IMG/VR virus record: IMGVR_UViG_3300032314_000362
Location: 1-54,933 of that record
From: a virus
Taxonomy: Duplodnaviria; Caudoviricetes
Length of the DNA stretch: 54,933 nucleotides
Direction: 5' to 3' (one strand)
Shown here: positions 1-54,933 of the stretch, piece by piece
Position numbering within the stretch: the first letter of the stretch is position 1
How the letters are laid out: each line of letters begins with the position of its first letter
Translations under genes and position numbers: made by a program
Notes under the pieces: model-generated
The model's database searches: none
What the model was told of the DNA's origin: nothing
Seen by the model: the letters and a program-made list of their open reading frames with translations, nothing else

Positions 1-657
1 ACGCGCAAGATAGGCGCTATCGTTTGCTTCGGCTAACCGGTCTTGTGCAAAGCACTTTGCAAGCCGTGTTTCTTGTAACGCTTCATTGTTGTAATCCGAG
101 CCTAATAGCTTGGGCTTTAGGCCAAAGTCTGCCCCCATCCAGTCGCTAGGGTTAGGATCATATTTCATCAACAGGTCTGCAATTTTGCCTACGTGTACAT
201 AGTAGGGCAATTCTTGCCGCTCGGTTACAACACGGTTTTCAATTACAGCCAGCGTTACCTTGCCGTCGGGTAGAAATTCTACCCAGATTTCAACGTCACG
301 GTTAACGAAGATCATCGCCGGGTCGCAACACGATTGAACAAACCGGATTTCTTCTACCATTTTTTCGCGTAATTCAGACCATAGTTGCTTATCCTTCATG
401 CGCTCTTTGTCGCTACGGTTGCTTTTCGGGTCAAGTCGCCATGCTAAGCGTGTGTAATGAAATCGGGTAAAATCCCCATAATGCTTGACGGTTGCGCCCT
501 TTCGCGGTTTGCTCGATGCGCTAATCCGGCTCATTTCACGGTTTTCAGAACGTGCCATAGTCAAGACCTCATTTTGCTGGCTTGGATTGCGACACTCAAT
601 AGCGATAGTGTCACCTAGCATACGATCATTCATATTGACGTAAAACTTTGTTTGCAT
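1..657 (-). CDS. Hypothetical early protein, open at the window edge (MQTKFYVNMNDRMLGDTIAIECRNPSQQNEVLTMARSEN...)
   Basis: Not in the ORF track because it has no stop inside the window. ATG at 657 follows an AAGGA Shine-Dalgarno (SD) site and the frame stays open to base 1. If the ends are joined it continues into 54933 and stops about 10 codons later. Confidence 0.7.
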   Translation of the reverse strand, partial: MQTKFYVNMNDRMLGDTIAIECRNPSQQNEVLTMARSENREMSRISASSKPRKGATVKHYGDFTRFHYTRLAWRLDPKSNRSDKERMKDKQLWSELREKMVEEIRFVQSCCDPAMIFVNRDVEIWVEFLPDGKVTLAVIENRVVTERQELPYYVHVGKIADLLMKYDPNPSDWMGADFGLKPKLLGSDYNNEALQETRLAKCFAQDRLAEANDSAYLAR

Positions 658-779
658 CTGGTTTTATCCTTTGTTGTATGGTTTATAGGACACACGGCCA
701 CGATAGCGAATTGCACGCTACAGCCGGCTATGCAAAACGTGTTTTGCATAGCGGCACAAACTTTGTTATGGCGTTCGTT

Positions 780-1010
780 TTACTGGTAAGTGATGATAGG
801 TTTATCATTTAGTGGCGCTTGCACGCTTACCAGAAAATCCGGTAACGATTGCGTGTAGGCATGTTGGGCGATTACTGCGAGTAGTTCGCCCTTACGTACC
901 CATAGATCATCACCGGCACAAAGCACGTTAAACCACAAAAGCCCGTTTAATGTGCGTGATTCTAGCACCACGATAGGCGCTAATTTTGGATTGCTTGAGA
1001 CTAAGCGCAT
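780..1010 (-). CDS. Hypothetical protein, first gene after the early leader
   Basis: ORF 780..1067 in the track. The likelier start is ATG at 1010 (MRLVSSNPK), downstream of AAAGGGG. Confidence 0.55.
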   Translation of the reverse strand: MRLVSSNPKLAPIVVLESRTLNGLLWFNVLCAGDDLWVRKGELLAVIAQHAYTQSLPDFLVSVQAPLNDKPIITYQ

Positions 1011-1533
1011 GATGTTATATCCCCTTTGTCCTTTGTTGTATGGGTTATTGTTAAAACCAGACGCCACTAAGGATTTGCACCTTAGCCTATTAGTACGTTT
1101 AATCCGTTACAATAGCCGTGCTTACACGGTAGCGTTAAAGACTGTTTTAGTTCACTATATCGCTTGCTCTATCTAGCAAACCTCTATGTTTAAGGACAAG
1201 TCAACCGAAACAGGGGGTTGCCGGAGTATTGGCGATACAGTGTAGATGAAAGCGCATGGTACACGTTACCCGGCTGATGGGGGAACCTACTCACTTATGC
1301 GCTATGATGTTAAGTTGTTGGCTACCGCCACTACTGTGCAAAAGACTTTCGTCTCACAGATAGAATCACCTACGGAATAATCCGGTTAGCGCCTAAGTTG
1401 TTTTGGCGTGAGCCATACGCCACGATACAGGCCGATGAACGCACATAGGCACACTTACCGCCTATGCTATAACCCGCGCTAGGATTTGCGCCTAGCCTAT
1501 CGCCACTCGGGCGGGTTTGTTTGCCACTTACTC

Positions 1534-1555
1534 TGTTTGTTTGTTTGTTTGTTTG
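1534..1555. repeat. (TGTT)5 / (AAAC)5 simple repeat near the 5' end of the early leader
   Basis: tgtttgtttgtttgtttgtttg read directly. Confidence 0.9.
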
Positions 1556-1569
1556 CTGCTGATGAAATA

Positions 1570-1599
1570 ACTATAACCCATGATTCGCTAAACTGTCAA
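1570..1599 (-). promoter_or_regulatory. Sigma70-type leftward early promoter
   Basis: TTGACA (1599-1594), 18 nt spacer, TATAGT (1575-1570) on the - strand, heading the leftward gene block. Confidence 0.7.
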
Positions 1600-2042
1600 T
1601 GCCATTTTATGCGCTCTCATGTGATACTCATAAATGAACGACAGAATGCGGGTTTGTGACGGTTTAGATACTTAGCGTTTGGCAAACAGAAGTGTGGAAT
1701 TGTGGAATAGGGGTGATAAAGGAGGGAAGGAATGAAACTAAACGCGCTTGTATAAATTTGAACGCGAACGTTCAAATTTTTACTCGAAAGTAAAGATTTT
1801 TACATTAAACCTGCCTGTCCGCAATTGCGCTACAATGGCCTTAATTTCATCGCAGCATAGCGCTATAGATAATCTATCGCATATGCCATATTTAATGCGA
1901 CCTTGCCCTATCCTGTAATCGCCTAGACCTATCCAAGCCTATATAGCTAGGTCAACAGACTCCCATAGCGTGCCATTGCCTAATTGCTATGTGATGGACA
2001 TATATGATCGCATAATATCGCTATGGTGTCTGGGTTGAGATA

Positions 2043-2074
2043 GGCAATAGACCGGGCAATAGACCGGGCAATAG
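2043..2074 (+). repeat. 12-bp tandem repeat GGCAATAGACCG, about 2.7 copies
   Basis: ggcaatagaccg ggcaatagaccg ggcaatag, with a related gggcaataagg at about 2098. Confidence 0.85.
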
Positions 2075-2344
2075 CACAAAGCAGATTAAACGATAGTGGG
2101 CAATAAGGCATGGAAACGTAGCGAATGTATAACGGTTTGCAAAGATAAAGCATCAAAAATAGCTAATGATAAGTGTCATTATCGCATTGTAAACCGCTTG
2201 CGCCCAATCGTAGCGTGACGATAAAATGCAAGCGTAATATACCCCCTAGTATAGTATGGCTTTTTTATGACGTCATAAGACGTACGACGGCTGGTCTCGC
2301 CCATCTTTTTTCCACATTTTCGCCCCTCTTTTCCCCCTTCGCAA

Positions 2345-2373
2345 TTGACAATTCTGCACGTAGCAGGTATCCT
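2345..2373 (+). promoter_or_regulatory. Sigma70-type rightward promoter for the methyltransferase
   Basis: TTGACA-17 nt-TATCCT, followed by a TAAGGA SD before ATG 2418. Confidence 0.65.
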
Positions 2374-2417
2374 GAGCGATAAATCTTCGGCCAAATTACA
2401 CCGTAAGGAATTTCACT

Positions 2418-3200
2418 ATGAGCGCATACAACCAGTACCGTAGCGGCAAGCACACAATCTATCATGGCGACTTCATCGCGCAGACGCAGGTTGAGCCTGA
2501 GAGCGTTGACTTGTTTGTGACATCACCCCCGTATAACGTGGGGATTGAGTACGACGGGCATGATGACGCGGGCGATTACGGTGATTACCTCACCTTCTCA
2601 AACCGTTGGCTAGGCAAGGCGCACGAGTTGGCGGCAGCAGATGGGCGGTTGTGCCTGAATATCCCGTTGGATAGAAACTATGGCGGGCATCAGGCCGTTT
2701 ACGCAGACTTGGTGAGCATGGCGATAGCGGTAGGGTGGCGGTATCGGTCAACGATCTGTTGGAATAAGGTTCATTTGACAAATAACACGGCATGGGGATC
2801 GTGGATGAGTGCTTCCTCACCCAACACGATTGCACAGGTAGAGATGATCGCAGTATTCTCTAAGGGTGACTGGAAGAAGCTCAACCCCGAAAACCGTGCC
2901 AGCGACATAGAGCGTGACGAGTTTATGGCGTGGACAAACGGTGTGTGGTCGTTCAACGGCGAAAGTGCCACGCGCATTGGGCATCCTGCGCCCTTCCCCA
3001 GAGAACTCCCCAAGCGCTGCATCAAGCTATTCAGCTTTGTCGGGGATACCGTCTGCGACCCGTTTCTAGGCAGTGGAACCACACTTATTGAGGCGCACGA
3101 TAATCAGCGCGTCGGGATCGGCTTCGAGCAGTCCGAATCCTACTTCAATCTGGCAGTGAAGCGCTTCGATGCCTTCGTTCGTCAGTCGAGACTACTTTGA
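2418..3200 (+). CDS. Site-specific DNA amino-methyltransferase, beta class, probably N4-cytosine
   Basis: N-terminal catalytic TSPPY, HPAPFP, and C-terminal SAM-binding DPFLGSGTT. SPPY is typical of m4C enzymes. Confidence 0.9.
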   Translation: MSAYNQYRSGKHTIYHGDFIAQTQVEPESVDLFVTSPPYNVGIEYDGHDDAGDYGDYLTFSNRWLGKAHELAAADGRLCLNIPLDRNYGGHQAVYADLVSMAIAVGWRYRSTICWNKVHLTNNTAWGSWMSASSPNTIAQVEMIAVFSKGDWKKLNPENRASDIERDEFMAWTNGVWSFNGESATRIGHPAPFPRELPKRCIKLFSFVGDTVCDPFLGSGTTLIEAHDNQRVGIGFEQSESYFNLAVKRFDAFVRQSRLL

Positions 3201-3444
3201 CAATGCACGAATGCAAAGGCGTTGATCTACGCGGTGAGCAAAGTTGCCTCAATTCGCTTTGATAGGCTCATAGAGGTTTGTGACGGGTCAAAATTCGGAA
3301 TCTGCGATTTTTTGCAGAAAATTTGGTAAGTATTCCGTTTGGCGCTAAATATGTGTTTTGGCTTAGATTCTATCGTATGACAATTGCGGGATTCACGGGT
3401 TTGTTGTACAATGGGGCTATTGATCGGCGAAAGGGAGGATTGAC

Positions 3445-3522
3445 ATGACCGAAGAAGCAACCCTTAGCGCTGTTTTGACCAAGTGGGCGGTCTTAGCCGC
3501 AAAAGGAGATACTAATGTCTGA
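3445..3522 (+). CDS. Possible 25-aa small protein (MTEEATLSAVLTKWAVLAAKGDTNV)
   Basis: Strong GGGAGG SD; overlaps the start of the next gene. Confidence 0.4.
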   Translation: MTEEATLSAVLTKWAVLAAKGDTNV

Positions 3523-3736
3523 TCGTCCGACTCCCCTAGAGGGATTTAGCCTGTTGTATGACATTGTGGAGGGCAACCTAGTCGTTTCGATTGAAGTGCA
3601 AGGGCTGAAGGCTGAAATGTCCGTCCCGCTGGCGCGCCAAGATCAACGGTTGGCGATGCTAGACATGCTAGACGCCGTGTACATGCAGTTGGCCGAGATC
3701 GAATACCCATACGGCGGCGGGGAGGGTTCTCAGTGA
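3515..3736 (+). CDS. Hypothetical protein
   Basis: AAGGAG SD; coupled to the next ORF by GTGA. Confidence 0.65.
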   Translation: MSDRPTPLEGFSLLYDIVEGNLVVSIEVQGLKAEMSVPLARQDQRLAMLDMLDAVYMQLAEIEYPYGGGEGSQ

Positions 3737-4086
3737 ACGAACAATTTGAGGATGCACGGCAAGAGGCCGAGCAACACATCGTTGCCGCTGAGGGGCATGG
3801 CAAGAAGGGATGGCACACGTTAGAACGTGATGACTACCTAGCGGCGGCGCACAAGTTCGTAGAGGCAGCGCAGGCCGTTGCACCGAGCTACCCCTACGTG
3901 CTGATGTACGCCCGCGCAGGTCAAGCCTGCTTGAGCGCCGGCGAGTACCGTATCGCTGTGAATTACCTCAATATTGCGCTAGACGCTTACCCGACGCTTG
4001 ACTTCGTAACGCGGGCTGAGTGGGCGGGGCATTTAACCCGTGCCGTGATGCTTTTGTACATGGAAGATTCTTTAGATGAAGGATGA
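3733..4086 (+). CDS. Hypothetical helical (TPR-like) protein
   Basis: Coupled ORF with a TPR-like pattern (AGQACLSAGEYRIAVNYLNIAL). Confidence 0.6.
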   Translation: MNEQFEDARQEAEQHIVAAEGHGKKGWHTLERDDYLAAAHKFVEAAQAVAPSYPYVLMYARAGQACLSAGEYRIAVNYLNIALDAYPTLDFVTRAEWAGHLTRAVMLLYMEDSLDEG

Positions 4087-4286
4087 AACTGATGCAACTG
4101 ACTGACCGTGACCGTGTATTGGTGGATGGTCGCTGGTATGAAGTTGCCGTTTGGCGTGATGACTTCATCGAACTGGTAGATATGTCCGTCCCAGAATGTC
4201 GGTTTGCCACCACAACCCAAGAAGTGATTGAATTGACCGCCTGTATTCAAGAGGTTCAACCTTATGCCCCTAACACTGCCCGTTAA
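4083..4286 (+). CDS. Hypothetical protein
   Basis: ATGA overlap with the upstream gene. Confidence 0.6.
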   Translation: MKLMQLTDRDRVLVDGRWYEVAVWRDDFIELVDMSVPECRFATTTQEVIELTACIQEVQPYAPNTAR

Positions 4287-4977
4287 GTTGCTGGATCATG
4301 GGTCACTGCAATTGCTTGGAGTCTACCCTCACCCTCACGAGATTGAACTACGCCACCCCTTACTAACAGCACAAGAACTTTTGGCTGTGCAAGTGGCGCG
4401 CAACTCATTTGAGAGTGCTGGTAGCCCTGAATCAGATGAGGCGTTGCTTAGGCGGTTGGTGAACGATAAGCATATGTCACCGTTTGAGTTTGTCTCGTTT
4501 CACTGGGTTATGGAGTGTCCGCTGTTTGTGGCGGCTCATTTTCTGCGTTATCGCACTGCAAGGTTCGCACAGTTCTCGCAGCGCTATGCTGACCCCCGCA
4601 AGAAGAACTTAGGGTTGAATGCTTACTTGCCCTATGAATTGCGTGTACAGTCGAAAAGCAACAAGCAGGCGTCAAGCGATGAGGTTATTCACGATCCCGA
4701 TCTGTTGGCGGAGATAGATAACCATAACCGTGCAGCCCAAGCGTTGTACGGTAGGCTGCTTGGCACTGGCATGGCGCGTGAACTTGCCCGCACGGTGCTT
4801 CCAGAGGGAACATACACAAGGTTGGTCATGCAGATAGACGCCCGCCATATGTTCTACATGCTACGGGAACGGCTTGCCCCCGATGCACAGTATGAAACCC
4901 GCGTTTACGCGCAGGCGCTTTATGAAAACGTGTTCGTCCGATTTATGCCAATTTTGGCAGAAAGTTTAACCCCGTGA
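4264..4977 (+). CDS. thyX: FAD-dependent thymidylate synthase
   Basis: HMSPFEF, RYRTARFAQFSQRY (ThyX motif RHRx7SxR, with Y in place of H), RELARTVLP, and ERLAPDAQYETR. Confidence 0.93.
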   Translation: MPLTLPVKLLDHGSLQLLGVYPHPHEIELRHPLLTAQELLAVQVARNSFESAGSPESDEALLRRLVNDKHMSPFEFVSFHWVMECPLFVAAHFLRYRTARFAQFSQRYADPRKKNLGLNAYLPYELRVQSKSNKQASSDEVIHDPDLLAEIDNHNRAAQALYGRLLGTGMARELARTVLPEGTYTRLVMQIDARHMFYMLRERLAPDAQYETRVYAQALYENVFVRFMPILAESLTP

Positions 4978-5381
4978 TTAATGACGCCAACGACACTGCT
5001 AGACTCTTGTCTGAAGCCATGCGCCGCGCCGCGCTGTCAAACCTTGAGCTACAACATCGCTTCACCCGCAATGTAGATCGCTATCTGGAACCCACCCCAG
5101 ATACCTACATGCGATTGGTGGTTGAGGAAGTCTATGAACTTGGCGTAGACATTACCGAGATATACCAAGACGAAACCAACAACGTAGAGCCAGCTATGCA
5201 AGAGTTTACCGACGTGCTTGTAACGCTGGCGGGCTTGTATGATACCTTAGCCAAAATGTACGGCTCAGAGCGTTGTAGTGCCGCGCTGTCTAAGGCCGTT
5301 AATCAGGTTGTCGCCAAAAATGCGGCAAAAACGACGGAAACCCACACCTATAATGGCAAGAAGATTGTACGAAAGGATTAA
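4974..5381 (+). CDS. MazG-like all-alpha NTP pyrophosphohydrolase
   Basis: EEVYEL...QEFTDVLV acidic motif (ExxE...ExxD), next to thyX. Confidence 0.7.
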   Translation: MINDANDTARLLSEAMRRAALSNLELQHRFTRNVDRYLEPTPDTYMRLVVEEVYELGVDITEIYQDETNNVEPAMQEFTDVLVTLAGLYDTLAKMYGSERCSAALSKAVNQVVAKNAAKTTETHTYNGKKIVRKD

Positions 5382-5386
5382 CTCAC

Positions 5387-5704
5387 ATGACCAAATACCC
5401 GCCCGATTGGGCGACTATTTCGCGGCAGGTCAAAGATGAGCGGGGGTGGGCTTGCCAGCGTTGTGGCGCAAAGCACGGGCAACAACATCATAAAAAGGGG
5501 GTGGGCGTGACCCGTGTAAGTGTTCATCACACGGGTAAGAAGCGGCATCCCAACGGGTTCAATCCCGACCCACTTGATAAGTACGATTGCCGCCCAGAAA
5601 ATTTAGAGGTGCTTTGTCAAGAGTGCCATTACAGGGCAGAGATAAAAATACGCAAGCAGAACCATCGCAAACACCTGCCTAAGCCTGAATACCTGAGAAA
5701 GTAA
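5387..5704 (+). CDS. HNH endonuclease, possibly packaging-associated
   Basis: CQRCG...VHH...NLEVLCQECH, directly upstream of the terminase genes. Confidence 0.85.
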   Translation: MTKYPPDWATISRQVKDERGWACQRCGAKHGQQHHKKGVGVTRVSVHHTGKKRHPNGFNPDPLDKYDCRPENLEVLCQECHYRAEIKIRKQNHRKHLPKPEYLRK

Positions 5705-5795
5705 CAACCCCGCTGACACAAACCGCGTTTCGTATACAAAGCTCACGCTCTCGTGTATCATTAGATCGGAATAAGATACTTGAGAGCGTGATACC

Positions 5796-6473
5796 ATGCC
5801 ACAATTTTTAACGCCCAAAGGTTACTTAGGCGAAAACGCCGATGAAATTGCGCGTGCGATTGTCGTCAATATCGCTAATGGCATGACGATAAAACTTGCC
5901 GCAGCGCGTGAGGGCATCACCGAGCGTAAAATCAATGCGGCGCTAGTGGCGGGGCAAACCGAAATCGCCGCACGCGAAGCAGGCGAGCCGCCCAACCCGA
6001 CGCTAGAACCTTATGTGTGGTTGGTTCAGGAAATCCCCCGCGCACAAACCTCACTGTATCAAGCCGCCCTAAACACCCTGAAAGATGCTATCGTGGGTGG
6101 AGCTAAAACCAAAAAAACGGTAAAGCGGCAACAAGTTATCATGGTTCAAAATGCGCTTGGTTTGATGGAACCCCGCAAGGTCACTTTGCGAGAGGAAAGC
6201 ATCACCGAACACCCCGGTGATGCTAAAATGGCAATTGCCGCCTTGCAATCCATTGACCCAGAACATTGGGCGGCTCAAGTTGAATACCGTGTGAGCCACC
6301 GCTACGAAAACATCATCAACGGCATTGCGCGGGGTGAAATTGACGTTGAAGTAGTAGCGGAGGAAGTCGGTGGTGAAACAGCCGCAATGTTGAACCGATT
6401 GGCGGAAAAGCGCAAGGCGTTACCGTCGGGTGCTTTCGCCGCCGCTGACGACGCCGAATTAGAGGATGACTAA
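5796..6473 (+). CDS. Putative terminase small subunit
   Basis: Directly before the large subunit; N-terminal HTH-like segment (GMTIKLAAAREGITERKI). Confidence 0.6.
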   Translation: MPQFLTPKGYLGENADEIARAIVVNIANGMTIKLAAAREGITERKINAALVAGQTEIAAREAGEPPNPTLEPYVWLVQEIPRAQTSLYQAALNTLKDAIVGGAKTKKTVKRQQVIMVQNALGLMEPRKVTLREESITEHPGDAKMAIAALQSIDPEHWAAQVEYRVSHRYENIINGIARGEIDVEVVAEEVGGETAAMLNRLAEKRKALPSGAFAAADDAELEDD

Positions 6474-7982
6474 ATGCCGTCGGCCAAGCAAACGCAAGCC
6501 TTTGACGGCGAACTAGCAGAACGCCTAAAGGCTAAAACCAAAGCCAAGCGAGATGCTTCAGCCTTAGCGCTTTCGACGGCTCGTTACGTCAATGATATTC
6601 CGCTGTTTGTGCGAGAAGTGCTGGGGGCGAACCCACGCCCCTACCAAGAACGGGTATTGCGCGGGTTAACTGAGCATCGTCGGCAATGCGTTCGTTCATT
6701 GCACGGCGTCGGCAAGAGTACCCTAGCATCATGGGTCGTCTTGTGGGCGCTGACCTGCTTGGGTGACGACACAAAGGTGATTATCACCGCAGGGTCGTGG
6801 CAACAGTTGCAACATTATTTCATGCAGGAAGTTCATAAGTGGGTTCGCAACGGCAGTGAGGGGCTTGCTGGAATCGGCTACCCTATGCGCGACGGGCGTG
6901 AATTGCTTCAACTTATGATTACGCTGGTCGGCGGGCGACAAGCGTTTTGCGTTGCTTCAACCGACCATCAGCGTATGGAAGGGGCGCACGCTAAAAATCT
7001 TGTCTACCTGCTGGATGAAGCGAAAGCCATTCCAGAACCGATCTGGGATGCTATTGAAGGCGCTTTCTCCAATGAGGGGAATGACACTGGATCAACGGCC
7101 TATGCGCTTGCAATGTCTACGCCGGGGCGTGCAACAGGTCGGTTTTACGACATTCAAAAGCGTAAGCCGGGCTATGAGGATTGGGGAACGGACTTCATTA
7201 GCCTCACCGACGCCATTGCAGCGGGGTCTATCAGCACCGAATGGGCTGACGCCCGCCGCCGCCAATGGGGTGAAACCAGCGAGATGTACAAAAACCGTGT
7301 ACTTGGCGAATTTGCTGACACGGATAGTTCGAGCTTGATTCCGTTGGCGTGGGTAGAGGCCGCAAACCAGCGCTGGCATGAGTGTGCAGGCAACGGCGGC
7401 GGCGAAGAAACCTATATGGGGGTGGACGTTGCGCGTATGGGGGACGATGAATCCGTATTCGCGCTACTTTCGGGGAACGTCGTTGAACAGATCATTGCTC
7501 ATTCAGGGAATGACACCGTACAGCTTGCCGCGAAGATAGCCCCATACGTCCCCGACGTTGTGCGGATCAACGTTGACGCCATTGGCGTGGGGGCAGGCGT
7601 TTACGACATTCTCAAGCACGCCCATAAAGACACCGACGTAGCCATTACCGCAATCGTCGGCTCCCAAAAAACGCGCCTGCGCGATGATTCGGGCATCAAC
7701 CGCTTCCAGAATCTACGCACTGCGATGTGGTGGAAGCTACGGGAAGCGCTTGACCCAAAGAACGAACCAACCCTTGCATTGCCCCCCGATGAAATGCTTA
7801 CGGGGGAATTGACGACGCCGCTTTGGGAAGAAATTGGCGGTGTGATCCGCGTAGAAAGCAAGAAAGACTACAAGAAGCGGCTAGGGCGATCCCCAGACCG
7901 CGCCGATGCCGTTGCCTATGCCTATTTTGGCACAATCTGGAAGGCTCCTAACTACAGCGATGGATTATTTGCAAAGGTATAA
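6474..7982 (+). CDS. terL: Terminase large subunit
   Basis: Walker A HGVGKS, Walker B LLDEA, coupling motif STP, and nuclease motifs GVDVARMGDD and SPDRADA. Confidence 0.95.
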   Translation: MPSAKQTQAFDGELAERLKAKTKAKRDASALALSTARYVNDIPLFVREVLGANPRPYQERVLRGLTEHRRQCVRSLHGVGKSTLASWVVLWALTCLGDDTKVIITAGSWQQLQHYFMQEVHKWVRNGSEGLAGIGYPMRDGRELLQLMITLVGGRQAFCVASTDHQRMEGAHAKNLVYLLDEAKAIPEPIWDAIEGAFSNEGNDTGSTAYALAMSTPGRATGRFYDIQKRKPGYEDWGTDFISLTDAIAAGSISTEWADARRRQWGETSEMYKNRVLGEFADTDSSSLIPLAWVEAANQRWHECAGNGGGEETYMGVDVARMGDDESVFALLSGNVVEQIIAHSGNDTVQLAAKIAPYVPDVVRINVDAIGVGAGVYDILKHAHKDTDVAITAIVGSQKTRLRDDSGINRFQNLRTAMWWKLREALDPKNEPTLALPPDEMLTGELTTPLWEEIGGVIRVESKKDYKKRLGRSPDRADAVAYAYFGTIWKAPNYSDGLFAKV

Positions 7983-7987
7983 GCCCC

Positions 7988-9487
7988 GTGACTAAAAAGA
8001 GAAAACCTACTTCATCGCTGAAGCCTGCGGCAATTCCCCCGCGTACTGACCCACGACGGGAGGCGTTGTTACGTGCAAGCCCTTCTAACCCCACATGGCA
8101 GGGCTATGCAACGGGCTACGGCGGGCTTTATCGGGGCATGAGCCGTAATGGGTTTGGGCGCGACGACTACGGTTTGATTATGGCCTATCTGTACGTAGAC
8201 AAGCTACGATCCGCCATTGACGTAATAGCCGAAAACGCGATGCAGGCTCGGTTTGTTGTCATTGACGCCGACGGGAATGAAACGGCCAGCGATGACAAGG
8301 GCGGGGATAGCCCGTTCCTAGACATTTTGAGCGAGCAACTTGCCACGCAGAAGCAACAGTTGTTTGATCTTTGGGTCAGGGACTTGTTATTGCTTGGCAG
8401 GTCATACATTGAGATCACAAAGAATGGCGGAATCATCACCCATTTGCGCCGCGTGAATCCGTTGGCGATTACACCACAGATTCAGAACGGGCGAATCATA
8501 GCCTATAACTACGCTGGTATGGATACAGGGCGCAGTTTCCCCCAGTTCACCTTAGACCAATTGCTGTACACCTATTTGCCTCACCCCGGCGATGACCTTG
8601 ACGGCTATTCGCCTGCTACTTCTGCACTTGCTAAGGCAAACGTGATTATCAAGTCTGAGCAGTACCATCTGGCATGGCTCAACAATCAGGGGCAGCCGGG
8701 CATGATTGCTACGCCAAAATCCGATTCTCAGGGTATCGGCGCGGGGTTTGACTTGGAGGACGCGCAAGAGATTGCCGACCTGTGGCGCAAAGAATTTCAG
8801 GGTGCGGAAAACTTCTTCCGTACCTATGTCTCTCACATCCCGTTTGACATCACTCAATTGCAGTTGGCTGATATTCGTCAGCCGCTTGAAGTGACAACGG
8901 CCAACGAAGATGCCCTGCTAGAGACCTTCCGTGTGCCAAGACGAATGCTTGGCGGCGGAAGCAATGGCGGGGTGTATGAAAGCGCAGAGGAAGTCAAAAA
9001 GGCGTTTATTCAAACGGTAGTCGCCCCGTACTTGTTCCGGCTTCAGGCGTGGGTCAATACCTTCCTCATGCCGTACATTGAGCCGGGCAAGCGTTTCCTG
9101 TTTGATATTTCGCACTTTGAAACAACATCGGAAGAAAACCTACGCAAGCACCAAATTTTGAGGGAAAAGTTGAGTAACGGCGGTTTAACCCTGAATGCTT
9201 ATCGTAGCGCAATAGGACAAGCCCCCCTTAAAGGCGGGGAAATCTTATTCTTGCCGTCGGGGATCACGATTGACGTTAAAATGCTTGCCGAAATGGATGG
9301 GAGGTTGCTTATCGGGATGCCGGGACAAATCACTGAATCCAACCAGCAACAGCACCCCGTAGATGAACCGACGGCGCTGGAGCCAGAACAGGGCGACATA
9401 CCAGACGACCCCAACGATGACGATCCAGTGGTAGGCATTAGCGAGAATCAGGCGCGTGCGCTGCAAATACTCATGACAGGCAGGTAG
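7988..9487 (+). CDS. Portal protein (HK97-like)
   Basis: Follows terL; LLLGRSYI, DGYSP, FRVPRRMLG and LTLNAYRSAIGQAPLKGG motifs. Confidence 0.88.
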   Translation: MTKKRKPTSSLKPAAIPPRTDPRREALLRASPSNPTWQGYATGYGGLYRGMSRNGFGRDDYGLIMAYLYVDKLRSAIDVIAENAMQARFVVIDADGNETASDDKGGDSPFLDILSEQLATQKQQLFDLWVRDLLLLGRSYIEITKNGGIITHLRRVNPLAITPQIQNGRIIAYNYAGMDTGRSFPQFTLDQLLYTYLPHPGDDLDGYSPATSALAKANVIIKSEQYHLAWLNNQGQPGMIATPKSDSQGIGAGFDLEDAQEIADLWRKEFQGAENFFRTYVSHIPFDITQLQLADIRQPLEVTTANEDALLETFRVPRRMLGGGSNGGVYESAEEVKKAFIQTVVAPYLFRLQAWVNTFLMPYIEPGKRFLFDISHFETTSEENLRKHQILREKLSNGGLTLNAYRSAIGQAPLKGGEILFLPSGITIDVKMLAEMDGRLLIGMPGQITESNQQQHPVDEPTALEPEQGDIPDDPNDDDPVVGISENQARALQILMTGR

Positions 9488-9488
9488 C

Positions 9489-10346
9489 ATGAAAGACACG
9501 TATGGAAGTATGATTCGGTTGTTGATTGGCTCACTCTCGCTACAGATTGAGAGTGCCGATCTTACCTATGACACCGTTGCTATGTCAATGTCGGTGCAAG
9601 ATGAACTTGATAAATGGCAAAAGTATATCAAGAACAAGCGGAATCAGCCCACGAGGGCGTTTAACCCGATATTGACAGCTGGCGATATAGCCGACCAGAT
9701 TCAAAAGCGATTGAATGACAACGAGATTCCCGCGCAGGTGTTCAAAGATGCCCGTGCAAGCGTTGCCTCTTTTCGCATGTACAGCGAAACAGAGTTGGAG
9801 TTCAAAGACAAATTTAGCACGCTTATGCAACTTGCCCTAGAAAATGGGTTGCCCAAAGCAGAGTTTGAAGCCTCACTGTGGGCGCTTATAACCACAATCA
9901 CTCAGCAAGCCTACCTTGACGGTCTATCCGATGGTGGCGCTGGCGGCGATTATTCACAGCAAGATTCGTTGATTGTGGCTGAACTGCTTAACGACCAACG
10001 TCAATACGTGAAACAGTTCGCTATTCTGTTATACACGGGCAACATTTCTGTGCTAAACATTGAATCTAAACGAGAGGCTTGGTTCAACAAGTCCATTGGC
10101 GCGTTTTACTACTCAGGGCTTGTGTCGGCCAACCGCGATGCTATGTATGAATGGGTCATCGGCAACACCGAAGTACATTGTAAAACCTGCCTTGCCCTTG
10201 ACGGTCAGCGGCACAGGTTGTCAGAGTTTTCAGCCTACGGGTATCTGCCGCAATCCAGTAAATTGGCCTGCAAGGGGTTCTACTGCGATTGCAGGCTAAA
10301 ACGGGTCAAGGCCGGTTCTCGCGGGAATCTAGCTACAGTAGGTTGA
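9489..10346 (+). CDS. Head morphogenesis / minor head protein (SPP1 gp7/MuF-like)
   Basis: Follows the portal; C-terminal YEW...HCKTCLALDG...CDCRL Cys/His cluster. Confidence 0.7.
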   Translation: MKDTYGSMIRLLIGSLSLQIESADLTYDTVAMSMSVQDELDKWQKYIKNKRNQPTRAFNPILTAGDIADQIQKRLNDNEIPAQVFKDARASVASFRMYSETELEFKDKFSTLMQLALENGLPKAEFEASLWALITTITQQAYLDGLSDGGAGGDYSQQDSLIVAELLNDQRQYVKQFAILLYTGNISVLNIESKREAWFNKSIGAFYYSGLVSANRDAMYEWVIGNTEVHCKTCLALDGQRHRLSEFSAYGYLPQSSKLACKGFYCDCRLKRVKAGSRGNLATVG

Positions 10347-10371
10347 CAATCTGCATTTTCAGGGGGATAAT
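10343..10371 (+). promoter_or_regulatory. Internal sigma70-type promoter
   Basis: TTGACA-17 nt-GATAAT. Confidence 0.65.
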
Positions 10372-10409
10372 GGCTTATCTGTTTTGGTTGCACGCAAAGG
10401 ATGTAAGCC

Positions 10410-10931
10410 ATGTCACAAGAACTACGCAAGGCATTCTACGACGCCGACGGCGCGCTGGCGATTGCAGCGATGAAAGCCAAAGATTTGGCGGCGCAGGTTG
10501 AAGAAGCGATAGAAGCCCCCGCCCGCGCCTACCGCGCCTCAATGGAGGCTTTACACGCCGAGTTGATCGCGCAGTATCAAGACGCGCTAAAAGGCGTCGT
10601 TGAGGCTACTGAGGCTTCCAGCGCCGCTAAAAAAGCATTGGTAGACGCCTACCGCAATGAAAGCGCCGACGATCTTCCGCGTGGTATCGTACAACGCCGT
10701 AAGCGCGTGATCCGCATTTATGACAAGAAAGCGTTCTTGGAGAGCGCCCCCCGTCAGGCGCTAACCGTTGACGAGAAATACATCAACAAGGTCTATGAAG
10801 GGCGTGAAGCCGAATTGCCTGCCGACGGGACTTGGGGGGTAGAAGTGCATGTAACGGTAGCGATCTACGCCGAAAAGTTGGCCGACGAATTTACCCCCGA
10901 CTTTACCAAAACAGAAAACACAGCACTGTAA
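10410..10931 (+). CDS. Moron-like gene; coiled-coil protein weakly resembling Gp157/Mu Gam
   Basis: AAGGA SD; long N-terminal helix followed by a beta-rich end. It has its own promoter and terminator. The family resemblance is tentative. Confidence 0.5.
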   Translation: MSQELRKAFYDADGALAIAAMKAKDLAAQVEEAIEAPARAYRASMEALHAELIAQYQDALKGVVEATEASSAAKKALVDAYRNESADDLPRGIVQRRKRVIRIYDKKAFLESAPRQALTVDEKYINKVYEGREAELPADGTWGVEVHVTVAIYAEKLADEFTPDFTKTENTAL

Positions 10932-10960
10932 GCCCAACAACACAAATAACCTGCCCCCTC

Positions 10961-10990
10961 AACCCCTGCCAACGCGCAGGGGTTTTTGTT
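10961..10990 (+). terminator. Rho-independent terminator
   Basis: AACCCCTGC-caacgc-GCAGGGGTT followed by TTTGTT. Confidence 0.8.
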
Positions 10991-10995
10991 CTTGC

Positions 10996-11025
10996 TTGCG
11001 ACAAACAATCATATTGGTGTATAAT
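10996..11025 (+). promoter_or_regulatory. Putative promoter for the capsid gene
   Basis: TTGCGA-18 nt-TATAAT just after the terminator. Confidence 0.5.
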
Positions 11026-11060
11026 GCTGTTGATACCTATATATTGGGAATTTATCAAAG

Positions 11061-13358
11061 ATGTCGTCGGCAATGAGGTTTGCGAAACGCGGTAATGAAT
11101 TGTGGGTCGAAGGGCTTGCAATTCGCTTTAATGACCCCCAATCTGAAAATTGGGCGGATCAACGTGACCTCTATGAAACCGTGTTTGACAAGAATACGGA
11201 CTTCATGCTAGATGCCTATCCTATCGAGGGGAAACCCTTGCTGTTCAATCACGGCTATGATGAAGTCATTGGGGCAAAACCCATCGGCATAATCATGCGT
11301 AGCGAATTGCGGGATGATGGGCTATGGATTGAAGCGCGTCTGAGAGAGCTTGACCAGTATGTAGCGATGGTAAAAGAGCTTGACCGTAGAGCCTTAATGA
11401 AGGCTGGTCGGGGGCTGGGTTTTTCGATTGCTGCATTAAGCGCGGGTTTTCGGGTTAGCCCTACCAATGGGCATGTGGATGTTTGGCCGATTGCCGAAAC
11501 GTCCTTAACCCACGTTCCGGGCGACGTGCGGAATCAGATTCAGCGCAGTGAGTACCGCTTTTACAACACGTCCGTAGTGGGCGACCAGCTTTTGACTGAT
11601 ATAGAGACTTCTTCGGGGTCTAATGCAGTGGTTGAGTATCGCCAAGATGTTGACCCTCCTGTATTACCAAAGGATTCTCTGATGAAACCCAACCTTGAAA
11701 TCATTCAAGGGTTAGCAAGCCGCCTTGCGATTGAAATTACGCAAACACTTGCCCAACTCACAGTAAGCGACGGGGCAACCCCCGCCTACACCCCCGACGA
11801 TGTGACGCGCAGTGCTACAGCAGTGCTGTCCGCCGTTGAACTCCCAGAAAGCGTGGCTGCGGAGCCGCAGGCCATTGCCGCCGCAGTCGAAGCCTACATC
11901 AGCGCCAATGGCGACACGCTGTTCGGCGAAGTGATTGAAGGCGCGTTGCGTGCCGCGCAAACCCGCCGTACTCAAATTGAACAAGCCGCCCGCGCCGCCA
12001 TGCAAATCGTCCGCCCAAACGTGCCAGTGACCGATAACGCCCCTGCGTTCACCGGCAACCCTGACACGACCCAGCGTTCTACGGGACGCATTACGGGCGT
12101 TGCGGATTTGCGGTATGACCACTTGAACGCCGAAGAAATGTTGCTCGGCGCAAATATCATGCTAGGCCGTATGCGTTCGCATGAGCGCGTTTACAGCAAA
12201 CTTGGGGATTCCAAGTTGAGCGAAACGTACCTTCGGGCAATGATGACCAAAGCAGCCGATTCGCGTACCGCGCCCGCGTTCAAGGACGGCGGCTCTGGCG
12301 CTGCATTCCGTAGCGCTATTGGTTTGCGCGCAGACGAAATCGGTTCCACCCAACTTTCAGGCTTTGGCGCTGAGTTTGTTGGCACGGCCTACGGTACTAC
12401 CGTATGGGAGACCGTTCGCTTTGAGCCGGGGTTGTATGCGCTGTTGCGCCAAAAGGGGCTTGATGAAGTCATCGTCCCCGAAGGGTCGTCAACGTTCGTT
12501 ATGCCCGTTGAAGGGAGTGACCCGACGGCCTACAACGTCCTACAGGTGAACGACTTCAACGCCGTCAGCCAACCAGACAATGCCTTCACTTCCAGCAAAG
12601 TTGGTACGGCAAACAGCACTATGACGCTGGGCGCGCTAGGCATCAAGACGATGTATAGTCTTATCTTGCAGGAAGATTCTGTCGTGGCAGTCTTGCCTCA
12701 ATATGCCACGCAAATGCGTAAGGTTTTTGAGGAAACCATTGAGAGCGTCCTTATCAACGGCGATACCGTGTTGACCGCCAACACGAATATCAACTTGATT
12801 GACGGCACTCCGACCACGCAAGCCTACACGATTATGGACGGGATGCGTAAGATCGCGTTGGCAAACGGCGTTGATGCTACGGCGTCGTATCAGCAAAACC
12901 TGTGGATGAAAACCCTTCAAAAGTTGCCCGGCGCAGCCTACCAACGCCGCAAGCAAGGGGTTGTGTTCGTCATTGACCTCAACACTCACCAAATGGTGAC
13001 GCTGTATCCCAAGCTCATCGTGGCAAACCCGTCGGCGTCCGAAATGGATATGTTCCGCACGGGTGATGTTGACCCCAACACGGGAGTGAGCGTTTACACG
13101 AGCGGCTTTATGGCGCTGTCAAACGGTACGGGCAAGATTTCCGCAACGGCGGGGAATAACCTGTACGGCACGATTATGGCCGCCTATGCACCCTATTGGC
13201 GCGCCGCCTTCCGTCGGGCGATCACGTTTGAATCTGAATACAAGCCGAACAGCCAAGTCAGTGAACTGTACATGCACGCACGGTTCGGTATCAAGGCTCG
13301 TGGTAGCACAGCCGCCGCCGCCGCCTATGATATTTCTGTGGAGGCTCCGTTAGGCTAA
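11061..13358 (+). CDS. Prohead protease-scaffold-major capsid fusion protein (HK97 fold)
   Basis: N-terminal HK97-type protease motifs (LLFNH, GLWIEA, GFSI, ETSLTHVP), an Ala-rich helical linker, and a C-terminal capsid-like region (LQEDSVV, LINGD, LYMHARFG). Confidence 0.85.
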   Translation: MSSAMRFAKRGNELWVEGLAIRFNDPQSENWADQRDLYETVFDKNTDFMLDAYPIEGKPLLFNHGYDEVIGAKPIGIIMRSELRDDGLWIEARLRELDQYVAMVKELDRRALMKAGRGLGFSIAALSAGFRVSPTNGHVDVWPIAETSLTHVPGDVRNQIQRSEYRFYNTSVVGDQLLTDIETSSGSNAVVEYRQDVDPPVLPKDSLMKPNLEIIQGLASRLAIEITQTLAQLTVSDGATPAYTPDDVTRSATAVLSAVELPESVAAEPQAIAAAVEAYISANGDTLFGEVIEGALRAAQTRRTQIEQAARAAMQIVRPNVPVTDNAPAFTGNPDTTQRSTGRITGVADLRYDHLNAEEMLLGANIMLGRMRSHERVYSKLGDSKLSETYLRAMMTKAADSRTAPAFKDGGSGAAFRSAIGLRADEIGSTQLSGFGAEFVGTAYGTTVWETVRFEPGLYALLRQKGLDEVIVPEGSSTFVMPVEGSDPTAYNVLQVNDFNAVSQPDNAFTSSKVGTANSTMTLGALGIKTMYSLILQEDSVVAVLPQYATQMRKVFEETIESVLINGDTVLTANTNINLIDGTPTTQAYTIMDGMRKIALANGVDATASYQQNLWMKTLQKLPGAAYQRRKQGVVFVIDLNTHQMVTLYPKLIVANPSASEMDMFRTGDVDPNTGVSVYTSGFMALSNGTGKISATAGNNLYGTIMAAYAPYWRAAFRRAITFESEYKPNSQVSELYMHARFGIKARGSTAAAAAYDISVEAPLG

Positions 13359-13810
13359 TGTCCTACTTCCCCCAGAGCATTTCTCGTAAGTTTCCGCCTG
13401 TTGTGGTTGACGTTGATCTATCGTTGGCGAAGTGGAACACGGTAGCTGTGCATCGCGTGTTCAAAACCAACGGCGGGTTGTTGGGCATCCGTGTTGCGGC
13501 GCGGGTGCTTGTGGCAGGCACGGGCGCTTCTTCAACGATTCAGCTAGGGTTTACGGGGGCAACTACCAACATGATTGCCGCCTCAACCGTCACCGACTTT
13601 GTGGCCGATGAAATGTGGTACGACACCACGCCGACAACGAAGTACGATACCCCTGCAAACATCTGGCTCCAGCGCGAAGGCGTGTTGCCCAACGTTTGTT
13701 TCGAGATCGCAACTGCGGCGGCAACGGGCGGCAAAATTCGTTTTGTGGCTGAGTGGTGGTCTCCCGATGGGAGCGGGCTACTCTCTGCGGGCAATGGTGA
13801 GGCAACCTAA
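13358..13810 (+). CDS. Virion structural protein (possible head decoration)
   Basis: TAATG-coupled to the capsid gene; beta-rich and Thr/Gly-rich. Confidence 0.5.
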   Translation: MSYFPQSISRKFPPVVVDVDLSLAKWNTVAVHRVFKTNGGLLGIRVAARVLVAGTGASSTIQLGFTGATTNMIAASTVTDFVADEMWYDTTPTTKYDTPANIWLQREGVLPNVCFEIATAAATGGKIRFVAEWWSPDGSGLLSAGNGEAT

Positions 13811-14166
13811 TGCCTGTCAGCGCGAGAACGATTACCCTTAACGGCTCAGGGGCAACGCCTGCGAACACAGTCATGCCGGGCGCAATTACTGGGTTCATCC
13901 TAAGCGTTCATGTGGATTTCATTGCGACCCACGCGGCGGGAACAACATTCGCTTTGGCCGAGAGGAACAAGCCGACTCGCACGCTGGTCAGCAACACAGG
14001 CAACACCGACTTTGACCGTTACCCTACCGTGCAGTTGCAAAACAACGCTGGCACGACGGTAACGCAGTACACACCCTACTACGTTGACGGTCAAGTGTTG
14101 ACCGTCACAATCGCAAGCGGCACTGCAAACGCGGTGCTAGAGGTTCGTGTAGTTTATTTGTCCTAG
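13810..14166 (+). CDS. Virion structural protein
   Basis: TAATG-coupled; beta-rich. Confidence 0.5.
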   Translation: MPVSARTITLNGSGATPANTVMPGAITGFILSVHVDFIATHAAGTTFALAERNKPTRTLVSNTGNTDFDRYPTVQLQNNAGTTVTQYTPYYVDGQVLTVTIASGTANAVLEVRVVYLS

Positions 14167-14208
14167 TTATGCAAACCGCGTTTCGTGTACGCGCTGGGGT
14201 GTAAGCAA

Positions 14209-15315
14209 ATGGCGTTTAGTCGCACACCAACTTACGGGCAACTAGACCGCTGGCAGGTCAACGTTGAACAACGCCCCTACGCATTTCACCAATGCGATGA
14301 TCTCTACCTTGATGGGACTCCAGAGGTATGGATACAGTCCGAACGGGATTCGTTAGCGGCGACCCTGATGCAATGCGTCACCACTGCGCGGAAGATGCTC
14401 GGTTACAACCCGTTCCCGATGTACCAAACAAACGTGGTCATCCCGTTAAAGCGTGATCGGTTTTGGCACAACCAAGACTATTACGCCAAGACGGGACAAA
14501 TCATTGCCTTTGGCACGCGGGCAACCGAACTCATTCAATCGGGCGTCACAGTCGTGTACAGCGATGTTGATGGCGACGGCAAGAACGACACCGCAACTGT
14601 CACCGTGACGAGCGCGGTTATCACCAACGGGGTTCCGCAACTGTTCTTCACTACAACCGACGGGAGGCCGAGCGGGGTTCCAGAACCCTACAGGATTTAC
14701 CCGACAGATGTGAGGCATAACGGGACAGCGTATGTGTTCACGGTTCCCCGCTGGCGCATGGTGAAGCCAACGCTGTACGCGGTGTCTTACGAGAATACCT
14801 ATCAGCAAACACGGAAGAAATACGCCGTGACGAATGACATGGACGGCACGGTTTTTGCGGCAACAGTAGACGTGTATCGGGTTTATACGGACAGCACCAA
14901 CGCAGTGCAGTTGATTGCATCGCCCATTGATCCCGCCACCGCCGAAGAAGTTGAAACCGTGTTGCCAGTGCAAGCCCTAAGCGATACAGGTTGGTTCCGT
15001 CTACAGAACAAGACGCTATCCACCCTAACTAGCCCACCCTACGCAGTCAGAGTGTCTTATCTGGCGGGGTTGGCGTGGGAAAATGAACTGACAGGGACGC
15101 CTAACCGTCAGCTTGAGCTTGCTATTGCGCGGCATTCATTGGTTGAAATACCAATGGATGTGAACGCCGCAAGCATCAAGATTTCGTCAAAGTGGTCGGA
15201 CGATGGGGCTTACCTCAAAAACTCATCGCCGCTCGGTAGTAGGGTGATAGACCATCACCTGTACAACATCTACGGAAGCCTGTGCAGTCCCAACGGGACG
15301 CTGAAGGGCAAATAG
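14209..15315 (+). CDS. Putative head-tail adaptor with a large inserted domain
   Basis: Position in the head module; C-terminal VRVSYLAG...LELAI resembles gp6-type adaptors. ATG 14209 preferred over GTG 14185. Confidence 0.5.
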   Translation: MAFSRTPTYGQLDRWQVNVEQRPYAFHQCDDLYLDGTPEVWIQSERDSLAATLMQCVTTARKMLGYNPFPMYQTNVVIPLKRDRFWHNQDYYAKTGQIIAFGTRATELIQSGVTVVYSDVDGDGKNDTATVTVTSAVITNGVPQLFFTTTDGRPSGVPEPYRIYPTDVRHNGTAYVFTVPRWRMVKPTLYAVSYENTYQQTRKKYAVTNDMDGTVFAATVDVYRVYTDSTNAVQLIASPIDPATAEEVETVLPVQALSDTGWFRLQNKTLSTLTSPPYAVRVSYLAGLAWENELTGTPNRQLELAIARHSLVEIPMDVNAASIKISSKWSDDGAYLKNSSPLGSRVIDHHLYNIYGSLCSPNGTLKGK

Positions 15316-15834
15316 ATGATCGGGAAGCAGTCAAAGGCAATGCAACCTTATGACCTTGCTGCATTGCAAAAAGCAGTAGACAAGGCCGAAAAACTTGCGG
15401 CACAAAACGCACAACGCGCATTCCGGCGCACGGTGCAAACGTGGACGAAGAAGCCTAATTTTGGGCTGGAGCCGAATCAAGAGGGGGACGGCGGGTATAA
15501 TGTGACCGTTAACGGCGAGCGCTCTGATGTGTGGAACATGCTGGATCAAGGCACAAAAGAGAAATACCCGAACGGCTATGACATTCCTATTCCTTCAAGC
15601 CCGTTGCCACAAGGCAAATTTCTAGTGTTCCCGACTGGGGTGTATCAGGCAAAAACATCGCCTGCGCGCATTGAAGCCAAGAGCGCAAGCCCACGCACCG
15701 GCGCGCTCCGGTTTGCAAAAACGGTAAAGCATCCGGGGTATGAGGCTCGAAACTGGCGGCAGAAAATTGCCGAGCGCGACGGCGAACGCCGATTGAATGC
15801 CGTTCGCAAAGCCATTGATGACTTTTTTGGATAG
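15316..15834 (+). CDS. Neck/tail-completion protein (HK97 gp10-like)
   Basis: LDQGT...FAKTVKHPGYEAR pattern typical of this group. Confidence 0.6.
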   Translation: MIGKQSKAMQPYDLAALQKAVDKAEKLAAQNAQRAFRRTVQTWTKKPNFGLEPNQEGDGGYNVTVNGERSDVWNMLDQGTKEKYPNGYDIPIPSSPLPQGKFLVFPTGVYQAKTSPARIEAKSASPRTGALRFAKTVKHPGYEARNWRQKIAERDGERRLNAVRKAIDDFFG

Positions 15835-15848
15835 GATTAAACACGACT

Positions 15849-16328
15849 ATGGCAACCAAGAAGCTACAACCTACCCCGCCTTTGACTGGGATTGACTTGG
15901 GCGACGGGAACGAAGTTATCGTAGATGCAAGCGCGTTTCCCGTTGAACGCGCAAACTCTACGCTTAAGGCAATCCGCAAGGCGTTGCCGGGCGCTTACGA
16001 TGCACTCGTAGATACAGTGACCGACTTCAATAAGGAATACCTGAACGACCATGAAGCGGCGTTTTTGACCGACGCTATGGAAAATGATTACACCCAAACC
16101 TTGCATCAACTCTTGCGTTACATTGGCCGCGCTGTGGGATTGCACTGCATGGGGTTGGTTACACGCGGTGACATCCCCGTAGATTTCGTTGAACGGGTCA
16201 AGGAACGCACGGCAGCTTACGGACAAGGGATGAACGGCATCGAGTTGTTCATCAACGCCTTTTTTGACGTTCTCGGTGGCAACGCCACTACAGTTTTTCA
16301 GACCTTGAAAGGGATAAACAATGAGTAG
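15849..16328 (+). CDS. Hypothetical protein in the tail module
   Basis: Sits between the neck and tail tube genes; AGGA SD. Confidence 0.6.
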   Translation: MATKKLQPTPPLTGIDLGDGNEVIVDASAFPVERANSTLKAIRKALPGAYDALVDTVTDFNKEYLNDHEAAFLTDAMENDYTQTLHQLLRYIGRAVGLHCMGLVTRGDIPVDFVERVKERTAAYGQGMNGIELFINAFFDVLGGNATTVFQTLKGINNE

Positions 16329-17859
16329 TGCATACAAACTCAGGGATTTGGTGGGTGAGACAGGCGAAGGCTTACGTATCTCAGAGTCAATCGCCTATCG
16401 CGTTTTTGCGGGTTCGCCGCGCTCACAACACAAGGACTTGGTTGCCGCCGCCAACTACTATGGGTTGGCAATGACCGACGGCACGGGCGATGAGCGTGAT
16501 GCTCCAGACCGCGTATATGTCGCAGGGTGGGAAAACAACGACAGCGTACAGGTTGGCGAAATTCATAAGCAGCGCACGCCAAAAGAAGGAACGCTGACCA
16601 TCAAAAGCAACTACGGCGCGCTAAACCGCCTCAACAACTTTGTGAAGGGGAACCGTCACGTTCATATTGCGGTTCACGCCGCGCCGAAGGGGTCTCGCCC
16701 TGATAATCCCGACATCTGGGAATCTAAACAGATCAACGCTTTTTCATCGGTACTTTCGCGGGGTTTGACTGGCGACCTGAACGCGATTAAGGATGACAAC
16801 GCCGAAGTGATGGAGGAGTATCCGTATTCCCCCCGCGTGTACTATGAAGTCAAGCCCATGCGCTTTGGCGCGATTGGCGCAAGCACGATCACCCGCGTTG
16901 CGCTTGACGCAGACGTATACTACCAAGATGGCAACGCCTACCTGTTCACGCTACACGACAAACTCAGCACGACCAACCCCAGTGCTATCAGCGTGATCCG
17001 TAACGATACCGCGTTGGCGCAAACTGATATTTCGGCGCTGTCAACCAACGGCGTAGCAGACTGCTTGCGCGTGGTCGGGGATTACGTGGTATTGGGGCGC
17101 AAGACCGCTTCTAGTGAGTCCTACCTGTATGCACCCGTGAAAGACCTCATCAATGGGACTGTGGCATTTACCATCGTAACGACTGGGGCTGTAAGTACGA
17201 AGGGCTTGAATTGTCTGTATGTGCAATCGTCATCGGCCATTTTTGCTGGGTGTCTTGGCGGGTATGTTCAGATGATTTCGGGCGTTGGGGCATCGCTGAC
17301 TACCATTGACGCAGGCGTAACGACTGCCAACGACTTGAACGGCATTCATGGGGTTGGTAGCCAAGTGATTGCGGTTGGCGCGACAAACACGCTAATCCTA
17401 AGCAATGATTTTGGCCGTGCGGGGACTTTCAAGAGTTATACCGGGCCGGAAGTAGGCCAAGCGCTGAATACGGTGTGGATGACTGCACCTGATGAGTTCT
17501 ACATTGGGACGGCAACGGGGAAAATCCATTATGGCAAGTACAATGCTTTCTTGGATACCATCACCTACTTCACCAACATCCCAGTGAAGGGTGCTACACC
17601 CACCTCAATCACCGACATTCGTTTTGAAAGCGAATTGGTTGGGTATGCGGCTTATACCACTGCCAGCGCCGGCGGGATTGCACGCACGACCAACGAAGGC
17701 CGTGACTTCAACGCAAGCACTCCCGAAGTAGTCGGGGTTGCCGCCGCGCTTCCGTCGTCTGCCACCGCGCAGGCGGTTGTACCGATTGCGGGCGATGAGA
17801 ACGCCTGCTACATCGTCGCGTCAGCCGCCGCTGACGGGCTTATTGCTTTGGGTTTGTAA
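16321..17859 (+). CDS. Putative major tail protein with a C-terminal beta-propeller-like region
   Basis: Upstream of the chaperones and tape measure gene; BNR/YCF48-like blades (LILSNDFG, IARTTNEG, LNTVWM). Confidence 0.55.
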   Translation: MSSAYKLRDLVGETGEGLRISESIAYRVFAGSPRSQHKDLVAAANYYGLAMTDGTGDERDAPDRVYVAGWENNDSVQVGEIHKQRTPKEGTLTIKSNYGALNRLNNFVKGNRHVHIAVHAAPKGSRPDNPDIWESKQINAFSSVLSRGLTGDLNAIKDDNAEVMEEYPYSPRVYYEVKPMRFGAIGASTITRVALDADVYYQDGNAYLFTLHDKLSTTNPSAISVIRNDTALAQTDISALSTNGVADCLRVVGDYVVLGRKTASSESYLYAPVKDLINGTVAFTIVTTGAVSTKGLNCLYVQSSSAIFAGCLGGYVQMISGVGASLTTIDAGVTTANDLNGIHGVGSQVIAVGATNTLILSNDFGRAGTFKSYTGPEVGQALNTVWMTAPDEFYIGTATGKIHYGKYNAFLDTITYFTNIPVKGATPTSITDIRFESELVGYAAYTTASAGGIARTTNEGRDFNASTPEVVGVAAALPSSATAQAVVPIAGDENACYIVASAAADGLIALGL

Positions 17860-17888
17860 TTTCGCACTAGCAAAGGAGCCTTCGGGCT

Positions 17889-18434
17889 ATGGCTACAAAG
17901 ATTTTTCGCAATCACACGTTTAGCACGGGTTTGGTCGTTACGCTTAAACGACTGAACCCGTTGGAAACCAAACTAATCTTGGGGGGGCTAGATTTACCTC
18001 CCCAACCTATACCGCCCTTGAAGCCGGTTCAGTACGGTGGCGAAGGCGGGTATTCGGCAAATGAACCAGACGAAAACGACCCCGAATACATCCAAGCAAT
18101 GAACGCCTACGGTATGGAAGCGCTAGATAAGTTCGCCCGCGCCCTATTGCGATTGGCAGTGGTCACGAAACTTGAAACCGTGCTTCAAAGGTTGGCATTG
18201 CTTGAAACTGACAGCGAGGGCGACCCGTTCACCGCCGATACGCTTTGGGCGTTTTATGAGCGCCACGCCAAAGACATTTATAGCATTGAAACGCCCCGTG
18301 ACGACGAAATGCTTGAGATCATCTTGGTCAACCAGTTTGAAGGCGCAAAAGAAATCCAAGAGTTTATCACGATGATGCAGGGAGGCGGGAACCCCACATC
18401 CGAAGGGGTTGAGCAATCCAAAAGCGAGGTTTAA
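17889..18434 (+). CDS. Tail assembly chaperone (gpG-like)
   Basis: Position between the tail protein and tape measure gene; acidic. Confidence 0.6.
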   Translation: MATKIFRNHTFSTGLVVTLKRLNPLETKLILGGLDLPPQPIPPLKPVQYGGEGGYSANEPDENDPEYIQAMNAYGMEALDKFARALLRLAVVTKLETVLQRLALLETDSEGDPFTADTLWAFYERHAKDIYSIETPRDDEMLEIILVNQFEGAKEIQEFITMMQGGGNPTSEGVEQSKSEV

Positions 18435-18711
18435 GGCCAGCGTGCGGGGAATGGATGTGTTTTTGTTCCGATTGCCAAACAGCATCCCCGCACAACAAAA
18501 CCTAGACCTGATGGGTGAGCGCGCTCGTATCTACTGCGGCATAAGCCTTAGTGAATACCAAGCGCTTCCCGGTACGTTGGATTGGGCAGAGGAAGGCGAA
18601 GCGGGAATCGTGTGTAAATGTGACGTGATCGCCGTGTGGTTGGTAGCGAATCAGCTAGACAGCGTGATAGAGGATCAAGGCATTAAGGCGTCAAAAGCCC
18701 GTAGTAAATAG
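18409..18711 (+). CDS. Tail assembly chaperone extension (gpT-like)
   Basis: Overlaps the end of the previous ORF in the +1 frame, directly before the tape measure gene. Confidence 0.5.
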   Translation: MSNPKARFKASVRGMDVFLFRLPNSIPAQQNLDLMGERARIYCGISLSEYQALPGTLDWAEEGEAGIVCKCDVIAVWLVANQLDSVIEDQGIKASKARSK

Positions 18712-18727
18712 GCGAGAGAGTGTAAAA

Positions 18728-21700
18728 ATGGCTGATCGGCCAAGAGTCGTAGCACTGCAATACACATCTCAGGATTTTGGCAAAGTCATCGCTGAACTAG
18801 GGCGCATGAATGATGCCATGCGCGTGCAGTCTGACATTTTATCCTCCACCGCAGCACGGGTGGCCGCTTCTGCCAAAGCCCTAGCGAAATACGCCAAAGC
18901 CAATGACGCCGTTGCTCAATCGGTTGAAAAAGTTACCCGCGCCGAAAATAATGCCGCCGCACTGCGGCGGGCTGTATCAACTCAGATGCCTTCAGGTTTA
19001 GGCGCACGGGTATTTTCTCAAAGCCAAGACATACGCACGAAGCAAATGGCTCAAGCCGAATCTGATTTTAAGAAATTGCGCGCCGCCCAACAACCAACAA
19101 TCGTAGACAACGCTTTGAAAGGCTTAAGCCTAACGAAGCTAACCCCAAACCTAAACTTTGGCGGCATCCCTAACCAGTTACAAGCACTGGCAAAAGCGTT
19201 GGCGCTCACCAAAAAAGAGGCGGACGGCACAACCAAAGCCGTTAAAGGAACTGAGCAAGCGCTTAAAAAACTAGGCGATAGCTCGGAAGCCTCTGGTAAG
19301 AAGGTGCAACGCTTCAACCAGAACACCCAACAGGGCGCAAATGCTATGCGCTCGTTGATCGGCGGCGTCAAACTCGGTACGCAAGGTATCAATGGGTTTG
19401 GATTCGCGCTGGTCGGCGTGCTAAATCCATTCACCGCGTTAATCGCAGGCGTCACGGCGCTAACGGGTTTGATGGCACGCGGCGGAAATATGGAAGGTAT
19501 CTCACGCGGGTTCAAGCAAATTACGGCGGGCTTTGAACCGCCTAGCGAAGAATTTTTGCAATCGTTACGGGACGCTTCAAGCGGCACGATTGCTGACAAC
19601 GAACTTATGCGCCTCACGAATTTTGCGTTTGCAGGTGTAAACGATAAAGCGCTGAGTGAAGCTCTGCAAAGCGGATTGCCCGAACTGCTAAAAATCGCGC
19701 AGGTGCAATCCCAAACCACTGGGCAATCTGTAGATTATCTATTCCAAAGCCTTGTGACGGGCGTCCGTCGCGCCGAACCCCGCCTCATTGACAACGCAGG
19801 TTTAATCATTAAGCTCAGTGAGGCGCAAGCGGCATACGCGGCAGAAGTCGGGCTAAGTGTTGACCAATTCACATCGGCAGACCGCAGTATTGCTATTCTC
19901 AACGCCACTGTTGCCACAGGCTTGGCGGCGGTAGAAGCCGCTGGCGGGTCAATGGTCACAAACGCCATTCGCCAACAAGCCGTTCTCACCCAACTGACCA
20001 ACATCGCCAACCGCTTTGCGCTTGCCCTTCAGCCGATTTACAAGGTTCTGTTGGTAGGCGTAGGCGATGGGTTGAACTTTATACGCGGGCAAGCCGAAAG
20101 CGCCGCGCTTGAAATAGAAAAGTTCGGGGCGTATGTATCTTTTGTGTTCCCCGCCTTCCTAGAACTCGTTGCCCCGATGGGGAAATTAATCTACACCGCG
20201 CTAGTGATCCCGTTCCAGTTTTTGGGCGCGGTGGGCATGGCTACAATGGATGCCCTATTGGTATCCATGCAAACCGTTGGGGTATCGCTGGCTTCAATGG
20301 GTTCAGCGGCAGGCATTGGGAGCCAAGACCCGCAGGATGACCCTACGGCGGCAATTGACACTGCACGCGCAACGCAGGCGCAATTGGCTGGATTTACTAG
20401 CTTAGGGCTTGCCGCTGATACACTTTCGGCTCAAACACAGGCTGTATTCAAGAATATGGCCGACGGATTGGTATCAAGTTTTCGCACTGCCCTAGCAATC
20501 ACACTAAATGTATTCGGCCAGTTTAGTGCGACCATCCAAGCGCAATTAGCCCCGATGCAGCAGGCAAGCCGCGCTATCGGACAATCCCTCCAATTGGGAC
20601 TAGGCGCTATTGGCGGCGACCTACGGAATATGTTCCAAAATGGCGTGATGCTAGTTGCGTCATTAACAGTTGAATTTAACGAGCTCTACCTTGCCATTGC
20701 CCCATCTCTGATGGCAATGACAGAACTTATTGCCCCGATTGGCGAAGTCATGCGAATCGCATTCCAAGAGATTGTGGTTAGCTTCATTAGCCTAGCACAA
20801 GGGATGAACGATCTTATCGGCAATGGGGCGATGTTAACCAACATCTTCGTGACCCTAAGAAACATTGCTGTGCCAGTGATTCAGTTCATTGGTGGCGCAA
20901 TTCAGTTCGTGGGGCTAGTGGTTGAATCGGTTGCGCGTAGTTTTGGCCGAATTGGGGCAGTGCTTGATGTGGTGTTCACTCGGACGGGAACCCTTAGCGG
21001 GATGCTACAGAGCGTCTTTGGCGCGTTGCAAATGGCTGTTAAACCCGTCATGGCAATCCTGATTTCAATCGGCGCGCTGTTGGGTGGCGCGCTGATTGTA
21101 GCAGTCGGCGCGGCTGGCGCAGCTTTTGTCGGGCTATGGCAAGTGATTATGTTTATGGGGCAACCGCTTATAATGTTCGGGCAATGGTTGGTCGACGTTA
21201 TTAGCGGGGCAGTAGACTCGATACTAGGCTTTTTCGGCACTAGCATGGGCGAAATTATGTCTATCTGGAGCGGCTTGTTTGATGATATGGACACGCTTGG
21301 CGCGGCGCTGGCCATAGGCGCGGCTTCTTGGATGGGCGCAATGGTTGCGGGCATTCTGAGCGCAAAGACGCTCGTTATCAACGCAGTGGCGAGTATGGCA
21401 GAGGCGATTGCGTCGTTCCTTATCGGTGAATCCCCACCCCCAACCGGGCCGCTGTCAAAGATAGACGAGGGCGGGTATAACGTTGCGGCGGCGTGGATTG
21501 AGGGTTTTGCAGGCGTTAGTCTGATGCCCGTTGAAGAAGTTGCCGCCAATGTGAATTATGCGCTTGGCGATATTGGTAACTTCAACTATCAACAGGTGCA
21601 GGCGCGCCTGCTAGAACTTGATACAGCGCTGATCCCGTTCACAGATCAACTGGCTATCGCTCAATCGCGGCTGGATTCGCTCAAAAATCCGCTAGAAGAA

Positions 21701-23332
21701 ACCATTGGGCTGATTGAAGATCAACAGCGCGACATGCTCGCTTATCTGAATGAGGGCGACACAACCTACCTCAATCAGATCCGGCTGCTTGACCAACAGC
21801 GCGAAGGCTTGCGCCGCAATCTCAAAGAGCAAGAAAAGACCGTCAATCAGGCCAAGATACAGCTTACCCTAGCCAAAGCCCAGCAAGCCGAAGAAAAGGC
21901 ACTGCTAGAAATTCAAGCGGCTCGGTTAGGTGATCCCGAAGCAACCAAAACCGTAAGTGACCGTGCTGACAGTGCTGACCGTGCTGACCGTGCCGACGCC
22001 GCACTCGCTGGCAAAGCAGGAGATGGATCTACCCCGCCACGAGACACGCTTATGCCAAACCCTAAGGAAGCAAGCGGCGCGCTTATGCCTGCGGTTCCGT
22101 CGTTCTCCTTAGATCGCGCAGATAAGGGCGAAGTTGAAGATGCCCTTGACCCCACCCGTGAATTAATGGGTGAAATGGTAACAGAGGCTTTTCAGACTCC
22201 GATTGATGCGGCACTTGAGTCAGATGGACTTGCAACCGCACGGTTAACCGAAGCGACAACATCGCTTAAAACTGGGTTTGCAGGGCTAGGGGAGCGTATG
22301 GGGCAATCTTTCAAGCCGCTGACCGACCTTTTTGACTCAAACGCCGAAGGGAGCATCCAGAGCAAACTAAGTTCACTAGGTACGTGGATTACCAACTTTA
22401 ACCCATTCTCCGACATCGGAGGATGGGGCACTTCAGTTGAACAATGGGCATCAAACACATTTGACCCGCTTGTAGAAGGCTCAGTCGGATATAACATTTC
22501 ACGATTTGTCGTGCAAACGACGGGATTAGAAGAAATGTCAAATCCTTTTGCGTCATGGGGTGAATGGTTCGAGGATATGAGCACCAACACAGCGGGGGCT
22601 TTCGACCCAAATATTGAGGGTTCTTCGGCGAATGTGTTGCAAAACTTCTTCGCCGAAGATGGGGCATTAAAGGGACTCCTACAATTCGGCGTCGATGGGT
22701 TCATGGGTTTTGTGAGGAAAGTTTCGGCATCGTTTGGTGGGTTCGGCCCAATGATCTACGGGATGATCGGTAACGCCGTCGTTTCAATGGTCAATGGGTT
22801 GGCGGCGATTGTCAACGATGCTATTACAAAATTTGTTGAGGCCATCAATGCCCCGATCTTGGCTCTTAAAGGGATTCTTGCGCGATACCCCTCAACTGCG
22901 GGATTAGGCGCAAGCATCCCGACGTTAAACATTCAACCAGTGGCGTTCACAATCACTTTGCCTCCCTATCCCGGTGATATACCGGGGGGGGTTGGTGGCG
23001 GCGAAACAGGGTTACAGGCTACCCCGTTTGCACGCGGCGGTATAGCGTCTGCGGGCTTGATGCAAGTTGGCGAACAAGGTCGTGAGTACATTACAACCGC
23101 AAGCCGCACGGCGGTATTCCCCAACAGTTTTGTGACGGCGATTGAGAGCCTAGAACGCACTATGATCGCCTACAACGCGCCAACAATGGCTTATGGCGGC
23201 GGCGGGTACAACAACCAAGTGAGCGCCGATAATAGTATGCACGTCAATTTTAATGACCCGACAAGCAACCGCTCAACGGTGCAAATGTTGAATAATTCGC
23301 GCTTAAGTGGCACGTACAGAAGGGGGCGATAG
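18728..23332 (+). CDS. Tape measure protein
   Basis: 1534 aa, Ala/Gly-rich helical with hydrophobic stretches; C-terminal FARGG...VGEQGREY motif. Confidence 0.92.
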   Translation: MADRPRVVALQYTSQDFGKVIAELGRMNDAMRVQSDILSSTAARVAASAKALAKYAKANDAVAQSVEKVTRAENNAAALRRAVSTQMPSGLGARVFSQSQDIRTKQMAQAESDFKKLRAAQQPTIVDNALKGLSLTKLTPNLNFGGIPNQLQALAKALALTKKEADGTTKAVKGTEQALKKLGDSSEASGKKVQRFNQNTQQGANAMRSLIGGVKLGTQGINGFGFALVGVLNPFTALIAGVTALTGLMARGGNMEGISRGFKQITAGFEPPSEEFLQSLRDASSGTIADNELMRLTNFAFAGVNDKALSEALQSGLPELLKIAQVQSQTTGQSVDYLFQSLVTGVRRAEPRLIDNAGLIIKLSEAQAAYAAEVGLSVDQFTSADRSIAILNATVATGLAAVEAAGGSMVTNAIRQQAVLTQLTNIANRFALALQPIYKVLLVGVGDGLNFIRGQAESAALEIEKFGAYVSFVFPAFLELVAPMGKLIYTALVIPFQFLGAVGMATMDALLVSMQTVGVSLASMGSAAGIGSQDPQDDPTAAIDTARATQAQLAGFTSLGLAADTLSAQTQAVFKNMADGLVSSFRTALAITLNVFGQFSATIQAQLAPMQQASRAIGQSLQLGLGAIGGDLRNMFQNGVMLVASLTVEFNELYLAIAPSLMAMTELIAPIGEVMRIAFQEIVVSFISLAQGMNDLIGNGAMLTNIFVTLRNIAVPVIQFIGGAIQFVGLVVESVARSFGRIGAVLDVVFTRTGTLSGMLQSVFGALQMAVKPVMAILISIGALLGGALIVAVGAAGAAFVGLWQVIMFMGQPLIMFGQWLVDVISGAVDSILGFFGTSMGEIMSIWSGLFDDMDTLGAALAIGAASWMGAMVAGILSAKTLVINAVASMAEAIASFLIGESPPPTGPLSKIDEGGYNVAAAWIEGFAGVSLMPVEEVAANVNYALGDIGNFNYQQVQARLLELDTALIPFTDQLAIAQSRLDSLKNPLEETIGLIEDQQRDMLAYLNEGDTTYLNQIRLLDQQREGLRRNLKEQEKTVNQAKIQLTLAKAQQAEEKALLEIQAARLGDPEATKTVSDRADSADRADRADAALAGKAGDGSTPPRDTLMPNPKEASGALMPAVPSFSLDRADKGEVEDALDPTRELMGEMVTEAFQTPIDAALESDGLATARLTEATTSLKTGFAGLGERMGQSFKPLTDLFDSNAEGSIQSKLSSLGTWITNFNPFSDIGGWGTSVEQWASNTFDPLVEGSVGYNISRFVVQTTGLEEMSNPFASWGEWFEDMSTNTAGAFDPNIEGSSANVLQNFFAEDGALKGLLQFGVDGFMGFVRKVSASFGGFGPMIYGMIGNAVVSMVNGLAAIVNDAITKFVEAINAPILALKGILARYPSTAGLGASIPTLNIQPVAFTITLPPYPGDIPGGVGGGETGLQATPFARGGIASAGLMQVGEQGREYITTASRTAVFPNSFVTAIESLERTMIAYNAPTMAYGGGGYNNQVSADNSMHVNFNDPTSNRSTVQMLNNSRLSGTYRRGR

Positions 23333-24471
23333 TGCGAATCCAGTTGCGTATCTATGACCGATCTGGTGTGCTGGTAAAAATTCTTCAAAACGAAGAACTG
23401 ATTGCCATAAATTTTAGCGTGGTTTTGAATGACGTTGGGGTGTTGGCGTTTACGCTTCCTTACGATGAAAGCCGATACCCGCTCTCTATATTTCCGCTAG
23501 ACACGTTGGCGGAGGTCTACATTGAAAAAACGATAAGCGCCCAAGCGCTTAAGGTTGGCACGTACATGATTCGCCAAACGCAAATCTACCGTGAAAAGGG
23601 GCAACCGGGAGAATATCTTGTGTTCGGCGCGCTTGACCTGAATCACTTCCTTCACCGCCGCGTTATTGATCCCGCCGATGACCCTGTGGCCGCCGATAGT
23701 TTTGTGACCCGCGCAGGTGACGCCGTTCAAGTGATGCGGGATTACGCATACTACCAGTTGGGCGAAGGTGCAAGCGTTTCGCGGCGTATACCGGGATTAA
23801 CGGTGACAATGGTAGGCACAGGGCAATATGTTGCGGGGCGTTATCGCTACGATGATAATCTGTTTGATATTTTTGAAGAACTGTCATATAAAGGAAAAAG
23901 CGATTTTTACGTTCAGCGCACAACAGCCAATAATTTTGAGTTGGTCATCGGGCGGCGCGGAAGCGACAAAACGTATAGTGCCAATTTTCCCTTTGCCACC
24001 ACGCTTCCGGTGGTTTTTGACCCTAGACGCGGCAACCTGATTGACCCCGAACTAGAGATAGATCGCAGAGATGAAGTAACCTACTTTTACGGTATGGGGG
24101 AAGGGCAAAATGCAGGGCAAGATATTTACCGCTACCCGATGACAGCGCGCATTGACGATAGTCCCTATAACCGAATTGAAACGACAGCCGACACCGCAAA
24201 CGGCGACAACCAAGAATATACCATCCAGCGACTTATTACTGAAACGGTGCTTAAAGCAAATAAACTAGCGCCGAAACAAACTCTAAAATTTGAGTTGCCT
24301 TCGTACCTTGTCACGGCAGACTATAAAGTGATCTGGGATATTGGGGATGACGTTACCGTTTATTACAAAGATTTCCAGATTGATATGCGAATCCAGTCCG
24401 TTGAATTTAAGTTGGACGGGCGGAAAACTCCAACTGTAGAAGTTGAAATCAAGGAACGCCGCATTGAGTAA
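23332..24471 (+). CDS. Minor tail/hub protein (ReqiPepy6 Gp37-like)
   Basis: Follows the tape measure gene; LNDVG..F, YGMGEG, YNRIE and WDIGDDVTV motifs. Confidence 0.7.
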   Translation: MRIQLRIYDRSGVLVKILQNEELIAINFSVVLNDVGVLAFTLPYDESRYPLSIFPLDTLAEVYIEKTISAQALKVGTYMIRQTQIYREKGQPGEYLVFGALDLNHFLHRRVIDPADDPVAADSFVTRAGDAVQVMRDYAYYQLGEGASVSRRIPGLTVTMVGTGQYVAGRYRYDDNLFDIFEELSYKGKSDFYVQRTTANNFELVIGRRGSDKTYSANFPFATTLPVVFDPRRGNLIDPELEIDRRDEVTYFYGMGEGQNAGQDIYRYPMTARIDDSPYNRIETTADTANGDNQEYTIQRLITETVLKANKLAPKQTLKFELPSYLVTADYKVIWDIGDDVTVYYKDFQIDMRIQSVEFKLDGRKTPTVEVEIKERRIE

Positions 24472-24781
24472 CCAACAGGGCGCAACCGACCAAGTTGTAG
24501 ACTATACGTTTCAACTATTCCGACAGATGCAAGCGGATATTTATGCGCTAAAAAAAACACGCGAAACCGTTTCGCAGGCGAAACTTTCTATGCAAACGTA
24601 TGGACTCGCACAAGCTGAGTATGCCTATTTACCCACAGGGTCAAAGGGGGCGATGATTTTTGTTACCAACGGGCGAAAGCCTAGTGAAACCGCTGGGAAC
24701 GGTACTGGCGTTCACGCATTTTACAATGACGCTTCATCAACATGGCTCAGTCTCTACGATAATTTGGCGGTGACGATATGA
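24443..24781 (+). CDS. Minor tail protein, hypothetical
   Basis: Coupled ORF within the tail module. Confidence 0.55.
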   Translation: MKSRNAALSNQQGATDQVVDYTFQLFRQMQADIYALKKTRETVSQAKLSMQTYGLAQAEYAYLPTGSKGAMIFVTNGRKPSETAGNGTGVHAFYNDASSTWLSLYDNLAVTI

Positions 24782-25659
24782 GTGGGACAACGCAATCGTT
24801 AGAGTTCTATAATAAGTACGGCACGCGATTGGCCGCCGATCAGGGCTATTTTGGGGTCGTTGAGGACGCAGCCTATGGCGCGCCGCCGCTGACGATACAG
24901 GCCGAGCCTAACAGCGGTACGTATGGGGCTAGAGTGCTATCGTTTGCCGCTGAAGCTAGGCCGCTGGTCTATCAAATTAAGTACGGGAATCCGTCGCAAG
25001 GGACAACGATTTATTATGCAACGCGCAAAGCCCTGATGGATTTTTTTACCGTATGGGGCGCGCCGTTTCGTGTGATAAAGACATTGCCGAACGGACGGCG
25101 CTATGAGTTGCGTGATGTCTACCCAGAACCGGGCATTACGCTAGAATCCGAAGCAACCAATACTGACGGAATTATTGTCACGGGGATGACGTTGACGGCC
25201 TACAACCCGATCTGGCGCGCCACAACCCCCACGACGGTTCAAGTTACATCGTTCAATCCAGAACAAATGGTATACGAGAAATCTTATCCCGCTTACTACG
25301 AAGGTGCTGACACGGGGAGTATTACGCCCATCGTTTATAGCGGGAACTGGCCTGCTTATCCGACGATGCGAATCTATGCCCCATTCACATCGGCTATACT
25401 AACAAACCAATTCGGCAATATTTTGGCGTTTTATATCAGTACCTCTACAGATCGCATTGTCTCGTTTAATCCCTATGACGGGTTCTCAGTTGTTGACCCT
25501 GATGGGACAAACAAACTTGGCGAGCTAACTATTTCTAGCACATTTGAGGGTTTCGCTATGTTCCCCGGTGAAACTTACAATCTAAGATTTTCGGTGTCAG
25601 GATCATCAAGCAATACAGTGCTAGACCTGACTTATTATGAACAGTTCATCGGTTTGTGA
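24778..25659 (+). CDS. Distal tail protein (Dit-like)
   Basis: LTAYNPIWR, YSGNWPAYPTMRI and FPGETYNL, typical of siphovirus Dit. Confidence 0.65.
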   Translation: MSGTTQSLEFYNKYGTRLAADQGYFGVVEDAAYGAPPLTIQAEPNSGTYGARVLSFAAEARPLVYQIKYGNPSQGTTIYYATRKALMDFFTVWGAPFRVIKTLPNGRRYELRDVYPEPGITLESEATNTDGIIVTGMTLTAYNPIWRATTPTTVQVTSFNPEQMVYEKSYPAYYEGADTGSITPIVYSGNWPAYPTMRIYAPFTSAILTNQFGNILAFYISTSTDRIVSFNPYDGFSVVDPDGTNKLGELTISSTFEGFAMFPGETYNLRFSVSGSSSNTVLDLTYYEQFIGL

Positions 25660-25687
25660 TACAATCGTAGGTAATAGGAGAATGTAA

Positions 25688-26761
25688 ATGACGCAACGCT
25701 CTGGCTGGTTCAACAAAACAAACACAGGGGACGCAATAGCACACGCAGCGCAGATAGATGCCTTGCTTATCAATGCCATGTACCGCAACCCCCTCGAAAC
25801 CAATAATAAGGCACGCGGGCATTTCCCGCTAACTGGAGCCAGCGCTACTACAGACCCGCTAAACGTCACGCAGTCCACTGTTCCAGCGATGACCGTACAG
25901 GTTAACGTCGGCGCGGCATTGCTCGATGGGCATTGGTATCACAATGACGCCGCTGAAACGCTTAGCATTGCCAACAACAGCACGGGCGCAACGCGCTACG
26001 ATTCAGTGGTACTACAGTTCGTCGCCGCTACACCCTCGATCCGGCTTGTGGTTAAAACTGGAACAGCATCGCCCCCGACGCTCACCGACACGATTGCTTA
26101 TAGCTTGACTTCTGCGGTCACGGGCGTACTAGAATGGGAGATTGCGCGAATTACCGTTGCAAATGCCGCATCTTCTATCGTCAACGCAAACATTAACACC
26201 AGCTACAATATCCCCTTGCAAAGTTCGCTTTATCAAGTTAAGACCACTGCAAGCAGTAACGCCCCCTCCACCTTTGCGGCGCTTTGGGGATCGCTTCAAC
26301 AGCGTAAGGCAACACCGCTGCTCGTCGTAAAATATACCGACCAGAGCGCAATCTTTTTCAGTACCGATCAAGGTACAAATTGGTTAGAGCTAAAAAACGG
26401 CTTGAATATCCCTTCGGCTAGTCTTAACAACGGCTCTGGGTCAGTGACCCCCTCAACGTCAGAAGTAACGGTTGTTTCAACGTCTATTACCGCAACAGGG
26501 CGTAGCAAGGTTTTAATCACATGGTTTATTGATTTTTACAACACAGTATCGGGGACTACCACGATTCGATTTAAGCATGGGTCAACGACTATAGTCACCT
26601 ATGTAATTCCTGATCTAGTGCAACTTCAATTCGCACAGTCTTGTATCATTGCTGCCCCTGCTGCGGGTTCGCTTACGGCCTCAATAACAATTCAAAAGAC
26701 AACCGCAAACGGGGTCTTTAGCTACAACTTGGCAAACATTACGATAGCAGAGTTAGGGTAA
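25688..26761 (+). CDS. Tail tip / receptor-binding protein
   Basis: MTVQVNVGAALLDG...RYDSVVL...EWEIARITV N-terminal baseplate-attachment region and a beta-rich C-terminus; TGnTACAAT upstream at about 25657-25665. Confidence 0.6.
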   Translation: MTQRSGWFNKTNTGDAIAHAAQIDALLINAMYRNPLETNNKARGHFPLTGASATTDPLNVTQSTVPAMTVQVNVGAALLDGHWYHNDAAETLSIANNSTGATRYDSVVLQFVAATPSIRLVVKTGTASPPTLTDTIAYSLTSAVTGVLEWEIARITVANAASSIVNANINTSYNIPLQSSLYQVKTTASSNAPSTFAALWGSLQQRKATPLLVVKYTDQSAIFFSTDQGTNWLELKNGLNIPSASLNNGSGSVTPSTSEVTVVSTSITATGRSKVLITWFIDFYNTVSGTTTIRFKHGSTTIVTYVIPDLVQLQFAQSCIIAAPAAGSLTASITIQKTTANGVFSYNLANITIAELG

Positions 26762-26766
26762 TCTTT

Positions 26767-27066
26767 ATGCCAGAACACATCATTCAACACCCCGCACAGG
26801 GGTTAAGGCTGGGGGGGTATCCCTTTACGCATGGCGGCTACTATAATGCGGCGGGGAGCTATGTGGTTGCGGCAGACACACAAGAACATCTTAATCAAAT
26901 TTTGGCAGACATTGAAGCCGATACCCTGCCCTTGCCAGCGTTTCAGGAGGATGCAACGGACGCGCTCTTGGCTGAAACTGCGTTGGCATTGCTAGACTCA
27001 GATGCTAGGATAGACGAACTTGAAGCCATCGTAGCGGCATTGGCCGCAGAAAGTTTGGGGCAATAA
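26767..27066 (+). CDS. Hypothetical protein (XkdW-like position)
   Basis: Follows the tail tip gene; C-terminal coiled coil. Confidence 0.5.
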   Translation: MPEHIIQHPAQGLRLGGYPFTHGGYYNAAGSYVVAADTQEHLNQILADIEADTLPLPAFQEDATDALLAETALALLDSDARIDELEAIVAALAAESLGQ

Positions 27067-27203
27067 TGGTCTGGTTTAATGCAATCAAGCGTTGGTACGT
27101 ATCCGGCAAGTGGTCGGCAGAACAAGTGCAGAGAGCCGTGTCGCGTGCTTGGATCACGCAGGCGCAAGCCGATGAAATTCTAGCCCTAGAGGTGACGAAC
27201 TGA
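27066..27203 (+). CDS. XkdX-like small protein (MVWFNAIKRWYVSGKWSAEQVQRAVSRAWITQAQADEILALEVTN)
   Basis: 45 aa, absent from the ORF track; TAATG and TGATG coupling at both ends; matches the XkdX pattern IKxxY..G.W....V..AV....IT..E..EI. Confidence 0.75.
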   Translation: MVWFNAIKRWYVSGKWSAEQVQRAVSRAWITQAQADEILALEVTN

Positions 27204-27730
27204 TGGCCGCCACCCTCAAGCAAGCCGCAAGGGGAACCCCGCGTGTTTGGCGCGGGGTTCCCCGACTGCTGGATTACGCCGTCATGTTGGTGGACAAGGC
27301 CGAATCACATCTCATCTTTGCCGCGTTTTACCTCGTGGCATCGCTACTGTTTACGATCCTACAGTTCACTTTACCGCCAACAGTAACGACAGGGCTGGAC
27401 GCAATCCAACAGGTGTTTGGAATCCCCTACTGGGTCACAGTGGCAGTGTTTCAGTTTTGTGGCTTCCTGTTGGCACAACGACGCAACCATTACGTCTACA
27501 TGGCCTGCGTTGCCCCTTCTATCCTCTACGCGGTTGGGCTGGGGTATGGGACTTGGGCGGGGATCATCAACGCGCTAGGGAGCGTAGCAACGCTCTATGT
27601 GTTGACGTTGGCTGCTTTGGGGTTAAAATCCATCCGCGCAGAATTTCAATATGCCGCCGTGCGAGAGTCCCTGAACCTTGCCAACGAACGTTTAGCAAAG
27701 TTGGAGGTTCCGATTGACCCAAATTCGTGA
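27203..27730 (+). CDS. Multi-pass membrane protein (holin candidate)
   Basis: About four hydrophobic segments, at the usual lysis-cassette position. Confidence 0.55.
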   Translation: MAATLKQAARGTPRVWRGVPRLLDYAVMLVDKAESHLIFAAFYLVASLLFTILQFTLPPTVTTGLDAIQQVFGIPYWVTVAVFQFCGFLLAQRRNHYVYMACVAPSILYAVGLGYGTWAGIINALGSVATLYVLTLAALGLKSIRAEFQYAAVRESLNLANERLAKLEVPIDPNS

Positions 27731-27989
27731 TGAATGGCAGTGGATCACCGACCTATTCAACGCACTCCCATCAGGCTTGCGGGTTGTGTTTGTTGTGGCG
27801 GTTGCCTTTTTCATTGCGGCCTATTTTGCTGGGGCGGAGGATGAACAGAGCGCACGCTTATCGGACTATGCCCAACATCAACGAAAGGCTGACAGGCGCA
27901 TTGCCGAACTCGAAGAACAAGTTCAATCGTTACATGATAAGATAGAGCGTAAAGAAAACGAGAGGAACAACAAAAAGCATGAGCAATAG
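27714..27989 (+). CDS. Single-TM coiled-coil membrane protein
   Basis: GGAGG SD before TTG; one transmembrane segment followed by a coiled coil. Confidence 0.55.
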   Translation: MTQIRDEWQWITDLFNALPSGLRVVFVVAVAFFIAAYFAGAEDEQSARLSDYAQHQRKADRRIAELEEQVQSLHDKIERKENERNNKKHEQ

Positions 27990-28413
27990 ACTGGCAATTC
28001 TCATCATTGTAATCGTGGCATTGTGCGCCGCTTCCCGTGCGCTCGCACAAGATGAAATCACCCCAGTGGTCGCCGTTGACCCCACTAGCGCAGTGAATGA
28101 TGCTTTAGTGGAAGCCCCCTCAGCGACCCCCGACGCGATCCTGTCTCCAACGGACATTCGCAACGTCGTGTTTGCCGTTGTCGGCGCGCTGGTGACGATT
28201 GTGCTTGCGGGCGGGGTTGGGCTATTCGGAATCGTTAACAGCACCCTGAAAGAAAATTCCAAACTGGCGAACCAAGCCTACCATTCACTGCCAATTACTA
28301 CGGCGACGAAGGACTTTATTCAAGGGATTGTGATTGCCGTAGATGAGTTTACAGACAGGGCGGTAGAAATCACCGCCGATCTTGACAAAGAAGATCAAGA
28401 CCCGCTAACGTAG
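27979..28413 (+). CDS. Membrane protein with a signal peptide and one further TM segment
   Basis: N-terminal hydrophobic signal ending in ALA-Q; second TM VVFAVVGALVTIVLAGGVGLF. Confidence 0.6.
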   Translation: MSNRLAILIIVIVALCAASRALAQDEITPVVAVDPTSAVNDALVEAPSATPDAILSPTDIRNVVFAVVGALVTIVLAGGVGLFGIVNSTLKENSKLANQAYHSLPITTATKDFIQGIVIAVDEFTDRAVEITADLDKEDQDPLT

Positions 28414-29250
28414 CACTTCAATCCGCAGGCTAATGTTTTTCCCTAGCAGTCCCCCTACTGAAGCATGAGGACGGATGATAATTTCGCCGTCCTCAGTTGT
28501 TGTCACAGTCGCCGTCATCAGCATTACATCAAACTTGTCCTGATAGGCTTCTCGCAGATGACGCCGTTGGGCTTCATCCAGCATTTTCTGCCAGTCGGCA
28601 GGCGTTGATAGCCGTATCGGAATAGATTGCCCAGACTCGAAGTTTAGTTGCCCATCCTCTACGGCGTCCCGAAACGTTTGGGTCTGGGTGTGATCTGCCA
28701 GCATCAGAATTAGTGCAGGGTCGGAAAGCTGCCAGCGAGTCACGGCCTCACCGAGCGAAGCATTGCGATTCATCGCCGCCGCAATTTGCGCCGCCTGCCT
28801 GACCGCTATGCTTCCGTCTATCACAGATTCCATAACGTGCGCTGGAACCGTTGCCGCCGCGTGGACGAATTCCCTGTTGATGGATTGAGAGGGCATTTGA
28901 CTAGCCGCCTCTAAAACGCGCTCCCGTTGCTCTACGGTCATCGTCGTGCCGCTATAGGCATATGCCCCATTGAGCGATAGCCGTTCGCCTAGCAGCCCAA
29001 TGGCATCGCCGCCACGCTTTGCCACGCGCATGTAATTTTGTGCGGTTGTGGTGGATAAGCGTAGCTCTGACTGCACCCATCGTTGAAATAGCTTGTTGTC
29101 GTCATGCAAAACACGTTTCGCTTCCGACAACAGTATGCCGATTTCAACGATGGTAGACACTACTGCCCCATGTAGGGGCAGGATTCGGGCTTTATATTCG
29201 TCTAGTTTGGCTTGTTGGTCTGATGTGATGATACTAGAGGCTTCAATCAC
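28405..29250 (-). CDS. DUF3102-like DNA-associated protein
   Basis: IVEIGILLSEAKRVL...FQRWV...STTTAQNYMRVA pattern. Confidence 0.65.
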   Translation of the reverse strand: MIEASSIITSDQQAKLDEYKARILPLHGAVVSTIVEIGILLSEAKRVLHDDNKLFQRWVQSELRLSTTTAQNYMRVAKRGGDAIGLLGERLSLNGAYAYSGTTMTVEQRERVLEAASQMPSQSINREFVHAAATVPAHVMESVIDGSIAVRQAAQIAAAMNRNASLGEAVTRWQLSDPALILMLADHTQTQTFRDAVEDGQLNFESGQSIPIRLSTPADWQKMLDEAQRRHLREAYQDKFDVMLMTATVTTTEDGEIIIRPHASVGGLLGKNISLRIEVLR

Positions 29251-29268
29251 GGACTGGTATCTTTCGTT

Positions 29269-30105
29269 TTATAAACCGCAATATCCCGATGGGCAAGTTT
29301 CCTCAAACAACTCCCAGAGTGGCAATTGATTGCCTACGGCCTGTTCAAGCGGACGCATAACGCCGCCCGTCATTGGGTAGAGATAGCGTCTATCTCTACC
29401 CAATGATACCCGCTTGACGTTTATTTCGTTTTCCAACGCCACACAAGCGGCAAACTCCTCTGGCTTTTCGCGCTTCTTGTCTACCCATGCCCCGCGCGTG
29501 TGGAAAGGACACCACCAGCACAAGCTCGACGGCGGCACTGGCAATCCTGAGCCAGTGATGATATTCATGCAATCAAGGCGCGTCAGTTTTAGATCAATCA
29601 GCGGCCACGCAAAACGCTTGCTATAGCGCTTGGTGACTGGTAGATATTCAGTAGACTTTGTTGCCGTGCGTCGAAATTCGTCAATGGAAAAGCCTAACTG
29701 GATCGTGGCGTGGGTGATTCCCTGCGCCTTAATCCACTTGTCCACAACCTTGACCTTAAAATCCTGCGTGCAGGTGCGGTTGCCGGGCGCGCCGTTTTTC
29801 ATAAACGCGGGGATAGGTATACTTCGCTTTGTGCGTCGAATGTGTTCAAGAATTGTTTCGGGCTGCCCGTTATATTCGTGCTGAACCTCCACGATCTCAA
29901 TGCCGTGCGCCGCCGCAAATGGGCGCGCATACGATTCAAGGTACTCCAAAGTTTCAGGTTTTTCACTGTCCTTACCCACGTTGGCAAATACAAAAGCGTC
30001 TGGACGCGGTACTTTGCCCTGTGCAATAAGCACCATAAGCGCCGTAGATTGCACCCCCGCGCCGTAACTGAATATCGTTTGTTCTCTTTTAGTCAACGTC
30101 GTCAT
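29269..30105 (-). CDS. PAPS reductase-family (PP-loop) protein
   Basis: SYGAGVQST PP-loop, FANVG..E, RTCTQDFKV, WPL and SLCWWCPF. Confidence 0.85.
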   Translation of the reverse strand: MTTLTKREQTIFSYGAGVQSTALMVLIAQGKVPRPDAFVFANVGKDSEKPETLEYLESYARPFAAAHGIEIVEVQHEYNGQPETILEHIRRTKRSIPIPAFMKNGAPGNRTCTQDFKVKVVDKWIKAQGITHATIQLGFSIDEFRRTATKSTEYLPVTKRYSKRFAWPLIDLKLTRLDCMNIITGSGLPVPPSSLCWWCPFHTRGAWVDKKREKPEEFAACVALENEINVKRVSLGRDRRYLYPMTGGVMRPLEQAVGNQLPLWELFEETCPSGYCGL

Positions 30106-30505
30106 CTAATGCGCCTTCCCAGAGTTCTTCTTCACCGTCATCATGACGATTAAACAAAACCGCCGCTTGCTCATTTATAACCCGTTGCTGTGGTACAAAC
30201 CCACCTACACCGGCGCTAAATGGCGTCGGCGCAGGTGGGGCGGCTTGCATAGGTATACCACTGACCAGCATAGCCCTGATTTCGTGCTGCAAGATCGGCA
30301 ACACTTCGCGGCGAATCGCTTTCACGATATTTGCCACTAGCGTGCCGCCCCCGCTTCCAGCGGGGGCAGGGACGCCGTGCGCGTCCGCGTAATTGGCGGC
30401 AAGCCATCGGAACACGGCGGCATCTGTCGCCCCGTCGCGCTTCCAGCTATCCCACAGAGCAGATTCTTCCTCCGTCAAACGAATGCTGACCACCCTTTGT
30501 TTCAT
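30089..30505 (-). CDS. Putative ParR-like ribbon-helix-helix adaptor
   Basis: N-terminal beta strand plus helices (RVVSIRLTEEE...); directly downstream of the actin-like gene. Confidence 0.55.
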   Translation of the reverse strand: MKQRVVSIRLTEEESALWDSWKRDGATDAAVFRWLAANYADAHGVPAPAGSGGGTLVANIVKAIRREVLPILQHEIRAMLVSGIPMQAAPPAPTPFSAGVGGFVPQQRVINEQAAVLFNRHDDGEEELWEGALDDDVD

Positions 30506-30507
30506 AG

Positions 30508-31638
30508 CTACCCCCCTACTTGCTGCCCGCCATAGACAGCCGCTAACAATCGTGCTACGCCCCGTGCGTTGACAAACTGAATAGTGCTTTGATCCGCAGT
30601 GTCGGACATTGCTAACCTCACGTCAAAGTCTGGAAGCCGGCGCGCAATTTCTTTGAAGATGAAATGTGAGCCGCCACCCGTTAAAAATATTTGCCCGTAG
30701 TCTAGCGGGCTGTACCCGCGTAGATTTTCGTAAATCGCTGCCGCCATTGCCATCTTGCGACGGTTGGTTATAGCAGACACATCAATGGCGGTTGTACCGT
30801 AGACGATCTGCCCCGTGCGTAGAATCTCATCCAGTTTGTACTGGTCGGGGTCTTGAACCATGTCCTTGAGCTTTGACCAATGGGCTTCACGTAGTTCTTG
30901 CCACAGCCCCGCCTGATAGGTCAACACGCCCTCACGCAAGGATTGCACCTGCGATAGCTGCGGGGAGTAAATACGCCCCGTTAAACCGCCACTACTGTGA
31001 ACGGGAACCACATCTATGGTGTGGCCTCCGTTATCAAGAATCAAAAGAGACTCCCGCAACCCAGCATCTTTACGCGGTTGGCCTAACTCATCCCAAAGCA
31101 GATAAGATAGTGTGCCGAAAGGTTCATCAAACAGCGAAATATCGTTCCGCACAAAGTTGAAGTAGCTAACCCCTCGACGGGTCACACAAGAACGCACAAG
31201 CGATTCATTTTTGGCATCGGGGCGATCTGCCAACAAGAACGACTTCATTTGTTTTGACGCCTTGTAGTCACCAGAGCTATAGGTAAGCCCTAAGATAAGT
31301 TGAATAGGTTTGCTTTCGCTCCCGTTCTCGGTAGACATGGCTAACGAGTACATCAACAACGGCAAATAAAAATCGGGGGAGGTGAGGCGGCTTGTTTCCA
31401 TCTTGTAATCGCCACCATACTGCTTGGCGCGTTCGCCAACTACGTAGTAGCGCTTGCCGATCTGAATGAACCCATCTGGCGGCAAACCGCCGTTGCTATC
31501 ACGCTCCCATACTTCGCGGTTAATCACCGCGACAATGCTGGGCATCCCGAATTGTTTCAACCCACGAGCGCCATTAGGTGTCGGGCAGTAGACTTTCACG
31601 TTTGCGCGCCCAATGTCTAAAGCAAATTTTGCCATCAT
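30508..31638 (-). CDS. parM: ParM/StbA-family actin-like ATPase
   Basis: Phosphate 1 ALDIGRANVK, connect 1 FDEP, phosphate 2 ILDNGGHTID, and adenosine motif FLTGGGS. Confidence 0.85.
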   Translation of the reverse strand: MMAKFALDIGRANVKVYCPTPNGARGLKQFGMPSIVAVINREVWERDSNGGLPPDGFIQIGKRYYVVGERAKQYGGDYKMETSRLTSPDFYLPLLMYSLAMSTENGSESKPIQLILGLTYSSGDYKASKQMKSFLLADRPDAKNESLVRSCVTRRGVSYFNFVRNDISLFDEPFGTLSYLLWDELGQPRKDAGLRESLLILDNGGHTIDVVPVHSSGGLTGRIYSPQLSQVQSLREGVLTYQAGLWQELREAHWSKLKDMVQDPDQYKLDEILRTGQIVYGTTAIDVSAITNRRKMAMAAAIYENLRGYSPLDYGQIFLTGGGSHFIFKEIARRLPDFDVRLAMSDTADQSTIQFVNARGVARLLAAVYGGQQVGG

Positions 31639-31649
31639 GCACCTCTTTC

Positions 31650-31691
31650 TGTATACAACGAGTAAACTTTTGCATACATCCAGTATACATC
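31650..31691. repeat. Four phased 10-bp degenerate repeats, candidate parC centromere/operator
   Basis: TGTATACAAC (31650), AGTAAACTTT (31661), TGCATACATC (31671) and AGTATACATC (31682), spaced 11/10/11 and overlapping a TATACT -10 box of parM. Confidence 0.5.
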
Positions 31692-31773
31692 AAAACGCAA
31701 GCGTAGCAAAGTGTCACTTTAACAATCCTCTGTTATCTTAGGCATCTTCACCTGCATACCCGATCTCTGTTTG

Positions 31774-31803
31774 AAAAATACCCCGCCCAAGAGAGAGCGG
31801 GGT
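31774..31803 (-). terminator. Rho-independent terminator insulating parMR
   Basis: On the - strand: ACCCCGCUC-loop-GGGCGGGGU-AUUUUU. Confidence 0.7.
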
Positions 31804-31935
31804 TTTCCGTTACACTCGGTTTCAATTTCAACTTTTACTATAACTCTAGGGTGAGGGCGGCGACCCCTCAATTTCCTGCCAGTCTTTATTATACGCTAAA
31901 TTTCCTCATCTGTTGGTTTATCAAACGCAAGCCAT

Positions 31936-32403
31936 TCACTGAGAATCCCCTTTGTCGGCTTCTTTTTCAACCATCGGCAAACGTTGAAAACGGTAAACGA
32001 TAACGGTCTCATTGCCGTCCCATGCGCCATTGATCTGCGTCCACACTTGGCGGTAGTCATCCAGTGTGTAGCCGCCTTCGGCCTGTGCGTCGGTTTCGGC
32101 CATCGCCCGCAAGCGTTGAAGCTGGATAGCGAGAAGGCGAATCGCGCCTTTGCCGACCATGCCACGCCCCGGCTGTAAGGTGTACTCATGCCCAACAGTG
32201 TAGATTGCCCGCCCCGACTTAGAGCAAACCGACACAATCTCAACTTGCTCAGGCGGGGTGAGTAGAATGAGTTGCGGGGAGACTGGGGCGGGCTTCTCTC
32301 CCCACAACTTAGCAAGAAACGTTGCGCCTTCCTTCAGCCGTCGGCGGGTTTCGACCTTTATCCCGTCCTGTATCATCTGAATGTGATCTGGCGTGAAGAT
32401 CAT
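31936..32403 (-). CDS. ASCH domain protein
   Basis: IQDGIKVETRR (GxKxxTRR), DAQAEG, and WTQINGAWDGNETVIVYRF. Confidence 0.8.
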   Translation of the reverse strand: MIFTPDHIQMIQDGIKVETRRRLKEGATFLAKLWGEKPAPVSPQLILLTPPEQVEIVSVCSKSGRAIYTVGHEYTLQPGRGMVGKGAIRLLAIQLQRLRAMAETDAQAEGGYTLDDYRQVWTQINGAWDGNETVIVYRFQRLPMVEKEADKGDSQ

Positions 32404-32409
32404 GTTGCG

Positions 32410-32853
32410 TTAGCCCTTCTGATAGACTTTTAAGTCTCGTAGATGTTGCACGCCAAAGCGCGCCGTCATGACACTAGCCCAACCCAAGATCATCGTAGCG
32501 GCTTGCGTTGTGACCGTTACAACCTGCGCGCCCTTGCGATACACTTGAGTCCCGACGGGGTGCTTGTGATTGAACCGCCGTACTAGTTCCCAATCCTCTT
32601 GTATCATTCCTTGATGGGTGATCCCGTAGGTTCCCCATTCAGGATTAATACCGAACTGCGCGGGGTCGTGCAGCGCGGCTAGGTCGTTGACATACATCAC
32701 CGAATTGCTTGGTGATGCAGCGTATTGGGTAACGCATTGACCGTCGGGCTTGTAGCCCGTCACGCGCATGAGCATCTTCGGCTCTTTCGCGTCAAGGTCA
32801 TGAATCACAATGTCACCGATCTTCCAGCGAGTTTTGTTGGCTTGGTAGTTCAT
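32410..32853 (-). CDS. Hypothetical protein
   Basis: Likely start is ATG 32853 (MNYQANK), ATGA-coupled to the upstream mini-ORF. Confidence 0.6.
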   Translation of the reverse strand: MNYQANKTRWKIGDIVIHDLDAKEPKMLMRVTGYKPDGQCVTQYAASPSNSVMYVNDLAALHDPAQFGINPEWGTYGITHQGMIQEDWELVRRFNHKHPVGTQVYRKGAQVVTVTTQAATMILGWASVMTARFGVQHLRDLKVYQKG

Positions 32854-33020
32854 GAGTTCCGTCCTTCTTCTACGGCTACAATCCGTTCGGCTATCCACCT
32901 TGCTACTGGCACAGCGCGGGCGTACTTGTCGCATTCGACCTGCCACGCGGTTGGAACACCGACGAGATCAAAGGCATGGTCAAAGCCCCCGATCCCGCTG
33001 AATAGCGATCCGTGAATCAT
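32850..33020 (-). pseudogene. Internally deleted C5-cytosine methyltransferase remnant (56 aa)
   Basis: MIHGSLFSGIGGFDHAFDLVGVPTAWQVECDKYARA|VPVARWIAERIVAVEEGRNS. Motifs I-II are joined directly to the motif X tail; no PCQ or ENV motif is present. Confidence 0.75.
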
Positions 33021-33367
33021 GATTGATCGCTCCCCGTGACCGTTCCGAGCCGCGCCACGTAGTCCGCGAACGTTTCGTCAGGTCTCCGCGCCGAGTCGTA
33101 AAAGTCCGTGCTGACCTTTAGGGCGGGTTGGTCGGCGGGCTTCGGCGCGACGGCCTCTGGTGGCGCAGGCGTGTACTTCACGCCGCCGTAGTACAGATTA
33201 TCGGTAGGGGTTTCTAGGTCGTCGCCCGATACGGTGTACAGGGTGTCACGGTTTTCTTTTGAGTTTTCGAGCGCCAGTACGTGCGCGTCGGTGAAGGTTA
33301 GCCCATCCTCATAGGTTTCCCACGAGTAACAAAACTTTGCCAGTACGGAATAGACTCTATCTGACAT
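33017..33367 (-). CDS. Hypothetical protein
   Basis: AAGGGAG SD before ATG 33367. Confidence 0.6.
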   Translation of the reverse strand: MSDRVYSVLAKFCYSWETYEDGLTFTDAHVLALENSKENRDTLYTVSGDDLETPTDNLYYGGVKYTPAPPEAVAPKPADQPALKVSTDFYDSARRPDETFADYVARLGTVTGSDQS

Positions 33368-33506
33368 GCGATGCTCCCTTTTAAGGTATAAGCCGATCAA
33401 GAAGAAACGGTTGGTTGTGGTTGGGAAAGCGCCAAGCGCCCCGAATTATGGGGCGTTTGGCTTTTTACAGAACGGTGAGCGTCACCAATAGTAACGCCCA
33501 CTACGG

Positions 33507-33851
33507 TCACTTATTCGCAACTGTCAGTTCCATCGCAGGCGTGCTAGTCATCAGCCGCGCAGGGTCAATGCCAAGAGCAGCGCACACTTCTTCACCGTTG
33601 GAAACAGCAACCTCGCTTACGACTGCGCTTTCACCATAAATCCCCCCCATCAGGGACACTTCCCATTGACCGCGATTGTACTCAACCCGAACGATCTGGG
33701 TTAAGGCAACTGCAAACGGGGGCTTAAACGTGTAGTAGCTTTCGGGCGATGGTTCCAACACCACGAACGCAGACGCGGGTTTCACTTCTAGGGCGGTGGT
33801 AATCCGTGCAAGCCGCACGGCAATTTTATTGAGGATGTCTGCTTCAGCCAT
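33507..33851 (-). CDS. Hypothetical protein
   Basis: AAAGGGG SD; followed by a hairpin at about 33426-33466. Confidence 0.6.
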   Translation of the reverse strand: MAEADILNKIAVRLARITTALEVKPASAFVVLEPSPESYYTFKPPFAVALTQIVRVEYNRGQWEVSLMGGIYGESAVVSEVAVSNGEEVCAALGIDPARLMTSTPAMELTVANK

Positions 33852-33874
33852 GATATTCCCCTTTCAAGGGTGAG

Positions 33875-35125
33875 TTATAAACGGATAGGACTAACAATGT
33901 TCCATTCGGGTTCATCGGAACCCGTCAAGCGGCGGGTGATGTGCAGGCGAATCGGGTTCTTCAACTGGTATTCGCCGTAGAGTTCGTCCCCAGTGCGCCA
34001 ACCGCCAACGAGATCGGCGCTACCGATACCCAAAGCGCCAACCGTCCCGGCGCTTGCAACGATTTCATGCTCGTCAACTAAGATGACAACTTGCGGGTTT
34101 TTCAGTTCATCTAGCACCAACTTGAAATTTTCAACCTGCACCGAGAGATTGTCTGCTGGGTTCGTGCCAATTTTGCGTTCGTCGGGGATTTTATGCCCAA
34201 CGACGTAAAAGGTATCCGTTGCGGTGTCAAGCAAAACGCGAACAGGAAGGCAGTAGGGAAGGTCGTACCAAGCATCTGTCTTTGTTCCCACATGCGCCGC
34301 AAGAACGCCGAATGCCTTGAGGTTACTGGCAGTGGCGAATTGTTCTGCGTTCTCAGGATTTTGGATTCGGTAAACCCCCTGCCCAGCGTAGATTGCCGCT
34401 ATTTCCCAAAAGATCGGTTCGGCTGCGGGCAACGGCGTTTCATTCGGCAACGGGGGAGGGGGCAATAGGTTTTGCGGGGAATCAGGCATCATCGCCGTCG
34501 GAATGTAGTCCCCTTCGTCAGTTACAATGCCATCTGCCTGTAGTTCCTCTGGCGTATACATCCCCTGAATAATATCGGGGAACACTAGCCTAAAGGCCGC
34601 GCTGATGCAACGCCAACGTAGCATCACGGCAAACTGTTTCTTCCAGTTGGCTTTATCATCCAAGCCCATAGCGACGGCGTGGGCGCGGGTGAAGGTTTCG
34701 ACGTGTACAGGCTGCCCCTTGCGCTTGACGGTCACAACGCATTGCTGTTCGTTGCCCTCAATCTTGATAGATTCAAGCAAACCCGATGCGTAGACTAGGG
34801 CTAACATGCCCTGCGGGGCGATTGTCGGTTTCCCGTCAATCAGGTGAACCAAATCCATTGAAGCCATTGGCTCAAACCCGACCTCGTAGCCTTTGACCAT
34901 AATGCTCCAAACATCTTGCACGGTTAGCGGTTTGCGGTTCTGACCAAACCCCCGCATACTCAATTGGCTCTCTGCATACATGCGGGCAGCCACCATCAGC
35001 CGTTCGGCTTCTAAGGCCGTCATCGTCATGAACGAACGGTCACGCTTGACCTGCGCTAGATCAATCCTGCTGGCTTTTACTGCATTATCTGGGTTATACG
35101 GGGTTAGTGCGTTACTATCAGTCAT
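33875..35125 (-). CDS. RecT/Red-beta-like single-strand annealing protein with a C-terminal extension
   Basis: GYEVGFEPM..VHLIDGKP, NWKKQFAVMLRWRC and FPDIIQGMYTPEE. Confidence 0.75.
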   Translation of the reverse strand: MTDSNALTPYNPDNAVKASRIDLAQVKRDRSFMTMTALEAERLMVAARMYAESQLSMRGFGQNRKPLTVQDVWSIMVKGYEVGFEPMASMDLVHLIDGKPTIAPQGMLALVYASGLLESIKIEGNEQQCVVTVKRKGQPVHVETFTRAHAVAMGLDDKANWKKQFAVMLRWRCISAAFRLVFPDIIQGMYTPEELQADGIVTDEGDYIPTAMMPDSPQNLLPPPPLPNETPLPAAEPIFWEIAAIYAGQGVYRIQNPENAEQFATASNLKAFGVLAAHVGTKTDAWYDLPYCLPVRVLLDTATDTFYVVGHKIPDERKIGTNPADNLSVQVENFKLVLDELKNPQVVILVDEHEIVASAGTVGALGIGSADLVGGWRTGDELYGEYQLKNPIRLHITRRLTGSDEPEWNIVSPIRL

Positions 35126-35161
35126 TGTACTTCCTACCTTTCCTCTACTGTTTACAGCATC

Positions 35162-35190
35162 ATTATACCTGCGATTTTATATATTGTCAA
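35162..35190 (-). promoter_or_regulatory. Consensus sigma70 promoter
   Basis: TTGACA-17 nt-TATAAT. Confidence 0.85.
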
Positions 35191-35215
35191 ACCGTGACGC
35201 AAAACGTGTTTCGCA

Positions 35216-35368
35216 TCACTCAATCTCGGCGGAATCGGTTTCGTCAAACCCCTTTTCCTTGACGGGTTCTAACTTCGGACGGGTGTAGTTCTGGTAGGGC
35301 AAAAGCGTGGGGGCAGGCTTCGCCCACATCCAGCTATAGCGGCTGATAAATTCCTCTACCGTTATCAT
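35216..35368 (-). CDS. Small hypothetical protein (50 aa)
   Basis: MITVEEFISRYSWMWAK...; AAGGA SD and ATGA overlap with the upstream ORF. Confidence 0.5.
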   Translation of the reverse strand: MITVEEFISRYSWMWAKPAPTLLPYQNYTRPKLEPVKEKGFDETDSAEIE

Positions 35369-35622
35369 GGCGTAGTGTCCTTATCTGGCATAAGCGCCCT
35401 TAATTCAACGAACTGTTTATCGTGCCTTTTGCTTATGACACAAAGCACTTGCGGCGGATTCTCGTAGGTCGCCAAAGCACTCTTGACCGCTTCGGTCATT
35501 GCAGGGTCGCTTGACCATGCGGCTTGACCGCCCTCAAGCGAGATAACCGCCCGGTGGGGGTTCTCGCTTAACACTGTGACCCACGTTGCTACGCCTGCTA
35601 CGCAATCATCGTTGCTCAACAC
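35365..35622 (-). CDS. Hypothetical protein
   Basis: AAGAGG SD, directly after the Dam gene. Confidence 0.55.
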   Translation of the reverse strand: MLSNDDCVAGVATWVTVLSENPHRAVISLEGGQAAWSSDPAMTEAVKSALATYENPPQVLCVISKRHDKQFVELRALMPDKDTTP

Positions 35623-35634
35623 GGTTAACCTCTT

Positions 35635-36456
35635 TTATTCAAACCCCGGCAAACGAAGCGTTTTCACCTGCCGCGACATTGCGGCGGGATTGACCCAAAC
35701 TGTTTCAACCGAAACAGAGTTCCCGTTGGTTGTGGCCGTTTTCGACTCGCAACCCCAACCCTGATAGAGTTCGGCGTACAGCGGGTTATCGTAGCCGCTG
35801 AGGATCACCGACGCTTTGGTAGCGTGTAGCATTTCGGCCAATTGAACGTGATCCGAATCGTTCATCTCGTTAAGGTAGCGCGCCTGCAGGTTAGTGCGAG
35901 TGCTGTGCAAGTAGGGCGGGTCAACGTATAAAACGCTATCGGCGGTGTTGTGATATTCAATCACCTCTCGGTAGTCACGGTTGTAGACCTGCACGCACTT
36001 CAACCGCTTGGCAACAAACCAAAGATGTTCCGTGCGCGCAAATTCATCACGCTGAATTAAGTAGCTTCTGTTCGGCTTGCGCTCTTGCCGCCACCCTGAT
36101 TTAATCCTGAATGGGGTGAAGCTCATCCAAGACTGCACGTAAAAGCGGCGGGCGCGCTCTAACGGGTCATCCGCCGGCGCAAACGATTCACGCCACTCCT
36201 GTTCACTGTAGGGCGTGAGATCAATTTGACGGATTAGACTTTCAGTGTCAGTCCTTAGCACCTGCCAAAAGTTGACTAGCTCCCCGTCTAAGTCGTTGTA
36301 GCTTTCTATGTCAGAAAGCGGCTTTTGCAGCAAGACGCTCGCGCTTCCCCCGAATGGCTCGCAGTAGTCTATGTGGGGCGGGAAGAAGCCCGCGATCCAC
36401 CGAGCGAGTCTCCATTTGCTCCCTAAGTAGCGCAAGGCAGGTCGTAAACCGTCCAC
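35635..36456 (-). CDS. DNA adenine methyltransferase (Dam/D12 class, alpha)
   Basis: RYLGSKW, YCEPFGGS, YNDLD and LYVDPPY. Confidence 0.92.
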   Translation of the reverse strand: MDGLRPALRYLGSKWRLARWIAGFFPPHIDYCEPFGGSASVLLQKPLSDIESYNDLDGELVNFWQVLRTDTESLIRQIDLTPYSEQEWRESFAPADDPLERARRFYVQSWMSFTPFRIKSGWRQERKPNRSYLIQRDEFARTEHLWFVAKRLKCVQVYNRDYREVIEYHNTADSVLYVDPPYLHSTRTNLQARYLNEMNDSDHVQLAEMLHATKASVILSGYDNPLYAELYQGWGCESKTATTNGNSVSVETVWVNPAAMSRQVKTLRLPGFE

Positions 36457-37028
36457 TACGAACGGCCTATCGCTATGGCGCTGAAAACTTGACGGTTGCA
36501 GTTCATGGTTTCCTCAACGATTTCGCCCCCGATAGTACGGTAACTTACGGCGTATTTGTACCCGTCATCTGGCACAATCTTGATCGCCAATACCGGCGCA
36601 TAGAACAGCGGGCTACCGATCCCGATGTACCAACGACTGTTACCCATATCGTTGGTGATGCCGATTTGCAGGGCAGTCCGTAACGTGACTTTGGGCGTCT
36701 TGCGTTCGTGCATCTGCAAGTAGGCTTTCATATCCGACTCTTTGAGCCAGCTATGTCCATACAAGCCCACACTTACATCAGAGATCGGTACAGAACTGAC
36801 AATGTTCCAGCTTGCGCTGCCAGAACGCTTGATGTGGTAGCGCTTCATGCCTTTTGGCACGCTGGTCGGGTCGCGCTGTGCTTGGCGGCGAATCACCGTG
36901 ACCGAATCTATGCTAAGATATTGAGCGGCGCTTTCGCCATTGTGATACGTTTCGCCGCCAATTTTCACCACGCGCCCCTTGACGGCGGCGTTTGTCGGCT
37001 TTGGTGCTTGCTTAGGATTATTGCTCAT
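36456..37028 (-). CDS. Hypothetical protein with a possible HTH
   Basis: GGAG SD; SAAQYLSIDSVTVIRR resembles excisionase/HTH_17 helices. Confidence 0.55.
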   Translation of the reverse strand: MSNNPKQAPKPTNAAVKGRVVKIGGETYHNGESAAQYLSIDSVTVIRRQAQRDPTSVPKGMKRYHIKRSGSASWNIVSSVPISDVSVGLYGHSWLKESDMKAYLQMHERKTPKVTLRTALQIGITNDMGNSRWYIGIGSPLFYAPVLAIKIVPDDGYKYAVSYRTIGGEIVEETMNCNRQVFSAIAIGRS

Positions 37029-37629
37029 GGCGCTTTATCTCCAACTAAACGATAAAATGTACAGCCTCACCCCGTCGGGCGTCTTTAGCAAAACTTATGC
37101 GGGAAACTGGGTTCCTACGCCGCCCCATACCGCTAGGTGGGTGAGTGGGCTACTACTGCGAGACTGGAAACCTACCCGCTCCGGCTACAAGCTATACGGG
37201 GCGTCCCTCTATGAATACCTGCCCGAAGTAATTGGCTACATCGGGCAAAAGCGGGTCATCAAGCGCAACATCGCTATGACCCCTATCAAAATCGTCAACG
37301 CTTCCGGCCTGCCCGTTAGGGTGACGCTTATCCGTTTTGGAGCCGACCTGCGTTGCGTTATCCACGAATGGACGGATTCCGACTCTCAGATGTTGACCGA
37401 GTATCAGGCTGCCCCGCTGGTGCATATGACGCCGCGTGCGCTGAAAGACCACATTACTCAAGGAAAAATCCGCGCACGTAGGGTCAAGGGACATTACCTG
37501 ATTAATCGCGCCGACCTTTTAGGTGTGCGGGGGCGAAAATACCGCCCCGACGAAGTTGCCCATGCCCCAAACCCGCTGGGACGCCGTTGGCGCTCTCGTG
37601 CCAATAGGCGCGTATCGTCACCGCCATAG
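37027..37629 (+). CDS. DNA-binding protein with a C-terminal excisionase-like (HTH_17) domain
   Basis: MLTEYQAAPLVHMTPRALKDHITQGKIRARRVKGHYLINRADL; AGGA SD before ATG 37027. Confidence 0.65.
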   Translation: MALYLQLNDKMYSLTPSGVFSKTYAGNWVPTPPHTARWVSGLLLRDWKPTRSGYKLYGASLYEYLPEVIGYIGQKRVIKRNIAMTPIKIVNASGLPVRVTLIRFGADLRCVIHEWTDSDSQMLTEYQAAPLVHMTPRALKDHITQGKIRARRVKGHYLINRADLLGVRGRKYRPDEVAHAPNPLGRRWRSRANRRVSSPP

Positions 37630-37942
37630 CCGCTGTAATGCGCCCCTCAATCACCTTGAACCAAGCACACTCAGGGTCATCGGTGTTGATCTCGCAAACA
37701 TAGCGCCCCTTGTGTTCCCCTAACGGATGGGCTTCAATGGTGATCTTGCTTGGAATCTCAGCGTCTTTATCTGGATAATCCAAGTGAGCCAGCAACCGAG
37801 TACCGCCGTCTTTTGCGCCCAACGCCAAAATCAGCGTAAGATTATCGGTAGTGCGATAGCGGTTTGCGAGTGCTTGTAACCACACCAACACCGATAGGTG
37901 ATGCGGTTTCATATCTACATCGGCTACCCAATCTGAAACCAT
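37502..37942 (-). CDS. Hypothetical protein
   Basis: AAGGA SD, with its own promoter just upstream. Confidence 0.55.
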   Translation of the reverse strand: MVSDWVADVDMKPHHLSVLVWLQALANRYRTTDNLTLILALGAKDGGTRLLAHLDYPDKDAEIPSKITIEAHPLGEHKGRYVCEINTDDPECAWFKVIEGRITAAMAVTIRAYWHESANGVPAGLGHGQLRRGGIFAPAHLKGRRD

Positions 37943-37974
37943 TGTTAAAGTTCCTTTTGTCAGTTAACGGGCTT

Positions 37975-38003
37975 ATTATGCCACTGGTTTTCCAGATTGT
38001 CAA
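37975..38003 (-). promoter_or_regulatory. Sigma70-type promoter
   Basis: TTGACA-17 nt-CATAAT. Confidence 0.7.
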
Positions 38004-38036
38004 ATAGAAGCTATGGACATTGCCCCACATGAACGC

Positions 38037-38060
38037 AAAAACCGCCTTTCGGCGGTCTTT
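38037..38060 (-). terminator. Rho-independent terminator after dnaB
   Basis: GACCGCC-GAAA-GGCGGUUUUU on the - strand. Confidence 0.8.
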
Positions 38061-38121
38061 GTTGGAATCAATCCACACACAACAAATGCACTTCTTCAAC
38101 GCATTCAGGATACCCGATCCA

Positions 38122-39492
38122 CTAAAACCCTTCAAACGTTATCGTTTGCCGTGTTCCTTCCACAAAATCCATAGTCGTAGGATCGAAGTAAAGGGGAATC
38201 GTATCGGTTCGCCCGTTGCGATGCTTGGCTACAATCACGTCGGCCTGATTGGGGTTCTCAGTCGCTTCGTTGTAGACCACATCCCGGTAGAGGAACATCA
38301 CTATATCGGCGTCCTGCTCTAAGCTGCCGCTGTCTTTCAGGTCGCTCAGTTGCGGACGCTTGTCGGCGCGCTGTTCCACCGAACGATTTAATTGCGCTCC
38401 AGCAACGATAGCGACGTTGTATTCGCGGGCGATTTCCTTAAGCGTGCGGCTGATGTAAGCAATCTCTTGCACGCGATTATTGCCGTAGCCGGGCGCGCTC
38501 ATCAATTGCAGGTAGTCTATGTACAGCATATCCAAAGGATATATGCGCTGGAGCCGTTCCAAGTCAGTGCGGATTTTATCTACTGTGATATTGGGCTTGT
38601 CGTCGGTGTCGGTTGGCAACTCCGAGAGAACCTCTAGGGCATTGTAGACACGCACGAATTGATGCTCGTCCAGCGGTTGTTTAAGCGCACTACTGGTCAA
38701 CCCAGACATCATCGAAACGCGACGGGTGTGCAATTCTTCTGCCGACATTTCGAGCGAATAGTACAGACTGTGGGGCTTGATCCCCAGACGCGCCGAATTA
38801 AGCTGCCATTTCAGCATAAACGCCGATTTGCCCATGCCGGGGCGTCCGCCAACGATGACGAACTGCCCGCGCTCCAAGCCGCCCGTAAGTTGGTCTAGGT
38901 TTCTCCACCCTGACATTAGCCCACTAAAGCCGCCCCTTCGTTCCGGCGCGACACTGCGCGCCTCATACATCGCAATCCAATCCCGCGAAAGTTCCATTGC
39001 GTCCCGTCGGGTTGACTCTACCTGATAGGACGCTGTGACTTTCACAAGCCTACGGCTGACTTCCTCAAGCGCTTCGGTAGCGGATAGTTCCTTGCTCACG
39101 GCAAGCGTGTGGACGGCGTGACCGTATTCTAGCAGGCGTCTACGTGCGCCGTCGGCGGCCACCAATCGGGCGTAAGTTTCCCCGTGAATCCCGCTCGGTA
39201 AAGCGAACAGGTCGCTTAGGTATAAATCGCCACCCATCGCCTGATACTGCCCCTTCCCACCCATGTAGTGCCGTAGGGTGGTGTAGTCAATCGGGACGCT
39301 CTCTTTTGTCAGTGAAACCAAAGCGTCCCACAACCAGCGATGACGTTCTAGGTAGAAGTCATCTGGCTGAAGGATTTTCCCTTCACAGAGTAAAACTAGC
39401 TTTGGGTCAATCAACATTGACCCCAATACCACCCGTTCCATTTCTTCATCGTAGAGTTGATCTGGCATAGGCAACTTCTGTGGGCTATTCAC
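38122..39492 (-). CDS. dnaB: Replicative DNA helicase
   Basis: GRPGMGKS, YYSLEMS, IDYLQL, AQLNR, SGSLEQDAD and AKHRNG. Confidence 0.97.
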   Translation of the reverse strand: MNSPQKLPMPDQLYDEEMERVVLGSMLIDPKLVLLCEGKILQPDDFYLERHRWLWDALVSLTKESVPIDYTTLRHYMGGKGQYQAMGGDLYLSDLFALPSGIHGETYARLVAADGARRRLLEYGHAVHTLAVSKELSATEALEEVSRRLVKVTASYQVESTRRDAMELSRDWIAMYEARSVAPERRGGFSGLMSGWRNLDQLTGGLERGQFVIVGGRPGMGKSAFMLKWQLNSARLGIKPHSLYYSLEMSAEELHTRRVSMMSGLTSSALKQPLDEHQFVRVYNALEVLSELPTDTDDKPNITVDKIRTDLERLQRIYPLDMLYIDYLQLMSAPGYGNNRVQEIAYISRTLKEIAREYNVAIVAGAQLNRSVEQRADKRPQLSDLKDSGSLEQDADIVMFLYRDVVYNEATENPNQADVIVAKHRNGRTDTIPLYFDPTTMDFVEGTRQTITFEGF

Positions 39493-40201
39493 TTGGCATC
39501 ACTCCTAGTTGCTTACGCATGAGGTTGCCCCCAACCTCAACCCATGCCGCCGCCCGCAGGCGAGACGTGATCCGCTCACCCCAAACCGTCTGAACCTGCG
39601 CTTGTGTGTAGTTCGTCGTGAGTATCGTGATACGCCCTTCGTCCATGCGCTCCCGTATCACATCCTCAACGACTCGCAACGTGGCTTCAGACACCTTCGA
39701 TAGTCCCATTTCATCTAAGCCCAGCGCAGGCAAGAGCATGTATTTGCGCTTTTCATCTTCCCCGATAAGTTCGGGGTTCCCGTAGGCCGCGTTGATGGTA
39801 TCTATCATGGCGCTCACGCGGGTGTAGCGGCTTAAAATCCCCTTGCCCGCAATCTCGTGCAGCGCGGCACACATCATATGCGTTTTGCCCGTGCCATATG
39901 CGCCGACCAGCACGACAGTCTTGCGATTCCCATCCAAAATTTCACGGCACAATGCAACGGCATTTTGCTTGCCGCGCATTTCGTCAAAATCGGTCAATTT
40001 TGCGTTTTTGAACAACGCGGGGCTATTGACACGCGAAACGTATTCTAGCGCCAAATTAGCCGCATAGCGTTGACCTGCGGGGCATTCCTGACAAGGGGTT
40101 TGCTTGCCAGAAACGAAAATCGAGCCACGTCCCCCGCAGACGCTACAAACGTCTAAATTCCAACCGTTCAGTTGGTCGTAGGTTCTGTCATCCAGTAGCA
40201 T
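39485..40201 (-). CDS. DnaC/IstB-like helicase loader
   Basis: N-terminal Zn-binding Cys pairs, GAYGTGKT, LGLDEMG, TTN and ERITSRL. Confidence 0.88.
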   Translation of the reverse strand: MLLDDRTYDQLNGWNLDVCSVCGGRGSIFVSGKQTPCQECPAGQRYAANLALEYVSRVNSPALFKNAKLTDFDEMRGKQNAVALCREILDGNRKTVVLVGAYGTGKTHMMCAALHEIAGKGILSRYTRVSAMIDTINAAYGNPELIGEDEKRKYMLLPALGLDEMGLSKVSEATLRVVEDVIRERMDEGRITILTTNYTQAQVQTVWGERITSRLRAAAWVEVGGNLMRKQLGVMPSE

Positions 40202-40205
40202 TTTC

Positions 40206-41162
40206 TCAGTCTCCCTTCGTACCTAATTCAGGCAATTCAAAACTATCGCTTGTGTAGCGGGATTGCCCTTCGACAACAGGCGCAGGTGCTACGGCAAGAT
40301 ACTTCCCGAACCACTCAGCAAACTTCTTGCCGCGTGGAAAATTGAACCCCGGCACTTCCTTTGCGTACCACTCAAAGTACGCTTCCACCGCTTCCGTCGT
40401 GACCTTATCAGCGTGAGCGGCTTTAAGCGACTGAACCTCTTTGGCGGACGGGGCAAAGCCCAATCCCATATTATTAGCAACCGCACCGACGAGTTGTTGG
40501 TGATTTGTTAGCGGCTTTTTGGGCTTTTGGGAGGGGGGGGCTTCCGCAATGGGGGGGTGGGGTAGTACCTGCTGCTCACTTAGTTGTACGCTCAGTCTTA
40601 TTCCTTCAACAACAGACGTTGTTTGTTCTTGGGCGGTTTTCGTTTCGGGGGAGTGGTCGGAGTTCTCAGATGCTTGCATCTGCCTTTCTTTCAAGTCGCC
40701 TGAGTTTCTTTCTAAGGTATCTTTCTCTGATCGGGGTAAAGATTCTTGCCCTCCGGGGTAAAAATTCTTTACCCCTGAATCCGTTTGGGGGTAAAAATTC
40801 TTTACCCCTGATTCAATGGTTGGATAGATAATCCAGTAGGTTCTACGAATGCGGGCGGCATCCCCTTCATCTTGAGAAGATAGCAACCCTAGATCGGTAA
40901 GTGACCTAAGTGCCTTCTGTATCGTGGGGCGTGATAACCCCGTTCCAGCGTCTAACGGCGTCCCATCGCTCCGCTTGCGACCATGCTCAAAATCTTCAAG
41001 GGTTAGGTGGCGGTTGAGTTCGTGATACCCGATAGTTTGCCGAAACATATAGGTCATGACAACGTGTTCCGATGGGGAGAGCGTTGGCATAATCCAGTCT
41101 AGGTAATCGTTGGGGACTTGGCTGTAGTTGAACTTCGGTGCTACATAGGGTTTGCTTGACAT
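40206..41162 (-). CDS. Phage replication initiator (lambda O-like)
   Basis: YSQVPN, RQTIGY and TGLSRPTIQKALRSL winged HTH; internal iterons; upstream of the loader and helicase. Confidence 0.8.
   Translation of the reverse strand: MSSKPYVAPKFNYSQVPNDYLDWIMPTLSPSEHVVMTYMFRQTIGYHELNRHLTLEDFEHGRKRSDGTPLDAGTGLSRPTIQKALRSLTDLGLLSSQDEGDAARIRRTYWIIYPTIESGVKNFYPQTDSGVKNFYPGGQESLPRSEKDTLERNSGDLKERQMQASENSDHSPETKTAQEQTTSVVEGIRLSVQLSEQQVLPHPPIAEAPPSQKPKKPLTNHQQLVGAVANNMGLGFAPSAKEVQSLKAAHADKVTTEAVEAYFEWYAKEVPGFNFPRGKKFAEWFGKYLAVAPAPVVEGQSRYTSDSFELPELGTKGD
40733..40811. repeat. Iterons / candidate replication origin inside the initiator gene
   Basis: GGGGTAAAAATTCTTTACCCCTGA at 40755 and 40788, plus a degenerate copy at 40733. 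Each full copy is itself palindromic. Confidence 0.75.
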
Positions 41163-41325
41163 TTCTCACACCTATTGGCGTCTTACGCCGATTTCAGGTA
41201 CAATAGGGGAGTCTTGTGACCCCTATTGTACCCTTCTGTTTGCTTCCCCCGTTTATCGCGGGGGATTTGCCTTTATTGGCATGAGTATTGTAGCACGGGA
41301 GCAATCCCCCGTACAACGTCACCTG

Positions 41326-42012
41326 CTAAATCCGACAATATTCCACAATGTCACGGAACACCCGTTCCTCGTTGACGCCGCTGGTCAGGTGAAACACGCG
41401 CTCCGGCTTGTCCTTAGCCCTAACCGTAATTGCCGTTGCGTAACGGCGAATGATCCCGCCGTCGGGTAGCCGAATGCTGTCCCCGATAATGAGCAGTCGT
41501 AGCTGCTTCATCAGGTCTCGGTCAGCCGCCAGCGGCGATTGCTTCACCGACGGGGTTCCGTGATCCTCACAAACGTACTCAAGCCGCTTAATCGCGCCGA
41601 TGTTTGCCTCAATGACGGCGTTCTTACCTTGAAAACGGACAAGCACGCGCTGTGGCTCTCCCTCAATGCGTTCGACACTCAGGACAATGCCCGACTCACC
41701 GCCGTACTTAAGCGCGTAGCAACCGTCGCGCTGTTCTGGTGCCATATGCGACCAACCAATAGCAGTCGTTGACAGCGATGAATGTTCTTCGCGCAGGCGA
41801 ATGGCGAACGGGATGATTTGCGATTCAGCGAATACGACTTTCCCCCCCTGAATGTAGGATGGTAAGCCTGCCTTTTTCGCTTGAATACGCATATATGTCA
41901 CCCAGCGCCACAAAATCGCTTGATCGGGGTAACGTTCTTGCAACTTGCGGTGAATGGTGTTGAGGTCAATATAGCTGATTGCTGGGTTCAACGTTTGCTT
42001 GGGCGGTGTCAC
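41326..42012 (-). CDS. Hypothetical protein, possible N-terminal winged-helix/HTH_17-like domain
   Basis: GTGA-coupled; GLPSYIQGGKVVF wing-like segment. Confidence 0.55.
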   Translation of the reverse strand: MTPPKQTLNPAISYIDLNTIHRKLQERYPDQAILWRWVTYMRIQAKKAGLPSYIQGGKVVFAESQIIPFAIRLREEHSSLSTTAIGWSHMAPEQRDGCYALKYGGESGIVLSVERIEGEPQRVLVRFQGKNAVIEANIGAIKRLEYVCEDHGTPSVKQSPLAADRDLMKQLRLLIIGDSIRLPDGGIIRRYATAITVRAKDKPERVFHLTSGVNEERVFRDIVEYCRI

Positions 42013-42782
42013 GGTGTCACTCTCTCTTTGTGTGCGATTTGTTGTCTTAGGCGGTTCAGGTTGACGTGTGCTGCGAGCAATGGCAGGTGGGTGGCCGTGC
42101 GGCTAACCCAGACGTGTTTCACTTCACTGGCAGGCGGAATGTAGGGATGGGCGTACCATGCCGTTTTAACTTTGCCGCCGGGACGCCAGAAGCCTACATC
42201 CCATTCGGGCGACGGGTTAAATTCGCCGTCGCTTTTTTCCTTCACCCGGCTCATTTCGGTGTTGGTTCGTTTGTTCCATGCGAACCAAGTATATTTGTTC
42301 CAGTGATGGGACGGTTGCCCCAGCATGTGACCTGTGCCGTCGTTCATGACGACATAGGTTTCAGGGTAGAGATGGGCAAATACCCCTTGCCGCCAACCAG
42401 CGCGACGGCGGGCTTCTACCAGATAGTTGACCATATCCGCGAGATATTGCCCATCAAAGTTGATCCACCCCATTCGGATCACTTGCCATTGCAAGATCAA
42501 CGCTTGGTTGTACTTGCCCATGTCGGTAAGGAACCGCCCGCGTGCGTGTGCCGACGTGCCGTTGAAGGGTGATCCGCCCTCCATTTCAATGGCAATATGC
42601 CATTCTGGGAACGCGACATCAAACGCCCACGCTTGATAGGGGTGAAACTGGCACTCATAGATCGCCCCGTTATGTGCTGTCGTCCCCTCAACAGCATCTT
42701 CAAGTAGCCTCTTGCGTTCAGCGGCGGCGTTTGTGTCTTTGGGCTTAACCGTGCGTTTAGCCAAGATCAACCCCCAGATCAA
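42009..42782 (-). CDS. PD-(D/E)xK endonuclease (DUF559/Vsr-like)
   Basis: ECQFHP..WAFDVAFP...IAIEMEGG...DMGKYNQA...WQVIR. The true start may be a few codons downstream. Confidence 0.75.
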   Translation of the reverse strand: MIWGLILAKRTVKPKDTNAAAERKRLLEDAVEGTTAHNGAIYECQFHPYQAWAFDVAFPEWHIAIEMEGGSPFNGTSAHARGRFLTDMGKYNQALILQWQVIRMGWINFDGQYLADMVNYLVEARRRAGWRQGVFAHLYPETYVVMNDGTGHMLGQPSHHWNKYTWFAWNKRTNTEMSRVKEKSDGEFNPSPEWDVGFWRPGGKVKTAWYAHPYIPPASEVKHVWVSRTATHLPLLAAHVNLNRLRQQIAHKERVTP

Positions 42783-43335
42783 ACGGGGTATCTTGTGGGG
42801 AAGTTGCCAGCGGCTTCAATGCTTGCTTCAATAGCTCTTGCAAAAGAGGGGAGTCCTTAAAATGGGCGTCGGTCAAGTAGCCAAAACCGAACCGCGTTTC
42901 AACCCAATCTACGAACTCGTCGGCCAAAGTCTTTTGGTCTGGTGCAGGTGCAATCGCTTCGCGGGACGGCCACGCCGCAAGTTGCAACTCGGTTCCTTCC
43001 ACTTTTTTCAATACACATCCTTCCCAACTTTTGCCGCTGCGAAACGTGTTCCGTGCTGTTTCGCTTTCAAAAACGGGGACAAGGCATTGAAACTCAGTCT
43101 CCGCCCATCTATTTGCTGCATCGGGTGATACTTCTGGGTCAAGGATCACCGTTTCAACGCCTGCCAGCCGGACGCGCCGCACGGCGTTTGCGCTGGGTTC
43201 TGGGGTGATGATGTATTCACCGCTGTTTGGCTCCACTAGCTCGTAGCCCAATAGGGCTAGATGCTCGTGCAGACCCTTTGGGGGAATATGCCGAGTCATA
43301 TTCCAGTAGATTCGGTTAGCGTCTTTATTGCTCAT
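42757..43335 (-). CDS. Hypothetical protein
   Basis: Coupled ORF. Confidence 0.6.
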   Translation of the reverse strand: MSNKDANRIYWNMTRHIPPKGLHEHLALLGYELVEPNSGEYIITPEPSANAVRRVRLAGVETVILDPEVSPDAANRWAETEFQCLVPVFESETARNTFRSGKSWEGCVLKKVEGTELQLAAWPSREAIAPAPDQKTLADEFVDWVETRFGFGYLTDAHFKDSPLLQELLKQALKPLATSPQDTPFDLGVDLG

Positions 43336-43619
43336 ATACCTATCCCTTCCGCTGATAGACGCACATCAAGCCCGTGCGCCTCTTTCAAGTAAGTTTCTGC
43401 GCTCGAAAGCGCGTCGTGCAGTTGTTTCGCAATCTGACAATGGCGCGTTCCCGCCTCATGCCCAAGTTCCAGTACCATTGGCGCGGGTATGACCGTCATC
43501 CAGCGCCCCTTGCGTGGTTCCCTCACTAAAATGCAGTGAACATAGTCGCTCACCGCGTATTTCCAGTGGGGGAGTGCTTTCAGCCGTGTTGCAACGATTT
43601 CTACTGGCATGATTACCAC
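43332..43619 (-). CDS. Hypothetical protein
   Basis: Coupled ORF. Confidence 0.55.
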   Translation of the reverse strand: MVIMPVEIVATRLKALPHWKYAVSDYVHCILVREPRKGRWMTVIPAPMVLELGHEAGTRHCQIAKQLHDALSSAETYLKEAHGLDVRLSAEGIGI

Positions 43620-43903
43620 GCCTCAAAAGCGGCAATCAACTCCGCTGATGGGAAACCGTCAGTGCGAAAGGTGCGACCCGACGCCATGCCGATTTCGTCC
43701 TCTACGATGTACGCCACATGCTGAAGGCTAATCAAAACACTCTTGGCGCGATAAGACGGATTGGCAACGCCGATTTCATCGGGAACCAGAACGCGCACGC
43801 GAAACACGTTTTGCTTGCGCGGCGCAGGAAGGTCAAAGACCTGTCCAGCGTTCTGAATCTCGGCGGGGTCAACGCCGCCCGTGTTGCTCTGGTAGTAGTT
43901 CAT
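43613..43903 (-). CDS. Hypothetical protein
   Basis: AAGGAG SD; promoter TTGACA-17-TATCAT at 43956-43928. Confidence 0.65.
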   Translation of the reverse strand: MNYYQSNTGGVDPAEIQNAGQVFDLPAPRKQNVFRVRVLVPDEIGVANPSYRAKSVLISLQHVAYIVEDEIGMASGRTFRTDGFPSAELIAAFEAW

Positions 43904-43982
43904 GGTCTGTTACACTCCTTTTTGACGATGATACACCCTACAAGAGATATTGTCAAACACAATACTTGCGGGGTGTACGGGG

Positions 43983-44390
43983 CTAGATAACTTCGTTGAT
44001 CCACTCTGGCAGGTCAAAACCTGCGGGGTTCAGGTTGTGTAGCGCTAGACGGTTGCGTAGCATCTGCGCGGTGTACTTGGCGCGGGCAAACTCTTTGCCC
44101 CGGCCAAACTCAATACGCTCTGCGACAAACGGCGGGGCAGGTTGCGAGTAGGTGACTTTAGACGAAACCTGTACCTGCTCATTTTCAATGAGGATAAGAA
44201 CACCGTGCCATTGCGTGCGCGGCGGGGGCGGGGGGGTTGCCAACCGCCGCCATTCAACCCGCACTAGGCTACTGCGGTCTGGTAAGAATCCCGCGTGCTG
44301 AAGGGACGCACGCATGAGCTTCACCGAGCGCGGCTCGTAGCCCCCGAACTCACTACCTGCCCACAGCGAAATCTGGATAGGCGCGCTCAT
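43983..44390 (-). CDS. Hypothetical protein
   Basis: AGGAG SD; promoter TTGACA-17-TATCCT at 44489-44461. Confidence 0.6.
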   Translation of the reverse strand: MSAPIQISLWAGSEFGGYEPRSVKLMRASLQHAGFLPDRSSLVRVEWRRLATPPPPPRTQWHGVLILIENEQVQVSSKVTYSQPAPPFVAERIEFGRGKEFARAKYTAQMLRNRLALHNLNPAGFDLPEWINEVI

Positions 44391-44567
44391 GGTTTAGGCT
44401 CCTATAGTGGTTTTGGTTTACAAAAAGGGCAGTCCGCAATGCTGTTTCTTCCACACGCTCAGGATACCCCCGTATAGCGCTATTGTCAACGCTGGCAAAC
44501 CGATGTCAGCCTGCGCGGTACTGTGATATACTATTCGCAATGAATTTCTTGCGAAGGATTAGCGCCG

Positions 44568-45320
44568 ATGCAGCAAAGCAGAGCAATGAGGGTGCTAAGG
44601 CACTACAGCGCTGGCGAGCCGACACCGTTCATCATCACCAACACCGCAGGTACGTTTGACCCCACAGTTACCACGTCAGGCGGCACAGTGACGTGGCGCA
44701 ACGGGTTAACAGGGGAAACGTTCACGACAAATTCGCTGTCAGTAGCGGGGACGGGTGTTAGCACGCCTTGGTATATTGATCCTATCAGCATCGTGCGAAC
44801 ACTGGATTGTCAAAACGACGATGTGACGTATGTAAATTTCAAAGGATTACCATTAGTCACATCTATCAATTGTAATTTTAATAGTATAACGGGTACGCCA
44901 GATTTTAGTGGCAACCCTCTGGTGACATCAATTGGTATGTTCGCGAATAATTTTTCTGGGGAGCTTGATCTTCGTGCCAACCCCGCGCTGGTGCAGGCTG
45001 CTTTTGGCGCTACGTCAATATCTGGAGTGGCAAACCTGAGTGGGAATCCGCTCTTAACTCGTATTGAGCTTTACAACACAAATGTAGCATCTGTTGTATT
45101 CGGTGCTAACACTGTACTCACGTATTTATTGTTACACCGATACGGTCAAAATATCCTTATGACGCAAAGCGCAGTGGACAATGTTATTATTGCTATTGAG
45201 GCGTTCGGAACGAGCAACGGCACGCTAAATGTAGGCGGTAGCAATGCCGATCCTAGCGCGGGTGTCATTGCTACACAGGTTGCCGCGCTGGTTAGTCGAG
45301 GTTGGACTGTCACGTACTAG
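44568..45320 (+). CDS. Leucine-rich-repeat-like protein, possibly virion- or surface-associated
   Basis: Repeats of about 22-23 aa (FKGLPLVTSINCNFN, FSGNPLVTSIGMFAN, LRANPALVQAAFGAT, LSGNPLLTRIELYNT); extended -10 TGnTATACT at about 44524-44532. Confidence 0.7.
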   Translation: MQQSRAMRVLRHYSAGEPTPFIITNTAGTFDPTVTTSGGTVTWRNGLTGETFTTNSLSVAGTGVSTPWYIDPISIVRTLDCQNDDVTYVNFKGLPLVTSINCNFNSITGTPDFSGNPLVTSIGMFANNFSGELDLRANPALVQAAFGATSISGVANLSGNPLLTRIELYNTNVASVVFGANTVLTYLLLHRYGQNILMTQSAVDNVIIAIEAFGTSNGTLNVGGSNADPSAGVIATQVAALVSRGWTVTY

Positions 45321-45329
45321 GGGGATGAT

Positions 45330-45800
45330 GTGATACAAATACTGCTAAATGAGGAAACGAACACGCGCTATATTCAGCCTGTGACGAACAATCTGGCGGT
45401 ATCCGCTTATGCGTTTGCTGCCAGTGATGGATTTATGGACGTTACCGCTATTGCGCTCAATACCACGCTTGATAACGTGTTTAACGTGCTAGGCGCGGCT
45501 ACAGGCTACGCTTTTGTAGATGAACGAAACGCCCAAAACCTAACCGATGTGCCAAAGCCCACGCGGGAGATTACTCGCATATTCATTAAGCCGACATCGG
45601 CAGGAACGCTTGACGTGTACAATCTGGATATGTCCGCAGACATTGACCGCGTAGCGCTACCGCTGACTACGACCATGCTATCACAGAGCGATTTAGAGCT
45701 TGCCGCGCAAATCTTTGCGGGGGGTGATGTGAATGCAGCATTGGCGGGGCTGGCCGCGCTGTGGGGTTTGACGCTGAACGATACACGAACTGGAATCTAG
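45330..45800 (+). CDS. Hypothetical protein co-transcribed with the LRR gene
   Basis: AGGGGG SD, followed by a terminator. Confidence 0.6.
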   Translation: MIQILLNEETNTRYIQPVTNNLAVSAYAFAASDGFMDVTAIALNTTLDNVFNVLGAATGYAFVDERNAQNLTDVPKPTREITRIFIKPTSAGTLDVYNLDMSADIDRVALPLTTTMLSQSDLELAAQIFAGGDVNAALAGLAALWGLTLNDTRTGI

Positions 45801-45831
45801 CTTGCACAACGGAGATAGAAGTGGATACAGT

Positions 45832-45861
45832 GCGCCCGCTCCAACTGGATCGGGCGCTTTT
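45832..45861 (+). terminator. Rho-independent terminator
   Basis: GCGCCCG...CGGGCGC-TTTT. Confidence 0.7.
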
Positions 45862-45892
45862 GATTTGGCTAGGTAATGGGGATTACAGGGGA

Positions 45893-46243
45893 CTAATCTT
45901 CTTCAATGAGCGCAACGGGCTTAAAGCCTGCCCAATCACGAATTGGCAATTCGGCTTCATCAGCGGGCGCTGGCATTGATTCAACGGTTGGCAATACCAC
46001 CTTCATTGCACTTACAATCGCCTGCCAAGCGCGCTCTAGGGCATCAGTAACTTTGCTTTTAGCGGCGTAAACATCCCATAGCGCGGGGTCGCGCAGGTCT
46101 TGCGCTGTGGGGTCATCTGGGTCGCCGGGGTCGCTGGCATTCCAGCGATCCAATGCACTCTTTTCGTCGGCACGGGCGCGGGCGACGGCTTCGTAGGCAG
46201 CTTGCTTTGCAATTTCCAACTCTTTTACGATTTCTGCGTTCAT
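45893..46243 (-). CDS. Hypothetical protein
   Basis: Helical ORF with a GGGAAG SD. Confidence 0.6.
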   Translation of the reverse strand: MNAEIVKELEIAKQAAYEAVARARADEKSALDRWNASDPGDPDDPTAQDLRDPALWDVYAAKSKVTDALERAWQAIVSAMKVVLPTVESMPAPADEAELPIRDWAGFKPVALIEED

Positions 46244-46377
46244 GATATTTCTTCCCGCCCATCTGGGCTACGGAGCGCGCTGGCTCCAGTGTATGATAGT
46301 TTCGTTGTACCGCTTAGGGGTTTCCCCCTATTTATCCCCGCGCTGTCACGCGGGGATGGCTTTTTAACGCCCCTACC

Positions 46378-46728
46378 CTATTGATTCGCTCGCTTCATAG
46401 GCTCACCGCGCAAGTAGGCGCAAACATCAGCTTCCGTACACTTGTGTACGGCGCAGTCAACGATAATGCGGAAGCGCTCATAGGGCGAAAGTGCGCGTAG
46501 AGCCATTTCTTTATCGCCCGATAGGCGCCCTGTTGCCAATGCCCATTTGAAGCCGTATTCGGCTTGGCGCAGAGCGTGCTGCATATTGCCCTCTACATCA
46601 TCACGGCGCAGGTATGAGGCAAAACGCTCAGTAGCCCGAAAGTCGTTCGTGTTATGGAAAATCCCGATCTCGCGCAGTTGCGCGTTTAGGGCTTTTTCTT
46701 GTTGGGCGATTTGGGCGAGAGCGTTCAT
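46378..46728 (-). CDS. Hypothetical protein
   Basis: Downstream of the operator-containing promoter at 46789-46817. Confidence 0.6.
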   Translation of the reverse strand: MNALAQIAQQEKALNAQLREIGIFHNTNDFRATERFASYLRRDDVEGNMQHALRQAEYGFKWALATGRLSGDKEMALRALSPYERFRIIVDCAVHKCTEADVCAYLRGEPMKRANQ

Positions 46729-46788
46729 TTAGGGCAACTTTCTGCGCTTGCGCGCTATGGGGTAGGCCAAGCGCCTACTGATAAAAGA

Positions 46789-46817
46789 AGTATATAAGGT
46801 ATAGCTATACCTGTCAA
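46789..46817 (-). promoter_or_regulatory. Promoter with a palindromic operator in the spacer
   Basis: TTGACA-17-TATACT; palindrome AGGTATAGCTATACCT at 46797-46812. Confidence 0.75.
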
Positions 46818-46831
46818 TAGGGGAATGCCCC

Positions 46832-47071
46832 CTAATCTTTAGGGGCTTCGAGCGCGGCCTGTTGGCGCTCACGATAATCCACACGAACGCCGGTTGTGCT
46901 GTGTGTGCGCGGCGGTGGCGTCGGCATGGCATCGCGGGCGGCTTTTTCTGCGATAGCTGACGCGATGTAGTCGGTCAGGGCTGTGTCGCCTGCGGCGCTC
47001 TCCAGCCACGCACGATAGTCCGGCGTGACTGGGAAGCGGATGCTGTGAAGGGGTTGCTTAGGGTTGGGCAT
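46832..47071 (-). CDS. Small ribbon-helix-helix-like DNA-binding protein
   Basis: HSIRFPVTPDYRAWLESAAGDTALTDYIASAIAEKA (beta-helix-helix); start ATG 47071. Confidence 0.6.
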   Translation of the reverse strand: MPNPKQPLHSIRFPVTPDYRAWLESAAGDTALTDYIASAIAEKAARDAMPTPPPRTHSTTGVRVDYRERQQAALEAPKD

Positions 47072-47076
47072 GGTAT

Positions 47077-47556
47077 CTATTCGTAAACCAGAACTTCCCA
47101 ACCGTCGCCCTTGCCCCATACGGCCATTTGCTCAATGATCGCTTCACGGGGATATAACCCCGCCGCTGAATTTTCACGATCAAGCCCTAGCCCGTCTGTG
47201 CCGAACTCTAAGCGATAAAGCTCACCCTCTTTTTCCACGCGGGCAAAGCGCCCGCCTTTGCTCGTGCTGATGACGGTTTCACCGCTTTCGACTTCCAGCA
47301 AAGCGGCGCCTACGTCTAGGGTAGATTCGCCGCCCAGCGCCGTAATCGCGCTTTCCCACGCGCTGCGGATAGCAGGGTCTTCGATTTCGCTTACGAAGCC
47401 TTCGCCCATCATGTCTAAGGCGTCTGCGGACTTGGTTGCATCGCCTGCCCAGAACTCATCCGTGCCGCTGCCATCGTCATTTTGGGCGCGCACATCGCCT
47501 TCCCAGACGATAAACCCGCCGCTACCCATGTGACATATTGTGATAGTTGTGTTCAT
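47077..47556 (-). CDS. Acidic hypothetical protein
   Basis: GGAG SD; very rich in Asp and Glu. Confidence 0.65.
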   Translation of the reverse strand: MNTTITICHMGSGGFIVWEGDVRAQNDDGSGTDEFWAGDATKSADALDMMGEGFVSEIEDPAIRSAWESAITALGGESTLDVGAALLEVESGETVISTSKGGRFARVEKEGELYRLEFGTDGLGLDRENSAAGLYPREAIIEQMAVWGKGDGWEVLVYE

Positions 47557-47603
47557 GGTTGCTTCTCCGTTTCTGTGGGGTCCTTGTTGCCTCCACTTCC
47601 AAT

Positions 47604-47632
47604 AGTATAGCAGGTATGGTTATACCTGTCAA
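47604..47632 (-). promoter_or_regulatory. Promoter with the same palindromic operator
   Basis: TTGACA-17-TATACT; CAGGTATGGTTATACCTG at 47611-47628. Confidence 0.75.
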
Positions 47633-47652
47633 GCGATAGCATGGGGCAAATT

Positions 47653-48033
47653 TCAAGATTCCCATGATGTCGGGATCGCTCCAGACGTGATCGCATGGGT
47701 CGTCGACCATGTTGACGGGTTGGGTGATATGGATGATAGTTGCCAGACGTTCAGCAGGCGTCCGCTGCGCGTCGTTTCAACCTCTACGCAGGTAAACCCG
47801 CGTTTCTCATACCACGCATTCGAGGCCAAATCCTGCGGACACTTGGCGCGAATGATCGTCGCCTTTGCCTTTAGCATCTCAAGCATCCGACTGCCTGCGC
47901 CGGGTTGGGTGCTGATGATCTCGTAAATGACTAGCACGCCGTCGCGCTTGCGGATACGGAAGCGACACATGCCGCCTTCGACTAGGATCAATTCCCCGCG
48001 CTGGCTGGACTCATACAGCGATTCAAAGACCAT
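47653..48033 (-). CDS. GNAT-family acetyltransferase
   Basis: IYEII...QPGAGSRML (motif A) and SNAWYEKRGF (motif B). Confidence 0.7.
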   Translation of the reverse strand: MVFESLYESSQRGELILVEGGMCRFRIRKRDGVLVIYEIISTQPGAGSRMLEMLKAKATIIRAKCPQDLASNAWYEKRGFTCVEVETTRSGRLLNVWQLSSISPNPSTWSTTHAITSGAIPTSWES

Positions 48034-48646
48034 TGATATACTCCATAATGTTCTGCGCGCTGATTCGCGCATTATTTTGCGTTGTGTCTTGTACTGCAAT
48101 CCACCGTCCGCACTGGAAGATTTGCCCATGCGCGGCCTTCATCGCCAGCTTATTGCCGTCTGCGCTGATGACTGTTCCGCCTAAGCGTGTGATTCGCTGG
48201 ATTTCACGCGCCTGTGCTACTGGATCACCGCCAAGCAGGTGATAGTTGCCGGGACGAATTTCGTCATCTACTGGCAGGTATCCGCTGTACTGCGTGGGGA
48301 TACTGATGCAGATCACAATGTCTGGATCATCGGGAATCAACGCCAGCGCGCCAGCGTACTTGGGCGCTACACCGATCAATTGCACGCCCTCAGCGCGAAG
48401 ATCAGCGATGTGCAATTTGATCGTTTCAATATCCCGATATATTTCAAGGTCGGGCGTCAAAGCAAAGGTAGGCTTAAGCTGGCGAACCTTGCGAATATAC
48501 TGCGCCCATCGCGGGGATAGCCCAGCGTCGAGCATGTACACGGGGGCATAGGCTTTGTAGTCGTAGCGCACGCCGTAGGCCATGCCTGCTTGTTCTGCGA
48601 TGGATGGGGCGGACATATCACCGCCCCTGCAGTAGATGAATTTCAT
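48023..48646 (-). CDS. Hypothetical protein, possibly DUF6610 / TGT-DpdA-like TIM barrel
   Basis: ALTPD, YHLLGG and ISADGN resemble tRNA-guanine-transglycosylase-like barrel motifs. The family call is from memory. Confidence 0.45.
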   Translation of the reverse strand: MKFIYCRGGDMSAPSIAEQAGMAYGVRYDYKAYAPVYMLDAGLSPRWAQYIRKVRQLKPTFALTPDLEIYRDIETIKLHIADLRAEGVQLIGVAPKYAGALALIPDDPDIVICISIPTQYSGYLPVDDEIRPGNYHLLGGDPVAQAREIQRITRLGGTVISADGNKLAMKAAHGQIFQCGRWIAVQDTTQNNARISAQNIMEYINGL

Positions 48647-48733
48647 TGAATTAATCCCCCGCCACTGTTACGTATCGAATTAAGTTGTTTTTCATGAAAT
48701 CCTCTCTTATGCTTGGCTGAAGATTGTGCGTAG

Positions 48734-48773
48734 GCACATTGCTCGGCACGCGCTAACGTGCCGAGTGGTCTAC
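48734..48773 (-). repeat. Intergenic structured element, copy A
   Basis: GUAGAC-CA-CUCGGCACG-UUAGCG-CGUGCCGAG-CA-AUGUGC. Confidence 0.8.
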
Positions 48774-50486
48774 CTACAAAGTCGTGATGGGAGTTGCCGA
48801 AAGCGCCTTCTGCACGTCACGCACGGCCATGTAGTGTGCAATCAGCGTTACACAATCGGCCTTGCTAAGTTGTTCTGGCAACGCCTCAACGGTGACTTCA
48901 GCGCCCAGCTTCTTGAGCATCCAGAGTTGCCGTTCGCTTGCTTCTTCTTGAAGCATCTTTTGCCATGTGGGTGATGTTGTAGTCATCTTGGAAGTGCGCG
49001 TCAACTGCGCTTCAATGTCGGCGCGGCGGTGAACGCCTAACGGCCTTGCCACCGGCGCTTTGTCAGAATCAGACTCTTTGGCGCAACGGTAAAGCGTGTA
49101 TTCCCCGCTATCCCCGATGGGGACTGCCAGATAGGTGACGCCGAACCCGTCAAGGTACGATAGCGCCCCGTCTGCCCCAACGTAGTACGGCCATGAGTTC
49201 TCACTCGCAACCGTCTGGATGCTTTCGGGAAGCAAACTCAAGTGTGCAAGTTGCATTTGCCGAACCGACGGACGGTTCTCGCGCCCGCAGTGCGGGCAAA
49301 CCGCCGTCCCGTGCATAAATTCGTTGTCGCAACCGCGACATGGAACCATGATCCCAAACAGGTCACTAGCCTTCGCTAACTTGTGGTCATTCACCTTCAT
49401 TTCGATAATGAGGGCGTACTCTTTGCCCTCAGCAAGCCGCAAACCGCGCCCTACCATTTGCTCATAGGCGGGTTGCGAACGGGTTGGGCGTGCGAGAATC
49501 ACGCAGCGCGTATCTGGCACGTCAAACCCTTCGGTAAACACGGCCACATTGATTAGCACGTCAATTTCACCCTTGCGGTAGGCGTCTACAATCGTTTTGC
49601 GTTCGCCTGCATCGGTTGTGCCGTCCACATGCCCAGCGCGCACGCCGTCGGCCTGTAGCGCTTGCGCGAGAGCGATGCTACTGGCAACCGTTGGCATAAA
49701 GACAATCGTCTTTCCGACAGCTTTGGCGTGCTTGTGGTAGGCTTGCTGAGTCTTTTCTACCCAGTTACTTGCGTTTAACTTCTCGCTTAGCCCTTTTTGT
49801 GAGAAGTCACCTTGACTGTTCGTGCGAACTTCGTTTGTGTCTACACCAGTCTGGTGTAGCAGGCGCACGGGCTTACATAGCCAACCCTTCTGGATTAAAT
49901 CAGCCGTCGGTATGTTGTAGTGAATCACCGAACTGTTGGGACGGTTCACCGCTTGCCGAAACACGGTATCCAAGCCCTTCTCATCGTGGCGCTTGGGCGT
50001 GGCGGTTATGCCTAAGCGTAAGACTTTAACCCCCGTTGGGGCGTTCTTGTCTAGGCCGTCTAGCATCGCGCCGTAGGTGTTGTCACCGACGGCATGATGT
50101 GCTTCATCAATGACCACATTTGTGATGTAACCAGAAGCCAGTAGCTTTGCCACATTCTTAGCCGTAAGGCTTTGAATCATGGCTACAGTGATGGGTCGCT
50201 TTGCTTCAACTGTGCCGCCGCCAAGCATCCCAATGTCTGCCGCTGGAATGCTACCATGAGCAATTAACCGCTCAATGATTTGCGTTACAAGTTCATGGCG
50301 ATGCACGACAATGAGCGTGCGTTCATCGGGTGATTGTGTGCGAACTTGGCGCATCCACTCGGCTAGGATAGTGGTTTTTCCCGCGCCGACGCCCGCTATC
50401 AGCGTTCCGTTGACGCGCCGCTGATGGGCAAGCATTAGTTTGGATACTGCTTCATTTTGGTAATCGCGTAGTTCAACTGTGGGCAT
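48774..50486 (-). CDS. SF2 DEAH helicase (RadD/YejH-like) with a Zn ribbon
   Basis: LRDYQ, GVGAGKT, IDEAHH, TATP, FTEGFD, QMVGRGLR and CxxC..CPHCG. Confidence 0.92.
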   Translation of the reverse strand: MPTVELRDYQNEAVSKLMLAHQRRVNGTLIAGVGAGKTTILAEWMRQVRTQSPDERTLIVVHRHELVTQIIERLIAHGSIPAADIGMLGGGTVEAKRPITVAMIQSLTAKNVAKLLASGYITNVVIDEAHHAVGDNTYGAMLDGLDKNAPTGVKVLRLGITATPKRHDEKGLDTVFRQAVNRPNSSVIHYNIPTADLIQKGWLCKPVRLLHQTGVDTNEVRTNSQGDFSQKGLSEKLNASNWVEKTQQAYHKHAKAVGKTIVFMPTVASSIALAQALQADGVRAGHVDGTTDAGERKTIVDAYRKGEIDVLINVAVFTEGFDVPDTRCVILARPTRSQPAYEQMVGRGLRLAEGKEYALIIEMKVNDHKLAKASDLFGIMVPCRGCDNEFMHGTAVCPHCGRENRPSVRQMQLAHLSLLPESIQTVASENSWPYYVGADGALSYLDGFGVTYLAVPIGDSGEYTLYRCAKESDSDKAPVARPLGVHRRADIEAQLTRTSKMTTTSPTWQKMLQEEASERQLWMLKKLGAEVTVEALPEQLSKADCVTLIAHYMAVRDVQKALSATPITTL

Positions 50487-50519
50487 GGGAAAAGCCTTTG
50501 CTATAGGGTCGGTTTATTG

Positions 50520-50548
50520 ATTATACCCGCAAAATACGCGATTGTCAA
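50520..50548 (-). promoter_or_regulatory. Consensus sigma70 promoter for the helicase
   Basis: TTGACA-17 nt-TATAAT. Confidence 0.85.
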
Positions 50549-50592
50549 ACCGCTTATGTGTGGGGCGAAACGTGTTTTGCGTGCTGCAAAGC

Positions 50593-50630
50593 GCACAATG
50601 ACGCCCTAGCGAACTAGGGCGCGGGTCTAC
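50593..50630 (-). repeat. Intergenic structured element, copy B
   Basis: GUAGAC-CCG-CGCCCUAG-UUCG-CUAGGGCG-UCA-UUGUGC. Confidence 0.75.
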
Positions 50631-50654
50631 GCTTTAATCGGCTACTCGTTACGC

Positions 50655-51401
50655 CTAGCGTGTGCGGCGTTCGTAATTAGGGCGGAGTTTGCTCCCATCC
50701 TCAAGCCGTGACCAGTGGGTAACGATCCCCGTTGCGCGGTCAAGGAAAAGATACAGTCCCCCGATGTGGTACACGGTGATTTCAGACCGCGTGACCCACG
50801 TAGGAAGTTCGGTGGCGCATTGATCTGGCAGGTCTTTAATTTCAACCTGTGCAACGGATTCCAGCGCGTTCAACCGCTTGCCCGCGCCCTCATGTTTCAC
50901 GTCGGGCATGTCTTGGAACGCCAGTGGACTGGCGACAGCGTGGCCTAACAGGAACCGCGAAAGCGAAAGCGTGGGCGATAGCCGCTGTGCCACATGCAAT
51001 AGCGGGGTCAACAGTTCCCTTGCAATAAGGAAGCCTGCGCTTGATACGTCAACGTGGGTTGTCTCCGACAGTGGACGGGAAAGCCAAACGATGTTATGGC
51101 CCCCGATATGCGGGTTTTCATCTGGTGAAGCGAGGTGGATGATGTATTGAACTAGAAGCCATTCGGCTTCAATGACCGCTTCTGCGGGCATAAGCACGTT
51201 TGCGCTCACACGGCGGTCACGGTTATACAGTTCTAGCGCGGCGTCCATCTTGGCTTCTACGCTACGGATAGCAACCGTAGCGGCAAGCCCAACATACGGC
51301 GCATAGCGAGGTAATTCAGCCACGCGGGCTAGGCGTTCGCGGTGATCTGGGTGAATCACTTCAATCAAAAGTTGGTGCTTTGCAATGCTTTGAATGTTCA
51401 T
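50655..51401 (-). CDS. Hypothetical early protein
   Basis: AAAGGGA SD before ATG 51401. Confidence 0.65.
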   Translation of the reverse strand: MNIQSIAKHQLLIEVIHPDHRERLARVAELPRYAPYVGLAATVAIRSVEAKMDAALELYNRDRRVSANVLMPAEAVIEAEWLLVQYIIHLASPDENPHIGGHNIVWLSRPLSETTHVDVSSAGFLIARELLTPLLHVAQRLSPTLSLSRFLLGHAVASPLAFQDMPDVKHEGAGKRLNALESVAQVEIKDLPDQCATELPTWVTRSEITVYHIGGLYLFLDRATGIVTHWSRLEDGSKLRPNYERRTR

Positions 51402-51443
51402 CGTTTTTTCCCTTTGTGTGCTTGTAGTCAACGTTGTGCGTCC

Positions 51444-51490
51444 GCACATTGCCGGGCTAGTGTGTTTTCCACACTAACCCAGTGGTCTAC
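51444..51490 (-). repeat. Intergenic structured element, copy C
   Basis: GUAGAC-CA-CUGGGUUAGUGUG-GAAAA-CACACUAGCCCGG-CA-AUGUGC. Confidence 0.8.
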
Positions 51491-52026
51491 GGACTTTCAG
51501 GGGCGGGTTGTGAGCGGCGGCGGTTAAAGTGATCCTTTTGGCTTGGTAACGGCAAGACAACGTAGTTACGCTGCGCCCACATGCCAGCATCAAACAGGGG
51601 ATTTTCACCGATAATCGGCAAATTGCTTTGACCGCTGTAGCGTTTCAACTCGCTACGCCACGCGCTAACCTGCTTGCGATAGTCGGTTAGGCTTGGCAGC
51701 ACGTACAGCAAGCGCCATTCCTTCACCTCATACGTCGTTGCGCCCCGTATCCCCCAGTACACGGCAAAAATCTGGTTCTTCGGCCACACAACCGCAATAT
51801 CTTCGGCTGTAAGGCTCTGGTCAATCCAAGCGCTTGACCGAGCGGTACTCAAAATGCTAGGGTTGTGAGACTGAAACTTGCTGTAGAACGTCGTTTGAAT
51901 CACGGGGGCGTTGCCGTCGGGGGTTTGTTCTTGGATTACTAGGTTAAACCCCACGTTGCCGTTGAGGTTCAACGATACCCCCCCAACTGCAAGCACGTCA
52001 AACTTCAGTAAACTTTGCTTTGGCAT
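51487..52026 (-). CDS. Hypothetical early protein
   Basis: TAAGGA SD before ATG 52026. Confidence 0.65.
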   Translation of the reverse strand: MPKQSLLKFDVLAVGGVSLNLNGNVGFNLVIQEQTPDGNAPVIQTTFYSKFQSHNPSILSTARSSAWIDQSLTAEDIAVVWPKNQIFAVYWGIRGATTYEVKEWRLLYVLPSLTDYRKQVSAWRSELKRYSGQSNLPIIGENPLFDAGMWAQRNYVVLPLPSQKDHFNRRRSQPAPESP

Positions 52027-52052
52027 GACTGTTGTCCTTATGGTAATTGTAG

Positions 52053-52095
52053 GCACATTACAGGGCATGAGGTGAACTCATGCCCCGGCATCTAC
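52053..52095 (-). repeat. Intergenic structured element, copy D
   Basis: GUAGAU-GC-CGGGGCAUGAG-UUCAC-CUCAUGCCCUG-UA-AUGUGC. Confidence 0.8.
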
Positions 52096-52104
52096 CCACT
52101 AAAC

Positions 52105-53340
52105 TTAAGCTGCGCTACTCATTGGCATGATAACCACGCTGGCAGGCGCGCCACTAACCGTAAACTGTAGCCGTACCATAGAATCTTTCACATCCACACG
52201 AATGAAGGGAATCATATTGCTTGACCCGTACTTCGTTGATTTAACTTGGTCGGCATGAGAGATTGCATCAAGAAAGTAGGTCACGTTGATGGCAAATTCA
52301 ACGCTTTCCATTAAAGAGTTGTAATCGTTGGTGCTACGGGATAAAACCTCAATGCTTGTATCGCCGCGTTCAGCGCTACTCGCAATTAAGCGCATTTTGC
52401 CATTTTCAGTTGGCGATTGTGCCGTAGTGTAAGAAAACCGCGTGATATTGGCGTTGTCTTTGGCGAATGTCCGCAGTAGCTTACACACTTTTACCAAGCT
52501 ATGCGGGTCTACCTCAAAACTATGATCTGGATTTTCAAAAGCATCTCGGATCACCTCATACTTTACAAAACTCACATCTGGCAATAGGTCGGCCACGCCG
52601 CCGCCTTTGCCCACCCATTTTGCTTGCGCTTCAATCGCTTTCTTGCCGGGGATATACTCTTGCCCGCAGTCTACCTTTTCAGTCACGTCTGAAAAATCTA
52701 CACAATCTAGCAAGTGTAAGCGGTAGCCGTCTGCACTAGCCGCTTGCATGATAGCGGGGTTGTAGCCGATGTGTTGCATCGAAGGGCGTTCATTGCCGCC
52801 CGCTACTTCATCTAAGAACGCTAACCCTAGCTTGCGTTGACGTTCTACGTTGTAATGGTCACACCAACTTCCACCCTTTGGCGCTGCTGGAATCTTGCTC
52901 TTGCGAATTGCCGTCACTTTATAGGCCTTGACCAATTCGCCAACGTTTTGGCCTACCATGCTTGCTTGCCAAAATGTGGTTTTACCGCCACGTTCACCCT
53001 GCCATATTTGTAGCGCAAGGATGTTGCCGGGGCGGGTTGTCAAGCCAAAGTGCAATGGGGATTCTAATTCAGACAATGCCAACAAATCGTTTAGGCGTGG
53101 CCGGTCAAGTTTGAACGATGCAACGGCTATAGACTCGTCCGTTACGTCTGGCAGTTCGTCTGCCAGATACCCGTATAATTGACCGTTCTTGAGGGCGAAC
53201 GCTTGCTGGTCAATCCAAAGGATAGACAAGCCGTTAGCGCGTGGCATGAGTGTTACTAACACCATTGGGTTAGCACTCATTTTGACTTGCGCTATGAGAT
53301 TTTTGTTAAGTGTAGCGAGTGTAGCGGCGTCTAGTTGCAT
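52105..53340 (-). CDS. Divergent DNA polymerase III beta-clamp-like protein
   Basis: C-terminal half has AASADGYRL, FAINVTYFLDAI and VVIMPM; the N-terminus is not recognisable. AAGGA SD before ATG 53340. Confidence 0.65.
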   Translation of the reverse strand: MQLDAATLATLNKNLIAQVKMSANPMVLVTLMPRANGLSILWIDQQAFALKNGQLYGYLADELPDVTDESIAVASFKLDRPRLNDLLALSELESPLHFGLTTRPGNILALQIWQGERGGKTTFWQASMVGQNVGELVKAYKVTAIRKSKIPAAPKGGSWCDHYNVERQRKLGLAFLDEVAGGNERPSMQHIGYNPAIMQAASADGYRLHLLDCVDFSDVTEKVDCGQEYIPGKKAIEAQAKWVGKGGGVADLLPDVSFVKYEVIRDAFENPDHSFEVDPHSLVKVCKLLRTFAKDNANITRFSYTTAQSPTENGKMRLIASSAERGDTSIEVLSRSTNDYNSLMESVEFAINVTYFLDAISHADQVKSTKYGSSNMIPFIRVDVKDSMVRLQFTVSGAPASVVIMPMSSAA

Positions 53341-53378
53341 GAGAGTATCCTTTTTTAATCCTATTGTGGGTAAAGTCC

Positions 53379-53422
53379 GCACATTGCCCGCCATGAACGC
53401 AAGCTCATAACGGGTTATCTGT
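53379..53422 (-). repeat. Intergenic structured element, copy E
   Basis: ACAGAU-AA-CCCGUUAUGAGC-UUGC-GUUCAUGGCGGG-CA-AUGUGC. Confidence 0.75.
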
Positions 53423-53430
53423 TGACTAGG

Positions 53431-54093
53431 CTAGAATTTGGCGTGCTGGGGGAATTGTATATCCCCGTAGTGGATCTGTGAGGTGTCGAAGTTCGGCAAG
53501 AACATTACCTTAACTCCTTGCCCGCGTGGGTCGCCATTTGCTATGGCAGTCCAACCGACGGACGCCGCAACCACTTTTGCTTCATCGGCCACAATGCGCC
53601 GTTGTGCGGCAATGGCGTCAACGTCTACGCCGTCCATTGTCCATTGCCCGCTCCAGATGAGTTGATTGCCCTTGCGGACATACTCACGCCGTCCGCAAGT
53701 GTAGGTAAAATTCAGGTGTTCTGCTTTCAGGCTAAGATTAGCCAAGCGATAGAGCGCAAGCGCTTGCAACGTGTATCCATCGCTACCATAAAGGTGGTGG
53801 GTTTCAGGCCGTAGCGCTTGCCACACGCGCATAACGCGCATAAGCGTAGCTTGCCGGGGTGTCATGTTCAGCAATTTTACCCACACGGGCATAGGTTGCG
53901 CTTGCCCGTTGTCAAGCTGCCACGCTAAGAGCGTCTTTCCTGATTGGCCGACAAGCACAACCACCGTTGCCAGCAATGGGTAGCCATGTTGCCAGTTCTC
54001 GACGCTTGCCAGTGCGCCGGCGCGTGATTTATGCTGCTCGCTGAACTGCAAGACCATTGATTCAGGGTTGTTAAACAGGTTTAACGTATACAT
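53431..54093 (-). CDS. Hypothetical early protein
   Basis: AAAGGA SD; C-terminal NGDPRG motif. Confidence 0.65.
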   Translation of the reverse strand: MYTLNLFNNPESMVLQFSEQHKSRAGALASVENWQHGYPLLATVVVLVGQSGKTLLAWQLDNGQAQPMPVWVKLLNMTPRQATLMRVMRVWQALRPETHHLYGSDGYTLQALALYRLANLSLKAEHLNFTYTCGRREYVRKGNQLIWSGQWTMDGVDVDAIAAQRRIVADEAKVVAASVGWTAIANGDPRGQGVKVMFLPNFDTSQIHYGDIQFPQHAKF

Positions 54094-54122
54094 GGTTTAT
54101 ATCCTTTGTGTGTGATAAAAAG

Positions 54123-54167
54123 GTACATTACAGCGCTAGACTTATGCGCCTAGCGCTGAATATCTAC
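54123..54167 (-). repeat. Intergenic structured element, copy F
   Basis: GUAGAU-AUU-CAGCGCUAGGC-GCAUAA-GUCUAGCGCUG-UA-AUGUAC. Confidence 0.8.
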
Positions 54168-54169
54168 CC

Positions 54170-54859
54170 TTACTTGGAGAGTGTTTTGTGAATCACAACT
54201 AGGGCAACGGGGGAATTAGGGATTAGATACCACACATCCGAACTGGGTAATTTTATCGCCCGCCGTTGACCGTCTAAATAAAACCCGTGAACGGTAAACA
54301 GTTCACCCCCATTTTTGTCTAAAAACCGCGTTCCGATAACGCCCTCTTTCCACGCTTTCCAAGCGATCAGGGGGGTATTGTCGGTGATGGACAAGAACTG
54401 GACATCGGTCAACACGTCAAGCGCGCTATTGCCGAAAACCTTACGCTTGGCAATTTCTGGCAGAATGAGGGCGGCATCATCAAAAGCATAGGTTATGTGC
54501 ATCTTGACGCCCTTATAGTCGCTTGCCGTCGGTGATCTAAACTTAACAGGGGAAACATACTCACAATCCCCGCCGTGACTCATGTCATGGTAGCCGATAT
54601 GCCAATGTGTAGTATTGGCTTGCATGGTCGCCGCTACAGCGGTAAACAGCGCGGTTTCCGTCGGGTAATCTGCGATATAGAAACATTGGTTGACGGCTAA
54701 AATCCGTTCCCCATGATAGGGGTTTTTCGCTTGACGTTCCACAGTGGCGCGCAGTGTCGGGCGGTCTGTGCGTAGACCGCCCCAGACACCCTTTGGTAGG
54801 GGCGTCCCGTCGTGACGTTTGCCGCGCAGCACGTTTTTAAAAGCCTTAGATAGTTTCAT
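54170..54859 (-). CDS. Hypothetical early protein
   Basis: GAGGA SD. Confidence 0.65.
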   Translation of the reverse strand: MKLSKAFKNVLRGKRHDGTPLPKGVWGGLRTDRPTLRATVERQAKNPYHGERILAVNQCFYIADYPTETALFTAVAATMQANTTHWHIGYHDMSHGGDCEYVSPVKFRSPTASDYKGVKMHITYAFDDAALILPEIAKRKVFGNSALDVLTDVQFLSITDNTPLIAWKAWKEGVIGTRFLDKNGGELFTVHGFYLDGQRRAIKLPSSDVWYLIPNSPVALVVIHKTLSK

Positions 54860-54886
54860 GTTGTATCCTCATGTTGGTTAATGTAT

Positions 54887-54926
54887 GCACATGCCCCAGC
54901 ACGTTAACCCGTGCTGGGTAATCTAC
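54887..54926 (-). repeat. Intergenic structured element, copy G
   Basis: GUAGAU-UA-CCCAGCACG-GGUUAA-CGUGCUGGG-GC-AUGUGC. Confidence 0.8.
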
Positions 54927-54933
54927 ACACACT

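What the first reader, a model, noticed from the sequence alone, without database searches (positions are those of the whole stretch)
48734..54926. Seven-copy structured RNA element at every junction of the early gene array
Seen in the sequence: each of the seven consecutive gene junctions from 48.7 to 54.9 kb (48734, 50593, 51444, 52053, 53379, 54123, 54887) carries one 38-47 nt element. In mRNA sense it reads GUAGAY + 2-3 nt + an 8-13 bp hairpin + 2-3 nt + AUGUGC. Six copies begin at or within about 10 nt of the upstream stop codon (G's upstream gene lies across the window end), and all lie upstream of the next ribosome-binding site. The inner stems are different in sequence but always pair. 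Mismatches in copies C, D, E and F are G-U pairs only on the - (transcribed) strand, which points to selection on a single-stranded, probably RNA, fold. The conserved flanks can pair with each other as a lower helix with an invariant G-G mismatch (GUAGAU/AUGUGC); copy F changes U-G to U-A and copy E changes U-G to C-G. There are no U-tracts, so these are not intrinsic terminators. Inference: this is a repeated cis-signal that cuts a long early transcript into gene units. It could be (a) processing sites analogous to the T7 early RNase III sites, (b) protein-binding antitermination or translation-control sites, or (c) attC-like single-stranded recombination sites of a gene-cassette array. I do not recognise it as a described motif.
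Basis: partly seen in the sequence, partly recalled or inferred. Interest (0 to 1): 0.9.

Follow-up and report, generated by a model that had tools for sequence, protein, structure and literature searches.

The report
Structured RNA hairpins between phage genes
An uncultured freshwater phage carries the same kind of long, folded RNA hairpin after every gene in one block of genes, probably to cut or stabilise a long messenger RNA, and related phages gain, lose and swap genes in the short spacers that hold these hairpins.

Summary
Seven elements lie on the minus strand at the seven gene junctions from 48.7 to 54.9 kb, and nowhere else in the 54.9-kb viral contig.

The element is longer than reported. 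An outer helix of at least 4 bp flanks GUAGAY/AUGUGC and covaries. Each copy is a hairpin of 19-21 predicted pairs (about 23-25 helical steps), with an invariant G-G mismatch and a small internal loop. All 7 copies fold better on the mRNA-sense strand (summed -213.6 against -150.4 kcal/mol).

There is no Rfam match. No copy turned up in 80 loci of distant relatives, or in IMG/VR and genome scans with a pattern that fits only 3 of the 7 copies.

Contigs about 90-94% identical, from three freshwater runs of one study, show genes deleted, inserted or replaced. Most junctions lie in these hairpin-filled spacers, and one chimera is joined inside AUGUGC.

Best reading (0.45): intercistronic mRNA processing and 3'-end-protecting hairpins. 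They are built like the T7 early RNase III sites but are not homologous to them, and they also act as module boundaries, as T4 PeSLs do. The function is inferred, not shown. I rate it a new variant of a known kind, interest 0.55.

The parts
48729..48778 (-). Element A, after the SF2 helicase gene. Outer helix 5 bp, GUAGAC/AUGUGC, upper stem 10 bp, loop 4.
   Evidence: CM 51.4 bits
50587..50636 (-). Element B, after the 248-aa ORFan (the ORF list gives 264 aa from an upstream ATG). Outer helix about 6 bp, GUAGAC/UUGUGC, upper stem 9 bp, loop UUCG. It is followed by an operator-like palindrome and a perfect sigma-70 promoter.
   Evidence: CM 36.4 bits
51440..51494 (-). Element C, after the 193-aa ORFan. 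The gene's UAG stop is the UAG inside GUAGAC. Outer helix GUCC/GGAC, upper stem 13 bp, loop GAAAA.
   Evidence: CM 46.6 bits
52049..52099 (-). Element D, after the clamp-like gene. Outer helix GUGG/CUAC, upper stem 11 bp, loop 5.
   Evidence: CM 58 bits
53374..53427 (-). Element E, after the 220-aa ORFan. The 5' flank is ACAGAU, the outer helix AGUC/GACU is shifted by one position, and the upper stem is 12 bp with 3 G-U pairs.
   Evidence: CM 49.1 bits
54119..54171 (-). Element F, after the 229-aa ORFan. Outer helix AAGG/CUUU overlaps the UAA stop, the 3' flank is AUGUAC, the upper stem is 11 bp, and it is followed by U5.
   Evidence: CM 33.5 bits
54881..54932 (-). Element G, at the end of the contig. 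The outer helix is at least 7 bp and the upper stem 9 bp. The upstream gene lies outside the window.
   Evidence: CM 52.2 bits; the assembly breaks here and depth rises about 2.4-fold
48774..50486 (-). SF2 (DEAD/ResIII) helicase gene, 570 aa, between B and A.
52105..53340 (-). Very distant DnaN-like sliding-clamp gene, 411 aa from the ATG behind the RBS. The ORF list extends it to an ATG inside element E.
   Evidence: E 6e-5 to 3e-4 to proteins carrying PF00712/PF02767/PF02768; no Pfam or PHROG hit
50655..54859 (-). The other genes of the array, all without any family or relative: 248 aa (50655-51401), 193 aa (51487-52026), 220 aa (53431-54093) and 229 aa (54170-54859).
50520..50548 (-). Consensus sigma-70 promoter (TTGACA, 17 nt, TATAAT; 12 of 12) between element B and the helicase gene.

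Best explanation
Each element is a sense-strand RNA hairpin of 50-55 nt that punctuates a polycistronic phage mRNA. From the base upward it has: a variable outer helix of 4-7 bp; the conserved pairs G-C, U-G and A-U; an invariant G-G mismatch; one or two more pairs; an internal loop of 2x2, 3x2 or 3x3 nt; a variable upper stem of 9-13 bp; and a loop of 4-6 nt. That is 19-21 predicted pairs, about two helical turns.

I propose that a double-strand-specific endoribonuclease recognises it, most likely host RNase III guided by the mismatch and internal loop as at the T7 early sites. The long transcript would be cut once per junction. Each upstream cistron would keep a 3' hairpin that protects it from 3'-5' exonucleases, and each downstream cistron would start just before its own ribosome-binding site.

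The hairpins fill most of each spacer and share 6-11 nt of conserved flank. They therefore also mark the places where related phages exchange, lose or gain the genes between them. I take this as a consequence, not the primary function.

Shown: the elements, their fold, the covariation, the strand bias, their restriction to this block, and gene-content variation with junctions in these spacers.

Inferred: transcription as one RNA, cleavage, the enzyme, and the stabilising effect.
For: 1. The same architecture is predicted in 7 of 7 copies. Extended folds are -27 to -35 kcal/mol.
2. Covariation. 85.7% of 126 cells pair against 67.2% in shuffles. Ten pairs change on both sides. 0 of 500 shuffles reach the score. 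Slid controls pair 26-50%. The newly found outer helix pairs in 27 of 28 cells, with GC/AU, UA/AU and CG/GC swaps. When paired by rank from the stem base, the upper stem shows 2-5 pair types at 7 of 9 ranks.
3. Strand. 7 of 7 copies fold better on the mRNA-sense strand (sum -213.6 against -150.4 kcal/mol), and 6 of 7 do so for the core alone.
4. All copies have the same orientation as the genes. They lie between a stop codon and the next RBS, 26-42 nt before the next start (106 nt for B).
5. They are not the phage's terminators. Canonical hairpin-plus-U-tract terminators occur elsewhere (31780-31803 and 38036-38061 on the minus strand, 10961-10984 on the plus strand). Six of 7 elements have no U-tract.
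6. The T7 early intergenic hairpins, folded here, show the same plan: a variable lower stem, a conserved internal-loop region and an upper stem of 9-10 bp.
7. About two helical turns is the usual RNase III substrate size. Internal loops limit cleavage to one strand, which leaves a protective 3' hairpin (PMC1540722, passages).
Against: - There are no RNA data. No RNA run holds the phage, so there are no mapped ends.
- RNase III has no positive sequence determinants (PMC1540722). So the invariant GUAGAY and YAAUGUGC flanks and the G-G mismatch are not explained by RNase III alone. They may point to a sequence-specific protein instead.
- The distance from the G-G mismatch to the apical loop varies from 13 to 17 steps (my count), which is not a fixed ruler.
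- There is no sequence similarity to the T7 sites and no Rfam family.
- The host is unknown.
- Polycistronic transcription is assumed. Inside the array only one promoter-like site scores high, and it lies after B.
- The 7 copies are paralogues in one genome, partly similar in pairs (A/G, D/E, B/F), so the covariation events are fewer than the cell counts suggest.
Confidence: 0.45

Rival explanations
1. The element is the binding site of a sequence-specific RNA-binding protein, phage- or host-encoded. This could be a dedicated endoribonuclease, a translational or decay regulator, or an antitermination factor. It would read the conserved GUAGAY / YAAUGUGC lower helix with its G-G mismatch. The variable upper stem would only hold the site in shape.
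For: The flanks and the G-G mismatch are invariant or nearly so in 7 copies, while both neighbouring helices vary freely. The element is found only in this phage lineage, as expected for a private protein-RNA pair. Many nearby ORFs have no known function.
Against: None of the 53 ORFs scanned has a recognisable RNA-binding or nuclease domain, though about 24% of the genome is missing. Seven sites in 6 kb is many for an antiterminator. The RBSs are not part of the fold, so direct translational repression is not obvious.
Confidence: 0.2
2. The elements are DNA-level recombination sites of a gene-cassette array. The folded single strand would be recognised by a recombinase (attC-like or REP/RAYT-like), or the hairpins would provoke template switching or breakage, and this would be their selected function.
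For: In about 90-94% identical contigs from three freshwater runs of one study, genes are dropped, inserted or replaced next to the elements. The 220-aa gene is absent (joint 53428 to 54120 in X2, X3 and X4). 698 nt are inserted 4 nt from B (X2). Different upstream genes appear at 52101, 54170 and 54926. A G-type hairpin is joined to D's downstream sequence inside AUGUGC (X2 at 52058; X4 at 54882). The layout of conserved outer helix, unpaired spacer and variable terminal stem resembles attC (PMC2727003, abstract). GTAG next to a palindrome resembles GTAG-tagged REPs (PMC3733652). A RecT-like annealing protein is encoded at 33875-35125.
Against: - The better-folding strand is the mRNA sense strand in 7 of 7 copies. 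attC uses the bottom strand (PMC2727003).
- There are no RYYYAAC/GTTRRRY cores and no extrahelical bases.
- No integrase or HUH transposase was found among 53 ORFs.
- By my hand tally of the listed rows, 14 of 18 distinct breakpoints are intergenic. Only 9 of those 14 lie within 6 nt of a hairpin, which equals the hairpins' share (about two thirds) of the intergenic length. So there is no enrichment beyond 'between genes'.
- Two variants leave two hairpins in tandem (F-11 nt-E; F-D), which one-site-per-cassette excision would not produce.
- REP families keep their stem sequence. These stems all differ.
Confidence: 0.13
3. The elements are transcription attenuators or terminators, factor-dependent or leaky, that grade expression along the operon or need a phage antiterminator.
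For: They are stable GC-rich hairpins directly after stop codons. F has a U5 run. B sits just before a strong promoter, as a terminator-promoter pair would. PeSL stem-loops terminate efficiently (PMC2839356, section 13).
Against: Six of 7 lack a U-tract, while the same genome uses canonical U-tract terminators. Five consecutive terminators with no promoter between them would silence the distal genes, including a helicase-proximal clamp-like gene. Termination does not explain the conserved flanks or the G-G mismatch.
Confidence: 0.1
4. The elements are a selfish or relic repeat (MITE/REP-like) that spread in this region and has no function for the phage.
For: The copies are partly similar in pairs (A/G, D/E, B/F), which suggests duplication.
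Against: Compensatory changes keep three helices paired. Placement and orientation are strict at every junction. The strand bias is 7 of 7. There are no copies elsewhere in the genome.
Confidence: 0.05

Closest known systems
RNase III processing sites of the phage T7 early region (R0.3, R0.5, R1, R1.1, R1.3)
   Same: One hairpin per intercistronic junction of a block of genes read in one direction. The layout is the same: a variable lower stem, a conserved region around an internal loop, an upper stem of 9-13 bp and a small loop, about two helical turns in all (T7 regions folded; ours). There is no U-tract.
   Different: There is no sequence similarity. Ours has a G-G mismatch plus a small symmetric or near-symmetric loop where T7 has a larger asymmetric loop. 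Cleavage is not shown here. The phage is an unrelated siphovirus-like contig with no RNA polymerase gene among the 53 ORFs scanned. The T7 site positions come from my memory of Dunn and Studier 1983; the record used does not annotate them.
PeSL (promoter-early stem-loop) cassettes of T4-like phages
   Same: A repeated intergenic motif with a stem-loop, concentrated in a block of ORFan genes, lying where close relatives differ by insertion, deletion or replacement of genes (PMC2839356, section 13 and abstract; PMC4122927, abstract; our).
   Different: PeSLs are defined by a sigma-70 promoter joined to the stem-loop. Here the scan found no such promoter inside any element, and only B has one beside it, 45 nt downstream. 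The conserved parts here are non-promoter flanks that pair with each other.
GTAG-tagged REP elements (repetitive extragenic palindromes) and their RAYT transposases
   Same: GTAG at the 5' side of a palindrome, sometimes with unpaired dinucleotides between tag and stem and a short conserved motif on the far side (GTAG-1/2 families). They are located after coding regions, carry G-T pairs that suggest RNA function, and have a role in mRNA stabilisation (PMC3733652, abstract and section 5).
   Different: REP families keep their stem sequence and occur in high copy number. Here the 7 stems all differ, the GUA of the tag is predicted to pair, no RAYT was found, and no copy was found in the other genomes sampled.
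Integron attC sites
   Same: Structure, not sequence, is conserved. There are paired conserved ends, an unpaired spacer and a variable terminal stem-loop. One site follows each promoterless gene in a one-directional array (PMC2727003, abstract).
   Different: The cores are not RYYYAAC/GTTRRRY and there are no extrahelical bases. The sense strand is favoured, not the bottom strand. No IntI was found. The genes are larger (up to 1.7 kb) and include replication genes.

Membership tests
RNase III processing site (T7 early type) | Helix of about two turns (about 20-22 bp or coaxial equivalent) | tested here: met
   19-21 predicted pairs plus a mismatch and an internal loop, 23-25 steps in 7 of 7 copies. 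The criterion is taken from PMC1540722.
RNase III processing site (T7 early type) | Internal loop or bulge that restricts cleavage to one strand | tested here: met
   An invariant G-G mismatch and a 2x2, 3x2 or 3x3 internal loop in 7 of 7 predicted folds. This is a prediction only.
RNase III processing site (T7 early type) | Cleaved by RNase III in vivo or in vitro | not testable with these tools
   No RNA run holds the phage and the host is unknown.
RNase III processing site (T7 early type) | Sequence homology to the T7/T3 sites | tested here: not met
   The T7 conserved strings (ACUCAAGG / CCUUUAUGAU) are absent. There is no Rfam hit at E up to 10.
PeSL | Sigma-70 promoter joined to the stem-loop | tested here: not met
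   The promoter scan finds none inside any element. Only B has one beside it, 45 nt downstream.
PeSL | Lies at indel or replacement junctions between close relatives | tested here: met
   Joints and loose ends at 50634, 52058, 52101, 53428, 54120, 54125, 54170, 54882 and 54926. The listing is truncated and comes from one study.
GTAG-tagged REP | Terminal GTAG next to a palindrome | tested here: met
   GTAG is present in 6 of 7 copies (E has ACAG). However, GUA is predicted to pair with UGC.
GTAG-tagged REP | Many copies that share stem and loop sequence | tested here: not met
   Seven copies, all stems different. There are none elsewhere in the window, and none among the 192 pattern hits in 190 other loci, of which only the 15 best folds were read.
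GTAG-tagged REP | Associated RAYT (Y1 HUH transposase) | tested here: not met
   None among 53 ORFs scanned with Pfam and/or PHROGs. The contig is about 76% complete.
Integron attC | R''/R' cores RYYYAAC ... GTTRRRY | tested here: not met
   The flanks are GTAGAY ... ATGTGC. The attC consensus is recalled from memory.
Integron attC | Bottom strand is the folding, recombining strand and carries extrahelical bases | tested here: not met
   The sense (top) strand is favoured in 7 of 7 copies. There is a mismatch, not bulged bases.
Integron attC | Adjacent IntI tyrosine recombinase | tested here: not met
   None among 53 ORFs scanned. The genome end beyond G was not available.
Integron attC | Genes move as single cassettes, each with one site | tested here: inconclusive
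   Genes are present or absent as units. But two variants keep two hairpins in tandem, and the full variant contigs could not be read.
Intrinsic terminator | GC-rich hairpin followed by a U-tract | tested here: not met
   A U-run is present only after F, 1 of 7. Canonical terminators exist elsewhere in the window.

The most novel reading that the evidence does not exclude
The hairpins are the working sites of a phage-borne gene-cassette system. A structure-specific recombinase, or a hairpin-triggered template switch, acts on the folded sense strand and lets co-circulating phages shuffle whole genes between elements. This would be an integron-like or PeSL-like exchange platform with its own, so far undescribed, site type, which also acts as an RNA signal.
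Probability: 0.12. Interest if true: 0.85.

Novelty: new variant of a known kind. Interest (0 to 1): 0.55.

Why it matters
The motif is a clean, well-supported structured RNA (three helices, covariation, strand bias) with no Rfam family. It comes from an uncultured freshwater phage whose nearest helicase relatives are only 35-40% identical.

If it is a processing site, T7-style segmentation of an early mRNA has arisen independently in an unrelated, siphovirus-like phage. The conserved G-G mismatch would then offer a simple handle for testing how the cut is placed.

The same spacers are where natural variants differ in gene content. So the locus is also a compact natural case for asking whether regulatory hairpins direct phage mosaicism or merely survive it.

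Tried and rejected
Relatives
- Nucleotide search of the region against INPHARED phages found no match.
- tblastn of the helicase gave only hits under 60% identity (best listed about 30%); tblastn of the clamp-like protein gave none.
- IMG/VR scans with the helicase and the clamp-like protein found no relative.
- JGI metagenome scans with the 229-aa protein and the helicase found no relative.
- The 5.8-billion-protein search gave only the window's own proteins at 100% identity. The next helicases are 35-40% identical.
- I fetched 80 loci of distant helicase relatives. A motif scan gave 13 loose hits, none with the architecture. A crude search for any hairpin family with shared flanks found only the window itself. 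The CM search gave 0 hits at E up to 0.1.

Pattern scans
- The pattern fits only 3 of the 7 copies.
- In IMG/VR it hit 70 loci, all chance. L100's three hits lie in the coding sequence of tandem paralogous genes. The CM gave one weak single hit in L130 with no long stem.
I folded all 192 hits from both scans but read only the 15 most stable, and none has the architecture. This is a sample, not proof of absence.

Other
- Rfam gave nothing at E up to 10.
- Sequencing runs: no RNA holder is listed, so nothing can be said on expression.
- ESM Atlas gave no usable lead for two ORFans.
- The sigma-70 promoter reading of the flanks is rejected. The flanks are 26-35 nt apart, the distance from AUGUGC to the -10-like CACAAT/TACAAT strings varies from 1 to 10 nt, and no promoter was scored there.
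- A start codon in AUGUGC or a stop codon in GUAGAY is rejected. The start is in frame with the downstream gene in only 2 of 7 copies, and in one of those a stop follows after 4 codons. The stop is used as the stop codon only in C (my reading).
- The repeat finder with max_distance 12 listed only element B. I used my own hairpin scan instead.
So the 57-kb and 64-kb contigs that hold the same proteins could not be read.
- No supplementary files were consulted.

Full report
CONTEXT

The window is a whole IMG/VR virus record: 54,933 bp, linear, with CheckV completeness 76%.
- Plus strand, 2.4-27 kb: two DNA methylases' worth of accessory genes (one methylase here, plus ThyX), large terminase, portal, a 1534-aa protein and a minor tail protein.
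- Minus strand, 28-54.9 kb: PAPS-reductase-like, ParB-like, RecT-like, a second methylase, DnaB, DnaC-like and O-like replication genes.
- After those come many ORFans and the block in question.
- I scanned 53 distinct ORFs with Pfam and/or PHROGs. None is an integrase, HUH transposase, RNA polymerase, RNase III or dsRNA-binding protein.
- The minus strand carries near-consensus sigma-70 promoters at 50548 (12 of 12), and at 47632, 46817 and 43956 (11 of 12 each).
- Canonical hairpin-plus-U-tract terminators lie at 31780-31803 and 38036-38061.

So the host reads ordinary bacterial signals.

THE OBSERVATION

The seven elements are at the stated coordinates on the minus strand.
- The exact pattern occurs 5 times against 0.32 expected, and 0 of 100 shuffles reach 5. 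Four of the five are elements.
- A scan of both strands of the window allowed one flank mismatch and required an inner hairpin. It returns six of the seven copies and nothing else. E escapes because its 5' flank is ACAGAU.
- A covariance model built from the seven scores them at 33.5-58 bits, by construction. It scores their antisense at 10-24 bits, and nothing else above 10.1 bits (E = 2.1).

The element class is therefore confined to 48.7-54.9 kb. The contig ends inside the outer helix of copy G.

- B starts 24 nt after its stop codon, not within about 10 nt.
- B reads AUUGUGC.
- E loses the outermost G-C pair.
- F is followed by U5.

ANATOMY

Four to seven bases outside GUAGAY and AUGUGC pair with each other, and they covary:

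| Copy | Outer helix |
|---|---|
| A | GUAG/CUAC |
| B | AAGC/GCUU |
| C | GUCC/GGAC |
| D | GUGG/CUAC |
| E | AGUC/GACU (shifted by one) |
| F | AAGG/CUUU |
| G | GUGU/AUAC (and further) |

The model-based alignment gave the following for 18 pairs:
- 85.7% of 126 cells form standard pairs, against 67.2% in shuffles.
- 10 pairs change on both sides.
- The covariation score is 0.537 against 0.211, and 0 of 500 shuffles reach it.
- Slid controls pair 26-50%.
- The four outer pairs are standard in 27 of 28 cells.

That alignment mis-registers B and F in the upper stem. Pairing by rank from the stem base shows all seven copies with the same plan, and 2-5 pair types at 7 of 9 ranks.

With 7-nt flanks, the sense strand folds at -27 to -35 kcal/mol and the antisense at -18 to -28. 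The sense strand is better in 7 of 7 copies, with sums of -213.6 and -150.4. For the core alone the sense strand is better in 6 of 7.

The fold is therefore selected on the mRNA-sense strand.

The stems are partly alike in pairs (A/G, D/E, B/F). The copies therefore look like diverged duplicates, and the independent events are fewer than the cell counts suggest.

WHAT IT IS NOT

- No Rfam family matches at E up to 10.
- Six of seven copies have no U-tract.
- The scan found no sigma-70 promoter inside any element. Only B has one beside it.
- The AUG and UAG inside the flanks are not used consistently as start or stop codons.

OCCURRENCE ELSEWHERE

- There are no close relatives in INPHARED, IMG/VR or JGI metagenomes.
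- The nearest helicases are 35-40% identical.
- Eighty loci around such helicases (1.26 Mb) contain no element, by motif scan, by a generic flank-sharing test and by the covariance model.
- A 16-base pattern that fits 3 of the 7 copies gave 70 IMG/VR loci and 120 genome loci.
- I folded all 192 hits from both scans and read the 15 most stable. None has the architecture.

NATURAL VARIANTS

One source-like run holds the stretch entirely. Three freshwater runs of a single other study hold 12-17% of its sampled words.

Laid at 80% likeness or more, their contigs are about 6-14% different in shared genes. They break homology mostly between the genes:
- The 220-aa gene is missing in X2, X3 and X4. 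The joint runs from 53428 to 54120 with 11 nt between, and it leaves F and E in tandem.
- 698 nt are inserted between 50634 and 50647, just 5' of B (X2). X3 and X4 have loose ends at the same place.
- Different upstream sequence appears at 52101 (6 nt from D), at 54170 (the stop codon before F) and at 54926 (exactly at G's GUAGAU).
- A G-type hairpin continues into D's downstream sequence from inside AUGUGC (X2 at 52058). In X4, D-like downstream sequence starts 5 nt after G (54882).

I tallied the listed rows by hand, leaving out four spurious short X1 matches.
- 14 of 18 distinct breakpoints lie in the seven spacers, which make up 649 of 6334 nt, about 10% of the stretch.
- Nine of the 18 lie within 6 nt of a hairpin.
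- Hairpins plus 6 nt fill about two thirds of the spacers. So, given an intergenic position, there is no extra preference for the hairpin.

The listing is truncated: 19 loose ends, 60 pieces and 515 substitutions were not shown. I therefore could not count compensatory changes in orthologous hairpins.

In summary, genes are exchanged as units, and at least one junction is an element-by-element chimera. The data do not show that the elements cause the exchange.

In the source run, short contigs over G have 47-81x depth against 33.5x. This explains why the assembly stops there.

MECHANISM

The anatomy is a quasi-continuous helix of about two turns, with a mismatch and a small internal loop. It sits in intercistronic positions just upstream of each RBS, and it is favoured on the sense strand. 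This matches RNase III-type processing sites.

According to the passages I read in PMC1540722:
- About two helical turns is the usual RNase III substrate size.
- Internal loops limit cleavage to one strand and leave a protective 3' hairpin.
- No positive sequence determinants are known for the enzyme.

The T7 early intergenic regions folded here have the same plan, and they also carry conserved sequence around the internal loop. I chose the T7 positions from memory, because the record does not annotate them.

I therefore rank processing plus 3'-end protection first, at 0.45. The rivals are:
- A private sequence-specific RNA-binding protein or nuclease, 0.20. This would explain the invariant flanks better.
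- A DNA-level cassette site, 0.13.
- An attenuator or terminator, 0.10.
- A functionless repeat, 0.05.

COMPARISON WITH KNOWN KINDS

- In structure it works like T7 RNase III sites, but it is not homologous to them.
- In evolutionary behaviour it resembles PeSLs, but it lacks their defining promoter (PMC2839356, section 13; PMC4122927, abstract).
- It shares a GTAG tag and a post-gene location with GTAG-tagged REPs. It does not share their conserved stems, their copy number or a RAYT (PMC3733652, abstract and section 5).
- It shares the 'structure, not sequence' logic of attC. It fails on the core sequence, the strand, the extrahelical bases and the integrase (PMC2727003, abstract).

My literature searches turned up no description of this motif. 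They were keyword searches of an open-access library, not proof that nothing is in print.

VERDICT

The feature is real and well supported. It is longer and better structured than first reported. It is probably an RNA processing and stability signal that also marks module boundaries. I rate it a new variant of a known kind, with interest 0.55.

Noticed in passing
window 735-744, 29109-29118, 35202-35211, 43802-43811, 50568-50577: A palindromic core AAACACGTTT occurs 5 times exactly and 14 times with up to 1 mismatch, against 5.3 expected; 0 of 100 shuffles reach 14. At 727-752 and 35194-35219 it sits in an 11-bp-stem palindrome. At 35.2 kb and 50.57 kb it lies just upstream of TTGACA promoters. 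It looks like a repressor operator. A variant contig carries a similar string upstream of element F.
   Followed up: partly
window 43928-50548, minus strand: A run of near-consensus sigma-70 promoters starts at 50548 (12/12), 47632, 46817 and 43956 (11/12 each) and 44489 (10/12). The segment just downstream of the hairpin array is therefore organised by promoters and not by hairpins.
   Followed up: partly
window 40755-40775 and 40788-40808: Two identical 21-nt hairpin-forming repeats (GGGGTAAAGAATTTTTACCCC) lie 33 nt apart inside the O-like replication initiator gene (40206-41162). They may be origin iterons, as in lambdoid phages.
   Followed up: no
window 29370-29406: A perfect 17-bp inverted repeat with a 3-nt loop lies inside the PAPS-reductase-like gene (29269-30105).
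   Followed up: no
window 52105-53340, minus strand: The 411-aa protein has only faint similarity (E 6e-5 to 3e-4, 26-29% identity over 42-50% of its length) to bacterial DnaN sliding clamps. It has no Pfam or PHROG hit, so it may be a highly diverged phage clamp.
   Followed up: partly
window 48719-48740 and 51429-51450, minus strand: In copies A and C the 3' flank UGUGC can instead pair with a GCACA 4 nt downstream, forming a 5-bp mini-hairpin whose loop is the 3' half of the outer helix. Weaker versions occur in G, E and B. A CACAA-like string recurs between the element and the RBS in most copies.
   Followed up: no
window 48648-48695, minus strand: A 15-codon mini-ORF with a strong RBS (AGAGAGGA) follows element A and ends just before the DUF6610 gene (48023-48646).
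   Followed up: no
window 54864-54933: The contig ends at element G. In the source-like run, short contigs over G have 47-81x depth against 33.5x for the rest. A near-identical copy or co-occurring variants therefore share this element and break the assembly.
   Followed up: partly
L100 850-2250: An unrelated IMG/VR contig carries three tandem paralogous genes with long Ala/Asp-rich repeats. Their coding sequence matches the search pattern by chance.
   Followed up: partly
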